Source: Paludibacteraceae bacterium (GTDB taxonomy: Bacteria > Bacteroidota > Bacteroidia > Bacteroidales > Paludibacteraceae). From it: a stretch of DNA of 64,000 nt. This document shows, piece after piece, positions 1 through 64,000 of the stretch. The notes beneath the pieces were generated by a model. It was not told the origin of the DNA, made no database searches, and worked only from the letters and a program-made list of their open reading frames with translations. The stretch spans positions 7,686-71,685 of the forward strand of contig JAGPGD010000002.1 in assembly GCA_018056165.1 (NCBI GenBank). Reading direction: 5' to 3'. Numbering within the stretch: the first letter of the stretch is position 1; each line of letters opens with the position of its first letter. A program made the position numbers and the translations under genes.

Positions 1-1526
1 GTTCTGCCACCCACGATATTGCAGCCGATGGCTTTTATATGCTGGCACTGGATAGTTCTCAACAATCTTTTTTTGTGGGGATACGAAGCACTTTCTATCG
101 TTTTGCCATGATTACCGGGCAAGGGTTGCTTATCATTCTGGCTGGTGCATTGGAAAGTCATACAGGGACAAAACCTGTTTTACTGACAGTTGCTTCTACT
201 AATTCTTCCCAAATAGAAATGATGGAAATTCCGGAAAACGTACTTCCTGCTGATACAGCAGAATTGTCGTTTGTGGCTTATCCTTCTCAGTTGGTGTTGA
301 GCACACAAACCATCAGTCGGGATTCGTTGAATAAAATTCTTCAATATGCAACTGAACAGAATATCACGAATCGTTTTGTAGAAAAAGAACAAAAAACAGT
401 TACAGGAAAGTCAGAGAAAAATTCCTGGTGGAAAAGAAATGTGTCTGATCCACTTGCAAATTATATTCGAGACCATTTTGGAGAAAAACGTGAAATAAAA
501 ACTGATTTAACGGAAAGAGTGGGTAATGCTGGCTTGGTTCAAATCCGTTTAACAAAAAAGCCAGAAAAAGGAAAATCATTGATATTCAATATAACCCATG
601 CAAAAGGTGACAAAAGTATTTCGCTGGTCACGGGTGAACGATTGGTTTTTGATGAAACAAATTGGGATAAACCGGCTTATGTAGTATTTCAGTTAGACCC
701 TAAATTGAAAGATGAAGTAAAAAGTGAGTTCAAAGGAGTTTCAGGAAATGTAAAATTGGCTTGGAGTATCACTTTCTTTATCATTGCGGGGTTCTTTATC
801 TTGATTTATTTCTATCATCGTTTTATTTTGCCTTATCCTGATTCAGATCATCCTACTTTAACAAATACAGCAAAAGATATTTTGCGGGAGTTTGGAAGAA
901 CTTTTGCCACTTTTTTCCAGAAAAAGGGAATCGGTCTGGCTATTGCCTTTATGCTTCTTTACCGTTTAGGCGAAGCAATGTTAGTAAAAATGGCTTCACC
1001 TTTTTTGCTGGATCCGCGAGAAATTGGAGGGTTAGGATTGACTACCGGTCAGGTTGGACTGGTTTATGGAACGGTTGGCGTTATTGCTTTGACAATTGGT
1101 GGCATTATTGGCGGTATCGTCGCTTCACAAAAGGGATTGAAATTCTGGATCTGGCCAATGGCTTTGTGCATCACGCTACCTCATCTGGTGTATTTATATC
1201 TTTCCTCAGTACAACCTGAAAACATGTTGTTAATCAACCTGGCAGTCGCAATTGAACAATTTGGCTATGGTTTTGGCTTTACTGCTTATATGTTGTACTT
1301 GATTTATTTCTCGGAAGGTGAACATAAAACACCTCATTATGCTATTTGTACAGGATTTATGGCATTGGGCATGATGTTGCCAGGTATGATTGCTGGCTGG
1401 TTACAGGAATTGTTAGGCTATCATCATTTCTTTATTTTTGTAGTACTTTGTGCTATTCCAACGCTGGTTGTCATTCCCTTTATGAAAATTGATAAGGAAT
1501 TTGGGAAGAAAAAGACAACAACTTAA
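1..1526 (+). CDS. ampG: AmpG-family MFS muropeptide permease, 5' end outside the window; carries a ~190-aa hydrophilic insert
   Basis: The frame is open from nt 3 (..SATHDIAADGFYMLAL.., an AmpG-type motif upstream of the ATG at 39). The C-terminal half has about 6 hydrophobic spans (GLAIAFMLLYRLGEAM, GGIIGGIVASQKG, ...) typical of AmpG/MFS. Confidence 0.65.
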   Translation, partial: SATHDIAADGFYMLALDSSQQSFFVGIRSTFYRFAMITGQGLLIILAGALESHTGTKPVLLTVASTNSSQIEMMEIPENVLPADTAELSFVAYPSQLVLSTQTISRDSLNKILQYATEQNITNRFVEKEQKTVTGKSEKNSWWKRNVSDPLANYIRDHFGEKREIKTDLTERVGNAGLVQIRLTKKPEKGKSLIFNITHAKGDKSISLVTGERLVFDETNWDKPAYVVFQLDPKLKDEVKSEFKGVSGNVKLAWSITFFIIAGFFILIYFYHRFILPYPDSDHPTLTNTAKDILREFGRTFATFFQKKGIGLAIAFMLLYRLGEAMLVKMASPFLLDPREIGGLGLTTGQVGLVYGTVGVIALTIGGIIGGIVASQKGLKFWIWPMALCITLPHLVYLYLSSVQPENMLLINLAVAIEQFGYGFGFTAYMLYLIYFSEGEHKTPHYAICTGFMALGMMLPGMIAGWLQELLGYHHFFIFVVLCAIPTLVVIPFMKIDKEFGKKKTTT

Positions 1527-1590
1527 TTTCAATAATTTTATCAGGAACAATTTTCCTTACGTATCGTGTTTTCTTTTTTAATTTTATTTC

Positions 1591-1598
1591 TACTTTTG
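1591..1598 (+). promoter_or_regulatory. Bacteroidetes-type -7 promoter box (TAnnTTTG): TACTTTTG
   Basis: Matches the TAnnTTTG consensus, 27 nt upstream of the ATG at 1625. Confidence 0.4.
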
Positions 1599-1624
1599 TA
1601 GAAAATATAATTTTATTTTAGAAA

Positions 1625-2398
1625 ATGAAAATCTTAATACTTGGTGCCGGTAAAATGGGCACTTTTTTTACGGATTTATTGTGTCTCCATCATGAAGTAG
1701 CTTTATTCGATATTGATCCTAAAAAACTTCGGTTTGTTTTCAATACTTATCGACTGACTGATTATGAACAGATCAGGGAATTTCAGCCAGAACTGGTGCT
1801 GAATTGTGTTACATTGAAATTTACCATTGAGGCTTTTCAAAATGTGATGCCTTTTCTACCGGAAAATTGCATGCTGTCAGACATTGCTTCGGTAAAAACA
1901 GGGTTGAAGGAATTTTACGAAAGTACAGGCAAGCGTTTTGTATCCACACATCCTATGTTTGGTCCTACTTTTGCAACACTGGATAATTTGAGTTCACAAA
2001 ACGCTATCATTATTTCTGAATCTGATTTTCTGGGAAAAACTTTTTTCAGAGATTTGTATCATTCGCTACATTTGAAAATTTTTGAATATTCCTTTGAAGA
2101 GCACGATAAAACGACTGCTTATTCACTTGCTATTCCTTTTGCTTCCACATTGGTTTTCGCTGCTGTGATGAAACATCAGGAAGCGCCTGGAACTACTTTC
2201 AAGCGTCATATGGAAATTGCAGAAGGTTTGCTTTCGGAAGATGATTATTTATTAACTGAAATATTATTCAATCCTTATACACCTGAACAAATTAAAAAAA
2301 TTCAAGCAGAATTGGCTACTTTGCTGGACATTATTGAAAAAAAAGATACAGAAAGGATGCAAGCTTTTCTGGAAAAAGTAAGGAAAAATATACAATAA
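1625..2398 (+). CDS. Prephenate dehydrogenase family protein (NAD-binding)
   Basis: N-terminal Rossmann motif MKILILGAGKMG and the TyrA-type motif STHPMFGP. 257 aa. Confidence 0.6.
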   Translation: MKILILGAGKMGTFFTDLLCLHHEVALFDIDPKKLRFVFNTYRLTDYEQIREFQPELVLNCVTLKFTIEAFQNVMPFLPENCMLSDIASVKTGLKEFYESTGKRFVSTHPMFGPTFATLDNLSSQNAIIISESDFLGKTFFRDLYHSLHLKIFEYSFEEHDKTTAYSLAIPFASTLVFAAVMKHQEAPGTTFKRHMEIAEGLLSEDDYLLTEILFNPYTPEQIKKIQAELATLLDIIEKKDTERMQAFLEKVRKNIQ

Positions 2399-2574
2399 GC
2401 GACTAAGCTTCAATTGTTTTCAAAGACAAAAAGTGTTTTTTGAGTTATTACCTTCAAGTTCAGAAATTATAAAGTTTGATTAAAGATATTTCTTGACAGA
2501 TGACTTTTTAAACGCTGAACACATTTTTTGTACCCTGACCTCAAAAAACATTTTGAAAAACAACCTTTTAATTC

Positions 2575-2582
2575 TACATTTG
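2575..2582 (+). promoter_or_regulatory. -7 promoter box TACATTTG
   Basis: TAnnTTTG match 16 nt upstream of the ATG at 2598. Confidence 0.4.
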
Positions 2583-2597
2583 TAGAAAAACAGAGCC

Positions 2598-5500
2598 ATG
2601 ATATTGTCAACCTTCCCTATAGAAAAAAGCTTAAATAGGGCTTACTTGAAGCAAGACCTTACCAAAAAGCAAATGGAAGTTTTCAGGAATGAACTTAAAA
2701 AATTGCTGGATACTATTTCTCAATTAAATAATCAAGGGCAAGACGAAGAAAATTTTAAAACACCCATCATTCATTTTCTGACAGAAACTTATTACAAAGG
2801 CAAGAACTATGTGAATAGTTCAAAAAAATATGATTTAGTAATCGGTAATGACGAGAAAGTTGCCGACAGCGTGGCGGTTATTATTGAAACCAAAAGACCC
2901 TCCAACACCGCCGAAATGATAACTTCTTCTAATCCCAATGCTAAAGCCTTGCACGAATTGGTGCATTATTACATGCAAGAAAGGAAAAACGGCAATGATG
3001 AACTCAAATATCTTGTAATTACCAATTGCTATGAATGGTATCTCTTTGATGCGGTAGATTTCGAAAATATTTTCTACAAAAATCAAGAATTCAGAAACAA
3101 TTACGAAAATTGGGATACCAAACAAAAAGTGGACAATACAACTGTTTCACTCTATGAAAATATTCGAAATTTCATTGATAAAAATGTTGCCGAGTTAAAA
3201 GCCACATATTTTGATTTGCGTGATTATGAAGCTGCTTTAAACAGCCATGACAGTGAAAATTTAAGTCAACTCATCAACTTGTATAAAATATTTTCGCCTG
3301 AACATCTGCTTAAAAAACCATTTGCCAACGACAGCAATACACTGAATAAGGAATTTTATAATGAATTGCTTTACATTCTGGGGCTCGAAGAAAAATCGGA
3401 AAACAACAAAATTGTCATTGAACGCCGAAGCAAAGACAGAAGCGAAGCCAGCTTGATAGAAAATACCATTAACATTCTAAAAACCAGAGATAAATTAAAA
3501 GGAATTGAAGATATTACCCAATTTGGACAAACAGAAGAAGAACAGCTTTTCAGCGTAGCGCTCGAATTGTGCATCACCTGGCTGAACAGAATTCTGTTTT
3601 TAAAACTGCTGGAAGGACAACTTATCAAATATCACAACAACGATTCAAATTTTGCTTTTTTATCGCCCGATAAAGTAAAAGAATTTGACAAACTTGATGA
3701 ATTGTTTTTTGAAGTTTTTGCCATAAAGCCTGCTGAACGTACTCAGCAAATTCAAGAACAATACGCACATATTCCCTATCTGAATAGCTCGCTTTTTGAA
3801 ATGAGCTTACTCGAACAGCAAACTATTTCCATTGCCAATCTGAAAAACGACCAGCAATTGCCGATTTATAACAAATCAGTTCTAAAAATTGCTACCAACA
3901 AGAAAGAAATAAACACTTTGCAATATTTACTGCAATTCCTTTCTTCCTATAACTTTTCGAGCGACAGCCATGCTAAAATTCAGGAAGATAACCGAACCAT
4001 TATCAATGCTTCTGTGCTTGGATTGATTTTTGAAAAGATAAATGGTTACAAAGATGGCGCATTTTTTACGCCCGGCTTCATCACCATGTTTATGAGCCGT
4101 GAAACCATTCGCAAAGCTGTAGTTCAAAAATTCAGAGAAAAAGAAAACAAGGAATTTAATGATTTCGACGATGTAAAAAATTATTGTCGATTACATCACA
4201 AAAAAGAAGATATTGAACGATTTAACGAGCATATCAATTCCTTGAAAATTTGTGACCCGGCTGTCGGCTCTGGACATTTTCTTGTCTCGGCACTCAACGA
4301 ATTAATTGCTGTAAAAAGTGAATTGAACATTCTTTCTTACAACGGCATCATTATTAATTGGGAAGTGAGCGTGGACAACGATGAATTGACTGTTACCCAT
4401 AAATTTAACAATCAGCCTTATGAATATTTTCTGATGGATGACGAAAAACCTGCTCCTGATGCTCAGGAAGTACAAATGACTTTATTCAATGAAAAACGAT
4501 TGCTCATCGAAAACTGTCTTTTTGGTGTGGACATTAATCCCAAATCGGTATTGATTTGTCGGCTGAGATTATGGATTGAACTGCTGAAAAATGCGTATTA
4601 CAAAGCTCCCGACTTCAAAGAATTGGAAACATTGCCCAATATCGATATCAACATCAAATGTGGCGATTCGTTGATCAGCCGATTTAACCTTACCGATAAA
4701 CACTACAACTTGTTGCCTGCTGCACAGCAAAAAATTAGATACATTATCCAAAAATATAAACAGCAGGTTATTATTTACAAAAGTACCACCGACAGGGCAA
4801 CCCGACATCAAACTGAACAGGAAATTCAGCGACTGAAAAAACAGTTTATGAGTGTAGCTGATCCTTCGGATACCGATTACAAAAAATGGAAGGAAAAACA
4901 AAATGAATATCTGAACTTCATGCAACAACCCATCAGCTTTGAAGAAAATGCACAGAAAGAATGGAAAAACAAGCTGGACGAATTGAGCAAAGAAGTGCAC
5001 GAATTGGAAGAAATCTATAATGAGAAACTAAAAACTATTTATAATAGGGCTTTTGAATGGCGTTTCGAGTTCCCCGAAGTGCTGGACGACGATGGCAACT
5101 TTGTCGGCTTTGACGTGGTTATAGGAAATCCACCTTACATTCAACTGCAAAAAGCTTACGACGACAAAAGAAAATTTGCCGACCTTTACCAAAATCAGCA
5201 TTACGAAACTTTTGACCGCACAGGCGACATTTATTGTTTGTTTTACGAAAAAGGCATAACAATTCTGAAAAACGAAGGTTTGTTGTGTTATATCAGTTCC
5301 AATAAATGGATGCGAGCCGGTTATGGCGAAAAATTAAGAACATTTTTCCTGAAATATCAGCCGCTTTTGCTGGTCGATTTAGGAGCGGGTGTTTTTGAAA
5401 GTGCCACAGTGGATACCAATATTTTGCTGCTGCAGAAAAGCAAAAATACTGCAAAAACTTATTTGTTGCAGGCAGTTACCATTCAAAAAACCAATGCTCA

Positions 5501-6509
5501 ACCTATTGACATAGCTCAACAAATAAAGGAAAAGGCAGTTATTTTGCAAAATCTTAGCAAAGAAGCTTGGTACATTGGCAACGAAGCCGAGCAGCAATTG
5601 AAGAAAAAAATCGAACGTATTGGTAAACCATTGAAAGACTGGAATGTAAAAATTTATCGTGGTATATTAACTGGCTTAAACGAAGCCTTTATAATAGACA
5701 ATGCTAAACGACAGGAAATTTTGGATAATTGCATGGACGATGCAGAACGAGAGCGTACTGCAGCTATCATAAAGCCGATATTACGTGGTAGAGATATCAA
5801 AAGGTATTATTATGAGTGGGCTGGGCTGTGGGTGATCGGAACATTCCCTGCTTTGAAACTAAATATTGAAGATTATCCTGCAATTAAAAAATATTTTCTT
5901 GATAATTTTGATATTAGGCAATTAGAACAATCAGGGAAAAAATATCCTGAATTAGGTTTTAATGCCCGTAAAAAAACTAATAATAAATGGTTTGAGATTC
6001 AGGACACCATAGCCTATTATCCAGAATTTGAGAAGGAGAAAATAGTGTATCCAAATATGGCATATAAATTAATATCTGTTTATGATAATGAAAAATATTA
6101 TACAAATCAAAAATGTTTTATAATAACAGGAAATAATTTAAAATATTTATGTGCTTTATTTAATTCTATTATTGAATTTTGGTATTTTAAAAAAATAGGA
6201 GCTACATTAGGTAGCAATGGTTTTGAAATGAGTAAAATATTTATAGAAAAAATTCCCATTCCGCCTATTACGCCTTTCAATGAACCTATTGTAAAACAAA
6301 TAGAAGAGTTAGTGGACAAAATTCTTGTTGCAAAAATGGGTGAAATGCAAAAGGTGAGAACGCAGAAGTCAAAAATGCAAAAAGACGTCTCTCAGCAACA
6401 ATCCATTTTCCCGCCAACTGATACCACACCGTGGGAGCGAGAAATTGACCGTCTGGTATATAAATTGTACGATTTAACCGACGAAGAAATCGCTATAGTA
6501 GAAAAATGA
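2598..6509 (+). CDS. Single-chain type IIG restriction-modification enzyme (N-terminal PD-(D/E)xK-like nuclease, gamma-class N6-adenine methyltransferase, C-terminal TaqI-like specificity domain)
   Basis: SAM motif I CDPAVGSGHFLV (nt 4251-4280) precedes catalytic motif IV GNPPY (nt 5124-5138). The N-terminus has D-x(n)-ExK (YDLVIG...VAVIIETKRP, nt 2832-2894). The C-terminus ends with the ..IDRLVYKLYDLTDEEIAIVE tail common in Eco57I/TaqI-like enzymes. 1303 aa. Confidence 0.85.
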   Translation: MILSTFPIEKSLNRAYLKQDLTKKQMEVFRNELKKLLDTISQLNNQGQDEENFKTPIIHFLTETYYKGKNYVNSSKKYDLVIGNDEKVADSVAVIIETKRPSNTAEMITSSNPNAKALHELVHYYMQERKNGNDELKYLVITNCYEWYLFDAVDFENIFYKNQEFRNNYENWDTKQKVDNTTVSLYENIRNFIDKNVAELKATYFDLRDYEAALNSHDSENLSQLINLYKIFSPEHLLKKPFANDSNTLNKEFYNELLYILGLEEKSENNKIVIERRSKDRSEASLIENTINILKTRDKLKGIEDITQFGQTEEEQLFSVALELCITWLNRILFLKLLEGQLIKYHNNDSNFAFLSPDKVKEFDKLDELFFEVFAIKPAERTQQIQEQYAHIPYLNSSLFEMSLLEQQTISIANLKNDQQLPIYNKSVLKIATNKKEINTLQYLLQFLSSYNFSSDSHAKIQEDNRTIINASVLGLIFEKINGYKDGAFFTPGFITMFMSRETIRKAVVQKFREKENKEFNDFDDVKNYCRLHHKKEDIERFNEHINSLKICDPAVGSGHFLVSALNELIAVKSELNILSYNGIIINWEVSVDNDELTVTHKFNNQPYEYFLMDDEKPAPDAQEVQMTLFNEKRLLIENCLFGVDINPKSVLICRLRLWIELLKNAYYKAPDFKELETLPNIDINIKCGDSLISRFNLTDKHYNLLPAAQQKIRYIIQKYKQQVIIYKSTTDRATRHQTEQEIQRLKKQFMSVADPSDTDYKKWKEKQNEYLNFMQQPISFEENAQKEWKNKLDELSKEVHELEEIYNEKLKTIYNRAFEWRFEFPEVLDDDGNFVGFDVVIGNPPYIQLQKAYDDKRKFADLYQNQHYETFDRTGDIYCLFYEKGITILKNEGLLCYISSNKWMRAGYGEKLRTFFLKYQPLLLVDLGAGVFESATVDTNILLLQKSKNTAKTYLLQAVTIQKTNAQPIDIAQQIKEKAVILQNLSKEAWYIGNEAEQQLKKKIERIGKPLKDWNVKIYRGILTGLNEAFIIDNAKRQEILDNCMDDAERERTAAIIKPILRGRDIKRYYYEWAGLWVIGTFPALKLNIEDYPAIKKYFLDNFDIRQLEQSGKKYPELGFNARKKTNNKWFEIQDTIAYYPEFEKEKIVYPNMAYKLISVYDNEKYYTNQKCFIITGNNLKYLCALFNSIIEFWYFKKIGATLGSNGFEMSKIFIEKIPIPPITPFNEPIVKQIEELVDKILVAKMGEMQKVRTQKSKMQKDVSQQQSIFPPTDTTPWEREIDRLVYKLYDLTDEEIAIVEK

Positions 6510-6530
6510 CAAACACCAAAAATCCTTTTT

Positions 6531-7077
6531 GGCATAGCTACCGTTGTTCAAAAAAATTACCAGCATTCCTTCGTTATAAATAATCAACTGTTATTCAATA
6601 CATTTCAGTAGAGACGTTGCATGCAACGTCTCTACAAATTCCCGCATTCATTTGTGCAATTCGTTTTTGTTTTGGTGCAGCCATTGTTGTCCCCAAAAAT
6701 TACCAGTATTCCTTCATTATGAATAATCAACTGTCATTCAACACATTTCAGTAGAGACGTTGCATGCAACGTCTCTACAAATTCCCGCATTCATTTGTGC
6801 AATTCATTCTTATTTTGGTGCAGTCACTGTTGTTCAAAAAAATTATCAGCGTTCCTTCATTTTAAATAATCAACTGTTATTCAACACATTTTTGTAGAGA
6901 CGTTGCATGCAACGTCTCTACAAATTACGGTATTCATTTGTGCAATTCGTTTTTGTTTTGGTGCAGCCATTGTTGTTCAAAAAAAATTACCAGCATTCCT
7001 TCGTTATAAATAATCAACTGTCATTTAACACATTTCAGTAGAGACGTTGCATGCAACGTCTCTACCAATTTCCGTAT
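6531..7077. repeat. Tandem ~143-bp repeat units (about 3.8 copies), each carrying the perfect 28-bp palindrome GTAGAGACGTTGCATGCAACGTCTCTAC
   Basis: Palindromes at 6608-6635, 6751-6778, 6894-6921 and 7038-7065 (spacing 143/143/144 nt). The flanking unit sequence (..AAAAATTACCAGCATTCCTTC..ATAATCAACTGT..CATTTCA[pal]AAATTCCCGCATTCATTTGTGCAATTCG..) is conserved between copies. Confidence 0.9.
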
Positions 7078-7644
7078 TCATTTGTTTAATTCATCCATAT
7101 CCCATAGGATAACATTATTTTCAATATATTCCGCAATGCGGTTACATTCATTGATGTCGCGAATAATATGATCATAAAAACGGGGTTGCCAGCTAAATTC
7201 AATTTGGTTCTGGTGAGCATAACGGGTAATGGCGGATTTTAAACTACGAATAATTGTTCCCAATGTTCCACTTTTTGGGGAAATAATTGACATATTCTCA
7301 TTTTTTATTTTTCTTGTTGTAGAGACGTTGCATGCAACGTCTCTACAAATATTATTATTATTTTTCGGAACATTGTCTATTGCTACTATCAAATGAATGT
7401 GATTTGGCATAACAACATATAATGGAATCTTGGCATTGGAAAAATGTGCAGGTATTTCTTCAATACATTTAGCAGTATATTTACCAATTTCTGACAAAAT
7501 TATTTCATTTTCAGCAATATTTCCAAAATAATGCAGTTTCTGACAGGTACAAACTGTAACAAAATACAAACCACCATTGTAATCATGCCATTGAGCTCGT
7601 GCTGAAGAAATACGATATTTGTTATGAAATTTGTCGTCAAGCAT
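7078..7644 (-). CDS. REP-associated tyrosine transposase (RAYT, IS200/IS605-like Y1 HUH transposase)
   Basis: HUH motif PNHIHLIVAI, C-terminal WQPRFYDHIIRD tyrosine motif, and N-terminal YRISSARAQWHDYNGGLYFVTVCT. The ORF is open to 7680, but a TAnnTTTG box at 7664-7671 favours the ATG at 7644. Confidence 0.8.
   Translation of the reverse strand: MLDDKFHNKYRISSARAQWHDYNGGLYFVTVCTCQKLHYFGNIAENEIILSEIGKYTAKCIEEIPAHFSNAKIPLYVVMPNHIHLIVAIDNVPKNNNNICRDVACNVSTTRKIKNENMSIISPKSGTLGTIIRSLKSAITRYAHQNQIEFSWQPRFYDHIIRDINECNRIAEYIENNVILWDMDELNK
7319..7346. repeat. Copy of the 28-bp REP palindrome inside the RAYT coding sequence (in frame, encodes ..CRDVACNVST..)
   Basis: Exact match to the flanking palindromes, including the right-hand AAAT flank. 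It lies between the HUH and Tyr motifs. Confidence 0.9.
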
Positions 7645-7663
7645 AAAAAAACAGGTTAAAATG

Positions 7664-7671
7664 CAAAAATA
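7664..7671 (-). promoter_or_regulatory. -7 promoter box (TATTTTTG on the minus strand) for the RAYT gene
   Basis: CAAAAATA on the plus strand, 20 nt upstream of the ATG at 7644. Confidence 0.35.
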
Positions 7672-7713
7672 ATTATCCATACCTGATGTGCAAAATTTTC
7701 CTGGATTTTTTCA

Positions 7714-7886
7714 GTAGAGACGTTGCATGCAACGTCTCTACCAATTACGGTATTCATTTGTGCAATTCGTTTTTGTTTTGGTGCAGCCATTGTTGTTCAA
7801 AAAAAATTACCAGCATTCCTTCATTTTAAATAATCAACTGTCATTCAACGCATTTCAATAGAATACGTCATATATGGCATCTCTAC
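7714..7886. repeat. One further repeat unit upstream of RAYT: perfect palindrome (7714-7741) plus unit body ending in a degenerate palindrome (7858-7886)
   Basis: Same palindrome and the same ..ATTCATTTGTGCAATTCGTTTTTGTTTTGGTGCAGCCATTGTTGTTC.. body as the 6531-7077 units. The last hairpin has decayed to ATAGAATACGTCATATATGGCATCTCTAC. Confidence 0.85.
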
Positions 7887-8061
7887 TGAAAAATAATAAA
7901 AAAGCAAGTAGGGTTTGGGGCAAAGCTCCATTAGCAATGATTTCTAAAATCGAAGCATTGATTGGGTGTGATTTCTTTCAAACAAAGCGAATCAAAACAA
8001 CAATAAAAAACACATTAAAGAAAAAATTCTTTAATTTTTTGTTTCTTTACATTCAAAGTAG

Positions 8062-8069
8062 TACTTTTG
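8062..8069 (+). promoter_or_regulatory. -7 promoter box TACTTTTG upstream of the sdh/frd operon
   Basis: TAnnTTTG match 84 nt upstream of the ATG at 8153. Confidence 0.35.
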
Positions 8070-8152
8070 TGGCAAATTTAAGAGAAAGCTATAATAGCTT
8101 TAATTGTTTGATTCTCTGAAAATTAATTGCAAATCAAGTAAAAATAAAATTT

Positions 8153-8827
8153 ATGTGGCTAATAGATTCTCCCATCGGAAGAAAATTTATTATGTGTATT
8201 TCTGGAATTTTTCTGGTACTTTTTTTATTGTTCCATAGTTGTATGAATATTGTGGTCATTATTTCTCCTGAAAGTTATAATCAAATATGTGCTTTTTTGG
8301 GAGCAAATTGGTATGCTGTAATTGGCTCACTTGTTTTGGCATTGGGTTTTGTCGTGCATATTTTGTATGCTTTATATTTATCTTTTTTGAATTTTCGTGC
8401 TCGTGGGGAAGTTCGTTATGCTGTAAAAGCCACACCAACTGATGTGGAGTGGTCATCAAAGCACATGCTGATATTAGGGGTAATAATATTGGGCTTTATT
8501 GTTTTACATTTATATAATTTCTGGTTTAAGATGCAGTTTGCTGAATTATCAGGAATTCATACAGGAGCTTTTGATCCACAGAATGGTGCTGCTTATGTAA
8601 GTGCACTTTTTAGCCATTGGATTTATTGTGTTCTTTATATCATTTGGTTGGTGGCTTTGTGGTTGCATTTAACACATGGCGTTTGGAGCGCTTTACATTC
8701 TTTAGGATTAAATAATAAAAAATGGTTACCCCGCATAAAAGTAATTGGCAATATAGTTTCTACTATTATTGTATTAATGTTTATGTCTGTTCCTATTTAT
8801 TATTTGATAGTAAATATATTACAATAA
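8153..8827 (+). CDS. sdhC: Succinate dehydrogenase/fumarate reductase cytochrome b subunit (Bacteroidetes b558 type)
   Basis: 224-aa polytopic membrane protein with conserved His residues, directly upstream of the flavoprotein and Fe-S subunits. Confidence 0.8.
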
Positions 8828-8871
8828 ATTTTTTAAAAATCAGAGAAAAGCTTATCAATACAAATCCAAAT

Positions 8872-10848
8872 ATGAAAAATAACGAAAGAACTCAGGAAGG
8901 TGAAAATTTTATTCTTGATACCCATATTCCAGAAGGACCTTTGGCTGAAAAATGGACCAACTACAAAGCTCATCAAAAACTGGTGAATCCTGCCAACAAA
9001 CGTAAGTTAGATGTAATTGTAGTAGGGACGGGTTTGGCAGGAGCATCTGCGGCTGCTTCGTTGGGTGAATTAGGATTTAATGTGCTAAATTTTTGTATTC
9101 AGGATTCTCCACGTCGTGCACATTCTATAGCAGCTCAAGGGGGGATTAATGCAGCCAAAAATTATCAAAATGATGGTGATTCTGTCTTTCGACTTTTTTA
9201 TGATACGATAAAAGGCGGTGATTTTCGTTCGCGTGAAGCGAATGTTTATCGTTTAGCTGAAGTTTCCAATAATATTATTGATCAATGTGTGGCACAGGGT
9301 GTACCTTTTGCTCGTGAATATGGAGGATTACTTGAAAATCGGTCGTTTGGTGGTGCTCAGGTTTCCCGTACTTTTTATGCGAAAGGACAAACAGGACAAC
9401 AATTATTGTTAGGTGCTTATTCGGCTTTGAGTCGTCAAATTGCCAATGGTACTGTAAAAATATTTCCTCGTTATGAAATGTTAGATGTGGTCATTATTGA
9501 GGGGCGTGCTCGCGGAATCATTGCTCGTAATTTAATTACAGGAAGAATTGAACGTTATTTTGCCCATGCGGTAGTAATTGCTTCCGGAGGTTATGGAAAT
9601 ACGTATTTTCTTTCTACCAATGCAATGGCTTCAAATGGTTCCGCTGTAATGCAGATGTATAGAAAAGGTGCTTATTTTGCCAATCCTGCTTTTGTGCAGA
9701 TTCATCCTACGTGCATTCCTTTGCATGGTGATTATCAGTCAAAACTTACTTTAATGTCTGAATCGTTACGAAATGATGGACGTATTTGGGTACCCAAAAG
9801 AAAAGAAGATGCAGAAGCTATTCGAGCTGGGAAACTAAAACCAACCGATTTGAAAGAAGAAGACCGCGATTATTACTTGGAGCGTCGTTATCCTGCTTTT
9901 GGAAATCTTGTTCCGCGTGATATTGCTTCGCGTGCTGCTAAAGAACGTTGCGATGCTGGCTATGGAGTTGGGAATACGGGTTTGGCAGTTTATCTTGATT
10001 TTTCAGATGCTATTCAACGTTTGGGCGAAGAGGTAATTCGCGAACGTTATGGTAATCTTTTTCAGATGTATGAAAAAATTGTTGATGAAAATCCTTATAA
10101 AACACCCATGATGATTTATCCTGCTATTCATTATACGATGGGTGGCATTTGGGTTGATTATGAACTTCAAACTTCGATAAAAGGGTTGTTTTGTATTGGT
10201 GAAGCAAATTTTTCAGATCACGGTGCTAATCGTTTGGGAGCTTCGGCTTTAATGCAAGGTCTTGCCGATGGCTATTTCATCTTGCCTTACACTATACAGA
10301 ACTATTTAGCTGATCAAATTCAGGTTCCACGTATGGACACCGATTTGCCTGAATTTGATGAAGCAGAAAAAAATGTTACTAAAAGGATTAAAAAAGTAAT
10401 GAACATAAAAGGACAACGTACCGTTGATTCTATTCATCGTGAGTTGGGACTAATAATGTGGGATTTAGTAGGAATGTCGAGAAATAAAGAAGGACTTCAA
10501 ATTGCATTAGAAAAAATCAAAAATATTCGAAAGGAGTTTTGGAATAATGTTTATGTTCCAGGAGATGAGTATGATTTTAATAATGAGTTGGCAAAAGCTT
10601 TGCGTTTAGCCGATTTTATTGATATTGGAGAATTAATTGCACGTGATGCATTGATGCGAGAGGAATCTTGTGGGGGGCATTTCCGCGAAGAATATCAAAC
10701 TCCTGAGGGAGAAGCGCTGCGTAATGATGAGAAATTTTCATTTGTTTCTTGTTGGAAATATACAGGAGAAGATACAGAACCCATTTTGTTGAAAGAACCA
10801 CTTAAATTTGAATTTATTCAGTTTCAACAAAGAAATTATAAAGAATAA
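8872..10848 (+). CDS. sdhA: Succinate dehydrogenase/fumarate reductase flavoprotein subunit
   Basis: FAD motif [15 protein letters not shown], then [28 protein letters not shown] and [10 protein letters not shown]. The track ORF starts at 8722 inside sdhC; the ATG at 8872 (MKNNERT..) is the sensible start. Confidence 0.95.
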
Positions 10849-10885
10849 GAAACAGAAATTCTTTTAAGAAAAAATATCAGTTTTT

Positions 10886-11641
10886 ATGGAGAAAACAATA
10901 AATATTACCTTGAAAATATGGCGGCAAGCCAGTGCCAAAGCTAAGGGAAAATTTGAAACTTATAATTTAGAAAATGTTCCAACCGATAGTTCTTTTTTGG
11001 AAATGTTGGATATATTAAATGAAAAATTAATTAAAGAACATATTGAGCCTATTGCTTTTGATCATGACTGTCGAGAAGGAATTTGTGGCATGTGTGGCTT
11101 GTACATCAATGGACATCCTCACGGTCCTGATACAGAGGTTACTACTTGTCAGCTTCACATGCGAAAATTTAAAGATGGCGATACCATTGTTGTTGAACCG
11201 TGGAGGTCGGCTGCTTTTCCTGTTGTGAAAGATTTGATTGTTGATCGAAGTGCTTTTGATAAAATCATTCAAGCTGGAGGTTTTATTTCAATAAACACAG
11301 GAGGAGCTCCTGATGCCAATAATATTCTTATTCCTAAGGATCATGCTGATGAAGCAATGGATGCTGCTACTTGCATCGGCTGTGGCGCGTGTGTAGCTGC
11401 TTGTAAAAATGCTTCTGCCATGTTGTTTGTTGCTGCCAAGGTAAGTCATTTGGCACTTTTACCTCAGGGGAAAGTAGAGGCAGCTAAGCGAGCTAAAGCA
11501 ATGGTGGCTAAAATGGAAGAACTTGGATTTGGAAACTGTACCAATACACGAGCTTGTGAAGCAGAATGTCCGAAAAGTGTTTCTATTTCAAATATCGCTC
11601 GTTTGAATAGAGAATATTTATCAGCTAAATTTAAAGATTAA
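10886..11641 (+). CDS. sdhB: Succinate dehydrogenase/fumarate reductase iron-sulfur subunit
   Basis: Cys clusters [21 protein letters not shown] and [12 protein letters not shown]. 251 aa. Confidence 0.95.
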
Positions 11642-11666
11642 AAAATCTTAGAGTTTTGATTTAAAG

Positions 11667-11710
11667 AGGTTTATTACTTAAAGTAATAAGCCTTTTCTAT
11701 TTTTTATAAT
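11667..11710 (+). terminator. Rho-independent terminator after sdhB
   Basis: Stem AGGTTTATTACTT / AAGTAATAAGCCT (one mismatch) followed by TTTTCTATTTTTT. Confidence 0.6.
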
Positions 11711-12388
11711 GAATGAAGATGTTTTTTACATCAAAACCTCATTATATTTTAAAAGCATAAATGCAATGAAAATACTTGTCAATTTTAACTTTATCCTGCT
11801 AAAAACCTCAATGAATACAAATAAATCCATAACTAAGCCTTACCATCTTATAAAAAAACAAGATTAAGATTGAAAAGTAAACATTAAGTCGTTATAAATA
11901 AGGTAATAAGGTTTATAAAAGGAATGAAATTTCAATGTTATTAAGGTTAAAAAAATTATAAGGTTTTAAAGGCAGAAACTAAAAACAATAGAAATTTTTA
12001 TGCTAAAAACTTGCAAATAGTAATTAAAGAACAGTAATTTTTTTATTGAAAAGTGGAAAGTCATTTAAAAAGAAACCTTATTTTTCAAAAAAACCTTAAT
12101 GGCTTATAACAAACAAATTAACCAAACCTTACTATCTTATAAAAAACAAAATCAAGATAAATTAAAGCGTAAATTCAAGTAATTAAATGAATCTGACTTC
12201 AAATAGATAAATAAATACAGATATTTTTAAGTATAAAGATAATTTTTTTAACTTCTTATCTGTTTTTTCAAAATACTGATATGGTTTAACTTAATAAAAT
12301 TATTCTCAGATAAAAATTTTCAAAATTTGTGATATAAAATTCTTAGTCAGTTTTTATCATACTGCTTGTACAAAAAAAGAAAAAGCAG

Positions 12389-12396
12389 TAATTTTG
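12389..12396 (+). promoter_or_regulatory. -7 promoter box TAATTTTG upstream of the CPSase gene
   Basis: TAnnTTTG match 106 nt upstream of the ATG at 12502. Confidence 0.3.
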
Positions 12397-12501
12397 TAAA
12401 AATTTGAACATAATAAAAATGTGCAAAAGTGATCATTAAAATTCAGCAAAAGGAATTATATACTCTGAGTTCCTTAACAAAATTAGTTAATCATTTATTT
12501 T

Positions 12502-15500
12502 ATGCAAGAATATAAACCTATTCACTTAGTTTTAGAAGATGGGACTGTTTTTAAAGGTAAATCTTTCGGTTATGAAAAGCAAGTAGCAGGAGAAGTGGTT
12601 TTTAATACTTCAATGGTAGGTTATCCTGAAAGTTTAACAGATTCTTCTAATCGTGGTCAGTTATTGGTTTTTACTTATCCACTTATCGGTAATTATGGAG
12701 TCCCTCAGGATCAATTAAATAACGGAATATCAACTTTTTTTGAATCGGAAAGAATACAGGCAGCAGGCTTAATTGTTTCCGATTTTTCGTTTCAATATAG
12801 CCATTGGAATGCTACAAAAAGTTTAAGTGAATGGCTGAAAGAAAATCAAATTCCAGCCGCTTTTGACATAGATACACGTGAATTAACCAAGTTGGTTCGT
12901 GAAAAAGGAACCATGAAAGGAAAATTAGTTTTTCCTGATGGTGAAAACATTGATTTTATCGATCCTGACAAGGAAAATCAAGTAGCAAAAGTAAGTTGTA
13001 AAGAGGTAATTACTTATGGAAATGGAAAACATCGGATTGTATTAGTGGATTGTGGAGTAAAACACAGTGTTTTACGTAGTTTACTTAAATATAATACGAC
13101 TATTATTCGTGTTCCCTGGGATTATGATTTTAATCAGTTAGAATTTGATGCATTGTTTATTTCAAACGGACCGGGCGATCCTTTACATTGTATTTCTACT
13201 ATTGAGCATATACATGCTACGATGGAAAAGAGCAATAAACCTATTTTTGGTATTTGTATAGGGAATCAATTATTGGCTATGGCTGGAGGAGCTCAACGAT
13301 ATAAATTAAAATATGGTCACCGCAGTAGTAATCAACCAGTTCAACTGGTAGGCACACAACATGCTTTTATTACTTCTCAAAATCACGGTTTTGCTATTAA
13401 CAATCAAACACTTGATAAAAATTGGGCACCATTATTTTTGAATATTAATGATGGTACTAATGAAGGTATTTATCATACTACTAAACCCTGGTTTTCTGTG
13501 CAATTTCATCCTGAAGCTTCGGCAGGCCCAACTGATACGGAATTTTTATTTGATGTTTTTATTAAAACATTGACACAAAAAGGGGGAAATATTTACGAAT
13601 TAATTGAAGAAGAATTAAGTTTATTACAAGTTAAGAAACACCCTTATAATGGTCCTGAAAAAGGTGAAATAAAGAAAGTACTGGTATTAGGCTCAGGAGC
13701 GTTGAAAATTGGTGAAGCAGGAGAATTTGACTATTCTGGATCTCAAGCATTGAAAGCCTTAAAAGAAGAAGGCGTTCAAACAGTATTAATTAATCCCAAT
13801 ATTGCTACCGTACAAACTTCTGAAGGTATTGCAGATAAAGTATATTTTTTGCCTATTACACCTTATTTTGTAGAACGTGTAATTGAAAAAGAACGACCTG
13901 ATGGTATCTTTCTGTCTTTTGGTGGACAAACAGCATTAAATTGTGGAGTCGCCCTTTACCAAAATAATATTTTTGAAAAATATAAGGTGCGAGTATTAGG
14001 AACGCCAGTTCAAGCTATTATTGATACGGAAGACAGAGAAATTTTCAATCAGCGTTTATCTGAAATAAATGTAAAATATATTCAAAGTCAAGCAGTTACT
14101 CATTTGAATGAAGCTTACGAAGCCGCACATAAAGTGGGTTATCCTATTATTGTGCGAGCCGCTTATGCTTTGGGGGGATTAGGAAGTGGTTTTTGCAATA
14201 ATGATGAGGAACTAAAATCTGTTGTCGAAAAAGCTTTTTCTTATTCACCACAGGTTTTAATTGAAAAATCCTTAAAAGGCTGGAAAGAAATTGAATATGA
14301 AGTAGTTCGTGATAGATATGATAATTGTATCACAGTTTGTAGCATGGAAAATTTCGATCCGCTGGGTATTCATACAGGCGAGAGTGTGGTAGTTGCTCCC
14401 TCACAAACTTTGACCAATAGTGAATATTACAAATTACGTGAATTGTCCATCCGAATTATTCGTCATATTGGCATCATTGGCGAATGTAACATACAATATG
14501 CTCTCGATCCGAATTCTGAAGATTATCGTGTCATTGAAGTGAATGCTCGGTTGAGTCGTTCTTCAGCATTGGCTTCAAAAGCAACGGGTTATCCGCTGGC
14601 TTTTATTGCTACAAAATTAGGTTTGGGATATGGTTTGGCAGAATTAAAAAATTCTATCACCAAAGTCACTTCTGCTTTTTTTGAACCAGCGGTAGATTAT
14701 GTTGTTTGCAAAATTCCACGTTGGGATTTGAATAAATTTAATGGTGTTTCTCATTTATTAGGTAGCAGTATGAAATCGGTGGGGGAAGTTATGTCAATTG
14801 GGCGTTCATTTGAAGAAATCTTTCAAAAAGGATTGCGAATGGTAGGACTTGGAATGCACGGATTTGTTGCCAATAGAGATTATTTTGTAGATGATATTGA
14901 TGATGCTCTTTCTCAACCGACTGATAAACGTGTATTTTATCTTGCACAAGCCTTACACGAGGGTTATTCTATTGATCGATTGTATGAATTAACAAAAATA
15001 GATCGATGGTTTCTTTACAAATTAAAACATATTATTGATTTGGAAAAGGAATTAATGGGTTATAATTCTTTATCATCTCTGCCTGATAAGTTATTGTATG
15101 AAGCTAAAAAAGATGGTTTTTCTGATTTTCAGATTACACGGCTTGTTCTTAAATGCAGTAGCGATGAAATGGATGATATGATAAAAGTGACGCGTGAATA
15201 TCGGAAAAGTCGAAATATTTTACCTGTTGTCAAACAAATTGATACGCTGGCGGCTGAATATCCTGCACAAACTAACTACTTGTATTTAACATATAATGGA
15301 GCTACTCATGATATTCAGTATGAAAACGACCAGCTTTCAGTTATAGTTCTTGGTTCAGGAGCTTACCGAATCGGTTCTTCTGTGGAATTTGATTGGTGTA
15401 GTGTAAATGCTCTGATGACTATCAAAAAAGAAGGTTATCGTTCTGTGATGATCAACTATAATCCTGAAACCGTCTCAACTGATTATGACATGTGCGATCG

Positions 15501-16875
15501 ATTATATTTTGATGAATTGACTTTTGAACGGGTAATGGATATTATTGAGCTGGAAAATCCAAAAGGTGTAATTGTTTCAACTGGCGGGCAAATACCTAAC
15601 AATCTGGCTTTGAAATTAGCTAAGGCAAATGTAAAAATATTAGGTACGCAAGCTGAATTTATAGATATGGCTGAAGATCGTCATAAATTTTCTGCTATGC
15701 TTGATCAATTGGGAATTGATCAGCCACGATGGAAAGAATTGACTACTTTTGAAGATGTTAAAGAATTTGTGAATCGAATTGGATACCCCGTATTGGTTCG
15801 TCCTTCTTATGTATTATCGGGTGCTGCTATGAATGTTTGTTATGATGATTCGCAACTTGAAAATTTCTTAAAAGTTGCAACGGAAGTTTCTAAAAAGCAT
15901 CCAGTAGTAGTTTCAGAATTTTTGGAACGTTGCAAGGAAATAGAAATTGATGCAGTTGCCGATAAGGGTGAAATTATTGCTTACGCTATTTCAGAACACA
16001 TAGAATTTGCTGGTGTACATTCAGGCGATGCCACCACTCAATTTCCACCACAAAAAATTTATGTAGAAACCATTCGCAGGATTAAAAATATCGCTCGACA
16101 AATTGCTCATTCCTTGCAAATTTCAGGACCATTTAACATTCAGTTTTTGGCGCGTGATAATTATATAAAAGTAATTGAATGTAATTTGCGTTCTTCACGA
16201 AGTTTTCCTTTTGTTTCAAAAGTGTTGAAAATAAATTTCATTGATTTAGCAACCAGAATTATGTTGGGACTTCCTGTGGAAAAACCTGAAAAATCGGCTT
16301 TTGACTTAGATTATGTTGGTATTAAAGCTTCTCAATTTTCATTTGCACGTTTGCAGCAAGCTGACCCCATTTTAGGAGTAGATATGGCTTCAACGGGAGA
16401 AGTTGGCTGTTTAGGTGATGATTTTTCAGAAGCAGTTTTAAAAGCTTTGTTATCAGTTGGTTTTAAAATTCCGGAGAAAAATATTCTGATTTCTTCAGGT
16501 GAACCAAAATCAAAAGTGGATTTGCTTGATGCTTGCAGGTTACTGTATAAAAAAGGTTATCAGATTTATGCTACAAGAGGAAGCCATCAATTTTTAGCTG
16601 AAAATGGCATTGAAAGTAAAGTAGTCCTGTGGCCTGATGAAGAAGGCGAGTATAATGTCAAGGATATGATTGCACAAAGAAAATTTGATTTGGTAATTAA
16701 TATTCCAAAGAATGTAACTCAACGTGAATTGGCAAATGATTATGTCATACGTCGCAGTGCTATCGATTATAATATCCCTTTATTAACAAACGCACGACTT
16801 GCCAGTGCTTTTATTTTTGCTTTTTGTAATATAAAATTGGAAGATATTAAAATAAAAAGCTGGGATGAATACTAA
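12502..16875 (+). CDS. carAB: Carbamoyl-phosphate synthase, glutamine amidotransferase (CarA) and synthetase (CarB) fused in one 1457-aa chain
   Basis: The N-terminal ~375 aa are CarA-like (VFNTSMVGYPESLTD, GICIGNQLL, FHPEAS). A ~40-aa linker is followed by a full CarB (VLVLGSGALKIGEAGEFDYSG, a second ATP-grasp half VIVLGSGAYRIGSSVEFDW, and a C-terminal MGS-like domain). There is no stop codon between the parts. Confidence 0.9.
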   Translation: MQEYKPIHLVLEDGTVFKGKSFGYEKQVAGEVVFNTSMVGYPESLTDSSNRGQLLVFTYPLIGNYGVPQDQLNNGISTFFESERIQAAGLIVSDFSFQYSHWNATKSLSEWLKENQIPAAFDIDTRELTKLVREKGTMKGKLVFPDGENIDFIDPDKENQVAKVSCKEVITYGNGKHRIVLVDCGVKHSVLRSLLKYNTTIIRVPWDYDFNQLEFDALFISNGPGDPLHCISTIEHIHATMEKSNKPIFGICIGNQLLAMAGGAQRYKLKYGHRSSNQPVQLVGTQHAFITSQNHGFAINNQTLDKNWAPLFLNINDGTNEGIYHTTKPWFSVQFHPEASAGPTDTEFLFDVFIKTLTQKGGNIYELIEEELSLLQVKKHPYNGPEKGEIKKVLVLGSGALKIGEAGEFDYSGSQALKALKEEGVQTVLINPNIATVQTSEGIADKVYFLPITPYFVERVIEKERPDGIFLSFGGQTALNCGVALYQNNIFEKYKVRVLGTPVQAIIDTEDREIFNQRLSEINVKYIQSQAVTHLNEAYEAAHKVGYPIIVRAAYALGGLGSGFCNNDEELKSVVEKAFSYSPQVLIEKSLKGWKEIEYEVVRDRYDNCITVCSMENFDPLGIHTGESVVVAPSQTLTNSEYYKLRELSIRIIRHIGIIGECNIQYALDPNSEDYRVIEVNARLSRSSALASKATGYPLAFIATKLGLGYGLAELKNSITKVTSAFFEPAVDYVVCKIPRWDLNKFNGVSHLLGSSMKSVGEVMSIGRSFEEIFQKGLRMVGLGMHGFVANRDYFVDDIDDALSQPTDKRVFYLAQALHEGYSIDRLYELTKIDRWFLYKLKHIIDLEKELMGYNSLSSLPDKLLYEAKKDGFSDFQITRLVLKCSSDEMDDMIKVTREYRKSRNILPVVKQIDTLAAEYPAQTNYLYLTYNGATHDIQYENDQLSVIVLGSGAYRIGSSVEFDWCSVNALMTIKKEGYRSVMINYNPETVSTDYDMCDRLYFDELTFERVMDIIELENPKGVIVSTGGQIPNNLALKLAKANVKILGTQAEFIDMAEDRHKFSAMLDQLGIDQPRWKELTTFEDVKEFVNRIGYPVLVRPSYVLSGAAMNVCYDDSQLENFLKVATEVSKKHPVVVSEFLERCKEIEIDAVADKGEIIAYAISEHIEFAGVHSGDATTQFPPQKIYVETIRRIKNIARQIAHSLQISGPFNIQFLARDNYIKVIECNLRSSRSFPFVSKVLKINFIDLATRIMLGLPVEKPEKSAFDLDYVGIKASQFSFARLQQADPILGVDMASTGEVGCLGDDFSEAVLKALLSVGFKIPEKNILISSGEPKSKVDLLDACRLLYKKGYQIYATRGSHQFLAENGIESKVVLWPDEEGEYNVKDMIAQRKFDLVINIPKNVTQRELANDYVIRRSAIDYNIPLLTNARLASAFIFAFCNIKLEDIKIKSWDEY

Positions 16876-16976
16876 TTTTGAAAAATAATTTCTACTAATA
16901 CCAATCAATGAATTGTTGTTTTCGATGAAATGTAGAAAACAGAAAAATAGATTTCGTTTAAATTAAAAAATTTGGT

Positions 16977-16984
16977 TATTTTTG
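16977..16984 (+). promoter_or_regulatory. -7 promoter box TATTTTTG upstream of tRNA-Pro
   Basis: TAnnTTTG match 18 nt upstream of the tRNA 5' end. Confidence 0.45.
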
Positions 16985-17001
16985 TATTCCTTTCATAAAA
17001 T

Positions 17002-17077
17002 CGGGATGTAGCTCAGTCCGGTTTAGAGTACGCGTCTGGGGGGCGTGTGGTCGCTGGTTCGAATCCAGTCATCCCGA
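17002..17077 (+). tRNA. tRNA-Pro(GGG): tRNA-Pro, anticodon GGG
   Basis: Folded by hand. Acceptor CGGGATG/CATCCCG, D stem GCTC/GAGT, anticodon stem CGCGT/GCGTG with loop CTGGGGG (anticodon GGG, G37), T stem GCTGG/CCAGT with loop TTCGAAT, discriminator A. 76 nt, no encoded CCA. Confidence 0.9.
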
Positions 17078-17138
17078 CAAAATTATAAAAGACTGTTAAA
17101 CAACAATTTAACACTCTTTTCTTTTCTTTGAAATTATC

Positions 17139-18383
17139 TTATAATAATTCCTTTATCATTACTAACGCTGCTTGAGTAGCTCTTTCGATATTTTGTTCTC
17201 GCGTATTGCTAAAATGAAAAATTTTACTGACTAATTTTTCTTCTGAACAAGCAGCTATCCAAACTGTGCCAACAGGTTTTTCTGGACTTCCACCTGTAGG
17301 TCCTGCTATTCCAGAAGTAGCTACAGCAATATCAGCATTTAATAAGCGACGAACGCCAGCAGCCATTTGTTCAACCACTGGCTGGCTAACAGCTCCAAAT
17401 TTTTCAAGATCGTCAGTTGAAACTCCCAAAAGGTTGATTTTTACTTCATTATCGTAAGCTACAACGGAGCCTTTAAAATAATTGGAACTTCCTGAATGAG
17501 AAGTAAACCGATGAGCAATGTTCCCTCCGGTACAGCTTTCAGCCGTTACTACCGTTTTTTCTTGCGAAAGCAATAATTTTGCAACAACCTGTTCCATGGG
17601 AAGGTCCTCATAAGCAACAATGGCATTTCCCAATATCAGTGTTAAAGCATCAATTTGCTGATTAAGTGAAAATTCCAGAGAAAGAAGATTATCTGAAGTG
17701 CCACTCAACCGCAACTTTACAATTCCATAATTAGGTAAATAGGCTAAATGAATGTTTTCGGGCAAATTTTTTTCCCAGTCTGCAATTTTAATAGCTAAAT
17801 CCGATTCAGAATATCCGAAAACCTGGACAGTCTTGTGTATAATTTTAGGCGTTTTAAAATAAGCTTGCAACTTAGGCATCACTTCTCTGCTCATGGCTTC
17901 TTTCATTTCGTAAGGAACACCTGGCATGGAAACAATTATTTTTTTATCTTTTTCGAACCACATAATAGGAGCAGTACCTACGGTGTTTTGAATTACTTCG
18001 CAATTTTCTGGGACAAAAGCTTGTGAACGAGTCAAATCATTAATAACAAATTCTGGTCGAGAAGCAAACACCTTTTTAATATTTTCCAAAATGGAAGAAT
18101 CAAATATTAATTTCGTATTAAAATATTTACACAAAGTCTTTTTTGTGATGTCATCATTAGTAGGTCCTAATCCACCAGTCATCAGTACAATATCCACATG
18201 TTTCATAGCGGCATGTAAAGCATCTATAATTTGTTTTTCCTCATCATGTACGGAGGTTATTTGGAAAACTTCAAAGCCTATTTTATTTAATTCTTGGGCT
18301 ATCCAGGCTGAATTGGTATCAACAATTTGACCAATTAAAATTTCATCTCCAATTGTAATAATTTCAACTTTAGGGGTTTTCAT
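17139..18383 (-). CDS. cinA: CinA family protein (MoCF-like domain plus nicotinamide-nucleotide amidohydrolase PncC domain)
   Basis: N-terminus VEIITIGDEILIGQIVDTNSAWIA..., then TGGLGPTNDDITK. The C-terminal domain has TAESCTGG and SGIAGPTGG. Confidence 0.9.
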   Translation of the reverse strand: MKTPKVEIITIGDEILIGQIVDTNSAWIAQELNKIGFEVFQITSVHDEEKQIIDALHAAMKHVDIVLMTGGLGPTNDDITKKTLCKYFNTKLIFDSSILENIKKVFASRPEFVINDLTRSQAFVPENCEVIQNTVGTAPIMWFEKDKKIIVSMPGVPYEMKEAMSREVMPKLQAYFKTPKIIHKTVQVFGYSESDLAIKIADWEKNLPENIHLAYLPNYGIVKLRLSGTSDNLLSLEFSLNQQIDALTLILGNAIVAYEDLPMEQVVAKLLLSQEKTVVTAESCTGGNIAHRFTSHSGSSNYFKGSVVAYDNEVKINLLGVSTDDLEKFGAVSQPVVEQMAAGVRRLLNADIAVATSGIAGPTGGSPEKPVGTVWIAACSEEKLVSKIFHFSNTREQNIERATQAALVMIKELL

Positions 18384-18425
18384 GCTTAAATTATAATTTT
18401 TTGTTGTATGAATAAATTTGATATT

Positions 18426-19007
18426 TTATATTTTTTTTGATTCTTCTTCCTGAGCAATTTTTTCTAACTGACCATACCAATTCTCACCAAAGCGACGAAT
18501 CAAAGCGTTCTTCAGAAAACGGTAAAGCGGTATTTGTAAATTTTCTCCTTGTTTGTAACCGTAAAGACAAGGATACCAATGATGAACGTTTACCGCCACA
18601 AATTCATCATAATTTTGCAATCGTACAGGATATAAATGGCAGGAAACAGGTTTTGGAAAATCAGTTTTACCCTCACAAAAAGCTTTTTCAAAGACACATT
18701 TACAAGTACCATCCGCATCGAAATAAGTAAAAACACATTCTTTACCCTCGACTAATGAAGTTACAGTATCTCCATCTTCGTCGATATACCAAAAACCTTG
18801 ATTTTCAATAATTTGTCTTTCTTTTTCAGATAAATCGTCCCAGACGATTGGTAAAATTTTTTCTATGATTTCAATTTCACTTTTCTCCAGAGGAGCACCC
18901 GAAACACCTTCAACGCAACAAATTCCCTTGCAGAAAGACAAATCACATGCAAACCTATCAGTTATCAAATCGCTGCTGACAAGGGTTTCGTCTATTTGAA
19001 ATATCAT
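18426..19007 (-). CDS. Cys-rich DUF3109-like protein
   Basis: 193 aa with Cys motifs (FACDLSFCKGICCVEG, CVFTYFDADGTCKC). It resembles the Bacteroidetes DUF3109 family from memory only. Confidence 0.5.
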   Translation of the reverse strand: MIFQIDETLVSSDLITDRFACDLSFCKGICCVEGVSGAPLEKSEIEIIEKILPIVWDDLSEKERQIIENQGFWYIDEDGDTVTSLVEGKECVFTYFDADGTCKCVFEKAFCEGKTDFPKPVSCHLYPVRLQNYDEFVAVNVHHWYPCLYGYKQGENLQIPLYRFLKNALIRRFGENWYGQLEKIAQEEESKKI

Positions 19008-19120
19008 TTCTTTATTAAATATGTTTTAAATAGTTTTCTAAATTTGAAAAAAACATGCTAAATTACGCATTTTCGTTAGAAACTGGATATTATTTTTAAA
19101 AGAAAATCCAAAAATCACCC

Positions 19121-19627
19121 TTATTTTTCGCCGATTTCGATGACTTCAAGATCTTTAATTTCTTTTCTGTCAATCTTCAAACGAATGATAGTTTGTATTT
19201 TATGAATTCCAAATTTACCTTCTGCGCCAGGATTAACATACAAGAAATGGAATTTTTTATCATATTTCACTTTCAAAATATGACTGTGTCCACAGACAAA
19301 CAAATCAGGAGGTTGATGAATAAAAACAGATTGGATGGCTGGTAAATATTTACCTTGTTGCGTACCTATATGTGTTAACCATACATCGACTTCTTCACAC
19401 AGAAAGCGATTATACTCAGGAAAAACAGCACGAACATCATAACCATCCATGTTACCATATACTCCCCGAACGGGCTTAAATTGAGTTAATGAATTTACTA
19501 CTTCCATTGAACCCCAATCGCCTGCATGCCATATTTCATCACAATCGGCAAAATATTCAAAAACTCGATCATCTAAAAAACCATGCGTATCGGAAAGAAT
19601 ACCAATTTTTTTCATATTTTTTGACAA
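19121..19627 (-). CDS. Metallophosphoesterase (YfcE/MJ0936 family phosphodiesterase)
   Basis: Motifs ILSDTHG, HAGD, GNMD and CGHSH in the canonical order. 168 aa. Confidence 0.8.
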   Translation of the reverse strand: MSKNMKKIGILSDTHGFLDDRVFEYFADCDEIWHAGDWGSMEVVNSLTQFKPVRGVYGNMDGYDVRAVFPEYNRFLCEEVDVWLTHIGTQQGKYLPAIQSVFIHQPPDLFVCGHSHILKVKYDKKFHFLYVNPGAEGKFGIHKIQTIIRLKIDRKEIKDLEVIEIGEK

Positions 19628-19859
19628 TTACAGAATGTTTTCGTCGGTAGTTGATATAACAAAAATTACTTTGAGAAATTGATATAAAGTTAATAAAAGA
19701 ACCTAAATGAAGAACCATTTTTTATTATCTATTGAGAATTTTTTAGGTTTTCATTTATTGTGGCACAATCGTTGTTGTATTTTTTATTGAAGGAATGAGT
19801 GCTTTTAGTATTTGTTTAAAACCTGCCAAATTAGCTATTAAAAAATTTCTTTTTTTGGA

Positions 19860-20330
19860 ATGAAAGCTAAAAATTATATTTGTATAATAATTTTAATGCT
19901 GGGTTTTGTAAATTATTTGCAAGCTCAATTGCCGGAAACTGTTGTTGAAAATTCACCTGAGCAAGAAGCCGCCAAGCAAACTGCCAGGCTTGAACAAGAA
20001 TTGAATTTGACTCTTGAACAAACAAAAAAAATTTATGAAATTAATCTTCGATATGCCAAACAACGTCAACTTTGCAATAAACGCTCAGAAGTAATGGAAC
20101 TCATCAAGAAAAAAGATGTAGAAATTCAGCAAGTATTAAGTGGAGACCAATATCAGCAGCTTCTGAACAAACGTAATGAACGTTCCACCATGCAAGTACC
20201 TACCACGGAAGGAATAAGAAATATTACGCCTTCTTATCGTCCTATAAATGAGAGAAAATCTATCGAAAGCAATTCCAGCAACAGAATGAAGCAAAAAAAT
20301 ACTTCTTCAAAGCCTTCGCCTCGAAAGTAA
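19860..20330 (+). CDS. Hypothetical secreted protein
   Basis: N-terminal signal peptide (ICIIILMLGFVNYLQAQ), then a charged, helical, low-complexity sequence. No family recognised. Confidence 0.45.
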   Translation: MKAKNYICIIILMLGFVNYLQAQLPETVVENSPEQEAAKQTARLEQELNLTLEQTKKIYEINLRYAKQRQLCNKRSEVMELIKKKDVEIQQVLSGDQYQQLLNKRNERSTMQVPTTEGIRNITPSYRPINERKSIESNSSNRMKQKNTSSKPSPRK

Positions 20331-20363
20331 AAAAGAGAAAGGAAAAATTGTTTCAATAACACA

Positions 20364-21077
20364 ATGGCTAATCCTTATTTCAAGTTTAAAAAATTTACAG
20401 TTTTTCAGGACAAATGTGCGATGAAAGTCGGTGTTGATGGCGTTTTGTTAGGAGCATGGACACCACTTGAAAATTCTATGCATATTTTAGAAGTCGGTAC
20501 AGGAACAGGTTTAATTTCAATGATGCTAGCTCAAAGAAGTAATGCTTTCATTGATGCCATTGATATTGATAAACAAGCCATTTTTCAGGCACAACAAAAT
20601 ATTAATTTTTCGCCATGGAGAAATCGTATTCAGTTATCTGAAATATCTTTTCAAGAATACGTTCAAAAGACTGCTTCGAAATATGATTTAATTGTTTCAA
20701 ATCCACCTTATTTTGTAAACTCACTGAAAGCACCTTCTGGGTCAAGAACACAGGCACGGCATGCTGACACACTTTCTCATTCAGAATTGATTGAATTGGG
20801 CAATCAAATTTTGAAACCAGCGGGCAAGATTTGCCTTATTCTACCTGTAAAAGAAGGATTGAAATGTTATTTGCATGCTTTGGAATTAAACATGGGGTGT
20901 CAGCAGTTGGTTTTTGTTTATCCTCGTATTGAACTTCCAGCAAAACGCTTGTTGCTTCACTTTTCAAAAGAGGATGCTGTGACTCGTGTAAGTAAATTGG
21001 TAATTGAAACCAGTCACCGACATCAATATACGCCTGAATTTAAAGCATTGGTTTCAGATTTTTATCTGAATTTATAA
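20364..21077 (+). CDS. tRNA1(Val) (adenine37-N6)-methyltransferase-like SAM methyltransferase (YfiC/TrmN6 family)
   Basis: SAM motif ILEVGTGTGLISMMLA and catalytic SNPPYF. 237 aa. Confidence 0.7.
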   Translation: MANPYFKFKKFTVFQDKCAMKVGVDGVLLGAWTPLENSMHILEVGTGTGLISMMLAQRSNAFIDAIDIDKQAIFQAQQNINFSPWRNRIQLSEISFQEYVQKTASKYDLIVSNPPYFVNSLKAPSGSRTQARHADTLSHSELIELGNQILKPAGKICLILPVKEGLKCYLHALELNMGCQQLVFVYPRIELPAKRLLLHFSKEDAVTRVSKLVIETSHRHQYTPEFKALVSDFYLNL

Positions 21078-21321
21078 TGATACCAGTTCATTAACTGGCA
21101 TAAGTGGCTACCAAAATATCGACGCTACGTACCTTTTTTGATATACATTGCAGAAACAATTCTGAACGGTGTTGTTAATTATGTTCAGAAAAAAGAAAAA
21201 CAACCTGATGAATAAGGTAATTTCGAAAATTCTATCATTTTTTATGAGGAAGGTGAATTATAAGCCTCTTGCTGTTTTACCGTTTCAGGAAGGTGCTATA
21301 AAAATCAAATTTTTTATAATT

Positions 21322-22041
21322 TTATTTCTTTATAAGCAATTTTTTAGAAGTTTTATCATAGTACGGTAAAACCTCTGTTGTATCCATTTGTAAACAAAAA
21401 TAATAATCTGCTTCCAAATGATGAGAAAATAATCGGTGAGCGTGTTCTGTATTTTTCAAAAAGTTTTCAAGATCATTACCAGCCAGTTGCCAAAGAGATT
21501 GAGCTGTTATCACTGCATCTGAGCAAGGCTCAAAATTTCCTTCTTTTATCAATCGTTCAGCCAAAGCTCCTCCAAAAACAGCATCTTCGAGATTAAAGCG
21601 ATTGTTCCATCCAGCACAAAGAACCAACACCTCTTTTTTATTTGTCAGACAAAAGTTTGTAACTGCTGTTAGGTTAGAAAAACAACCAATTATTACTTCC
21701 CATTCGCTGGAAGCTGAATTAATTGCCTGTGTCCCATTCGTGGTAGTAAAAACAATTTCTTTGCCTTTTACCATTTCAGGTGTGTATTCAAACGGCGAAT
21801 TGCCTGCATCGGCAAAATCACATTTTTCTACATTTCGTTCAGCTCCTACTATCCAGCCTTGATTTTTATATCGCAAAGCTTCTTCAATAGTTGCCACGGG
21901 TATAATGGCATTGGCACCAGCAGCAAAAGCAGCACATATCGTAGTAGAAGCTCTAAAAACATCTACCATTACTACCATTCTTGCCTCTGACGTTTGGTAA
22001 TAAGGATATAAAGCAGGAGAAAAACAAATATCTATTTTCAT
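21322..22041 (-). CDS. 2-phosphosulfolactate phosphatase (ComB) family protein
   Basis: N-terminal VVMVDVFRASTTICAAFAAGANAIIPV is typical of the ComB family. 239 aa. Confidence 0.7.
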   Translation of the reverse strand: MKIDICFSPALYPYYQTSEARMVVMVDVFRASTTICAAFAAGANAIIPVATIEEALRYKNQGWIVGAERNVEKCDFADAGNSPFEYTPEMVKGKEIVFTTTNGTQAINSASSEWEVIIGCFSNLTAVTNFCLTNKKEVLVLCAGWNNRFNLEDAVFGGALAERLIKEGNFEPCSDAVITAQSLWQLAGNDLENFLKNTEHAHRLFSHHLEADYYFCLQMDTTEVLPYYDKTSKKLLIKK

Positions 22042-22095
22042 TAGAATTTTTTTTTGTTTGATTATCTTTTCTCAATTTTCATCAAGAAATAAATG

Positions 22096-22135
22096 AAAAA
22101 GAATGAGTCTTTGTTTTAAAGGGCTCATTCTTTTT
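22096..22135 (-). terminator. Hairpin terminator downstream of pckA
   Basis: Stem AAAAAGAATGAG / CTCATTCTTTTT (12 bp) with a 16-nt loop and A/T runs on both sides, immediately after the pckA stop. Confidence 0.55.
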
Positions 22136-22162
22136 CAGTGAGTGGATTTTTATTGTGAGAAA

Positions 22163-23758
22163 TTATAATTGTGGACCTGAAACAAGCAAAACACGAGCAT
22201 CTTCATTATCACAATATTGTTCAAAATATTTAATATACTGTTTAGCCAACGATTTTGCTTTTTCTTCCCATTCTCCTGAATTGGCATATGTATTTCTTGG
22301 ATCCAGAATTTTTGGATCTACATTGTTTAATGAAGTTGGAACGGTTAGATTCATAATAGGAATATGGGTAGTTGGAGCTTTTTCGATTGAGCCATCGATG
22401 ATGGCATCAATAATAGCACGCGTATCCTTGATTGAAATACGTTTCCCGGTACCATTCCAGCCAGTATTTACTAGATAAGCTTTGGCATTGTGCTTCTTCA
22501 TTTTTTCAGCCAACACTTTAGCATAAATAGTAGGATGAAGTGTGAGAAAAGCTTCACCAAAAGCAGGTGAGAAAGAAGGAACAGGTTCATTAATACCTCT
22601 TTCAGTACCAGCTAATTTTGAAGTATATCCACAAAGGAAATGATATTGAGCTGATTTTTCATCCAGAATAGAAACAGGAGGCAAAACTCCATAAGCATCA
22701 GCCGAAAGATAAATAATTTTACTTGCGTGTCCAGCTTTTGAAGGTAACACAATCTTGTTAATATAATAAATTGGATAAGAGACACGAGTATTTTCAGTTT
22801 TTGATGCAGCTTTTGAAAAATCAGGCGTCCCGTCAGGCAAAACCGTTACATTTTCCAGCAAGGCATCTCGTCTGATAGCTCCCCAAATATCGGGTTCATT
22901 TTCTTTGCTCAAGTCAATAACTTTTGCATAGCAGCCACCTTCATAATTAAAGATGCCGTGATCATCCCAACCGTGTTCATCGTCACCAATCAGATAACGT
23001 TTTGGGTCAGCAGAAAGAGTTGTTTTTCCAGTACCAGAAAGGCCAAAGAAAATAGCTACATCTCCCTCTTCTCCTACGTTTGCAGAGCAGTGCATGGAAG
23101 CAATTCCTCTTTGAGGAAGATAGAAATTCATTAAAGAAAAAATACCTTTTTTCATTTCGCCGCCATACCAGGTGCCTCCAATAACTGCCATGTGTTGTGA
23201 AAGATTGAATAAAACAAATACTTCTGAGTGAAGTCCATGTTCTTTCCAATTTGGATCGGTTACTTTTGAAGCATTGATCAAAGTAAAATCAGGTTCTCCA
23301 AAATTTGCTAATTCATAATGAGAAGGACGAATAAACATATTGGTAACAAAATGTGCTTGCCAGGCTACTTCCATAATAAAACGCACTTTCATACGTGTAT
23401 CTTTGTTTGTGCCACAGAAAGCATCCACTATGTATAATTTTTTTGCCTTTGATAAATGGTCAGTTGCTAATTTTTTACAATCATTCCAAGCTTCAACAGT
23501 AATAGGTTTGTTAATCTCGCCGTCCCACCACATGGTATTTTCAGTAACTTCGTCTTTTACAAAAAATTTGTCTTTGGGAGAACGACCCGTAAATATGCCG
23601 GTATCAACTGCTACCGCCCCCAAATTAGTAACTACACCTCTTTCAAAACCATTATTAGAAGGGTCTGTTTCTGCACGAAACAACTGTTCGTACGTTGGAT
23701 TGTATACGATTTCGATATTATTCGAAATTCCGTATTTACTTACATCAATTTTTGTCAT
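22163..23758 (-). CDS. pckA: Phosphoenolpyruvate carboxykinase (ATP)
   Basis: Kinase-1a motif [16 protein letters not shown], then IGDDEHGW, with full-length similarity to ATP-dependent PEPCK. 531 aa. Confidence 0.95.
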
Positions 23759-24106
23759 TTTTTTAATTTAAAAGTTGATTAATTATCTTTTAAAATTTAT
23801 TTTTCAGTTTGCAAAATTACCACAAAATTTTTATGTAACAATAGAATTAAAGAAAAAATTCTTTAATTGGCGACTAAAATTTAATCATTTTTCATTTTTT
23901 ATGGTAAATGTATAGGTTAAAAGGGATAAAATAAACTTTCTTATACTTATATAACAATTCATTAAACATTTTGTCAAAAATATAAAGTCAAAAAATTATT
24001 TTTTATTGTCCATTAAAATTTTATGAATTTAGATTTAAAAAATCCTGAAAAATTGAAAAAAGCATATATTTATTAAGGAAGACAAGTCGTTTTAGAATAA
24101 AAATTG

Positions 24107-24114
24107 TATTTTTG
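24107..24114 (+). promoter_or_regulatory. -7 promoter box TATTTTTG upstream of dut
   Basis: TAnnTTTG match 100 nt upstream of the ATG at 24214. Confidence 0.3.
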
Positions 24115-24213
24115 TAGAGAAGTTAAGGTAAAAAGAAAATGTAATAACCACTTATGTGATGGAGGGTAAAAATATATTTTTGAAATTTTATAAAAGCATT
24201 ACAAATTAACTTT

Positions 24214-24645
24214 ATGAAAGTAAAAATTGTTAATCGCTCAAAACATTCATTGCCGGCATATAAAACTATATTATCAGCAGGAATGGACTTACAGGCAAAT
24301 CTTGATGAACCAGTCACTTTAAAACCTTTCGAACGAAAATTAATTCCTACGGGTCTATATGTTGAATTACCATCAGGTTACGAAGCTCAGATAAGACCAA
24401 GAAGTGGTCTCGCAATTCAAAAAGGAATTACCGTGCTCAATTCTCCTGGCACGATTGATGCTGATTATCGAGGTGAAATTTGTGTGATTCTTATCAATTT
24501 GTCAACAGAAGATTTCGTTGTTAATAATGGCGATCGAATTTGTCAAATGATTATTGCACCGTACACTCAAGTAGAATGGGAAGAAACAGAAGAACTTAAT
24601 CACACTTTACGAGGCAAAGGCGGTTTTGGTCATACAGGCTATTGA
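24214..24645 (+). CDS. dut: dUTP diphosphatase
   Basis: Motifs [22 protein letters not shown] and GGFGHTG. 143 aa. Confidence 0.95.
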
Positions 24646-24693
24646 TAATTAATCTTTTATGTCGTTGTTCTTATAATTTTAAAAACAATTTTC

Positions 24694-26469
24694 ATGCAAC
24701 ATCAATTTTGTTATTTTGCTTACCTTATTGTGATGCTGAGTTTTATGTCTTGTTCGATTCTGAAACCAAATACAAATAAGCAAATTTCTGAAAAGAAGTC
24801 ACTTAATACAATTGAACAACGGCAATTTGATTATTTTTTTTATGAGGCAATTCGCTTGAAAGAAAATGGGCAATTGGATGAAGCCATCGAAAATTTTTTA
24901 ATGTCTTTCTACCTTAATCCGCTGGATGCAGAGGTCCAATCACAACTCGGTTTGCTTTATAACAACGCTGGCTTGCCAAATGAAGCCATACAATTTATGG
25001 AAAATGCAGTGAATTTGCAGTCGAATAACTGGTGGTACAATATGACTCTCATTAATATGTATTCACAACAAAAAAAGTGGGAGAATGCTATTCAATTAGC
25101 TACTGTGGTCCAAAAAAAATATCCTCAAAAGGAAGATATTTATAATGTTTTATCTTTTCTTTATAAACAAACAGGTAATATTGGTAAAGCCATTAATACT
25201 TATAATCAACTTGAAAATCTCGTGGGAGTTCATGAAGCAATCTCGTTTGAAAAAATAAAACTTTATTTTCAAGTGAACAAGGATAAAAAGGCATTATCAG
25301 AAATTGATAAGTTAATAGACAAATTTCCTTCTGAAAGTCGCTATCAAGTTTTGAAAGGGGATCTTTTTCTTCAAACAGATCAACTTGAAAAAGCTTATCA
25401 AATTTATATGAAAGTTATGCAAGATGATCCTCAAAATCCTTATGTATATGTTTCTTTGTCAGACTATTATAAAAAAATAAATCAGCCAGAAAAATCGCTC
25501 GAAGCAATTGTAAATGCCCTCAAAAGTGATCAGTTGGACGTTGATTCAAAAATTTCAATTTTAGGTCAATATATGAATCAATTGATTCAGGACAAGGAAA
25601 AATTGGATGAAATGGACAATCTTTTTAAGTTGTTAGTAGAAAGATACCCTCTCGAAGAACAAGTTCACGCGTATTATGCCTTGTTTTTAGAATATCAAAA
25701 ACGCAGTGATGAAGCGATTTCGGAACTTGAAACGATGTTGAACATCAACTCAAAGAATGAACAGACATGGCTGCAATTAATCCATATTTATTGGGATCAA
25801 AAAAATTATGAGAAAATAGCAGAAGTTGCTGAACGAGCAATGAAAGAACTTCCTGAAAATCCTCAATTTTATTTTTATCAAGGCATTGCTCAATTTCAAT
25901 TGGAAAATTATCGGTTGGCATTAAAAAGTTTGCAGCTTGCTCTCACTCTTATTCCCGATAACAACATTCAACAAAAGCTGAAATGTGATATTTATTCTCA
26001 AATAGGTGATACTTATTATAAGCTCAGCAAGAAAGATTCTGCTTTTATAGCTTATGAAGAAGCTTTGAAAGCTGATCCTGAAAATATTTATGTAATGAAT
26101 AACTATGCGTATTATTTAGCATTGGAGAAAGAAAATTTAAGTAAGGCGGAACGAATGAGTGCTAAAACAGTAGAATTACAGCCTCGAAATAGTACTTTTC
26201 TTGATACTTATGCGTGGGTATTATTTCAGGAAAAAAATTGTTCATTGGCAAAATTTTATATTGAACGTGCCATTGATAATCTCGAAAAAGAGCAAGAAAA
26301 CGGTGTAATTTATGAACATTACGGAGATATATTGTGGGAGTGTGATTTTGATAAGAAAAAAGCTGTGGAAATGTGGAAGAAAGCTTTAGAAGAAGGGAAT
26401 CATTCGGAGGAACTTCAACAAAAAATTCAAAAAGCACTTTCAGCTATGCCTGAAAACGAACAAAAATGA
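24694..26469 (+). CDS. TPR-repeat lipoprotein
   Basis: Lipoprotein-type signal (LSFMSC) followed by many TPR-like repeats. 591 aa. Confidence 0.7.
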   Translation: MQHQFCYFAYLIVMLSFMSCSILKPNTNKQISEKKSLNTIEQRQFDYFFYEAIRLKENGQLDEAIENFLMSFYLNPLDAEVQSQLGLLYNNAGLPNEAIQFMENAVNLQSNNWWYNMTLINMYSQQKKWENAIQLATVVQKKYPQKEDIYNVLSFLYKQTGNIGKAINTYNQLENLVGVHEAISFEKIKLYFQVNKDKKALSEIDKLIDKFPSESRYQVLKGDLFLQTDQLEKAYQIYMKVMQDDPQNPYVYVSLSDYYKKINQPEKSLEAIVNALKSDQLDVDSKISILGQYMNQLIQDKEKLDEMDNLFKLLVERYPLEEQVHAYYALFLEYQKRSDEAISELETMLNINSKNEQTWLQLIHIYWDQKNYEKIAEVAERAMKELPENPQFYFYQGIAQFQLENYRLALKSLQLALTLIPDNNIQQKLKCDIYSQIGDTYYKLSKKDSAFIAYEEALKADPENIYVMNNYAYYLALEKENLSKAERMSAKTVELQPRNSTFLDTYAWVLFQEKNCSLAKFYIERAIDNLEKEQENGVIYEHYGDILWECDFDKKKAVEMWKKALEEGNHSEELQQKIQKALSAMPENEQK

Positions 26470-26524
26470 GAAAATCGTTGCTTTCAAATAATTTTACTTT
26501 GTTATTTTTAAAACTTTGCCTTTC

Positions 26525-27316
26525 ATGAAACAAAAGATTAAAATATTCTTTTTCTTTTTGGTGCTATTGAGCTCTTGTAAAACAATCAAACAGGTTCCGG
26601 TTACACAGTTACCAAAAGATTTAAACACTCAAAAGGTGATTGAATACTTAAAGTTGCAGGACAATATTCAAAGTATGAATGCCAGTAAAATCAAAATGAA
26701 TTTAAAATTAGACAATAGAGAATTTAATGTTACTTCTTCTTTCTTAATGATTAAAGATTCTGCTATTCATATTTCTATTCAGCCTTTTTTGGGATTGGAG
26801 TTGTATAAAATTGAAATGGCTCCGCAGATAATTAAAATTTTCGATAAGATAAATCAAAAATATTATGTTGTCAATTATGAATTTTTGAGTGATCGTTTAG
26901 GAGTTCACATTGATTTTTATCATTTGCAGGCTTTATTAACAAACCGTTATTTTTGTTTGGCTGGTAGTGAAAATGGTTGTCGGATTTTGACAAATAACTC
27001 AGAAAAAATTAATTTCGGATTTGAAAATGAAAATTTTAAACAATCTTTAACCATTATACCTAATTTCTATATTCACGAACTTCTATTGTTGGATAAGAAA
27101 AGTAATTCTCAATTGTTGGCAACTTACGATGATTTCGACACACAAGATGGTGTACTTTATCCACGAAAAGTTTCTATTCAGGTGAATCAACCTAAAAAAA
27201 ATGTTTATTGTGACATAACCATTTCTAAAGTCTCTTTTAATAAGGAAATAAAATTAGTTCCAACAGACGAAAAAAGGTTTAAACGAGCATTCATTGAACA
27301 ATTATTACAAAAATAA
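26525..27316 (+). CDS. DUF4292-like lipoprotein
   Basis: Signal and lipobox (FFFLVLLSSC). It sits in the dut - TPR - DUF4292 - M23 gene string that I recall as conserved in Bacteroidetes. The track start at 26516 is a TTG; the ATG at 26525 is preferred. Confidence 0.5.
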   Translation: MKQKIKIFFFFLVLLSSCKTIKQVPVTQLPKDLNTQKVIEYLKLQDNIQSMNASKIKMNLKLDNREFNVTSSFLMIKDSAIHISIQPFLGLELYKIEMAPQIIKIFDKINQKYYVVNYEFLSDRLGVHIDFYHLQALLTNRYFCLAGSENGCRILTNNSEKINFGFENENFKQSLTIIPNFYIHELLLLDKKSNSQLLATYDDFDTQDGVLYPRKVSIQVNQPKKNVYCDITISKVSFNKEIKLVPTDEKRFKRAFIEQLLQK

Positions 27317-27342
27317 GTGTTCTCTGTTATTTTAAAAAGCCT

Positions 27343-28641
27343 ATGCATTTTTCATTTCAACATAAGTTTTTTTTACTTGCTTTTTTATTGAGTTTTTCTT
27401 TTGCACTTTGTGTTTCATCACAAAGTGTAAAACAACTTGAAGAACAGCGAAAGCAAACTTTGCAACAACTTGAGATAACTAATAAACTGTTGAATGAAAC
27501 TAAACGATCTCAAAAAAGTTCATTGAACAAGCTTACCATTCTCGATAAGAGCATCAAAGAACGTACCCGACTGGTCAACACAATGAACAAAGAAATAGAA
27601 CAACTAGATATTGAGATGAAAAAATTGGCACAGGAAAAGGCGGAACTTGAAAAAAAACTTCAGCAATTAAAAAATGATTATGCAAGGCTGGTTCAGGAAG
27701 CATATATCAATCGAAGTATTTATTCAAAAATTATGTTTGTGCTCTCTGCTGAAACATTTGATCAGTCTATTCGACGTTTGAGATATTTAAAAGAATACAG
27801 TGATTACCGAAAAATGCAGGTGAAAGAAATAGAAAGAGTTGAAAAAGAAATTCAACAGAAAAATGATAGTCTGGCTGCTCATAAACAAACGTTGGCTCAA
27901 GTTGTAAAACAAAAAGAAATTGAAACCAAAAAACTTTCCGAAGAGAAAAAGAAAGAAAATGTCGTGTTGAATGACCTAAAAAAGAAAGAAAAGAATTTAC
28001 GATCTGAAATAACTGCACAGCAAAAGAAAGCCAATGAGCTGAACAAGAGGATCGAATATTTAATTGCCGAAGAAATTCGCAAAGCCGAAGCAAAAAAGAA
28101 AGCAGAAGAAAAATTAAGGCAAGAATCAGCCAAAGGAACTTCTAAAAAAACCGCTAAAGAAAAATCAGCAGAACAAGCAAAGTTAGCGGCAGCGGCTGCA
28201 TTGACTAAAGAAGAAGCCCTGCTTTCGGATAATTTTGAAAGCAACAAGGGAAGATTACCCTGGCCAGTAGCAAATGGTTTTATTAGTGGACATTTTGGTA
28301 TTCAACAACATCCTGTTTTAAAATATGTTACTACCAATAATAAAGGAATTTACATACAAACTACTGCCAATACCAATGCAAGAGCAGTTTTTGATGGCAC
28401 TGTTACGCAACGCTTTGCTGTACCGGGCAGCAACAATGCTGTAATAATTCAACATGGAGAATACCGTACTGTGTATGCAAATTTGACTGAAATATTTGTT
28501 ACAGTAGGGCAGAAGGTAAAAGCAAAACAACCTATTGGTAGAATTTATACCGACCGAGATAAAGATAATAAGACTGAACTTTATTTTCAGTTGTGGAAAA
28601 GTAAAACGTTACTTGATCCTGAACCGTGGCTGGCTCATTAA
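27343..28641 (+). CDS. EnvC-like murein hydrolase activator (coiled coil plus degenerate M23/LytM domain)
   Basis: Signal peptide, a ~270-aa coiled coil, and a C-terminal LytM-like domain (VIIQHGEYRTVYANL, ELYFQLWK) in which the usual HxH metal ligands are not evident. Confidence 0.7.
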   Translation: MHFSFQHKFFLLAFLLSFSFALCVSSQSVKQLEEQRKQTLQQLEITNKLLNETKRSQKSSLNKLTILDKSIKERTRLVNTMNKEIEQLDIEMKKLAQEKAELEKKLQQLKNDYARLVQEAYINRSIYSKIMFVLSAETFDQSIRRLRYLKEYSDYRKMQVKEIERVEKEIQQKNDSLAAHKQTLAQVVKQKEIETKKLSEEKKKENVVLNDLKKKEKNLRSEITAQQKKANELNKRIEYLIAEEIRKAEAKKKAEEKLRQESAKGTSKKTAKEKSAEQAKLAAAAALTKEEALLSDNFESNKGRLPWPVANGFISGHFGIQQHPVLKYVTTNNKGIYIQTTANTNARAVFDGTVTQRFAVPGSNNAVIIQHGEYRTVYANLTEIFVTVGQKVKAKQPIGRIYTDRDKDNKTELYFQLWKSKTLLDPEPWLAH

Positions 28642-28988
28642 AAAGCATTACTGTCCGATTAAAGAAATGTTTTAAGGTTATTTGTTTTCAATAAATTGAT
28701 GTTCAGACATTATATTTTTAAATTTGATTGTTTTTTACCCCAAATTAAGCTTTCAAAAATAGAAAATTTCATTTTTTCAAATCGAATTGCTTTATATCCT
28801 GCTCATTATAAATAATTAAGCCCTAATTTTTTTCTAAAATATTTCTAATGATACTCATTAGAAAATCTTGCACCTTATCGTCTGATTTACAATTAACTGT
28901 AACTGCATTTCTTTCTAATGCTGAATCTGGATTTAATGGATTTTTGTTTTGCAGTAGTTAGTTTGCTGGTAGCTTTTTTGGAAAATTC

Positions 28989-29627
28989 TTATTTTGAAGG
29001 TGAAATTTCTGTTTGCTGCGGATTGGGAGGAAAAGAATCTTGTGATTCTTCGTATGGGAATATACCTTTTACCTTGTGGAAGACATAATAATTCATTGAC
29101 TGATCCGATTCAAATCCAATGGCATTGATAATTTGAGTTGGACGTGTTACTTTAATCAAACTATCAGAATAAATTCGTTCGCTGTTTTGATCCCAGAAAA
29201 GTTGTTCAGTTTCAAATAATTCTCCTTTTAAGTTGGTTGCTTTTACATTACCTTTTAATTCCCACAGTTTCTGATTAATATAATATTTTGCATATTTGCT
29301 GTGAATATTGGCATCTACATGCAGATTCATATCGAAACGTTCCAAGTGAATACCATAAGGAAATTCCCAATAGGGCTCCGGAACTTTATCGTAAATATCC
29401 CACTGCGGAGCAGAAATACGGTAGCGGGTAATTCCGGAATCGGAAATAATAGTAGTAACATCGGTTGCATGAAGGTTTGGAGTAGCTGCTCTGTCCGTAA
29501 TAGCTTGAATTATTTCAGGCTTTTCTTTATTACAACCTATCATGAAAAAGAACATAACAACTATATTAAAAATAATTGTTAAGTTCTTGTAATTCAATTG
29601 AAATTTATTCTTCAAATTTTGTATCAT
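28989..29627 (-). CDS. lptC: LPS export periplasmic protein LptC
   Basis: Lipobox MIGC and LptC-like beta-jellyroll sequence (TTIISDSGITRYRISAPQWDIY...). The ATG at 29627 overlaps the upstream stop (TGATG). The track ORF extends to 29663. Confidence 0.65.
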   Translation of the reverse strand: MIQNLKNKFQLNYKNLTIIFNIVVMFFFMIGCNKEKPEIIQAITDRAATPNLHATDVTTIISDSGITRYRISAPQWDIYDKVPEPYWEFPYGIHLERFDMNLHVDANIHSKYAKYYINQKLWELKGNVKATNLKGELFETEQLFWDQNSERIYSDSLIKVTRPTQIINAIGFESDQSMNYYVFHKVKGIFPYEESQDSFPPNPQQTEISPSK

Positions 29628-31024
29628 CAATATGGTCTGCAAATGGTAGTTTCTCCTATCCATCCTCCAACATAAAATGATTTCCCTTCTTCTAATTCAG
29701 GATGGAAGAAAATATCCTCTTTAGAGGGGAAATACCTACTATAAGTTTGGATTAATTTATCCGCTTCTTCTCTAATTTTAGGATCTGGGTCTACTTGTTT
29801 TGCTTTTATAAACTTATCTACTGCTACCCAAAAAACAGTTTTAGCTAAAACCGGATCCTCATAAATTCCTTTTGTATTTGCATACATTATTCCAATCAAC
29901 AGATAAGCACTGCCATTGTTGGGATTGTATTCTAATGATTTACGAGCATAATCTCTTGCTTTCAGATAATTTTGCAATTCTGAATAATAAATTTGAGCTA
30001 TCTTATATAAATAATCAGCCTTTTCATTGTTATTTGTTGCCAAATTAGCGGCTTCTTCATAAAATTGAATTGCTTGATTGAAATTCTTTTTTTTGTATGA
30101 CATTTCAGCACATGCATTAGCCGATGTAGCAGTTGGTTGTATTTTATGGGCAGCAATGGCTGCTTGGAAATAAACCTGAGAGTCAAAACAACCAATTCGA
30201 CTATAAAAATCTAATACATTATTCAAGTACTCTAAATTTGAAATGTTTTGAGATACTTTCGATTTATAAATTTCATCTAAAGTTTTACAATCAGCAGCAC
30301 CACTTTGAGCAAACATTACATCTAATCCTTGCTTTATTTGACTGGCTAATTCAGCATATTTAAATTCGGGATTATTAATTTGAGCTTCAAGAATTTCATT
30401 AACTTTTAAATAATCAGCAATAAATTTTTCTGCATGTGTAGGTTCTGCCTTGTAAATATTGTAAGACAACATTATAAATTGTCTAAGAACTTCTAATTCA
30501 GAATTTTCTTTCATCCCATCAATGGATTGCTCTAACCATTCATAAGCAGGTTTTTTTAAATCATCTCCTTTTACATAAGTGATGTAGTCTAAGGCTTTTA
30601 CTCCTAAAATCCAAGGAGTTGGATAGCGACTGTCATCTCCGAAATATTGAATGCGTTTGTCATACATTCTCATTAATTCATCAAAGGTTTCTTTGTAGGA
30701 GGTTTGATCTTTTGCCTGTCCTAACTTCCACTGGAGAATTTCTCTACCTCTGGTGTATATCACTTTATTTGCTCCTGGACATTCATTGTAAGCTGATAAC
30801 CAGGGACCATAAGCATCAGCATATTGTTTATTTTTAGCTGATTCATTGAATAAACTGATATAAATCAAACACATCGAATCAGTTACCTGCTGTGAAGGGT
30901 TTTGAGTACTTGTGAATTCCTGATCCGTAGCTTTTGTTTTATCTTTCTTATCTTTTTGAGCAAATCCTTTAGGACTGAGAAGGATCAAACCCATCAAGAA
31001 CAAAATTGTTATTTTAGTTTTCAT
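29627..31024 (-). CDS. TPR-like secreted protein, function unknown
   Basis: Signal peptide and helical-repeat content. 465 aa, translationally coupled to lptC. Confidence 0.5.
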   Translation of the reverse strand: MKTKITILFLMGLILLSPKGFAQKDKKDKTKATDQEFTSTQNPSQQVTDSMCLIYISLFNESAKNKQYADAYGPWLSAYNECPGANKVIYTRGREILQWKLGQAKDQTSYKETFDELMRMYDKRIQYFGDDSRYPTPWILGVKALDYITYVKGDDLKKPAYEWLEQSIDGMKENSELEVLRQFIMLSYNIYKAEPTHAEKFIADYLKVNEILEAQINNPEFKYAELASQIKQGLDVMFAQSGAADCKTLDEIYKSKVSQNISNLEYLNNVLDFYSRIGCFDSQVYFQAAIAAHKIQPTATSANACAEMSYKKKNFNQAIQFYEEAANLATNNNEKADYLYKIAQIYYSELQNYLKARDYARKSLEYNPNNGSAYLLIGIMYANTKGIYEDPVLAKTVFWVAVDKFIKAKQVDPDPKIREEADKLIQTYSRYFPSKEDIFFHPELEEGKSFYVGGWIGETTICRPY

Positions 31025-31051
31025 AATAAAAAAATATTTTTAAAAGTTGTT

Positions 31052-32305
31052 TTATAATTTTCGTTTAAAAAACCAATTTTCATTGATACAGGCATTGAAA
31101 GTAAACTTAAAATAATTTTCTTTTAGTTTGCTGTAATTTCCAATTTTACCGTATTCGAAAGAAGCATTGATTATTGTTCTACTGTATCGTAATGGTAAAC
31201 CAACTCCAAAATTTATACCAAAATTTTTTCCTGGAGAAATTCCTTCTATTTTATAATAGGGATTACTTGTGTTAAAGCCAACACGGTAACGAATATGTTC
31301 AAAATATTTTCTTCCATTAGGGTTTGGAATATATTCTCCTCCTATAGCTATTTTATGGCGGTTAGCTAAGGTGTCTGTTTTCCCATAAAATCTGGCTTCT
31401 TCCCAATTTTGAAAACTATAATCAAGTCCTACTGAAAGTTTATTATGGTAAGTATAATATAAACCAGCTCCGAAAATTGTTGGCAAATCAAAAGCTAGAT
31501 CATAATTTATGGTGTCCACAGAAATACCAGAAATAATGGTTGAAGCATTTCCATTGAAATTTTTCTTTTGTTCATAAATTAACCCTAATGTAATTTCATG
31601 TTTTTTGGCAAAAGTTGTGAAAAACTGACCCCCATATCTGAATCTGAAATTATTCGCTTCAATATAGTTTAGTTGCGTAGTGGAAGTAAAATTTGTTGAT
31701 TGATTAAAACTGATATTTCTATAATTGTTGATACTTCCAAACATGTAATAGGCATTTACGCCTAATGCTAAATGGTGAAATAATTCGAAGGATAAACCAG
31801 CATAAAATTCACTGAATCCCCCTGAACCAACAAAGCTTTTAGTAGCAGTGAGGCTATCAGGTGTATCAGTATTATTGGCTAAAAAGAGGAGTTGAGTTTC
31901 GCTGAAATTATATCCAGAAAAAGAGTATGGTTGAATTCCAGCACTGACGCCGATTTTTTTTGCCAAAGGAAACTGAATAGTAAGATAATCCAAATTTCCT
32001 GTAAAAGTAGTCTTTTTGTTATTACCACTTGAAAAATTTGAAACCAACAAAGAAGCTCCCATGTCAAACATAAATGTCATACTATCCACTACGCTATAAG
32101 AAGCAGGGTTTACAGAATTAATACTTGCCGATGACCTGACTCCTATCGCAACTCCTCCCATAGCACGTTGTTCACCGTTGTGGTTATCATTGATTTCTCC
32201 ATATCCAAAACGAGTATAAGGAGAATTTGTATTGTTTTGACTATAAGATAGTTGCATCATCATTAAAGCAGCGAAGATAAAAAATAATACCTTATGGTTT
32301 AACAT
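31052..32305 (-). CDS. Outer-membrane beta-barrel protein, function unknown
   Basis: Signal peptide, NSPYTRFGYGE motif, alternating beta-strand pattern and C-terminal aromatic-rich strands. 417 aa. Confidence 0.55.
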   Translation of the reverse strand: MLNHKVLFFIFAALMMMQLSYSQNNTNSPYTRFGYGEINDNHNGEQRAMGGVAIGVRSSASINSVNPASYSVVDSMTFMFDMGASLLVSNFSSGNNKKTTFTGNLDYLTIQFPLAKKIGVSAGIQPYSFSGYNFSETQLLFLANNTDTPDSLTATKSFVGSGGFSEFYAGLSFELFHHLALGVNAYYMFGSINNYRNISFNQSTNFTSTTQLNYIEANNFRFRYGGQFFTTFAKKHEITLGLIYEQKKNFNGNASTIISGISVDTINYDLAFDLPTIFGAGLYYTYHNKLSVGLDYSFQNWEEARFYGKTDTLANRHKIAIGGEYIPNPNGRKYFEHIRYRVGFNTSNPYYKIEGISPGKNFGINFGVGLPLRYSRTIINASFEYGKIGNYSKLKENYFKFTFNACINENWFFKRKL

Positions 32306-33020
32306 TATATTGAAGTATGTGGTTAAGGCCTATGAGTACTAAATATTTTTCTACAAAGATGGTGTTTTTTAGCTTTTTATCAAAGTAAAAAACACTACCT
32401 CCTGTTAAAAAAGTTAAAAGTTTTGGGTATTGTAACCGTAAAAAATCTATATAGCCATCTATCTCGAAAGCAATACCTTGTATTACACCCGCTGCAATTG
32501 CAGTATACGTATCAACTCCAAGAATTGGAATATTGGGTGTTGGTTCAACAAGTGGTAATTTTTGAGTGAATTCATGGAGAGATTTAATTCTTAAATCAAT
32601 GCCTGGAGAGATATTACCCCCGCAATAAGTTTTATTGGCATCAATAAAATCGTAAGTTATTGCTGTTCCTGCATCAACAACCAGTACATCTGAGTTTGGC
32701 TTTAAAAATGAAGCACCTACCACTCCAGCTAAACGATCATTTCCTAAGGATTCGGGAGTTAAATATTTATTGATAATAGGGATAGGAGTTTTATCATCTA
32801 AAACAATTACAAAAGGTATTTTCTCTCTTAAAAAATTGATAAGTATAGGATCTTTTTCAATAACAGTTGAAAATATACAATTTTCTATAGGAAAATCTGA
32901 AAAAATTGATAAAAGAATCTTTATATTGAAATTTTGATACGAAAAGCATTGGATTAGTTTATCCTTATCAAATATTCCTGCTTTGGTACTTGAATTTCCT
33001 TGATCAATGCATAAATTCAT
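32292..33020 (-). CDS. coaX: Type III pantothenate kinase
   Basis: N-terminal LCIDQGNSSTK, then VVDAGTAITYD and GGNISPG motifs. 242 aa. Confidence 0.9.
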   Translation of the reverse strand: MNLCIDQGNSSTKAGIFDKDKLIQCFSYQNFNIKILLSIFSDFPIENCIFSTVIEKDPILINFLREKIPFVIVLDDKTPIPIINKYLTPESLGNDRLAGVVGASFLKPNSDVLVVDAGTAITYDFIDANKTYCGGNISPGIDLRIKSLHEFTQKLPLVEPTPNIPILGVDTYTAIAAGVIQGIAFEIDGYIDFLRLQYPKLLTFLTGGSVFYFDKKLKNTIFVEKYLVLIGLNHILQYNVKP

Positions 33021-33065
33021 AAAAAATTGAAATAGATTAAATTATATCAGCCATGAATGTTGAAT

Positions 33066-33917
33066 TTAAGGGATTATTTTTTCAATTGGAAGCACTAAAA
33101 TGCCTTCGGCACCACAAGCTTTCAATTTTTCAATAATATCCCAGAATTCTTTTTCAGATATCACGGCATGCAAAGAATGCCATCCTTCTTTTGCTAATGG
33201 CATGATGGTGGGACTTTTAATGCCAGGAATAATTTCAATAATTTTATTTAAATTATCTGTTGGAACATTCATCAAAACATATTTTTTCCCTTCTGCCATT
33301 TGTACGGCTTCAATTCTGAAAATAAATTCATCCAGAATTTGTTGCTTTTCTTCTGTCAATTGATAATTGCCAATGAGTAAGGCTTCGGATTCCATTACTT
33401 TTTCTACTTCTTTTAAATGATTTGTTATCAGCGTACTTCCTGTACTTACAATATCAAAAATAGCATCAGCTAATCCAATGTTAGGGGCAATTTCTACCGA
33501 GCCAGAAATGATATGAATATTAGCTTGAATATGGTTTTTCTTTAAAAAATCATTTAAAATGGTAGGATAAGAAGTAGCAATTGTTTTTCCATTAAACCAG
33601 GAAATATCAGTGTATTCAATTTCTTTTGGGATCGCTAACGAAAGCCTACATTTACTAAAACCTAATCGCTTGATAATTTTTACCTTTTTCTTTTTTTCAA
33701 CGAATTCATTTTCTCCTACAATACCCACATCAGCAATACCTTCTGCTACTGATTCGGGAATGTCATCATCTCTCAGAAATAAAACTTCGAGTGGAAAATT
33801 TAGAGCTGGCATCAATAATAACTTTTTGTTGGCTTCTAACTTTATCCCTACTTCTGTGAGTAACGATATAGTATCATCAAATAATCTTCCTTTAGATTGT
33901 ACTGCAACTCGTAACAT
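33066..33917 (-). CDS. hisG: ATP phosphoribosyltransferase (long form)
   Basis: MLRVAVQSKGRL.., DIPESVAEGIADVGIVGEN and DIVSTGSTL, plus a C-terminal regulatory domain. 283 aa. Confidence 0.9.
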   Translation of the reverse strand: MLRVAVQSKGRLFDDTISLLTEVGIKLEANKKLLLMPALNFPLEVLFLRDDDIPESVAEGIADVGIVGENEFVEKKKKVKIIKRLGFSKCRLSLAIPKEIEYTDISWFNGKTIATSYPTILNDFLKKNHIQANIHIISGSVEIAPNIGLADAIFDIVSTGSTLITNHLKEVEKVMESEALLIGNYQLTEEKQQILDEFIFRIEAVQMAEGKKYVLMNVPTDNLNKIIEIIPGIKSPTIMPLAKEGWHSLHAVISEKEFWDIIEKLKACGAEGILVLPIEKIIP

Positions 33918-34276
33918 ATTTTTTGATTTACATGATTTTATAGATATCCTACCATTTGATTCTAGTAAAGCCTTAAATCCACTTCAAAAGATATTAAAAA
34001 AGTCGAAAAGCCTTATAAAAAGGAGCTTTATGACTTGCTTGATAAAAATTCACACATTTTTTAGTGGAAAAATTCAACAACAAAGGTTCAAAGTTACACA
34101 TTCTATGATAAAAATCATTCATTTAGCAGAATAAATTCATAAACCAACTTATGAATAAGGCATAGTTTTATAAATTGATTAACTAAGCGATTGATAATGT
34201 GGATATTAACAACAGAAAAAAATTAAAATACTTAAAATCAAGTTTTTACTGATGGATTTTGAATTTATTTTATCCT

Positions 34277-35149
34277 TTAATTTCTTTTATCCATACCCCA
34301 CATTAATTTATTTTTTAAAGTATTAAAATAGGTATGATGAATTTGTTTAATAACTTTTATGGTAAAAGGAGCTTTTGAAATAATGAGTTTGGTGGTTTGA
34401 TTCAACACTTTCGATCGGCCATCCAATGATGCCAGAAAACTCTGGGTACGGCTATGAACCTCTAATTCTATAATCCAGCTATCAGGAATAATGATAGGGC
34501 GTACATTTAAACTGTGGGAAGCAACTGGTGATAAAATAAAATCTTGTGCCTGTGGTACGACAATTGGTCCCCCTACACTCATTGAATAAGCAGTGGAACC
34601 TGTTGGAGTGGCAACGATTAAGCCATCTGCTTGATAAGTGTTGATAAATTCGCCATTTACCGTAGCATTGATACTAATCATTGAAGATGAATCTTGTTTT
34701 GACACCGAAACTTCATTCAAGGCATAAGGGTATTCAAATGTTGTTTCATCGGAAGTTTTTACTAAAAGAGTAGTCCGATTTTCAATGCGATATTGTGAAT
34801 TTAAAATTGCTTCAAAAGCAGGAATAATTTCTTCACTTGAAATGTCGGCCAAAAAGCCCAATCTGCCTGTGTTGATACCTAATATTGGAATTCCTTTATT
34901 TCCAATCCGTGCAGCAGTATTTAAAAAAGTTCCATCCCCTCCAATACTCACCGCTAAATCTGCTTCAAAAAAATCAGTATCAATCACCTCAACTCCTTGT
35001 AGGTCAAATTCTTTTGTCTCTTCTATAAATTTATAGAGTTGACTTTCATACATCATGGTAATTTTTTGCTGAGTAAAATAATCAAATAAAACTTTAACAC
35101 AGGATAAAACCATAGGTCGATAAATATTCCCAAAAATGGCTATTTTCAT
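34277..35149 (-). CDS. nadK: NAD kinase
   Basis: GGDGTFL motif, NTGRLGFL, and ADGLIVATPTGSTAYSMSVGGPIV. 290 aa. Confidence 0.9.
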   Translation of the reverse strand: MKIAIFGNIYRPMVLSCVKVLFDYFTQQKITMMYESQLYKFIEETKEFDLQGVEVIDTDFFEADLAVSIGGDGTFLNTAARIGNKGIPILGINTGRLGFLADISSEEIIPAFEAILNSQYRIENRTTLLVKTSDETTFEYPYALNEVSVSKQDSSSMISINATVNGEFINTYQADGLIVATPTGSTAYSMSVGGPIVVPQAQDFILSPVASHSLNVRPIIIPDSWIIELEVHSRTQSFLASLDGRSKVLNQTTKLIISKAPFTIKVIKQIHHTYFNTLKNKLMWGMDKRN

Positions 35150-35376
35150 AAATTGTTGTTTATGATTGATTTAGTTGTATAATCGAAAAACAAAATACAC
35201 ACAAATTTAAAACAAATTGGACAATAATAAAGAAATATAGAAACGTTTTTGCATTTGAGGGATTAAAATTTGTTGTCAGATTGCATTTAAATATCATTAA
35301 GTTATATGAATAAATATCCTCTAAAATATAACCTGTTATAACTGCGCCATCACCATTTCTTATTTAATTCTGTGTC

Positions 35377-35405
35377 GTTTCAATTTCTTCTGGTGCGATT
35401 AAAAG
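35377..35405 (-). repeat. Solo CRISPR repeat (28/29 match to the array consensus), 9.2 kb from the array
   Basis: GTTTCAATTtCTTCTGGTGCGATTAAAAG, in the same orientation as the array repeats. It forms the 3' end of the truncated ORF 35380-35706 (tail ..FNRTRRN). Confidence 0.85.
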
Positions 35406-35706
35406 AATAATGAAAAAGAATAATGAAAAACAATGCGGCCAAAATAGCCATCTTGTATTTAGCGGCAATTGGTATCAATCGTTCGGTGCTCTCTCCCTCA
35501 GGAACAAATTCAGCCAGATACACCAATTGCAGTTTTGAAAGCTGTCGGGCAAAAGTATAACCCGTGATACAACACTCGTGAAATGCAATTACTTTAGAGT
35601 TGTCTTCTGCTGCTTTTCGAGTAAGGTTTTCAATTACCGATAAATTATAATTTTTATCTCCGCTATGGTTTTCAAATTGTGCGGTCGAAATTTTTAGTTT
35701 ATCCAT
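35380..35706 (-). pseudogene. Truncated carbon-nitrogen hydrolase (nitrilase superfamily) gene; only ~90 N-terminal residues remain
   Basis: MDKLKISTAQFENHSGDKNYNL..VIAFHECCITGY.. is a nitrilase-superfamily N-terminus with the catalytic Glu. Homology stops near 35440 and the frame runs through a 13-nt duplication into the solo CRISPR repeat. Confidence 0.7.
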
Positions 35707-35927
35707 AGATTTTAATTTAACTTATTCAGAAAGTTTTGGCAATTTTTCTCGTTTTTGTTTTTTTGTAACAGCAACAAATATCCATGATAAATAAATATGC
35801 ACGATAATTTTATGCGTGTCAATCTTAAGTCAACTTATGCGGTTCCACCGAACAAGCTATCGAATAGAAAATAAGCAAATTATTTTTAAAAAACTAAAAA
35901 GGCAAGGTTTTTACAGAAAAAAATATG

Positions 35928-35935
35928 TATTTTTG
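35928..35935 (+). promoter_or_regulatory. -7 promoter box TATTTTTG
   Basis: TAnnTTTG match 148 nt upstream of the ATG at 36083. Confidence 0.25.
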
Positions 35936-36082
35936 ACATATATAACCACTTTACTCATGCTCCCTAATTTGTTATAGTTGATTTTTTCCGCAGTCGTTAC
36001 ACTTTTATTTCCCGTTTACTGCTTTACTACAATGTGTAAACCAAATTATTAATGGCTGTTGAGTCAGTAAAACTCAAGATAT

Positions 36083-37237
36083 ATGAAAATTCCGAAATCT
36101 TTTAAACTTATTATTCTTTTTGTAGTATTAATATTAATGAGCAGAACAGCAAATGCAGATTCAATTTGTTCTCACAACAATTTTAGGTTTTTTGAAATTA
36201 TCGGGCAGGCAGGCGGGCATATTTACTCGGCCGATGCACTAAAGGAAGCATCACTAAATAAGTATAAGGAGTATAGGACATTGCAATTGAGGTATGGATG
36301 GAACAGTAGCGACCCTAACGGTTGGCAAAGCATGTATCTTTATCCCCAATACGGTATTGGGTGGTATAGTGGGTCTATTGGCGATCCAGAGATAGTAGGA
36401 AGGCCAAGTGCAGTATATGGATTTATTTCTTTTCCTCTTTCTTATGATCCGAAACATTACCCTTTCATTGAGGCGTCAATGGGTATTGGCTACAATTTTA
36501 AACCGTATCACAAAGAGCATAACTATCAAAATGATGCTATCGGTTCAAAGATCACCGGTTATCTTAATTTAAAATTAGCTGCAAATTACAGATTAAACCG
36601 CGAGTTGGACTTAATCTATGGGTTTGATATCATTCATTTCAGCAATGGCAGAATCTATAAGCCCAATGCCGGATTAAATATGCTCGGCATAAATTTAGGT
36701 TTAAGATACAATTTTAATACGATGCAAAAAGAGGTTGACAACTCATATCACCCCAAGGTGGTTCTCGATGCAAGGCCCCAGCATAATATATTCAGACCAA
36801 AAGAATCGATCAAACGCAGCGAATTTCTTCTATACAGTGCTTTTGGTTTAGTTCAAAACCATATGGACAACAGCAAACATTACGGCACATTCTCAACTTG
36901 CATTGAATACAGATACCTTATCAATACCTGTAGTGGCGTAACTGCCGGTTTCGATTTCTTTTATGACTCGAGCCTGAAACCTTTCTATCCGGACGAAAGT
37001 TACGACTTTTACGGTGTACATATTGGCTACGATTTTTTATTTTGGAAATTTGGTGCAAGGCTGCAAGGAGGGACTTATTTGACTCAAAAAGGACGTAATT
37101 TCAAAGGGCATTTTTTCTTTCGACCTGCCCTGCAGTACAACATTGGGAGTAAGTTTTATGCTCAAATTGGTCTGAAAACTCACAAGTTTAAAGCCGATTG
37201 GGTTGAGTGGGGGATTGGAGTAAAATTCCCGTGCTGA
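36083..37237 (+). CDS. Outer-membrane acyloxyacyl hydrolase / PagL-like lipid A deacylase family protein
   Basis: Signal peptide, beta-barrel pattern and a ..DIIHFSNGRIYKPNAGLNMLGINLGLRYNF motif (HxSN as in PagL-like proteins). 384 aa. Confidence 0.5.
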   Translation: MKIPKSFKLIILFVVLILMSRTANADSICSHNNFRFFEIIGQAGGHIYSADALKEASLNKYKEYRTLQLRYGWNSSDPNGWQSMYLYPQYGIGWYSGSIGDPEIVGRPSAVYGFISFPLSYDPKHYPFIEASMGIGYNFKPYHKEHNYQNDAIGSKITGYLNLKLAANYRLNRELDLIYGFDIIHFSNGRIYKPNAGLNMLGINLGLRYNFNTMQKEVDNSYHPKVVLDARPQHNIFRPKESIKRSEFLLYSAFGLVQNHMDNSKHYGTFSTCIEYRYLINTCSGVTAGFDFFYDSSLKPFYPDESYDFYGVHIGYDFLFWKFGARLQGGTYLTQKGRNFKGHFFFRPALQYNIGSKFYAQIGLKTHKFKADWVEWGIGVKFPC

Positions 37238-37373
37238 CAAAAGATTATCACCATCGCCGTTTTTTTATCGGGATCCAGATTTTGGGTTATTTTCGACGGA
37301 AAAGTGTTTCGCCAACCAGGGATTGTTATCATACTTTCTCCAGCATATTAATGAAAACCCGAATTTCCAGTAA

Positions 37374-37402
37374 CTTTCAATTCTTTATGGTGCGATGAAA
37401 AG
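37374..37402 (-). repeat. Degenerate solo CRISPR repeat (25/29 match) just downstream of the type III operon
   Basis: cTTTCAATTCtTTaTGGTGCGATgAAAAG, in the same orientation as the array. On the minus strand it ends in ATTGAAAG. Confidence 0.7.
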
Positions 37403-37423
37403 CGTTGAAAACGGTGGAAAATA

Positions 37424-37440
37424 AGGCTGAAAATCAGCCT
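37424..37440 (-). terminator. Hairpin downstream of the type III operon
   Basis: Perfect 7-bp stem AGGCTGA/TCAGCCT with a 3-nt loop, 27 nt after the cmr3-like stop and followed on the minus strand by TATTTTCC. Confidence 0.4.
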
Positions 37441-37466
37441 GTAAACATAAGATAAACTTCATTGTT

Positions 37467-38396
37467 CTAAAAAAATGATAATATCCCATTCCATTCAAGA
37501 ATTACTTTTTTACCATTACTTTTAAGTAGTAATGATCCTGGGGAGAAATAATAATTGGCCGTAGAAATGACTACACCGGGATTTTTTTTATAGGAACAAT
37601 CCGTTGAAGCACTTTCTTTTTCAATATTAAAATAGCCTCTTCCTGTAACGAGCTCTATCTCGCCCTCAAAATGCATTTCCGGGTGATATGTAAGGTGAGA
37701 AAGAATCGGTTTATCGTTCTCTAAGGGTATTACAATCTTTTCATTTTCCGGTTGATCGTTTATTGGCATTTTTTTCTTAGTGATGTATTCCAACTTCACT
37801 GAACCAAAACCATAAATCAACTCACCACCAAGAGTAAGTTCATCAATAAGGTTAAATTCTTTTACAAAAATTCCATTTTCATTCACGTCAATTTTGTTCC
37901 CCTGCAATTCAGCATCCTTTTTCACCCAGATACAACCAATGATTTGTGAGTATTTTATCTTTCCATCATCGCTTATATATTTATGCTTTATAAACTCAAT
38001 TTCGTGGAGAAATTGGTTTTTTGTTGTTTCCGAAGAAGGATCAACTGCTGTCAACACTCTGCTGCCTATAAATCTGTGCTCAAATTGGAATTTATCTAAC
38101 TTATCTCCAAAACTTAATCCTTTTTCTTGGTATTCAGGAATAAAAATAGTTTCCCCATCGTATAGGTAAAAATAGGAAAATCTGAAGTTTTCTTTGATCA
38201 GTTTACCAATTTTCTTATATTCTTTTGATGTTGGGTTATCCATTAAATGTTCGGTCGCTCTCTTTGTTACAGCACCCCAGAAGTTTTTTCCCGGAATGTA
38301 ATATCTTGTTGGGGATATTACCGAGCCCTTAAATGGCATATAGCCGATATGCAAAGGGCTTTCTAAGGTAAACACAATATCAAGCCTTGTCCACAT
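37467..38396 (-). CDS. cmr3: Type III RAMP, Cmr3/Cas5-like subunit (last gene of the operon)
   Basis: N-terminal RAMP beta-strand (LDIVFTLESPLHIG, YIPGKNFWGAVTKRA) and glycine-rich loop LTLGGELIYGFGSV. The position matches cmr3 in the III-C gene order. A Cas6-like alternative cannot be excluded by eye. Confidence 0.5.
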   Translation of the reverse strand: MWTRLDIVFTLESPLHIGYMPFKGSVISPTRYYIPGKNFWGAVTKRATEHLMDNPTSKEYKKIGKLIKENFRFSYFYLYDGETIFIPEYQEKGLSFGDKLDKFQFEHRFIGSRVLTAVDPSSETTKNQFLHEIEFIKHKYISDDGKIKYSQIIGCIWVKKDAELQGNKIDVNENGIFVKEFNLIDELTLGGELIYGFGSVKLEYITKKKMPINDQPENEKIVIPLENDKPILSHLTYHPEMHFEGEIELVTGRGYFNIEKESASTDCSYKKNPGVVISTANYYFSPGSLLLKSNGKKVILEWNGILSFF

Positions 38397-38763
38397 TTTT
38401 TTTCTCTTTTAGTTTTGAATGATATAAAGCAAAAGTTAGAGTGCGTTCCAGTATTTTTTTAAGAAAAAAAAGTTTATCAATATCTTTTGCAACTTCTTGT
38501 AGTTGCTTACAAAAAGCATTAAAATCCTCATAATTATTGTGAAAATCAACATTTAGATAACTTTTAATTTCATCATCCTTTAATAAATCAATTAAACTTT
38601 TTCTTATACTTTTATCCTCTTTTTCCAGCCAGAGAAACATGGCATAAACGCCATCTTCCTGTAAAATACCAAGAGCTTTTCTGAGAATATTCTCTTTTTT
38701 ATCTTCTGCATTTTCTCCTATGTCCTGACCTGTTTTTGCACATATATAATCAAGGTTTATCAT
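38380..38763 (-). CDS. cmr5: Type III small subunit (Cmr5/Cas11-like)
   Basis: 127-aa all-helical protein located between the cmr4-like and cmr3-like genes. Assigned by size, predicted helicity and position. Confidence 0.5.
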   Translation of the reverse strand: MINLDYICAKTGQDIGENAEDKKENILRKALGILQEDGVYAMFLWLEKEDKSIRKSLIDLLKDDEIKSYLNVDFHNNYEDFNAFCKQLQEVAKDIDKLFFLKKILERTLTFALYHSKLKEKKNVDKA

Positions 38764-38765
38764 GG

Positions 38766-39647
38766 TTATTGTCCTCCGTTTTGATTATTGTTTGTTTGAT
38801 TATTTTGTGTTTCAGCAGTGAAAAAATCCACTCTTCCAAATCCGCGAGTTCCCATACCACCCACTCCAAGAAGTTTTATATAGGGAAATGTAGCTTCTAT
38901 CAATGAGTATACATTACTGTTTTCATTGTCCTTACGTGAATCAACGATAGTTTCAAAAGCAATAACAGTGCCTCTGGGTATGGCTTCATAGGTAAATAAT
39001 GCAGTCTCAGCGGCAGTGCCTGTTTTTGGGTCTATCCTTACTGATGTTCTAACCTCAAGATTATCATTTACAAGATGCGAAAAGAGTTTATCAGATACTA
39101 CAACAATTCGTGTTAAAAAATTAATTAATTCTGCCGGCAAAACTACTGTTTTATCATTTTCAATATTTTGGACTTTTACCAGTAACCATCCAAGATTGAT
39201 GGAATTGCATGAAATTCCCTTTATTGCATAAGCTTCATCTTTAATTTCCGGAGGAATTTTTATTGCTTCTCCATTTGTATCTTTTATTTCACTTAGCCAA
39301 TATTCAAGTAATTCTTTTGTGGTTATCCACACAGTTCCTTCACTTGATGAAACAGGAAAAAAGACTATTTGGCCATCGTAAACTCTTACCATTCCCTGTT
39401 TGTTTTCGCTGCCAAAGGTTTCTTCAATTTTAATTTTATTAAATTTCTTTTCGTTTTTATCATCTTCAGCTTTTACAATCTCTGCATAAGCTCTTATAAC
39501 TCCTGCAAGAGAGGTACCAGGTATTTTTGGCACATCTGTAGCAGGTTCTCTGACTATGGTATTATCTACTCTACCAAGCCTATATCCTCCAGCTCCGATA
39601 TGCACCGGATCTAGGGTTTTCCCTAAATATTTTTCTGGGCTATTCAT
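38766..39647 (-). CDS. cmr4: Type III backbone RAMP Cmr4 (Cas7 family)
   Basis: DPVHIGAGGYRLGRVDNTIVREPATDVPKIPGTSLAGVIR (contains the catalytic-type Asp in GRVDN), then FGSENKQG, and a C-terminal G-rich loop LGVGGMGTRGFGRV. Confidence 0.8.
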   Translation of the reverse strand: MNSPEKYLGKTLDPVHIGAGGYRLGRVDNTIVREPATDVPKIPGTSLAGVIRAYAEIVKAEDDKNEKKFNKIKIEETFGSENKQGMVRVYDGQIVFFPVSSSEGTVWITTKELLEYWLSEIKDTNGEAIKIPPEIKDEAYAIKGISCNSINLGWLLVKVQNIENDKTVVLPAELINFLTRIVVVSDKLFSHLVNDNLEVRTSVRIDPKTGTAAETALFTYEAIPRGTVIAFETIVDSRKDNENSNVYSLIEATFPYIKLLGVGGMGTRGFGRVDFFTAETQNNQTNNNQNGGQ

Positions 39648-39666
39648 TTTTTAACCTCCTTTTATT

Positions 39667-42501
39667 TTAAATTGTATGTTTGAATAAAAATATAGTATCT
39701 AGTAAAAGTCCGTTATAGGCAGAATTTAATATAAAATCCTGTGTTTCTGTTCGTAGTTGATCCCATTTACTACTGAAAGCATCTTTAATTGTTGCCTCTG
39801 TGAACTTTTTGAATGTATCATCTTTTTTAGCGTCATTTACATTATACCATTCACGTAATTTATTTGTGAGCATTTCTTCAATGAAATTAATTTGAGAACT
39901 TGAAATATTATTATTCAAGATTTCCCATAAATCGACCATTTCTGAATATTGATACAAATAATATGGCCTTTGAGAATAAAGTTTATAATCATTACCAGCT
40001 CTTTTTTTATTGTTGTAAATAATATTAAATCTGTCGTTAGTTCCAAGAAGCAAATCGAAATCGAAGTATCCTGGATATAATGCAAAACTTTTTCCTTTAG
40101 ATAAGGTGGAAAGATCGTCAAGATTGTAAGAATCTTTTTTAATTAAAGGATAATAATTGTAATAATTATCGGTTCTAAGTCCATTTATATCCCACCAAGC
40201 ATCCATCAATTCCGGGTCTTTGAATTCCTTATTTCGCAGCATTCTTCCTCCAGCTTCAAGAAGGACATAAAGGGGAAATTTTCTGTTTGCAACAAGTAAA
40301 CTCATATTGAGAGGCAATTTTCCCAAAACCTTTTCAAATCTATCATTGCAAAGCTTTATTACTGAATTCATTATTTTTGCTGAATCTGCTGCAGGCACAA
40401 TAAGTCTGAGCGAGAGAGGTGATTTTGTAAGTTCAATAAAGGGATAATACTCTTCTAAAGCTGGATTATTAATTTTTAAATTTTGATTATTCTCGATTAA
40501 ATTATCTTCAGAATTATCTTCCTCTGAAATAAATTCTATTTCTTTATTTAAAGCCTCTTTAGCTGCTTCCACACCTGATTTATTTTGAAATTTATATTTT
40601 TCAAGTGATTCAATGGTATAAAATTCTCCATTTGAAGTATGCATGGCTAAAATACTTTCAGGATTTAATCCTTCTATTTTTATTATTAAAGGAGCATATT
40701 CTAAATTCTTTAAATCTATCTTATCTTTTGAAGCATTATCTATAAAGAAATGTAGCCTTTTCCATTTGTTTGAATAGATATTGTTTTTTTTTATCGCATT
40801 AATAAACAACTCAAAAAATTCTTTTGTTTCTGTCCATATTCGGTATAGCCGAGCAGGTGAAGGATTCTGAGTGAAGAGATAGGTAGCAAGATTTTCTTTA
40901 TTTAATTGATTTGTTTCTATTTTCTCTTTTATGTTTGAAAGATAATGGGAAAGGTTAGAATTATTTATCTTTACATCTTCAAAAAAAGTATTTAATAACT
41001 TTGCTGCTTTATCTTTATCTTTATCTTTATCGGAATCTTTGATACTTAATATCTTTTCTAAAACTTTATAAACACAATCTTTATTTGCTTGAACCAGATT
41101 ATTTTGTATAGCTTGCCATTTTTTACTATTTTTCCAGTCCTCGAAAGTTTGGGAAAAAAGAGTTTTAACCATTGTGCCATCAAGCCATCTGTCAAGATCG
41201 AAGCTAAAAGTTAGCAAAGCAATTCTATTGTTAGTGTCGGCAACCTCATCGAGCCAGATGGTATTTTCTCTATTGTCGAACCATTTACTCAATCTGTTCC
41301 TTTTTCTGCCTTCACACACCTGACATCTTTCGTCATCTTCAGGTTTGGACCTTAATCGGCATACCGGGCAAATATCCTCTCCATTTTTTGATTCTGGCAT
41401 TTCGGGATTATCAAAAAATATTTGTTTTTGCTCTTCTATAAATAGAGCAGGTGTCATCTTTGGTATATTTCTTTTTTCATCAGCAAATTGTAGTTCTTTT
41501 GAGAGAATAGTAAGAGTTCTTGAGGCTTTACTCAATGTGAAAAACGGCCATAGTTCGTCATTACTTGTATCTCTTATAATTTTTAGTCCGATTTCAATGC
41601 ATTCTTTTGCAAGTTTTTTTGAGTCATTACTTAATGCAGGAAAAGTAAAATAAATCCCATTGATGTCTTCGTAGATTACATTGCCAATGGGAATCTCATT
41701 TTCAAACTCATTTTGCAATTTGTTTTTAATTTCTTCAATAATTCTACTTCTACTGATAATGTCAGCAATTTTATTACCTTTATTTATAAACCCAATGCCA
41801 TCCCAGCAAAATCCAAAGATTCTCCACTGTAATTTATCAGGATTTAAAGTTTCATCTAAAGCCATTGAACACAATACGGATTTAAAAAGTGATGCAGTAG
41901 AATGAGAATGATCCCAGAGAGTAACATCATTTGCTGGAATTCTTGTTTCACCCAGAGCGTGAGAGAAAGTTGTTTTTACATTAGTTACTATAGAACTCCG
42001 AAAGCAGGTTATATCCGTACTTCTGGTAGTATAATTCTGAAACAAGACTTTTAAATTGTTTTGCAAATCGTCAAGTCTCTTTTTTAAACATTGCAGGTCA
42101 ATTTTTTCTTTAGGAAAACCAAATGGTGAAGTTATAATAGTACTATCTTTTGGCTGTTTTCTTCTCACAACTCCTTTATCATCAGCTGAATCTAATCGGT
42201 CACATTTTTCTAAATATGTTAAAAGGGTTCCCGCAACATCATGGTGATAACGAATAAGATCATAAACTGATTTTTCTTCATTATTGAATTTTATTTTTAC
42301 TTTTTTAAAGACATTAATAAGTTCGGGATTTAAAAGTTTATCAATTTCTCTTGCATGATGTGGCAATCCTTTTATTCTTTCTGCAGACTGTTTTTCGACA
42401 AAATTCGGATCGCATTTCCCGATATCATGAAGCAGAGCTCCAATTTCGCCAAGGAGAATATTATCTCTTTTATTCTTTATATTTTCTATTAAATTGTTCA
42501 T
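39667..42501 (-). CDS. cas10: Cas10 (Cmr2-like large subunit) with N-terminal HD domain and no recognisable GGDD cyclase motif
   Basis: HD motifs (GALLHDIGK, RYHHDVAG, LDSADD). Palm-1-like FGFCWDGIGFINKGNKIADIISRSR. Zn ribbon CPVCRLR..CQVCEGR. Palm-2-like RIALLTFSFDLDRWLDG and SPARLYRIW. Post-GGDD-type block LPLNMSLLVANRKFPLYVLLEAGGRML. No GGDD or GGDE string occurs anywhere in the 944 aa. Confidence 0.8.
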   Translation of the reverse strand: MNNLIENIKNKRDNILLGEIGALLHDIGKCDPNFVEKQSAERIKGLPHHAREIDKLLNPELINVFKKVKIKFNNEEKSVYDLIRYHHDVAGTLLTYLEKCDRLDSADDKGVVRRKQPKDSTIITSPFGFPKEKIDLQCLKKRLDDLQNNLKVLFQNYTTRSTDITCFRSSIVTNVKTTFSHALGETRIPANDVTLWDHSHSTASLFKSVLCSMALDETLNPDKLQWRIFGFCWDGIGFINKGNKIADIISRSRIIEEIKNKLQNEFENEIPIGNVIYEDINGIYFTFPALSNDSKKLAKECIEIGLKIIRDTSNDELWPFFTLSKASRTLTILSKELQFADEKRNIPKMTPALFIEEQKQIFFDNPEMPESKNGEDICPVCRLRSKPEDDERCQVCEGRKRNRLSKWFDNRENTIWLDEVADTNNRIALLTFSFDLDRWLDGTMVKTLFSQTFEDWKNSKKWQAIQNNLVQANKDCVYKVLEKILSIKDSDKDKDKDKAAKLLNTFFEDVKINNSNLSHYLSNIKEKIETNQLNKENLATYLFTQNPSPARLYRIWTETKEFFELFINAIKKNNIYSNKWKRLHFFIDNASKDKIDLKNLEYAPLIIKIEGLNPESILAMHTSNGEFYTIESLEKYKFQNKSGVEAAKEALNKEIEFISEEDNSEDNLIENNQNLKINNPALEEYYPFIELTKSPLSLRLIVPAADSAKIMNSVIKLCNDRFEKVLGKLPLNMSLLVANRKFPLYVLLEAGGRMLRNKEFKDPELMDAWWDINGLRTDNYYNYYPLIKKDSYNLDDLSTLSKGKSFALYPGYFDFDLLLGTNDRFNIIYNNKKRAGNDYKLYSQRPYYLYQYSEMVDLWEILNNNISSSQINFIEEMLTNKLREWYNVNDAKKDDTFKKFTEATIKDAFSSKWDQLRTETQDFILNSAYNGLLLDTIFLFKHTI

Positions 42502-43427
42502 GGTTTCAATTTCAATTCTTCTATTTTTTTGTTCAGATCTTCTAGGTTAGAAAAATCAGTTACTTCTATATCTCTGTCTTTCTTTATCCATAATTTTCCT
42601 TCCTCTAATTTTTCTTCAATTACACCAAACCCACTTGTTTTTTTTGCAGAAAAGCCATAGGTATAGAACATCAACCGTAATGCATCCGCTAAAAAATTCA
42701 AATCCTCTGCCGCCTCATCTTCTTTAAAATTGTCCCCTTTTGGATAAGGGAAATACAATAGGTAAAAATCGGCACTTTTTCCCGGTTTCATCACCTCAAG
42801 ATTTATAGGTGCTTTACCTTTAGGAGGAGTCCTAGTATCTCGTTTCAATGGAGTGATCACATCTCTTTCGGCGTTATCCTTAAAAAAGGTAGGAAAGAAA
42901 TAGAGTCTTCCTTTTAATTGATTCTCTTTTTCTTCCGATTCCGAGCCAAAGATCCTTTTAATAATTCTCTTCTTTTTTTCATTTTCCCCCTTTACTTTAC
43001 CTGCGGCAAAACGCAAATGTCCTTTCCATGTTGAAGGCTTTACCATGGGAAGCCCTGTGAATTTATCTCTGGCGATGGGATTTTCTGTAATTTTACCATT
43101 AAGAATACGAAACTCTTCCTCGTCTTTACTTGTATAGGGCTTTTTGAGAGTAAAAGAAATTTTTAAAAGAGTGGTATTTTGAGGAAGATTTTGAATATCA
43201 TTTTCTGAAGGATAAAAACAATTTATATTTTTATTTTCTGCTAATTTTTCCTTATCATTTTTCTTTTGTTTAGCTAAAGGAAGCATAAATATTTCTTCCA
43301 ACCAGAGATTACATTTTTCTTGTTCATTTTTACGTTCTATTTTATTTTGATTTTCTTTTTTCCAATCTTCAAAATTTTTTATATCGGTGACGATAAGCCT
43401 TGAAAGATAATAATCATGTATAATCAT
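42498..43427 (-). CDS. cmr6: Type III RAMP, Cmr6-like (Cas7 family)
   Basis: FTGLPMVKPSTWKGHLRFA, IFGSESE..KGRLYFFPTFF, and C-terminal G-rich YGFSAKKTSGFGVI. 4-nt overlaps with both neighbouring genes. Confidence 0.6.
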   Translation of the reverse strand: MIIHDYYLSRLIVTDIKNFEDWKKENQNKIERKNEQEKCNLWLEEIFMLPLAKQKKNDKEKLAENKNINCFYPSENDIQNLPQNTTLLKISFTLKKPYTSKDEEEFRILNGKITENPIARDKFTGLPMVKPSTWKGHLRFAAGKVKGENEKKKRIIKRIFGSESEEKENQLKGRLYFFPTFFKDNAERDVITPLKRDTRTPPKGKAPINLEVMKPGKSADFYLLYFPYPKGDNFKEDEAAEDLNFLADALRLMFYTYGFSAKKTSGFGVIEEKLEEGKLWIKKDRDIEVTDFSNLEDLNKKIEELKLKP

Positions 43428-44464
43428 AATAAGTCCTCCACTAATTTTTTACCGGATTTTTCCTCTTTCAGATCGCAAAATTCTAATTTATTTTCTTCTT
43501 TGGAAAATAACATCTGATTTATTCTTTCTTCCATATTGGTTTTGATGTTTTCTTTTAAATAATCATTAAGATCATGTCCCCAAATTCTAATTTCTACAGT
43601 TCTTTCATCAATTTTATAACCATGAGAAACAAAAATTTTAGAACCTTTACCCATTTCACCGAAAATTGTATGTCTTTTATTATAATTGCTTTCTAAAGAT
43701 CTTAACGCATCTCTAATATGAAACGCGATAGGTAGGAAATGATAGTCTTCCCATAAGGTTTCCCAGTGACCCCAATTATCTTTAAATTTTTTATGTTTGG
43801 GAGAATGGGTCCCAAAAACTTTATTTTCAATTAAGTTATTGATATCTTCTTTGAATTTAATATGAAACTTATAAAAGAAGAAATGTTCTAAGTTGGGTGA
43901 GTTAATGGTATGACTTATTATTTTTCTTAACCCGGATTTATCCACCTTTTCGTCATTATTCGCTAAACTATTCTTAACAATTTCTATTACTCCATTCCCT
44001 TGTGATATACGTGCTCCTATGGCACCATAGTTCGCTATTATTTTAAAGGTAGCATTCAACAATGTTAATTCATTAGAAGTAATTTTTCTTAATGGTATAA
44101 ATTTCAAAATTATTGGTTCATTAGACATAAAACCTGAAACACTTCTTTTTAAATATTTTTTTTTATGACTCATTCTTGTCCCTATTTGTATTTCTGGGAT
44201 TTTATGGTTAAAGTTAACTTCCAGTCTGAACTTCCTTGCCCATCCTGTGCAGCCAAATAACTCACATGCATCACAATGTTCTTTTTCTTTACATTTTGTA
44301 TTTGTTGGGTCACAAGCATATCCTCCAAGCCCTCTGATCAGTGCTTCGTACCACCATCTCAGGCTCCCTATTATTCCCGTTTCTCTCAGTGTGGGGCTTT
44401 CCCTTTGAGCATTGCCTGTCCAGATTGGGGTTAATGATCTAATTTCAACTGCATATTCTTTCAT
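43424..44464 (-). CDS. cmr1: Type III RAMP Cmr1-like (Cas7 family), first gene of the operon
   Basis: SLTPIWTGNAQRESPTLRETGIIGSLRWWYEALIRG and CDACELFGCTGW are Cmr1-type motifs. 346 aa. Confidence 0.7.
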   Translation of the reverse strand: MKEYAVEIRSLTPIWTGNAQRESPTLRETGIIGSLRWWYEALIRGLGGYACDPTNTKCKEKEHCDACELFGCTGWARKFRLEVNFNHKIPEIQIGTRMSHKKKYLKRSVSGFMSNEPIILKFIPLRKITSNELTLLNATFKIIANYGAIGARISQGNGVIEIVKNSLANNDEKVDKSGLRKIISHTINSPNLEHFFFYKFHIKFKEDINNLIENKVFGTHSPKHKKFKDNWGHWETLWEDYHFLPIAFHIRDALRSLESNYNKRHTIFGEMGKGSKIFVSHGYKIDERTVEIRIWGHDLNDYLKENIKTNMEERINQMLFSKEENKLEFCDLKEEKSGKKLVEDLL

Positions 44465-44560
44465 TTTGCTGTTTCATAAAATGTTAAATGACAGGTATAA
44501 TACCTACATTGGGTTAAATTTCACAAGTTTTTTATTGTAACCACGATTTTTATTCGACTT

Positions 44561-44568
44561 CAAATGTA
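44561..44568 (-). promoter_or_regulatory. -7 promoter box (TACATTTG on the minus strand) between the array end and cmr1
   Basis: CAAATGTA on the plus strand, ~97 nt upstream of the cmr1 ATG at 44464. Confidence 0.35.
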
Positions 44569-44625
44569 TAATTTTATTTTTAAACTTAAAAAGAATGATT
44601 CATTTTTATGCATGCATTTGCTTAT

Positions 44626-47600
44626 ATTTCAATTCCTTCTGGTGCGATTAAAAGATTTATTGCATTTATAACTCTCGTATCATAGGTGTGTTATTTCAAT
44701 TCCTTCTGGTGCGATTAAAAGTTTTAAGTCTTTTAACGCCGATTTAACAAAAATATAATTTCAATTCCTTCTGGTGCGATTAAAAGTGCCAATCTTGCAT
44801 CTGGTGAATATTCTGAATCTCCATTTCAATTCCTTCTGGTGCGATTAAAAGTATAATTCAATAGGAAATAATTTTAATTATAATTCAATATTTCAATTCC
44901 TTCTGGTGCGATTAAAAGTTTGATGTAAGAGCGAGTTCTAATACAACCTCTACTTATTTCAATTCCTTCTGGTGCGATTAAAAGAAAACTGCACTAAATA
45001 AGGTTCACTTGCTGTACTGCATTTCAATTCCTTCTGGTGCGATTAAAAGTGTAATCTTGTAAAACTATACTTAATTCATCGATACATTTCAATTCCTTCT
45101 GGTGCGATTAAAAGAAAACTGCACTAAATAAGGTTCACTTGCTGTACTGCATTTCAATTCCTTCTGGTGCGATTAAAAGTGTTCATAATATCCATAATAA
45201 TCCGATTTTAATCGCATTTCAATTCCTTCTGGTGCGATTAAAAGTATGGAGAAGAAAATGCAAAATTGGTAGAAAAACAATTTCAATTCCTTCTGGTGCG
45301 ATTAAAAGCGTGCATCGCTGCGTGAAATAAAAGGTATTTTCACGCATTTCAATTCCTTCTGGTGCGATTAAAAGTGCTAAAAACGTATATGGAAGTATAA
45401 ATAGGCTGCTATTTCAATTCCTTCTGGTGCGATTAAAAGAATGCGTCGAAAATTGCACTTTTAATAAAAAAAATCATTTCAATTCCTTCTGGTGCGATTA
45501 AAAGCCGTATTACAGGAAGTTATTCAGCAAATTAAGCAGAATTTCAATTCCTTCTGGTGCGATTAAAAGTATCAATTCTTTTACGTCTATCCAAAAATAA
45601 TCTGTATTTCAATTCCTTCTGGTGCGATTAAAAGATTTAATTGAAGACAAGGCGGTTCAAATATACATTAATTTCAATTCCTTCTGGTGCGATTAAAAGT
45701 TGACCGAAAAATCATAGTTGGCTTTGCCGAAAATATATTTCAATTCCTTCTGGTGCGATTAAAAGAAACAAGAACAAAAAGCTTTAATGGATTTCGACAT
45801 AAATTTCAATTCCTTCTGGTGCGATTAAAAGTTTCTGCAATTCAGGAACAACAAGCTGCTTCAAAATTTCAATTCCTTCTGGTGCGATTAAAAGTTGCGA
45901 ACAGGGCAAACCGGCGTTCCAACTAAATGAGAATTTCAATTCCTTCTGGTGCGATTAAAAGGCTGACTGCGATTACATAGCAATTGAAAATCCGGTATTT
46001 CAATTCCTTCTGGTGCGATTAAAAGAATCCTTGTTGTATTATGCCAATTCGCTTTCGGCATTTCAATTCCTTCTGGTGCGATTAAAAGAACTATATTTAC
46101 AGGCGAATGCAAGATTGCATCGGCATTTCAATTCCTTCTGGTGCGATTAAAAGTTAATAAATATTTTCTTGGAATAACTTCCGTTATTGCATTTCAATTC
46201 CTTCTGGTGCGATTAAAAGCGTTGCTTTGCAATGCCTAAAACAAGTGAAAGTCGTCCGTTATTGCATTTCAATTCCTTCTGGTGCGATTAAAAGATGGTG
46301 GAAGAACCAGAAACCTGCAAAAACATGATAATTTCAATTCCTTCTGGTGCGATTAAAAGCTTTTCAATAGTCTCATAAAATTCATCTAATTCTTTTATTT
46401 CAATTCCTTCTGGTGCGATTAAAAGACTATTGAGAAAAAAAGAATTTTTACCCCATTTATATTTCAATTCCTTCTGGTGCGATTAAAAGTTTGAATATAA
46501 ACCAGACGGAAGCACCGGTGCAAAATTTCAATTCCTTCTGGTGCGATTAAAAGCTGGATTAGATATTATAAAATCATTACAGAGATTTTAATTTCAATTC
46601 CTTTTGGTGCGATTAAAAGTCGTTTTTTCATTCATTTTATCCATAAAAGGAATAACGCATTTCAATTCCTTTTGGTGCGATTAAAAGTTTTGGTTAAGTC
46701 TTGCAAGTTCGCTTTCTGATAGATTTCAATTCCTTTTGGTGCGATTAAAAGCAATAATAGCTGCAATAGCTGCTGCTATTATGCTCAATTTCAATTCCTT
46801 TTGGTGCGATTAAAAGCGAGAAAAGCAAATTTATGATTTGATTCAAATGTAATTTCAATTCCTTTTGGTGCGATTAAAAGATTTAAAACTGCCACCAACA
46901 GATAATAATTGTAAGATATTATTTCAATTCCTTTTGGTGCGATTAAAAGCGCCTGAACGATCTTTTGATGCTTCTAAATTGTTTCAATTTCAATTCCTTT
47001 TGGTGCGATTAAAAGTAGATATTGCTGATAAAAGCTGTTGCACGAAAATCTCATTTCAATTCCTTTTGGTGCGATTAAAAGATAAGAACATATAAATAAA
47101 TTCTATTGCTTTGCTATCATTTCAATTCCTTTTGGTGCGATTAAAAGACACGCAATTCAGACAGAATTCAAAAGAAATGGGAAATTTCAATTCCTTCTGG
47201 TGCGATTAAAAGTTCAACTCCTGATTACATTGACAAGTCAATTGTTGGTTTCAATTCCTTCTGGTGCGATTAAAAGAAATTCACCCCACCCAAAAGCCCG
47301 TCCAGCTTTACGAAGTTTCAATTCCTTCTGGTGCGATTAAAAGTTATTAAATTCTTTTACATATTTGTCTGAATTACAAGTTTCAATTCCTTCTGGTGCG
47401 ATTAAAAGTAAAAAAATTATTCGTATAGCTTGCGAGGAGTTGTTGTTTCAATTCCTTCTGGTGCGATTAAAAGCATAATCGATAAAATAACTTTATACAA
47501 CGCTGATTGTAGTTTCAATTCCTTCTGGTGCGATTAAAAGTTATAAAATGAATTAATTGTTAACTTTTCTTCATCGTTTCAATTCCTTCTGGTGCGATTA

Positions 47601-50600
47601 AAAGTTTTAAACTTCAAGAAAAATATAATATAGGTACTGCGAAGTTTCAATTCCTTCTGGTGCGATTAAAAGTATCGTATTTTTCAAGAACGAAATCACG
47701 AATTTTATGTTTCAATTCCTTCTGGTGCGATTAAAAGAACAGCTTTAACAAGTTGTTGAAATTCTGATGTGTCGTTTCAATTCCTTCTGGTGCGATTAAA
47801 AGAGGAGCTGTTTGGTGATTATTTCTCACCAAGCTGCGTTTCAATTCCTTCTGGTGCGATTAAAAGTCAGGAATTGAGAAATGAAATAAAAAGGCTCAAT
47901 AGTTTCAATTCCTTCTGGTGCGATTAAAAGAAGAAGTTAAACAAATTAATTATCCTCAACTTCAAGTTTCAATTCCTTCTGGTGCGATTAAAAGTATTAT
48001 ATAAGCTCTCATAATGTTAAATTTTTAAGTTTCAATTCCTTCTGGTGCGATTAAAAGTTGGTGGTCTTCTGGTTTTTTTCTTTTTTCCGCAGTTTCAATT
48101 CCTTCTGGTGCGATTAAAAGCATGATCTCACCAGCAGGCGTGCTTCGTGAAATTCTGACGTTTCAATTCCTTCTGGTGCGATTAAAAGATTTTTGACAAT
48201 TTCTAATTTAATACTCTTGTCAATGTTTCAATTCCTTCTGGTGCGATTAAAAGAGAAGTTAAACAAATTAATTATCCTCAACTTCAAGTTTCAATTCCTT
48301 CTGGTGCGATTAAAAGATATCAGAGAAAATTTGCAATGTATGCTAGACGTGGCATGTTTCAATTCCTTCTGGTGCGATTAAAAGCCAATGCCGTTAAATT
48401 TTCTTTAACTTTTTCGCTGTTTCAATTCCTTCTGGTGCGATTAAAAGTAAAAGGCTTTGGATTTTGACGGGGGTTATAAATGTTTCAATTCCTTCTGGTG
48501 CGATTAAAAGATTCGCAACTTTTTTAAGTTTGTTAATAATAGGTAGTTTCAATTCCTTCTGGTGCGATTAAAAGATTCGCAACTTTTTTAAGTTTGTTAA
48601 TAATAGGTAGTTTCAATTCCTTCTGGTGCGATTAAAAGCTGAAATTCTTGAACAGTCCCGACACTCCGATGCTGTGTTTCAATTCCTTCTGGTGCGATTA
48701 AAAGTTTTTGCTGTGTTAAAACTTTTAACAATACCATGATTGTTTCAATTCCTTCTGGTGCGATTAAAAGTTTAATTGTTGCTCCGAAGCGTGTTGCCGA
48801 GCATGTGGTTTCAATTCCTTCTGGTGCGATTAAAAGAGTTATGAAACAATTTAAGGATAAGGAATTTGATCGTTTCAATTCCTTCTGGTGCGATTAAAAG
48901 TGACAATATTTGAAAAATTATGTTACATCGCAGATGTTTCAATTCCTTCTGGTGCGATTAAAAGAAAACGTGCTTTCTACAATGCTTTTATCGATATAGT
49001 CGTTTCAATTCCTTCTGGTGCGATTAAAAGATGGTGGTTCGTTTTCTTCTTCCTCAAACTCGAAGTTTCAATTCCTTCTGGTGCGATTAAAAGCAAAATT
49101 GTATATTCTTTAAAATCAGATAGATACATGTTTCAATTCCTTCTGGTGCGATTAAAAGGATTATAAGTTTGATGATAAATCAAAGCACGAAAAAGTTTCA
49201 ATTCCTTCTGGTGCGATTAAAAGTTTGTTCACCAAACGATAAAAATTTTCTTTCAAAAGTTTCAATTCCTTCTGGTGCGATTAAAAGATTTTCCTGAATG
49301 GTATTCTGAATTTGATTTTATCGAGTTTCAATTCCTTCTGGTGCGATTAAAAGCTCAAAAAGCACGAGGCGTGAAATGTAAGGATTTGGTTTCAATTCCT
49401 TCTGGTGCGATTAAAAGGATTATAAGTTTGATGATAAATCAAAGCACGAAAAAGTTTCAATTCCTTCTGGTGCGATTAAAAGCTGGTGTTACATCAAACT
49501 TTTTCTCAAAATGATAGTTTCAATTCCTTCTGGTGCGATTAAAAGAGTGTTAAACGGAGCGACAACAGTAATAAAAAGGCTGTTTCAATTCCTTCTGGTG
49601 CGATTAAAAGGGACTTCGGAGACACACGAGACCCGAATTGTTTAGTGTTTCAATTCCTTCTGGTGCGATTAAAAGTGTCTTTTCTTTCCATTTGTCGAAT
49701 TGTCCGTTGTCGTTTCAATTCCTTCTGGTGCGATTAAAAGTTTTGCAGAATGTTAACAATTCTTGTATTCCCTCCTGGTTTCAATTCCTTCTGGTGCGAT
49801 TAAAAGCATAATGAGGGGCATTAATATAAATTTTTGCGTTGTTTCAATTCCTTCTGGTGCGATTAAAAGCACCTGAACCAACTGCCCCAGCCAGTAGCAC
49901 GCCGTTTCAATTCCTTCTGGTGCGATTAAAAGTTCATTGCGCGGTTATTTGTTGTACTTCTTTTGCTGTGTTTCAATTCCTTCTGGTGCGATTAAAAGGC
50001 CTTCTACATACCCGTTAACTCCCTCGTCGTCTATGTTTCAATTCCTTCTGGTGCGATTAAAAGCGCCAGTTTCGGCGTGGATAGTTCGGATTTGATATGC
50101 GTTTCAATTCCTTCTGGTGCGATTAAAAGTTCTTTTATACATTCAAACAAATAACAAGCTATCTCGTTTCAATTCCTTCTGGTGCGATTAAAAGATTCCT
50201 TTGAAGTCTTCAAAATTTGAAATAACAAAATGTATGTTTCAATTCCTTCTGGTGCGATTAAAAGTCGTGGAATGTTAAAAGAAAAAAAGATATGGGTTTA
50301 GTTTCAATTCCTTCTGGTGCGATTAAAAGAAAACGTGCTTTCGACAATGCTTTTATCGATATAGTCGTTTCAATTCCTTCTGGTGCGATTAAAAGTAAGC
50401 AGCATTGGACTGTTTTCAATGATGACATATTTGTTTCAATTCCTTCTGGTGCGATTAAAAGCCTCTTGCAACCACACATGCTCGGCAACACGCTTGTTTC
50501 AATTCCTTCTGGTGCGATTAAAAGAAATTTTAAAAAGTTCAAATTCATACCTTGTTACAATGTTTCAATTCCTTCTGGTGCGATTAAAAGCAACAATTGC

Positions 50601-53600
50601 TGATAAAATAATCGTAATAATCGCAACGTTTCAATTCCTTCTGGTGCGATTAAAAGACACCTGACAACGATAATCAGGAAACAATTATAAGTTTCAATTC
50701 CTTCTGGTGCGATTAAAAGTGAATATAAAACTCTTTTGCTTTACAAAATTTGGTTAAGTTTCAATTCCTTCTGGTGCGATTAAAAGTTGAAACAGAAGAC
50801 GTAAATTCATTAATCGACAGGTGTTTCAATTCCTTCTGGTGCGATTAAAAGTTACCTTGTAAATCAAGTTGATATACTTTCTTTGGTGTTTCAATTCCTT
50901 CTGGTGCGATTAAAAGATCTGTGCCTGCAATCCAAGCCCGTAAATCTTCCAAGTTTCAATTCCTTCTGGTGCGATTAAAAGCTTACAAACAGCACACCGA
51001 AAAGATTTATCGCTTTGTATCGTTTCAATTCCTTCTGGTGCGATTAAAAGTAATTTCTTTGCCGCCGTCATGCGGACTTGTTTTGTTTCAATTCCTTCTG
51101 GTGCGATTAAAAGAGGACGAATTGACCGAATACGACATCATGGTAGCAAGTTTCAATTCCTTCTGGTGCGATTAAAAGACACAAAAACGAAAGCCTTTGG
51201 AAGATTTACGGGCTGTTTCAATTCCTTCTGGTGCGATTAAAAGTCACTGTCAGTTGAGAAGAATTCAACCCACGATCCATTGTTTCAATTCCTTCTGGTG
51301 CGATTAAAAGCAATTATCAATAAATCTTCATATGATTTCGATATTGTTTCAATTCCTTCTGGTGCGATTAAAAGCTGCACAACGTAAACGACAGAATTTT
51401 GCGTCCCGATAAAGTTTCAATTCCTTCTGGTGCGATTAAAAGTGAATAGCTTCATGATTGAGTGTTATATCGTCAATCTGTTTCAATTCCTTCTGGTGCG
51501 ATTAAAAGCTGTCAGTTGAGAAGAATTCAACCCACGATCCATTGTTTCAATTCCTTCTGGTGCGATTAAAAGCGTTACTCGATTATAATCCTTCGTTTTC
51601 AGACGATCATGTTTCAATTCCTTCTGGTGCGATTAAAAGTGACAATATTTGAAAAATTATGTTACATCGCAGATGTTTCAATTCCTTCTGGTGCGATTAA
51701 AAGGACAATATTTGAAAAATTATGTTATATCGCAGATGTTTCAATTCCTTCTGGTGCGATTAAAAGCTGTTGACAAGTCTATCAAATTAGAAATTGTCAA
51801 AAATCTGTTTCAATTCCTTCTGGTGCGATTAAAAGCCCAAATTTTTAACAATCTGAAATGTGATTGTTAAGTTTCAATTCCTTCTGGTGCGATTAAAAGC
51901 TTATAAATGCAGAAAAATGCGAAGATTAAAAAAACGTTTCAATTCCTTCTGGTGCGATTAAAAGGTTTTTTCCTTCCATTTATCAAATTGTCCGTTGTCG
52001 TTTCAATTCCTTCTGGTGCGATTAAAAGCACAATTGAATTTATTGATAGGGATACTAAAGAATGTTTCAATTCCTTCTGGTGCGATTAAAAGGAACTTGA
52101 AAAAAAATGCTGTAATTATGCTCGCAAACGTTTCAATTCCTTCTGGTGCGATTAAAAGGATTTTACAAATGAAAAAGTTTTTACAAAGATTAGACTAGTT
52201 TCAATTCCTTCTGGTGCGATTAAAAGATTTTTCTTAAAATATCTGAACGTTTCCAGCAGCTGTTTCAATTCCTTCTGGTGCGATTAAAAGTCATTTTCAT
52301 CCCATTTTTTTAAGAAATTTTTATCATTGTTTCAATTCCTTCTGGTGCGATTAAAAGTTTTTTATAATTTTTTTTTATAAAATTATCTTTTTGGGTTTCA
52401 ATTCCTTCTGGTGCGATTAAAAGTTCGACTTCAATTTCAGCCTTCCGAAATGCTTCTGCGTTTCAATTCCTTCTGGTGCGATTAAAAGTAAAATTTGTTT
52501 ATCAAACGCAAAAGGTTTGGCGTCGTTTCAATTCCTTCTGGTGCGATTAAAAGTTCGACTTCAATTTCAGCCTTCCGAAATGCTTCTGCGTTTCAATTCC
52601 TTCTGGTGCGATTAAAAGGGTTGGGCTGCTGTCAAATTAGAAAAAAATCATAATAAGTTTCAATTCCTTCTGGTGCGATTAAAAGTTAGATACCCTAAAC
52701 AATTCATGCCAATATTCTTTGTTTCAATTCCTTCTGGTGCGATTAAAAGTTGAAAAAAACGATGTAGTGCTTAAAATTTTATGGAAGTTTCAATTCCTTC
52801 TGGTGCGATTAAAAGGGATAATCATCAGGAGCATAGACAATGCTCCCTTCGTTTCAATTCCTTCTGGTGCGATTAAAAGATTAAAATGTATCATACTTCT
52901 TATAATTAACTTCAAAGTTTCAATTCCTTCTGGTGCGATTAAAAGTTTATTGATAGTGATATTTTTAGTTATACCATCGCAGTTTCAATTCCTTCTGGTG
53001 CGATTAAAAGAATATCAAACCTATTGATTCGTAACCTCTTATGCGGTTTCAATTCCTTCTGGTGCGATTAAAAGGTTGAAAAGGTTAAATTTATTGATAA
53101 AGTAAAATAGTTTCAATTCCTTCTGGTGCGATTAAAAGCTGAATTTCATAATTTCCCGCTTCACCGTGTTGCGGTGTTTCAATTCCTTCTGGTGCGATTA
53201 AAAGTTCTTCGTTACTACGCCGCCAAGCTGCCTTAGATCCGTTTCAATTCCTTCTGGTGCGATTAAAAGCGGATACGCCAAAATTTTCTGAATTACTGAT
53301 TAAATGTTTCAATTCCTTCTGGTGCGATTAAAAGACTATTTTCTGGCAACAGGACATAAATAGTAATTTCGTTTCAATTCCTTCTGGTGCGATTAAAAGG
53401 AAAATTATGTTAGAAATTTCAAAGATAAATTAAAAGCTGTTTCAATTCCTTCTGGTGCGATTAAAAGAACCAATACTTATTTGATAAGAAGTTGAATCTT
53501 CGGTTTCAATTCCTTCTGGTGCGATTAAAAGGGATTGCCCAGACTGGATTGGAAACAGGAGTGCCTGGTTTCAATTCCTTCTGGTGCGATTAAAAGTGTG

Positions 53601-56600
53601 CAAATAGTTACAAGTAAAAAATTCCACGAAAGCGGGTTTCAATTCCTTCTGGTGCGATTAAAAGAATAGCATAATTTAAGTTATTGTTAAAAGTTATTAA
53701 CATGTTTCAATTCCTTCTGGTGCGATTAAAAGAAGATATAAATACATAGCTGAACTCTGGTATAGCGGGTTTCAATTCCTTCTGGTGCGATTAAAAGGAA
53801 AAATGACGATGCTTTAACACGCCTACAAACGTCAAGTTTCAATTCCTTCTGGTGCGATTAAAAGGTGTAGAAGAAATTCTAACCCAATTTCCTTGCGTAT
53901 TGTTTCAATTCCTTCTGGTGCGATTAAAAGGCTTGTACCACCAACAATCCCACCTTGTTCAAAGGCGTTTCAATTCCTTCTGGTGCGATTAAAAGTATTT
54001 GTTGCTCCTATACCTTCATAGTAAAATTGAAGTTTCAATTCCTTCTGGTGCGATTAAAAGAAAATAAAAGAAAATTTTAATTTAAAGCAATGTTTCTTGT
54101 TTCAATTCCTTCTGGTGCGATTAAAAGTCACCAAATGACAAAAATTTTATATCAAAATGGGAAAAGTTTCAATTCCTTCTGGTGCGATTAAAAGAAATGG
54201 AAACAAACGAATTAAAGCGAACGAGAGAAAGTTTCAATTCCTTCTGGTGCGATTAAAAGTAGAAGGTATGGGCAACAAAAGCCGTGTGAGGGTGAGTTTC
54301 AATTCCTTCTGGTGCGATTAAAAGAAGCGGGAAATTATGAAATTCAGAAAAATAGTCAAGTTTCAATTCCTTCTGGTGCGATTAAAAGAGTGTTATTATT
54401 TTATGCTTTCCGTGAAGAGGCAATTGTTTCAATTCCTTCTGGTGCGATTAAAAGTAAACTTCTTTAATTTCCGTTCCTGGAACTTCGTGTTTCAATTCCT
54501 TCTGGTGCGATTAAAAGATAGTTATAAAGAACGCTTACTTCTCTTTGTTCAAAGTTTCAATTCCTTCTGGTGCGATTAAAAGCGTACTTCAAAGGAGTAA
54601 ATATCTCCGTAATAAGTGTTTCAATTCCTTCTGGTGCGATTAAAAGAACGAAAACCGTCTGCAAATTGGCAACCGAAATACAGTTTCAATTCCTTCTGGT
54701 GCGATTAAAAGAAGATCATATTTGTTATTAGTCGCTTGCGCTCCTCGAGTTTCAATTCCTTCTGGTGCGATTAAAAGCTATATGTATAAATCCGAGAGAG
54801 ACGGTTATCTCTGTTTCAATTCCTTCTGGTGCGATTAAAAGTCATTTTCATATTCATTTTCATATTCAGTATTTGCGTTTCAATTCCTTCTGGTGCGATT
54901 AAAAGCAAAATTTAACAATATTATACATTTAGATTGTCGAGTTTCAATTCCTTCTGGTGCGATTAAAAGCTAATTTTCCTCCCAACCCATACGGCGGGTC
55001 AACAAGTTTCAATTCCTTCTGGTGCGATTAAAAGTGGTTTGAATTTACAAGAAGGTGGTAGAATAATCGTCGTTTCAATTCCTTCTGGTGCGATTAAAAG
55101 AGGCTGCAAAATTTATGAAACTTCAAACGCTTTGCAAGTTTCAATTCCTTCTGGTGCGATTAAAAGATCGAAACATCCAGTCATATTCACCTTCCGAAAC
55201 ACTGTTTCAATTCCTTCTGGTGCGATTAAAAGCCTTAAAGAAAAATCCAAGTCCATGTACCAGATCGGTAGTTTCAATTCCTTCTGGTGCGATTAAAAGT
55301 ATTACTTTGTGTTTGTGCCTTAGTAAGTGTAGCAAAGTTTCAATTCCTTCTGGTGCGATTAAAAGTTTCGATAAGCAAAACCCGACAAAATATCCTGTAT
55401 CAAGTTTCAATTCCTTCTGGTGCGATTAAAAGTAACAATCCTTTTACATTTTCAGCAACTACTACTTTGTTTCAATTCCTTCTGGTGCGATTAAAAGTCT
55501 GAATTACAACGTATATAATTATTTTGTGCAAAGTTGTTTCAATTCCTTCTGGTGCGATTAAAAGCCCGTAAGCGTTCAGGAGGATAGTGATGTTGACGTT
55601 GTTTCAATTCCTTCTGGTGCGATTAAAAGGGCTGCAAAATTTATGAAACTTCAAACGCTTTGCAAGTTTCAATTCCTTCTGGTGCGATTAAAAGTATACC
55701 AACAAGATATGTTTACGGTTAATCCTAAATGTTTCAATTCCTTCTGGTGCGATTAAAAGTTAATTGTCGCACCAAAACGGGTGACTGAAAATGTAGTTTC
55801 AATTCCTTCTGGTGCGATTAAAAGTGTTTTGCTACTACGGCTACTTCCTTGTGCCGAAAGTTTCAATTCCTTCTGGTGCGATTAAAAGCACCCTCGTCGC
55901 TTTCTTTTGTAATGTGATAGATCGTTTCAATTCCTTCTGGTGCGATTAAAAGACAACATAAACAACAGGATTTTGCGTCCCGATAAAGTTTCAATTCCTT
56001 CTGGTGCGATTAAAAGAAGAGGAATTGGAAGAACTTAAAGCTGAAATTAAACGGTTTCAATTCCTTCTGGTGCGATTAAAAGGCTGTCAGTAGAAAAGAA
56101 TTCGACCCATGATCCGTTGTTTCAATTCCTTCTGGTGCGATTAAAAGTCACGCACTGTTGCTTTTTGTACATGTCCGCACATGTTTCAATTCCTTCTGGT
56201 GCGATTAAAAGAAGCCCTGTAATTATTTTTTGAGCATAAACTTTTACATGTTTCAATTCCTTCTGGTGCGATTAAAAGTCGGCGGAAGAAACGTTTCAAC
56301 GTGAATGTGGTAACCTTGTTTCAATTCCTTCTGGTGCGATTAAAAGTTCTTGACGTTTATTAATAATTTTAATAAAATGTCGTTTCAATTCCTTCTGGTG
56401 CGATTAAAAGACCCAAGCCATTTCTGCGTGACTAAAATTTTTGTTGGTTTCAATTCCTTCTGGTGCGATTAAAAGAAACCCAAGCCATTTCTGCGTGACT
56501 AAAATTTTTGTTGGTTTCAATTCCTTCTGGTGCGATTAAAAGTAATTTTTAATGTTTATCTTTCACACAACTTTTTTGTTTCAATTCCTTCTGGTGCGAT

Positions 56601-58348
56601 TAAAAGCGTTTACAAAAACAAAGTCGCTGCACTTCCTACGTGTTTCAATTCCTTCTGGTGCGATTAAAAGTTTGTTCACCAAACGATAAAAATTTTCTTT
56701 CAAAAGTTTCAATTCCTTCTGGTGCGATTAAAAGGATTTACCTATTGCAACTCAAGCAAATGCAGTTTTGTGTTTCAATTCCTTCTGGTGCGATTAAAAG
56801 TGTTAAAAAATATATTTTTACTCTCGATTCAAAGGATGTTTCAATTCCTTCTGGTGCGATTAAAAGTGTAATTTTCTTTTTCAGATTCAAGAACTTTTTC
56901 AGTTTCAATTCCTTCTGGTGCGATTAAAAGATCGTGACCTTTTCTCATTGCTCTTGTTTGAAAAACGTTTCAATTCCTTCTGGTGCGATTAAAAGTTTGC
57001 CATTGCAAGCCACTTCCAGCCATTTTATCAGTTTCAATTCCTTCTGGTGCGATTAAAAGTGTATTGCAGTAAAACCTCCATCTTTTGTTCCACGGTTTCA
57101 ATTCCTTCTGGTGCGATTAAAAGTTTGTCAAGCTGTCTTTGAATTTCTCAACTTGTTCGTTTCAATTCCTTCTGGTGCGATTAAAAGTCCGATTATGATA
57201 AGATTGATGCGATTGAAACTTTGTTTCAATTCCTTCTGGTGCGATTAAAAGGTTGTTGAGATTCCTTATGACTGTGTCGCTTTGAGGTTTCAATTCCTTC
57301 TGGTGCGATTAAAAGTCGATTTAAATTTGCGGAAATTAATATGTACGACACCGTTTCAATTCCTTCTGGTGCGATTAAAAGTAAACAAAATAAAAATTGT
57401 GTGCTGGCAGTTGGAAGTTTCAATTCCTTCTGGTGCGATTAAAAGCCGACCACGAATTTGCTAACTATAAGATTGTCAAGTTTCAATTCCTTCTGGTGCG
57501 ATTAAAAGTCAGTTGCCTATAGCTTATGCCGAATTATTTAAAAAGTTTCAATTCCTTCTGGTGCGATTAAAAGAAAACTCCCTCTTGTATATTCATTGCT
57601 TTGAATATGTTTCAATTCCTTCTGGTGCGATTAAAAGTTTAAAATTATAATTGTTATTTTCTGTAAAATAATGTTTCAATTCCTTCTGGTGCGATTAAAA
57701 GAAGACTTAAAAGAGCGTATTGATATTATCGAAGAAACGTTTCAATTCCTTCTGGTGCGATTAAAAGCAGATTTGAATTTGAAAGACCAAGTTATTGAAC
57801 CAAGTTTCAATTCCTTCTGGTGCGATTAAAAGCAGAGCAATAGCGTTTATATACATGTTCCTGTCAAGTTTCAATTCCTTCTGGTGCGATTAAAAGAATA
57901 TGCTTTATGGAGATATTGTTCATGTAGATGCTGAGTTTCAATTCCTTCTGGTGCGATTAAAAGTGGCAAGCTGCAAATAATTAGCTCCGTTGTAAATCGG
58001 TTTCAATTCCTTCTGGTGCGATTAAAAGCCCAGCTCTTACAATGAGTTATACACAAAGTTATGGTTTCAATTCCTTCTGGTGCGATTAAAAGCGTGCCGA
58101 AAGAAATTATTTCAACAAAAAAAATAGTGGTTTCAATTCCTTCTGGTGCGATTAAAAGTTCCTGTATTTTGTCGGTAGGTGTCCGGCTATATGTTTCAAT
58201 TCCTTCTGGTGCGATTAAAAGTAATTGTCAAAAATTTGTTTATTTCCATCGTTCAGGTTTCAATTCCTTCTGGTGCGATTAAAAGTATCTGCATTTTTTT
58301 TCTTTGTCGTACCAGCCCCGTTTCAATTCCTTCTGGTGCGATTAAAAG
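44626..58348 (-). CRISPR. CRISPR array: 211 direct repeats of 29 nt and 210 spacers (34-39 nt, one of 46 nt)
   Basis: Plus-strand consensus GTTTCAATTCCTTCTGGTGCGATTAAAAG (171 copies, 47248-58348). Variants: ATTTC..CTTCTGG.. (30 copies 44626-46553, plus one at 47184) and ATTTC..CTTtTGG.. (9 copies 46591-47147). Repeats were counted by hand. Minus-strand transcription is inferred: that reading ends in ATTGAAAC, the array follows cas1-cas2 plus a leader, and re-acquired spacers vary in length only at their plus-strand 5' end. Confidence 0.97.
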
Positions 58349-58559
58349 CCGTGCTCTGTATCAAAAATTTTATCTAAAAATCAAATTGTTAGCAAAACAA
58401 TGAGCATCCTTTATGGAATGTAAAAATTGTCGATAGGCAAAAATATAAAAATCCTTGATTTTCGACAACTTGTTTTTATCTTGATTTTCAATAGATCAAA
58501 AAAAAATCATATTCGAATTCAACAACATAAAAAGAAAAAACTCATCTTTCGACAATTGA
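58349..58559 (-). other. Putative CRISPR leader (A/T-rich, ORF-free) between cas2 and the first repeat, with a -7 box at 58438-58445
   Basis: 211-bp A/T-rich spacer. CAAAAATA (TATTTTTG on the minus strand) lies ~90 nt upstream of the repeat at 58348. There are three TCGACAA motifs (58427-58433 inverted, 58462-58468, 58549-58555) and a duplicated CTTGATTTTC. Confidence 0.55.
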
Positions 58560-58823
58560 TTACAAAAAAATATCAGTGCTACTTCTTTCTTTTCCAATGA
58601 TTTGTTTGTCAAGAAATTTTTCTGTCCTGCTGGAAAAAATAATCAATGAATCTTCTTCCAATTTCATGATTCTTTCTGCAAATATAATTAATTCTTTCAA
58701 TTTGACTTCTGAAATTTCTCCTTCAAAAACCGAATTTTGTATCCAGTTCAAATATCTCCGACAAAGTTTGAGCATTTTTGCTACTCGTTTTTCATTGACG
58801 TCATATACCAAAATTACGTACAT
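58560..58823 (-). CDS. cas2: CRISPR-associated endoribonuclease Cas2
   Basis: MYVILVYDVNEKRVAKMLKLCRRYLNWIQNSVFEGE.. is a canonical Cas2 N-terminus. 87 aa, abutting the cas1 stop. Confidence 0.95.
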   Translation of the reverse strand: MYVILVYDVNEKRVAKMLKLCRRYLNWIQNSVFEGEISEVKLKELIIFAERIMKLEEDSLIIFSSRTEKFLDKQIIGKERSSTDIFL

Positions 58824-59840
58824 TTACCAATACATTTTAAACGGTTTGTATTCTTCCATCCCCAGCAAATGTTTGCTCAGTTTATAACACTCCAACTTGA
58901 TGAGATGTCGATAACTCACTTTCCGTTTGAGCGATCGGTGCTGAATGGTTTCGTTGAGCCGTTCTTCGAATGCTTGAACAAAAATCTTTTTTCCCGATGG
59001 ATTAAGCAAACATTTGTTGAGTTTACTTTCAAAATGTTTTTCCTGAAGCTCCCTTTTGTTCAACAATTTGAAAATTACTCTGTCCACCAGTATGGGCTTA
59101 AAAATTTCCGAAATATCCAATGATAAGGAATAACGACGTTCTCCTGGAGTATGCAAATAGCTGATAGTTGGATTCAATTGTGTTTGATGAATAGCACGCA
59201 AACATTGGGAATAACACATCATATTGCCAAACGAAATCAAGGCATTCACTTCGTTTCTCGGTGGCTGCTTACTTCTTCCTCCCATGCTGAAATCGTTGAT
59301 GATTTCATCAAAACCATCATAATAAGTTTGTCGGATATTGCCTTCCAATCCCATAACTTCGTCCACCGCATTTGCATTGGGCAAGGCAAGAATGTATTGT
59401 TCTATTTTTTCGATAACGCCATCCAAATCTTTTCCTCGCGTATTGTAATATTTCAGATTTTTCATCATATTGAAAGCCGCACCTTCCACAAACTTGCGGG
59501 CAAGTTCCAACCGTTTTTTCTTATTTTGATAAGCTGATGTTTGTGCCAGAATCATTTTTCCAGACAACAAACTGTCGCGGGGCATGAATGAGCCCGTATA
59601 ATTTTCATAATAATCAAAAAAATGTACAGCTATATCGTGTTGTCCCAAAAAGTTATACAAAGCACTATTGGCAGTCAAAGCACCGAACACGTAAAATTCT
59701 GAAATATCTTCCACCGGCAAATAACGTGGTTGACCTTCGTGATCAATGCCATTTTCATCTTCTTCAATGGGCGTAAACTTAATGGTATTGTCCTTTCGCT
59801 GCAAGGTGCCAGGATTGAAAAGGTAATAGGTCTTTTTCAT
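58824..59840 (-). CDS. cas1: CRISPR-associated endonuclease Cas1 (type I-B-like)
   Basis: 338 aa. The N-terminal beta domain (YYLFNPGTLQRKDNTIKF) and C-terminal helical domain (NALISFGNMMCY, EIFKPILVDRVIFKL) match Cas1. Confidence 0.95.
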   Translation of the reverse strand: MKKTYYLFNPGTLQRKDNTIKFTPIEEDENGIDHEGQPRYLPVEDISEFYVFGALTANSALYNFLGQHDIAVHFFDYYENYTGSFMPRDSLLSGKMILAQTSAYQNKKKRLELARKFVEGAAFNMMKNLKYYNTRGKDLDGVIEKIEQYILALPNANAVDEVMGLEGNIRQTYYDGFDEIINDFSMGGRSKQPPRNEVNALISFGNMMCYSQCLRAIHQTQLNPTISYLHTPGERRYSLSLDISEIFKPILVDRVIFKLLNKRELQEKHFESKLNKCLLNPSGKKIFVQAFEERLNETIQHRSLKRKVSYRHLIKLECYKLSKHLLGMEEYKPFKMYW

Positions 59841-59849
59841 AAAATATAA

Positions 59850-59927
59850 GTGATGATTTTATGGGTGATGGGTGATGGATTTATGGGTGATGAGTGATAA
59901 TTTGATCATTGATGGATGATTGGTGAT
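59850..59927. repeat. Low-complexity run of GGTGAT/GTGATG motifs flanking the four-helix-bundle gene
   Basis: GTGATGATTTTATGGGTGATGGGTGATGGATTTATGGGTGATGAGTGATAATTTGATCATTGATGGATGATTGGTGATT. The inverted counterpart is at 60288-60314. Confidence 0.85.
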
Positions 59928-60287
59928 TTACAGTGTTTTTGATAGTTTCTTCTTGTAAGAGGACATGACTTTCAGAATTTCTTCGGTTTCATTTTTAAAT
60001 TCATTAACTTTAGCAATAGGAAGAATTTCGAGTTCTTCAATTAATTCAAGCCAAAAAGCGGTTTCATCAGCTTCTTCCACGACTATGCACATTTTGGCAT
60101 ATCTTTCCCGTTCGGATCGAGCTCTGCAAACTGCTCTGTAATTGGCTGCAACAGAAGTTGCAGAACGAATAATTTGTTTTCTGATAACCGAAACTTCATC
60201 CGAAAATTTCACTTTAGCCATTTCTCTCACAATTTCCAATGCCAACTTTTTTGTTCGTTCCCTGAAAATGTCATTGTATTCCCTCAT
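59928..60287 (-). CDS. Four-helix-bundle protein (23S rRNA intervening-sequence protein family)
   Basis: ..ERTKKLALEIVREMAKV..IRKQIIRSATSVAANYRAVCRARSERERYAKMCIVVEEADETAFWLELI.. is typical of the family. The ATG at 60287 is preferred; the track ORF start at 60329 translates the flanking repeat (VIGDKVIGD). Confidence 0.8.
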   Translation of the reverse strand: MREYNDIFRERTKKLALEIVREMAKVKFSDEVSVIRKQIIRSATSVAANYRAVCRARSERERYAKMCIVVEEADETAFWLELIEELEILPIAKVNEFKNETEEILKVMSSYKKKLSKTL

Positions 60288-60314
60288 ATCACCTATCACT
60301 TTATCACCTATCAC
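60288..60314. repeat. Inverted counterpart of the GGTGAT run (ATCACCTATCACTTTATCACCTATCAC)
   Basis: The reverse complement reads GTGATAGGTGATAAAGTGATAGGTGAT. It supplies the last codons and the TGA stop of cas4. Confidence 0.8.
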
Positions 60315-60813
60315 TTTCCTCTTCCACATAACAAAAATCGTAATAACTGCAATTCTTGCAAATTTTCGAATGAATTACTGGAGGGCAATCATCGGATTGA
60401 ATAATTTCAGTAATCTCCTTCTCCATCCCGGCAATTTTCTGTCGGTCGGCATCCGTCAGCTCCACTTTAGTAGTTTGGCGTAGCGTAGGATATTCCAACA
60501 ATCCGCTAACATCTTTCATTCCGTTGCGTTCCAGCACGTAAATGTAATATTTCACTTGCCAGATATGCGCCTCTTCCACTTTGTCCGAACGTTTGATCTC
60601 GTGAATCACTTTATTTCGAGCATCATAATAATCGATTTTTATACCATCGATTTCCACTTCTTCATATCGCTCCGAACGTTGCGGATAACTCGTTTCGTGA
60701 ATTAGCTTGCCATCATAGACTAGATCTGAAGTTTGCTCCATGTTGATGCCATTGGCAAACAGCCAAAGTTTTCGTTTGCAAACCTGATAGTAGTTGAAAT
60801 GAGTGCCGGTCAT
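60304..60813 (-). CDS. cas4: CRISPR-associated exonuclease Cas4 (RecB-like, 4-Cys)
   Basis: N-terminal Cys (YYQVCKRKLWL), nuclease motifs (DYYDARNKVIHEIKRSD, QVKYYIYVL) and a C-terminal CxxCxxxxxC cluster (CKNCSYYDFC). 169 aa. Confidence 0.9.
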   Translation of the reverse strand: MTGTHFNYYQVCKRKLWLFANGINMEQTSDLVYDGKLIHETSYPQRSERYEEVEIDGIKIDYYDARNKVIHEIKRSDKVEEAHIWQVKYYIYVLERNGMKDVSGLLEYPTLRQTTKVELTDADRQKIAGMEKEITEIIQSDDCPPVIHSKICKNCSYYDFCYVEEESDR

Positions 60814-60842
60814 AATCAGGGATGAGTAAATCGTTGTGTTGA

Positions 60843-61460
60843 TTATTTTTTCTTCAAAATATTTTTATACATCCGATTAAAATCTGCAGCTTCTTCGGCA
60901 AAATTATATTCTTGGGGGTTCCATTCTTCATCCGATTCTAAGCCCAGCCATTCAAGCATTTCCTCTCGCTCAGGATTCGATTTGTCGGCTATAGCCTCTT
61001 TCAATTCTTCATATCCCCAAGGTCCGCCACAATCTTCAGGTGGACAGGCCCCTTTGCCATTCAACAAAGTTGCCGATGGAGAGTTGTCGGTTTCGTCGAT
61101 TTTTTCCAATGTGATCTTGTGAACCCAATTGTCCCCAAAATCATAGATATACATAAAAGTTTGCCCTTCTGTATTGAAAATATCCGAAATTTTGGTTTTC
61201 TTAGCATTCATCTTTCCAGTTGAATTTCTCGAAAGAAAAGAAGAGAAATCATTTGCATTTCTATCCGGGTTAGCCTCTATCATGGGACTTGATCCATAAC
61301 CCGAAGGCGAAAAAGCATACATATGCTCATTCTCCCATCCAAATGCATCTTGAATGATATTATGAAACTGGTCGAAAGTAATTTCCGACGGCACAAGTAC
61401 TCGTCGCCATACTGGCGGTTTAGTAACGTCTTGTAATTGAATTTTAAATTGAAAAGTCAT
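60843..61460 (-). CDS. Plasmid pRiA4b ORF-3-like (PRiA4_ORF3 / MM3350-like) domain protein
   Basis: FKIQLQDVTKPPVWRRVLVPSEITFDQFHNIIQDAFGWENEHMY, YIYDFGDNWVHKITLEKI and CPPEDCGGPWGYEELKE are the signature blocks of this family. 205 aa. Confidence 0.8.
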   Translation of the reverse strand: MTFQFKIQLQDVTKPPVWRRVLVPSEITFDQFHNIIQDAFGWENEHMYAFSPSGYGSSPMIEANPDRNANDFSSFLSRNSTGKMNAKKTKISDIFNTEGQTFMYIYDFGDNWVHKITLEKIDETDNSPSATLLNGKGACPPEDCGGPWGYEELKEAIADKSNPEREEMLEWLGLESDEEWNPQEYNFAEEAADFNRMYKNILKKK

Positions 61461-61587
61461 AAGATTGATTTTTTTAGTTGTTTATAAAATTTATTGATTT
61501 ACGTCAGGTCTCTAAAGTAATTTGAATTTTTACTCATGTTTTGTTTTTGAAATGGGTGCCGGTAATATATAAAATAGAAAATACTTT

Positions 61588-64000
61588 TTACAAATAAATT
61601 GATAAATCATTTATTCCTATTAATCCATTAGTTTCATTATAATCTAACGGAACTATATATATATCATAAAGCCAGTTTTTTAATTTGTAAAAGTTTTCTT
61701 TGGTATTCTCTTCAATAGAGTCATTTATTTTTATTCTATTTATAAGTTGATTTGATTCATATAAGGATTCTTTAATTTTATTACGTTGAACACTTACAAC
61801 ATATTTAGATAATAATTCATCCTTAAAATGTGTATAAGCATATTTTTGCTTAAAATTAAAAGTATTTAATTCCTGGATAAAATTATCTGTTTCTTTCTCT
61901 GCAACAACGGATACATCATTAATTTCGCGGAAAATCTTTTGTGCTTCACTTTTACGATCAGACATAAAGCCCGCATCAAGTATCTCCAACATATTATAAA
62001 AATCCTTCAAATATTCGCCATTTACTGGTAAACTCTTGTAAAGAGCATCAATTAAATAGGCCTTATTTGATTCACTTAATTTGAATGATTCAGTTGTTAG
62101 CGATTCCAATTTAAGTTTGTTAAGTTTGACCTTTTGATCTCCGTTCCATTTCTTTATTTCTTCAGTAGCGATTCCCCCCTTATAGATTAAATTAACATCT
62201 TCCAGAAATTTTAAACTGGTACGTAAGAGTTCATCGTTATAAACATGTCCCTGTCCTGACTCATAAACTTGTTTCCCTTTTTTATTTGTACCATTGTAAA
62301 CTAAAATGAAAACATTTTCTGGAATATCTTCCTCTCTTTCAAACTGATCAAAAAGTGTCAATTCTTTTTGAAAAGTTTTCTTCCTATTTATCTTATATCT
62401 TCTTCCTATGATTTCATTCAAATCTTGATTTTTGGGATGTGCTTCTCTTAGAACGCGTCCCATTCGTTGAATTAATGCATCCCATGGAGCCAGTTCAGTA
62501 AACAGAAAATCAGCATCCAAATCAAGTGAAGCTTCTACAACTTGTGTAGCAACTAAAATTTTAGGACGCTTATCTGCTCTTGATTTATCGTTATTTCCAA
62601 TAAATTCTGATAGCATATCTTCTTTTTCTTTTCGATGTTTTTGAGTAAAACGGGAATGAAATAATTTGACATCTACCCCTTTAGCGACTTTACACAAATC
62701 GTCAAAAATTGCTTGGGCTTGTTTGACGGTATTCATGACAACCAAAACACGACTGCCATTATTTTCTTCCGATTTTTGAATTATTTCTGTGATCAGTTCA
62801 TTCGAATAAGAAAGCTGCTCGTCTTTGTAATTCTGCACTTTAAGCTGCACTTTATGTTTTGTAAAATTAGCTACATCACTTTCAAAAAGATTCAATTCTT
62901 GATAATTCTTACTTTCATCCCCATTTTTAAACCGTCTATCAATTTCATTCCTGATAAAATCGGGTAAAGTAGCAGTCATCAATAAGAATTTTCCACCCAT
63001 TTGATCAACATGTTCAATAAACTTCACTATTATTGCTGCGGCTTTCGGATCATAAGCCTGAATTTCATCAATAATTAGTCGCGAATAGGAAAATTTGGCA
63101 AAAATTTTCTCATACGATGGCGGACGCAAAGCATAAGGGAAAAATTGATCACCTGTGGAAATAATTGCAGGATAAGACAACTGACGAGAGAAATCATAAA
63201 TTTTCATTGATTCAGTTTCACCACCTTCACCCAAAATATATACATCAGCATCAGAATGCAAGATTCCCGTTTTATTATCCCCAAAAATTCTTTTAGTTCT
63301 GTTATATATTTGATTTACTGCAGTACGTAATGGCAACGTATAAAAAAACTTTTCACCATTTGACCATAAATAAGAAAATTCTGTTTTACCAATGCCGGTA
63401 GGTGCAAGAAGAATAGTATTATGGTCTTTATATTTATCAACCTCTTGAAATTGCCAAATTTTCGAGCTATCGAAATATTCAATTTTCCCTTTTAATTCTT
63501 TGTCTATTTTCCTTTTAATTTCGTCAAAAAGCAATCCATTTATTTCCACCATTTCACTGTTAATCATTTCGCTGCCCTCAGTTTCCAAAAAAGAAGCAAA
63601 ATGATCACAGATCATGGTAAATCCACTAATCAAAATCCAATCTTTCAATTCTGATGACTCCATCTCTATTCTTTTCGGCATTCTATAAAGCAAATATGGA
63701 GGAATCACATAATCGGCAAAACGTATCCCGTTTGTTAATCCAGCCAGCCATTTTGTATTAATAGAAATCTTTATATCCTCATTTCCTATTTTGGAATAAA
63801 CAGCTTTTAGATTTTCTTCGATCTGTTTCCATTTATTTTGGTCGTCGACAAGTTTGAGCAAACGTTCAAAAACATCCGTAAAGCCTTCTACAATATCGTA
63901 AAAATTATCTCTCCAATGGTGATAAGCTATGGCTGATATGATATATTTCGAATAATTTTCTATTTTTTCCTCATCATTACCAAAAATGGTTTCCAAACGC
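61588..64000 (-). CDS. cas3: CRISPR-associated helicase/nuclease Cas3; N-terminal HD part continues beyond the window
   Basis: SF2 helicase motifs LLAPTGIGKTEF (I), IIDEIQAYD (II), MTATLP (III) and VATQVVEASLDLDADFLFTELAPWDALIQRMGRVLR (V/VI). The HD-domain tail ..AIAYHHW.. lies at the window edge. The first track codon (63996) is a TTG in a frame that stays open to nt 64000. Confidence 0.85.
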   Translation of the reverse strand, partial: RLETIFGNDEEKIENYSKYIISAIAYHHWRDNFYDIVEGFTDVFERLLKLVDDQNKWKQIEENLKAVYSKIGNEDIKISINTKWLAGLTNGIRFADYVIPPYLLYRMPKRIEMESSELKDWILISGFTMICDHFASFLETEGSEMINSEMVEINGLLFDEIKRKIDKELKGKIEYFDSSKIWQFQEVDKYKDHNTILLAPTGIGKTEFSYLWSNGEKFFYTLPLRTAVNQIYNRTKRIFGDNKTGILHSDADVYILGEGGETESMKIYDFSRQLSYPAIISTGDQFFPYALRPPSYEKIFAKFSYSRLIIDEIQAYDPKAAAIIVKFIEHVDQMGGKFLLMTATLPDFIRNEIDRRFKNGDESKNYQELNLFESDVANFTKHKVQLKVQNYKDEQLSYSNELITEIIQKSEENNGSRVLVVMNTVKQAQAIFDDLCKVAKGVDVKLFHSRFTQKHRKEKEDMLSEFIGNNDKSRADKRPKILVATQVVEASLDLDADFLFTELAPWDALIQRMGRVLREAHPKNQDLNEIIGRRYKINRKKTFQKELTLFDQFEREEDIPENVFILVYNGTNKKGKQVYESGQGHVYNDELLRTSLKFLEDVNLIYKGGIATEEIKKWNGDQKVKLNKLKLESLTTESFKLSESNKAYLIDALYKSLPVNGEYLKDFYNMLEILDAGFMSDRKSEAQKIFREINDVSVVAEKETDNFIQELNTFNFKQKYAYTHFKDELLSKYVVSVQRNKIKESLYESNQLINRIKINDSIEENTKENFYKLKNWLYDIYIVPLDYNETNGLIGINDLSIYL

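Follow-up and report, generated by a model that had tools for sequence, protein, structure and literature searches.

Several ways in which CRISPR loci are rearranged at their repeats are already known, among them repeat-mediated deletion, mutation of terminal repeats, recombination between arrays, kilobase inserts and exchange of modules (PMC11472070, PMC4390879, PMC3973734). The leaderless locus F of Sulfolobus solfataricus, for example, carries an 899-bp pNOB8-like fragment between two repeats (PMC4390879). Natural terminal repeats of Cas12a systems often carry mutations that prevent the production of extraneous crRNA (PMC6610086), and repeats flanking type III loci have been judged mostly degraded and non-functional (Shmakov et al., 10.1101/2023.03.03.530964). 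Single near-consensus repeats that flank cas operons have been described as standalone repeats, mini-arrays and SRUs (10.1101/2023.03.03.530964) and as Racrs (PMC10651486).

The window analysed here, a 64,000-nucleotide stretch of a Paludibacteraceae genome (GCA_018056165.1 JAGPGD010000002.1:7686-71685), likewise contains two solo repeats near a type III-C operon. As in the arrays studied with SpacerPlacer (PMC11472070) and those reviewed for the Sulfolobales (PMC4390879), breakpoints fall at repeats, spacers are lost in blocks, the last repeat is mutated and loci recombine with one another, but here the block is 7.2 kb long and consists of an effector operon and a leader stub, and zero spacers are left in one of the arrays. 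Foreign, kilobase-scale non-spacer DNA is bracketed by array repeats as in locus F; that insert lies inside an intact array, whereas the brackets found here differ in origin, as one of them came in together with the insert, and the insert can be assigned to a source locus. As in the modular exchange described by Vestergaard et al. 2014 (PMC3973734), a stand-alone type III interference module is involved and type I-B modules are swapped behind a shared leader and cas2; in this case the exchange is between strains approximately 1.5% apart and has one junction at a repeat edge. In contrast to standalone repeats, mini-arrays, SRUs and Racrs, the locus has no distal repeat and no PAM-flanked promoter target, it does not lie on a virus, and for the right copy the origin as a relic can be seen directly.

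The locus is a known kind of event, unusually well documented: the right copy is a stranded trailer repeat and the left copy probably is one. Both are likely to be non-functional ends of arrays, left behind as a single CRISPR locus was rearranged step by step and foreign DNA, comprising an outer-membrane gene acquired across families and the III-C operon, entered or left it. What they mark are recombination scars of an ordinary kind, and they do not resemble a new RNA-guided system.

Two solo repeats outside the main array

The features of the locus are listed in Table 1. Three leader-side spacers that match contig C42 have a CCW 5′ motif on the minus strand, from which transcription of the main array runs leftward, and both solo copies therefore lie beyond its trailer end. 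These recently acquired spacers, at positions 57574, 57702 and 57768, match C42 (L092) of the same assembly (G000) with 0–2 mismatches and a CCW PAM; C42 is 5.7 kb long, its genes match unnamed PHROG phage families, and it is probably a co-occurring phage binned with the host.

Table 1 Features of the locus, in window coordinates
Feature	Position	Strand	Remarks
nadK	34277–35149	minus	Native chromosomal gene left of the locus; Pfam NAD_kinase
AT-rich flank of left repeat	35206–35376		In strains of this species only, 98.7–100% identity
Left stranded CRISPR repeat (probable)	35377–35405	minus	1 mismatch in the window; identical to the consensus in most other strains
Junction stub	35406–35428		10 nt plus 13-bp tandem duplication; duplication missing in allele L050
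Nitrilase-family pseudogene, 5′ 93 codons	35429–35706	minus	Acquired horizontally; 92% amino acid identity to 313-residue donor proteins
PagL-like outer-membrane β-barrel gene	36083–37237	plus	Intact; Pfam PagL; NCBI label ‘acyloxyacyl hydrolase’; acquired cargo
Trailer flank of the donor’s pagL-linked array	37238–37373		Aligns through the terminal repeat to L027, L029, L030, L032, L034
Right stranded repeat, degenerate trailer-end repeat	37374–37402	minus	Followed by at least 20 spacers in L048, L049, L057–L066
CRISPR leader fragment, repeat-proximal 64 nt	37403–37466	minus	Register kept with the repeat; truncated at the cmr3 stop codon
Type III-C effector operon, cmr1-cmr6-cas10c(csx11)-cmr4-cmr5-cmr3	37467–44464	minus	Absent at the locus in L049, L057–L066
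Decayed rve/DDE insertion sequence end	44513–44594		73–80% identity to a multicopy sequence ending an rve transposase ORF on C74
Main CRISPR array, 211 repeats	44626–58348	minus	40 A-start repeats at the trailer end, then 171 G-start
Leader	58349–58559		Followed by type I-B cas2-cas1-cas4-cas3

An earlier note, made from the window alone, reported the two solo repeats in array orientation, and a re-scan of the genome bears this out: compared with the majority array repeat, the left copy is identical at 28/29 positions and the right copy at 25/29, with 1968 bp between them. The wider search that the note proposed, across the 2.02-Mb genome, returned no other copy outside the array with fewer than 7 mismatches, the next best having 7. 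Chance matches are expected genome-wide at 2.6e-9 for at most 1 mismatch and 6.6e-5 for at most 4, which rules out a chance origin. The copies differ from each other at 5 positions. Between strains, each shows a difference at 1 of its 29 positions, compared with 1.3–2.9% in the flanking genes, and one of these two differences, that in the right copy, lies inside the 8-nt handle.

The genome is in 103 contigs and repeats are assembly branch points, so that a chimeric metagenome assembly joined at the repeats might be suspected; its probability is minute, however, given that both junctions, in both arrangements, are spanned by Logan contigs from several runs and by ENA, JGI and NCBI assemblies, and that the solo repeats contain private substitutions. 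Logan contig L047 is 100% identical to the window over 35294–37745, and L035, L045, L067 and L068 span the junctions; these contigs are derived from reads of other runs, one of which may be the source of the present assembly. An assembly artefact is rejected on these contigs, which reproduce both junctions.

The right repeat and its leader stub

In a sister strain with 98.2–98.6% nucleotide identity over 4–6 kb (98–99% as the overall range), the order of elements is nadK, left repeat, truncated nitrilase gene, pagL, right repeat, 20 spacers, leader, cas2 and cas1. Its leader is nearly identical to that of the window and the cmr genes are lacking, with the alignment to the window breaking at 37403, the edge of the repeat. 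The cmr-less loci (L048, L049 and L057–L066) carry the same spacers and were counted as one lineage. The suggestion that the array once extended as far as the right repeat is supported, as in the sister strain it still does. That the solo repeats mark recombination junctions, also proposed in the earlier note, is supported too.

The right repeat is placed and built as a terminal repeat, with spacers on its leader side, non-spacer trailer on the other side and a degenerate sequence that has 4–5 substitutions relative to the array consensus, including the terminal base. The last repeat of donor arrays begins with the same non-consensus C (L029, L030, L032, L034, L073, L075, L078 and L079). In L027 the corresponding position is also occupied by a lone repeat, after loss of cas1, cas2, leader and array, of which a 5′ remnant of cas1 is still visible. 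On this sequence evidence the right copy is explained as the trailer repeat of an array.

The leader stub that adjoins the repeat was overlooked in the initial reading. Over 43–49 nt it is 86–88% identical to the leaders in L019, L029, L030 and L034 (E values of 3e-12 to 5e-9); it aligns with the repeat-proximal part of leaders of donor arrays and of the genus relative G002, and its junction with the repeat is the same as in donor L074. The right repeat thus belongs here to a zero-spacer array composed of leader stub, one repeat and trailer. A lone repeat in another genus relative, G003 (L097, C11:31004), precedes sequence that is also found after the end repeat of an array piece on C41 of G003, and is possibly another relic made up of a repeat and a leader.

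Origin of the enclosed segment

Positions 35429–37402, with the right repeat included, are 95.3% identical at the nucleotide level to L027 and approximately 90–93% identical to other donor loci. Donor contigs contain an intact nitrilase gene divergent from pagL, followed by ribAB, lptF, nagB and mutS2, and are labelled Dysgonamonadaceae; proteins of the present species are labelled Paludibacteraceae. Recent horizontal transfer of the 1968-bp segment into the present species is indicated by this level of DNA identity set against only 43–72% amino acid identity between the donor-side neighbours (ribAB to mutS2) and their G000 orthologues, by the retention of a native nitrilase gene on C45, by PagL-like homologues that are only 26–30% identical in genus and family relatives, and by the arrangement around nadK. 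The earlier note had asked whether relatives carry an intact nitrilase gene beside nadK. None was seen: in G002–G004 the neighbour is pdxJ, in G001 it is an IS110 element, and the nitrilase gene appears never to have been a neighbour of nadK. No genome of the donor species was found among the GTDB genomes searched.

The nitrilase piece lies within an ORF of 108 residues on the minus strand (35380–35706) that matches Pfam CN_hydrolase and ends in ..FNRTRRN inside the left repeat, as the earlier note described. The fusion to the repeat can be described more closely: homology stops at 35429, 23 nt short of the repeat (10 nt in allele L050), and the frame merely reads through. Full-length homologues have 313 residues, the closest being 91–92% identical and labelled Dysgonamonadaceae. 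The native paralogue on C45 is intact, with 77% nucleotide identity to the piece and 82% amino acid identity to the donor protein, and it was the only match when the missing remainder was sought elsewhere in G000. Codon changes number 3 synonymous and 7 non-synonymous relative to the donor, compared with 12 and 3 between donors (Fisher p=0.034, small numbers); constraint on the piece appears from these counts to be relaxed.

The pagL-like gene is intact, as the note had stated: its 384-residue ORF matches PagL over residues 69–208, is 97% identical at the nucleotide level to that of L027 and is uninterrupted in both strain types. It differs by 2.9% between strains (window 36083–37237 versus L049:3004–4158), with 17 synonymous and 17 non-synonymous codons, which is approximately twice the rate of nadK and hisG in a gene that is still intact; relaxed or diversifying selection on this surface protein is possible.

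The donor site below pagL is a defence hotspot (L023, L027, L029–L034 and L073–L080). A full array and a type III-A system are found there in L029, L030, L034 and L074, a solo terminal repeat with the cas1 remnant and III-A in L027, and restriction–modification genes in L031 and L033; array scraps and arrays split by insertion sequences (IS) also occur. These variants imply that decay to a single repeat recurs at the site.

Foreign DNA flanked by direct repeats could also be a giant spacer, integrated by Cas1–Cas2 with duplication of the repeat, and the plasmid-like insert of Sulfolobus locus F (PMC4390879) is of a comparable kind. This reading is exceedingly improbable for the present segment, as the two repeats differ at the 5 positions noted above, the segment lies on the trailer side, and genuine spacers of this array measure 34–46 nt. 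The right repeat and trailer are moreover orthologous to the donor’s terminal repeat and its flank, so that duplication of the left copy does not account for the right one; with neither a duplicated single repeat nor addition at the leader end, and with donor homology continuing through the right repeat, the reading is refuted. For the same reason, capture of the segment between copies of one repeat, which the earlier note had raised as a possibility, finds no support, the right repeat and trailer having arrived with it. None of 687 spacers from the fetched loci matches the segment, and the flanks of the solo repeats are unmatched among the 210 spacers of the window.

The left repeat and its junction

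On the left, nadK is 95% identical at the nucleotide level to that of the sister species, and this homology stops at 35205. The following 171 nt, up to the left repeat, have no match in other fetched loci and no exact match in viral contigs; they are possibly the trailer of a former resident array. The left repeat is found in all strains seen, with the consensus 8-nt handle kept, and among the loci seen it is confined to one species, in a genus to which the repeat family is native. Its perfect consensus in most strains fits either recent origin or selection. It starts with G even where the array of the strain has only A-start repeats, which is what a variable terminal base would give. The junction stub begins none of the 687 spacers from fetched loci or of the window’s own spacers, and its first 10 nt are possibly a spacer remnant. 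The left copy probably once ended a resident array that has been overwritten, and 10 nt of a spacer would have been left where the DNA was joined illegitimately; this history is a matter of probability because none of the loci examined has an array attached to the left repeat and the 171-nt flank matches nothing outside the species.

A donor sub-lineage (L073–L080) has a 245-bp internal deletion in its nitrilase gene (nt 282–528) that starts 4 nt from the window breakpoint, with no repeat nearby. The proximity may be a coincidence or may reflect a fragile site. Because this deletion arose beside no repeat, the left repeat need not, from the sequences compared, have caused the nitrilase break.

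The left repeat might be separate from the transfer, a leftover of another event such as IS activity or deletion beside a fragile nitrilase site. The breakpoint is 10 nt off the repeat and not flush with it, the independent donor deletion begins close by, and the genome is IS-rich, with the ancestral nadK–pdxJ linkage broken and IS110 present at the same spot in a sister species. Such a separation is nevertheless unlikely: the 2 Mb contain just one other solo copy, the left copy is oriented like the array and no more than 23 nt away from the transfer breakpoint, and a search for an IS end at the junction itself found none.

The III-C cassette and the I-B module

The region 37403–44625 is a present/absent block of 7.2 kb that comprises the leader stub, the III-C operon and a flank with an IS end. 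The proposal that the III-C operon lies between repeats is supported in that it forms a cassette, present in the window strain and absent from the sister strain. Its assignment follows from a Cas10c/Csx11 with an HD domain and without GGDD, together with cmr1, 3, 4, 5 and 6. The effector, which has neither its own array nor its own Cas6, would use crRNA of the I-B array. In a cmr3 sequence of 99.9% identity from another sample (L045:285–1213), a one-base indel splits the gene into 246 and 69 residues. The decayed IS end fills most of the gap between cmr1 and the array, and it suggests that transposition helped to build the block.

Gain and loss of the cassette at the repeat edge are about equally probable. 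The stub speaks for loss in the sister strain, its leader type being that of the donor’s pagL-linked array and its junction being as in L074. Gain in the window strain is favoured by the distribution of the operon, which searches of 300 family and 400 order genomes did not recover and which has its closest genome match, at 52%, in an ANME-1 archaeon; one metagenome contig has a Cmr3 of 79% identity with an array approximately 250 bp downstream. No spacers are common to the window strain and any other array compared, and spacers therefore cannot polarize the event. Because both strains keep the substitutions of the degenerate right repeat, one of the cassette junctions has to be located within its last 5 nt; this is a short target for homologous recombination and a point against the overall reading of the locus.

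The I-B module also differs between strains. The two strains have almost the same leader, cas2 and cas1 3′ part but diverge beyond these, with a crossover inside cas1, and cas3-cas5-cas7 of the sister strain are 92% identical to those of G002. The window-strain set (58349–64000 and C22 to 78206, compared with L057 and L019) is distinguished by pRiA4, a Y1 transposase and two cas6 genes, the latter at C22:76554–78206. The repeat family is common to the genus and the donors. Elsewhere in the window, at 6527–7862, there are five to six copies of a palindromic REP-like unit of approximately 143 bp, with relatives on many contigs.

Solo repeats as possible sources of guide RNA

One or both solo repeats could have been co-opted as a crRNA-like regulator of the CreA/CreR type or as a decoy of the SRU/Racr type, with Cas6 cutting cmr read-through RNA or RNA from the nitrilase promoter and the product being loaded on Cascade or Cmr. 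Both repeats face the transcribed direction of the array and are downstream of minus-strand genes, and the left repeat keeps the consensus handle in every strain seen. Mini-arrays are enriched in composite loci, including an archaeal I-B plus III-C case with a predicted target upstream of cmr1 (10.1101/2023.03.03.530964), and functional extraneous crRNA from terminal repeats is known for Cas12a (PMC6610086).

Co-option is nonetheless improbable here. A second repeat at spacer distance was sought with up to 8 mismatches and none was found: apart from the 211 copies of the array and the 2 solo copies, the ungapped scan returned nothing, although a more decayed second repeat could escape it. PAM-adjacent seed runs are no better than those of shuffled sequences, with a best run of 2–3 nt in ten intergenic regions of the locus (CC-type PAM) and shuffle means of 3.1–3.7, and the guides that the solo repeats would give have no PAM-flanked seed of at least 13 nt genome-wide. 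The right handle is mutated in the sister strain, where the copy is a mere array end; a terminator-like hairpin (consensus match only) lies just upstream of the right repeat, inside the leader stub at 37424–37440; and an Rfam search gave no match. The solo copies resemble mini-arrays and crlRNA loci in being near-consensus repeats beside a cas locus, but they have no distal repeat 20–60 nt downstream, no seed of at least 10 nt at a promoter with a PAM and no conservation as a standalone unit in related loci. SRUs and Racrs belong to viruses or mobile elements, whereas these copies are chromosomal, between nadK and the host cas locus.

The functional guides envisaged by the earlier note thus found no support, there being no other target with PAM and seed and the 8-nt handle of the right copy being mutated in the sister strain. 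The complementarity to plus-strand RNA below pagL to which it pointed is trivially true of any minus-strand transcript and of every array trailer. If RNA is cut at the solo repeats, it would be a by-product of the trailer type and arise incidentally. The trailer of the main array (44589–44625) itself has an 11-nt exact seed match (14 with wobble positions) at C22:72422; the match is flanked by CCG, falls within the gene for the Y1 transposase in the I-B operon and is probably due to chance, with 4 hits of at least 13 nt occurring genome-wide.

Discussion

The stranding of array ends at this locus would have proceeded in two steps. In the first, Dysgonamonadaceae-labelled DNA consisting of the 5′ part of the nitrilase gene, pagL, trailer and terminal repeat, with an array behind it, would have entered beside nadK. 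The transfer itself is documented by the comparison of loci and its mechanism is proposed here. The right anchor is likely to have been an array or leader, because the repeat family is common to both lineages, while the left end would be an illegitimate join inside the nitrilase gene, 10 nt from the last repeat of the resident array, which was overwritten and left the left solo copy. The left join is non-homologous, and shared repeats and leaders exist; the right crossover has been overwritten by later events. In homology-facilitated illegitimate recombination, reportedly described by de Vries and Wackernagel, shared sequence on one side of the import is combined with a non-homologous join on the other. 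The present case may resemble it, with array and leader as the shared sequence, and would differ in that the anchor is made of CRISPR repeats and in that the crossover itself cannot be located.

In the second step, the 7.2-kb block would have come to lie between the imported terminal repeat and the remaining array. Its polymorphism among strains is observed directly. An ancestral locus may have had two arrays flanking the III-C operon, of which the left one shrank in the window strain to one repeat and a leader, while the sister strain deleted the operon by array-to-array recombination. Alternatively, the cassette may have been inserted at the array end.

More tentatively, the repeat and leader family shared by these Bacteroidales might act as a reusable landing pad, loosely comparable to an integron site, through which foreign blocks enter by array-anchored recombination, each stranding the previous terminal repeat; the ends at 35377, 37374 and 44626 would then record the order of capture. 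The blocks could, equally tentatively, be the pagL cargo from another family, the III-C effector with its archaeal closest genome match, and the alternative I-B modules. This reading fits the anatomy of the locus, and it rests on one locus.

Interference modules are well known to be exchanged, but the junctions of such exchanges have seldom been observed. At this locus the states before and after can be compared between close strains, one with and one without the entire III-C operon at a repeat edge, and an inter-family donor is identified for the neighbouring cargo. The locus also recommends caution in screens for regulatory crRNA-like RNAs, which pick up solo repeats next to type III operons: such a repeat may be nothing more than the end of an array. 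Were the landing-pad reading true across many genomes, CRISPR repeats would be a route of gene flow between families that share them.

Follow-up and report, generated by a model that had tools for sequence, protein, structure and literature searches.

A 211-repeat CRISPR array in an uncultured Paludibacteraceae bacterium, lying between a type I-B system and a type III-C operon without a guide source of its own

Adjacent type I-B and type III-C loci have been illustrated previously, including an archaeal example (Fig. 4D in Shmakov et al., 2023, PMC10120712), while most III-C loci are reported to be without arrays and, for the majority of type III systems, Cas6 is apparently provided in trans (Makarova et al., 2025, PMC12669027). 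The locus considered here resembles these composite loci in that an I-B operon stands beside a Csx11-type III-C operon, in that III-C lacks its own adaptation genes, cas6 and array and has an inactivated cyclase, and in that solo repeats are found near the locus. It differs in its bacterial host, in III-C immediately following the trailer end of an array of 210 spacers and being bracketed by repeats, and in the presence of two cas6 genes.

Sharing of crRNAs, relying on one Cas6, occurs among the I-A, I-G and III-B systems of Pyrococcus furiosus. For the I-F and III-B systems of Marinomonas mediterranea, sharing has been demonstrated experimentally (Silas et al., 2017, PMC5576922). As in these two organisms, one repeat family and a PAM-selecting adaptation module are here found beside a type III effector with neither, and the expected benefit would likewise be against PAM or seed escape mutants. 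Sharing there is, however, experimental, whereas here it is deduced from sequence, and the partner here is a III-C complex predicted to be incapable of cyclic oligoadenylate signalling. An initial sequence-only reading of this DNA had held that such sharing was unexamined for III-C. Indeed, no experimental test for III-C was found in the literature searched, although the arrangement has been described at the genomic level (PMC10120712, PMC12669027).

[quoted passage not shown] The array described here and that of Hal. ochraceum are both single arrays far beyond the typical bacterial size. The description of the former as being far above typical array sizes thus holds against the bacterial norm but not against the known range: at 210 spacers, or about one third of the record, it is large and not exceptional. 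The crRNA-sharing layout matches current models for III-C, and the array, although large, is within the known range.

The window, i.e., the whole stretch of 64,000 nucleotides that was analysed, belongs to a metagenome-assembled genome (MAG) of an uncultured Paludibacteraceae bacterium (2.02 Mb, 94.7% complete, 103 contigs). The locus covers 33 kb, with the array being anchored on both sides within a single 100-kb contig (C22). On the minus strand, the order of elements is cas6a-cas6b-cas8-small subunit-cas7-cas5-(tnpA)-cas3-(PRiA4)-cas4-(4HB)-cas1-cas2-leader-array-cmr1-cmr6-csx11-cmr4-cmr5-cmr3, all being co-directional. The array and the regions on either side of it are as follows.

44626..58348, minus strand: CRISPR array of 211 repeats and 210 spacers, repeat as transcribed CTTTTAATCGCACCAGAAGGAATTGAAAC
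58349..58559, minus strand: leader, 211 nt from the cas2 stop codon to the first repeat
44465..44625, minus strand: 161-nt gap separating the cmr1 start codon from the oldest repeat

A mismatch-tolerant pattern search and TRF returned exactly 211 copies of the 29-nt repeat, all on a single strand, such that the earlier hand count of 211 repeats and 210 spacers, together with the array coordinates, proved exact. The spacers are 34-41 nt long, apart from one of 46 nt, and 204 are distinct. The oldest (trailer) end lies at 44626 and the newest at 58348. Three variants of the repeat are arranged in blocks, namely, from the left, 30 copies with an initial A, nine that begin with A and contain TTTTGG, a single copy with an initial A and 171 consensus copies with an initial G, an order that needs a reversion or recombination event in either reading direction. 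No stable hairpin was found for the repeat on either strand, and the match of the Rfam CRISPR-DR2 model to the plus strand is sub-threshold (21.6 vs. 37 bits) and says little about the strand. Within the window this is the only array, as previously read, with only two solo repeats being seen outside it. Nor was a second array found elsewhere in the genome when all 103 contigs were considered by repeat search and de novo repeat scan, a result that pertains to a MAG 94.7% complete and to a type of sequence that often fails to assemble. The only other periodic repeat in the bin, on contig C35, was rejected as a second array, as it corresponds to a coding tandem repeat.

The array points away from a conserved leader adjoining cas2, with the minus strand as its reading strand. 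This orientation was assigned from the side on which the PAM lies, from the spacer ends next to the PAM being fixed and from where the newest spacers are located. Alignment with G817 and G876, two other genomes in which the array also adjoins cas2, revealed a conserved block in the leader. A Bacteroidetes-type promoter can be read in this block (-33 TTG at 58468-58466, then a 20-nt spacer, then -7 TATTTTTG at 58445-58438), the assignment being a consensus match only, made against the published Bacteroides consensus. Sigma-70 promoter and terminator scans of both array ends yielded nothing above chance. In the gap between the oldest repeat and cmr1, the scan revealed weak promoter-like sites and no terminator-like one. 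Read on the minus strand, the repeat terminates in ATTGAAAC, the motif usually found at the 3' end of repeats of types I-B and III. The G817 repeat ends in GAAAT, as do the 40 oldest repeats of the array.

The cas genes on the leader side of the array are listed below.

58560..58823, minus strand: cas2 (PF09827, 73 bits)
58824..59840, minus strand: cas1 of the type I-B class (TIGR03641, 475 bits vs. a cut-off of 304)
59928..60329, minus strand: four-helix-bundle gene (23S rRNA IVS protein family), inside the adaptation module
60304..60813, minus strand: cas4 (PF01930, 187 bits)
60843..61460, minus strand: PRiA4_ORF3-family gene, non-cas, between cas3 and cas4
61588..64000, minus strand: cas3, C-terminal 803 aa in the window (cas3 core and HD)
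L001 274-9357, beyond cas3: IS200-like tnpA, cas5t, cas7 (Cst2), a 166-aa gene, a cas8-like 397-aa gene, cas6b and cas6a

Thus, cas2, cas1, cas4 and cas3 do lie on one side of the array, as first read, with two non-cas genes in between. The prediction that the remainder of the I-B operon would be found beyond nt 64000 was also borne out, with the cas3 N-terminus being followed there by cas5t, cas7/Cst2, the 166-aa gene, the cas8-like gene and cas6. The full cas3 product is 903 aa long, includes an HD domain and extends about 300 nt past the end of the window, while cas7 and cas5 were assigned with scores of 162 bits (TIGR02585) and 125 bits (TIGR01895), respectively. For the 397-aa protein at the cas8 position, a candidate for the signature large subunit Cas8b, the hit was to Pfam Cas_CXXC_CXXC (28.7 bits vs. 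a cut-off of 21), with no NCBIfam model being matched. It is followed, via an overlapping stop/start (TAATATG), by the 166-aa gene, the predicted small subunit of the I-B operon. The assumption of a single Cas6 did not stand, given how two cas6 genes, both TIGR01877 and 24% identical, lie in tandem at the head of the operon. Of these, cas6b encodes 241 aa and has homologues that are common in Bacteroidota, with only one distant homologue in a 400-genome class sample; cas6a encodes about 284-334 aa. As for the four-helix-bundle gene, a 75%-identical copy is found between cas1 and cas2 in G817.

Evidence for the activity of this module came from the spacers, three of which could be assigned a target.

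57574..57803, minus strand: spacers 199, 201 and 202 from the left, matching the phage-like contig C42, each with a 5'-CCW PAM

These spacers are the 12th, 10th and 9th from the leader and match C42, a phage-like contig of the same bin, over 33/35, 37/37 and 36/36 positions, respectively. In two of the three cases, the crRNA would be antisense to the C42 coding strand. A metagenome scan revealed two further short copies of the C42 phage in two other metagenomes. When the three direct C42 matches were considered together with four flanks deduced from zero-mismatch antisense-overlapping spacer pairs, a 5'-CCN PAM was seen at all seven protospacer flanks, with CC at positions -3 and -2 on the cas2-proximal side. 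The search for targets and a PAM that the sequence-only reading had proposed thus yielded this PAM and one phage, at the level of 3 of the 210 spacers. Comparison of the whole array with INPHARED phages and PLSDB plasmids gave no match, exact-pattern scans of IMG/VR with spacer cores and the repeat core returned nothing, and in the rest of the MAG no convincing self-targeting match besides C42 was found. One virus in IMG/VR, with 63% identity to a C42 protein, was rejected as a protospacer source, being too distant. Redundancy among the spacers comprises six identical pairs, about eight offset or variant pairs and four antisense-overlapping pairs. In offset duplicates, the common end is that nearest cas2, and no collinear block duplication was found in the array. 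Such redundant, offset and antisense-overlapping spacers would be consistent with primed type I adaptation.

Type I-B systems offer precedents in this respect, with CCW serving as the PAM in Clostridioides difficile and priming being seen in Haloarcula hispanica. Like those systems, the present locus shows CC at -3/-2 (in all seven protospacers), an adaptation module containing Cas4 and multiple spacers from the same region on both strands. Unlike them, its effector genes are of the Tneap (Cst2/Cas5t) flavour, a separate 166-aa gene follows a short cas8-like gene, and the operon is interrupted by an IS200-like gene and two further non-cas genes. The array is a genuine and recently active type I-B array, an unusually long but otherwise ordinary CRISPR memory, the length of which probably reflects sustained acquisition rather than a new mechanism.

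The other side of the array is occupied by the type III-C operon and two solo repeats.

43424..44464, minus strand: cmr1 (Cas7-family RAMP)
42498..43427, minus strand: second RAMP, at the cmr6 position
39667..42501, minus strand: Cas10 of the Csx11 family (TIGR02682, 740 bits vs. a cut-off of 249, covering 5-943 of 944 aa)
38766..39647, minus strand: cmr4
38380..38763, minus strand: small subunit at the cmr5 position (synteny, 27-53% identity in 7 loci)
37467..38396, minus strand: cmr3/Cas5-like subunit (synteny in 8 loci)
37374..37402, minus strand: degenerate solo repeat, 64 nt past the downstream end of the III-C operon
35377..35405, minus strand: second solo repeat (one mismatch), directly adjoining a truncated CN-hydrolase gene

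The original assignment of this operon to III-C was upheld both by the Csx11 score of 740 bits and by the conservation of gene order in eight loci. The cmr1-cmr6-cas10-cmr4-cmr5-cmr3 order is seen here and, to the extent that each locus is assembled, in an ANME-1 MAG and seven genomes of the phylum. None of the six genes is truncated. Csx11 presents an HD motif at residue 25, while a motif search detected no GGDD-like motif. In Cmr4, D28 is retained and aligns with the catalytic D26 of P. furiosus Cmr4. The downstream operon is accordingly a canonical, intact III-C module, predicted to be without cyclic oligoadenylate signalling, since the cyclase motif is absent. As had been noted, this type III operon includes no cas1, cas2 or cas6, nor does it have an array of its own. 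The operon is bracketed by direct CRISPR repeats, namely, the last repeat of the array and the solo repeat at 37374.

To place III-C within its family, relatives were considered. Two relatives with the same repeat, leader and I-B genes have no III-C (no Csx11). For this reason, III-C is regarded as a later add-on to the I-B locus. Of 401 genomes of the phylum, 7 gave a Csx11 score above the cut-off, whereas the three other genomes of the same family gave none. The nearest III-C homologue found is archaeal, from the ANME-1 MAG, with 47-63% identity as compared to 23-44% within the phylum. The arrays adjoining III-C in G099 and in that MAG are co-directional with the operon, with ends GGATTGAAAC and GGATTGAAAG, respectively, and the 8-nt tag here is one base different from that of arrays beside the nearest III-C relative. 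The G099 III-C locus, with its own RT-Cas1 and array, shows the same one-direction layout, in which an adaptation gene and leader precede an array that decays toward the effector, followed by cmr1 through cmr3, with the repeat ending in ATTGAAAC. There, however, adaptation relies on an RT-Cas1 fusion of III-C, whereas here a type I-B Cas4/Cas1/Cas2 set is found.

An apparently complete type I-B system builds the array, and the array is the only visible guide source for III-C. Given that III-C is without its own array, cas6 and adaptation genes, that this array is the sole visible guide source and that III-C is an add-on, crRNA sharing is the best reading. The joint explanation, namely, an array built by I-B, a III-C operon added later and crRNAs also loading III-C, is considered probable; loading itself would follow from the absence of alternatives in an incomplete MAG of 103 contigs. 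The Cas4/Cas1/Cas2 module selects 5'-CCN protospacers and inserts spacers at the cas2-proximal end. In such a scheme, repeated sampling of the same targets on both strands would reflect primed adaptation. Pre-crRNA would start at the conserved leader promoter and be cut by Cas6, probably cas6a (the type travelling with the repeat family), to give crRNAs with a AUUGAAAC 5' tag. These would load I-B Cascade for PAM-dependent DNA targeting with Cas3, and the same crRNAs would also load the III-C complex. The latter would act PAM-free on transcripts, through RNA cleavage by Cmr4 and DNase action by the Csx11 HD domain, and so back up I-B against PAM or seed escape mutants.

Several other readings were weighed. 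The proposal of one array feeding two complexes was sustained insofar as the array is single, the I-B system apparently complete and III-C without guides, while loading remains deduced and extra type I cassettes are present in the bin. Because three small contigs (C63, C37 and C31) carry such cassettes, 'one array, two complexes' may understate the case. Each begins inside a cas6a homologue (93%, 78% and 50% aa identity, respectively) and goes on to cas8, cas7, cas5 and cas3, these being at most about 25-30% identical to those of C22, where detectably similar. C37 terminates in a homologue of cas4 and C31 in part of the tnpA that is seen between cas5 and cas3 on C22, and the GC content of the three is similar. 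It is nonetheless doubtful that the number of effectors supplied by the array, or by sister arrays of this repeat family missing from the assembly, exceeds two, with these cassettes being part of the same genome or population and sharing its memory, since no long identical overlaps join the contigs to C22, cas6a nucleotide identities of 76-89% suggest old alleles or a different species origin, mis-binning of small contigs is common and array repeats were found on none of the three. The contigs may come from neighbouring organisms, and arrays belonging to their cassettes could be unassembled; an origin as graph bubbles was rejected, there being no long identical ends in common with C22. A bolder proposal, which we hold to be quite improbable, is that the locus is a modular platform in which one very large memory and a conserved frame, formed by cas6a on one side and by leader and adaptation module on the opposite side, are fixed and effector cassettes are swapped. 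This notion is drawn from the bin containing four divergent type I cassettes, each anchored on a cas6a homologue, and from III-C occupying a 'spacer' position between two direct CRISPR repeats. In its boldest form, array read-through and Cas6 cutting at the bracketing repeats would free the III-C mRNA, which, if true, would tie III-C expression to array transcription.

The remaining alternatives question either the function of III-C or the length of the array. The III-C operon could be a passenger that landed at the decayed end of an I-B array via repeat recombination and is either not loaded or not expressed, leaving the array to serve I-B only. The position of the operon between two CRISPR repeats does resemble an insertion or recombination scar, and both the relatives lacking III-C and the archaeal affinity of its closest homologue agree with such an arrival. 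Still, six full-length genes, the HD motif of Csx11, the retained Asp of Cmr4, a tag one base removed from that used beside the nearest III-C relative and the lack of any other guide source visible in the MAG make this unlikely. Finally, strain variants of the array may have been joined during assembly into a chimera of 211 repeats, as could happen in a MAG of 103 contigs where six spacers present twice, some kilobases apart, offer ambiguous paths; related loci in other MAGs do break at the array. Inflation of this kind is very improbable, given that joined strain arrays would give collinear blocks, while the duplicates seen are scattered and often offset by 1-3 nt, mismatched or antisense, as fits repeated acquisition, that the blocks of repeat variants are clean and that the array is flanked on both sides within one 100-kb contig.

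At present, the value of these findings lies mainly in annotation, with a 33-kb locus having been delimited and its transcription direction, leader, PAM and one target phage defined. If sharing is confirmed by experiment, the locus would be a natural example of a III-C effector that is dead for signalling and relies on type I-B memory, in which 210 PAM-selected spacers and a known, co-occurring phage target would provide a convenient test bed.

In a mismatch-tolerant search, a 29-nt repeat was found in exactly 211 copies between window positions 44626 and 58348, all on a single strand and separating 210 spacers, precisely the extent and hand count of the sequence-only reading. The spacers are 34-41 nt long, apart from one 46-nt outlier (window 46220-46265). 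Of the repeat copies, the 171 newer ones end in GAAAC and the 40 oldest in GAAAT, the latter being also the repeat end in G817, another genome of the same order. Two solo repeats lie outside the array (35377-35405 and 37374-37402). Bacterial arrays typically hold fewer than 50 spacers, with more than 100 being relatively rare and 587 the record (PMC8047081, PMC7145573).

The window corresponds to C22:7686-71685 of the Paludibacteraceae genome (MAG), which comprises 2.02 Mb in 103 contigs (33% GC; estimated to be 94.7% complete and 0.06% contaminated), and the closest named homologues of its HisG come from Paludibacteraceae, Paludibacter and other Bacteroidales (77-80% identity). Neither a repeat search allowing up to five mismatches nor a de novo periodic k-mer scan revealed a second CRISPR array in any assembled MAG contig, such that what had been read as the sole array of the window is also the only one in the assembly. 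A region of contig C35 (~50,780-51,580) was considered as CRISPR and rejected, this being an apparently coding tandem repeat with a period of ~100-130 nt that holds a 100-N assembly gap.

Domain and family matches placed the cas2, cas1, cas4 and cas3 genes earlier assigned to one side of the array on the minus strand, with cas1 being of the type I-B class (475 bits). The components considered here are:

Right of the array, minus strand: cas2, cas1, a four-helix-bundle gene, cas4, a PRiA4_ORF3 gene and cas3, in this order
L001 (a stretch of contig C22 that extends past the window end) 7555-9357, C22 76554-78356, just past the window: cas6b and cas6a in tandem, two different genes

The remainder of the I-B operon, predicted to lie beyond nt 64000, was indeed found there. 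The added C22 sequence completes cas3, whose 903-aa product combines an HD domain with a helicase domain, and shows upstream of this gene an IS200-like tnpA, cas5t, cas7/Cst2, a 166-aa gene, a 397-aa cas8-like gene with a Cas_CXXC_CXXC domain, whose stop overlaps the start of the 166-aa gene, and two cas6 genes. Where a single Cas6 had been envisaged, there are thus cas6b (241 aa) and cas6a (about 284-334 aa), sharing 24% identity. Because G876, another genome of the same order, carries the repeat family with only a cas6a-type gene, Cas6a is the likelier repeat-processing enzyme. Cas6b has many homologues of ~60% identity in Bacteroidota (Mariniphaga, Bacteroidales MAGs) and apparently arrived together with the present effector cassette.

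The tnpA gene (IS200/IS605-like, RAYT-like; L001:3098-3601, C22 72098-72600) separates cas5 from cas3 and shares their orientation, leaving both genes unbroken. The four-helix-bundle gene (23S rRNA IVS protein family; window 59928-60329) has a 75% identical (aa) copy in G817 (L059:1168-1488), found at the cas1/cas2 junction there and at the cas4/cas1 junction in the window. Since it is found inside the adaptation modules of both, its tie to this module is conserved despite the shifted position.

Transcription of the array is predicted to run along the minus strand, starting from the cas2 side, with five lines of evidence in agreement. On that strand, the repeat reads CTTTTAATCGCACCAGAAGGAATTGAAAC and terminates in ATTGAAAC, as type I-B and type III repeats usually do. 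In duplicate spacers offset by 1-3 nt, the cas2-nearest end is always common to both, as expected of the PAM-proximal, leader-proximal side of spacers. In G817 and G876, the same repeat family lies directly downstream of homologous cas1/cas2 genes, behind a leader of ~210 nt that shares a conserved block with that of the window. This block would be a putative promoter, fitting the Bacteroidetes -33 TTG / -7 TAnnTTTG consensus. The other two lines are the CC flanks on the cas2-proximal side of protospacers and the position of the matched spacers near cas2, both described below. Three weak signals run counter to this direction, namely, sigma-70 promoter scans of the array flanks, which gave nothing better than chance, a sub-threshold match to Rfam CRISPR-DR2 on the plus strand and the lack of structure in the repeat on either strand.

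Window 58468-58466 (-33) and 58445-58438 (-7), minus strand: putative leader promoter, by consensus fit and conserved block
C42 (L012, a phage-like contig of the same bin) 3544-3576, 3734-3769 and 5543-5579: protospacers with CCW PAMs, matched by three leader-proximal spacers

The proposed spacer search for targets and a PAM yielded both. Counted from the cas2 end, the spacers matching C42 occupy positions 9, 10 and 12, and their protospacers are flanked on the cas2-proximal side by CCA, CCT and CCA. Four antisense-overlapping spacer pairs with zero mismatches provide mutual flanks of CCA, CCG, CCT and CCA. As CC thus occupies -3/-2 in all seven flanks, the PAM is 5'-CCN, known in some I-B systems. 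C42 spans 5.7 kb, with three of its five proteins matching PHROG families and one having a 63% identical homologue on a 52-kb IMG/VR virus; its sequence recurs at 97-99% identity in two other metagenomes (Ga0116146_1007555 and ERZ795052 NODE-24106). The newest part of the array therefore targets a phage co-occurring with its host. No further targets were found in INPHARED, PLSDB or exact-pattern scans of IMG/VR, nor were convincing self-targets found in the rest of the MAG.

Other readings of C42 and of the array itself were weighed. C42 could be an integrated prophage, yet this would mean lethal self-targeting, so that a co-binned free phage is more likely. The high spacer redundancy (six identical pairs, about eight offset or mismatched pairs and the four antisense-overlapping pairs) might reflect chimeric assembly, but redundant spacers are scattered along the array and not collinear. 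This argues instead for repeated acquisition from the same targets, a pattern consistent with primed type I adaptation.

Left of the array, minus strand: cmr1, a second RAMP gene, the Cas10 gene (Csx11), cmr4, a small-subunit gene and a Cas5-like subunit gene, in this order

This operon, already read as type III-C without cas1, cas2 or cas6, is a canonical and apparently intact III-C module. Csx11 scores 740 bits against TIGR02682 (cut-off 249), seven genomes of the phylum and one ANME-1 MAG repeat the gene order, and no cas6, cas1, cas2, CARF gene or array of its own was found in the module. In Csx11, an HD motif occurs at residue 25 and a GGDD motif is lacking. Cmr4 D28 aligns with Pyrococcus furiosus Cmr4 D26, the catalytic aspartate. 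The operon lies between two direct CRISPR repeats, the last of the array and a degenerate solo repeat (window 37374-44654 with both repeats included), thereby filling a 7.2-kb 'spacer' position.

Csx11 exceeded the cut-off in only 7 of 401 phylum genomes sampled, and the three further genomes of this family yielded none. Because it is this rare, and is absent from relatives with the same repeat, leader and I-B genes, the III-C module is an add-on to the I-B array. In what was a shallow search, the closest III-C homologues came from a Methanophagaceae archaeon (ANME-1 MAG PQXC01000011.1, L019; 47-63% aa identity), as compared to 23-44% within the phylum, which suggests inter-domain transfer of the module.

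The III-C module is intact, and no other guide source is visible in the assembled MAG contigs. A gap of 161 nt, in which no terminator-like site was found, separates the trailer repeat from the cmr1 gene of the module, which reads in the direction of the array. Arrays beside III-C elsewhere also run in the direction of the operon, ending in GGATTGAAAC (G099, a III-C-bearing genome of the phylum) and GGATTGAAAG (ANME-1), with 8-nt tags that are the same as the window tag or one base off. As in the window, G099 presents an adaptation gene, an array decaying towards the effector and then III-C, with an RT-Cas1 fusion as the adaptation gene. The G099 locus (L038/L039, G099:C1 about 1,009,000-1,031,000) has this fusion and two co-directional arrays of its own, and IS21 and IS3 elements appear to interrupt its cas6. 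For two of the three spacers matching C42, the crRNA is antisense to the coding strand. These observations speak indirectly for sharing, and the locus as a whole is read as a large, active and well-behaved I-B array on which the III-C module would depend.

Sharing had been noted as not known to have been examined for III-C. The architecture was already described, with an adjacent I-B and III-C locus having been illustrated in an archaeon (PMC10120712) and most III-C loci lacking arrays, most type III systems apparently using Cas6 in trans and the III-C cyclase being inactivated (PMC12669027). For I-F/III-B, crRNA sharing between type I and type III systems is an established means of countering escape mutants (PMC5576922), and a type III-associated Cas6 modulates I-B in Thermus (PMC12102369). 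No experimental work on the loading of crRNAs by III-C turned up in a literature search.

Of the proposal that one array serves two complexes, the presence of I-B and III-C modules stands, while further cassettes are possible. The short MAG contigs C63, C37 and C31 all open within a homologue of cas6a (93%, 78% and 50% aa identity, respectively), followed by type I cassettes whose cas7, cas5 and cas3, where detectably similar to those of C22 at all, reach about 25-30% identity at most. In C31, cas3 comes first and shows an I-G-like order of helicase before HD; this contig ends in a tnpA fragment 81% identical to the tnpA of the C22 cas5/cas3 junction; C37 ends in a cas4 homologue. No long identical ends are common to C22 and these contigs. 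They may be other loci of the genome, population variants or mis-binned neighbors; the arrangement resembles a conserved frame on which effector cassettes are swapped, if not mis-binning. Any arrays of theirs lie outside the assembly.

The original interpretation thus holds up in its main lines, as do its structural predictions, with three corrections being needed: cas6 is present as two genes, further cassettes are possible, and the architecture had been described before. The locus is of modest interest, chiefly as a candidate system for tests of guide sharing by III-C.
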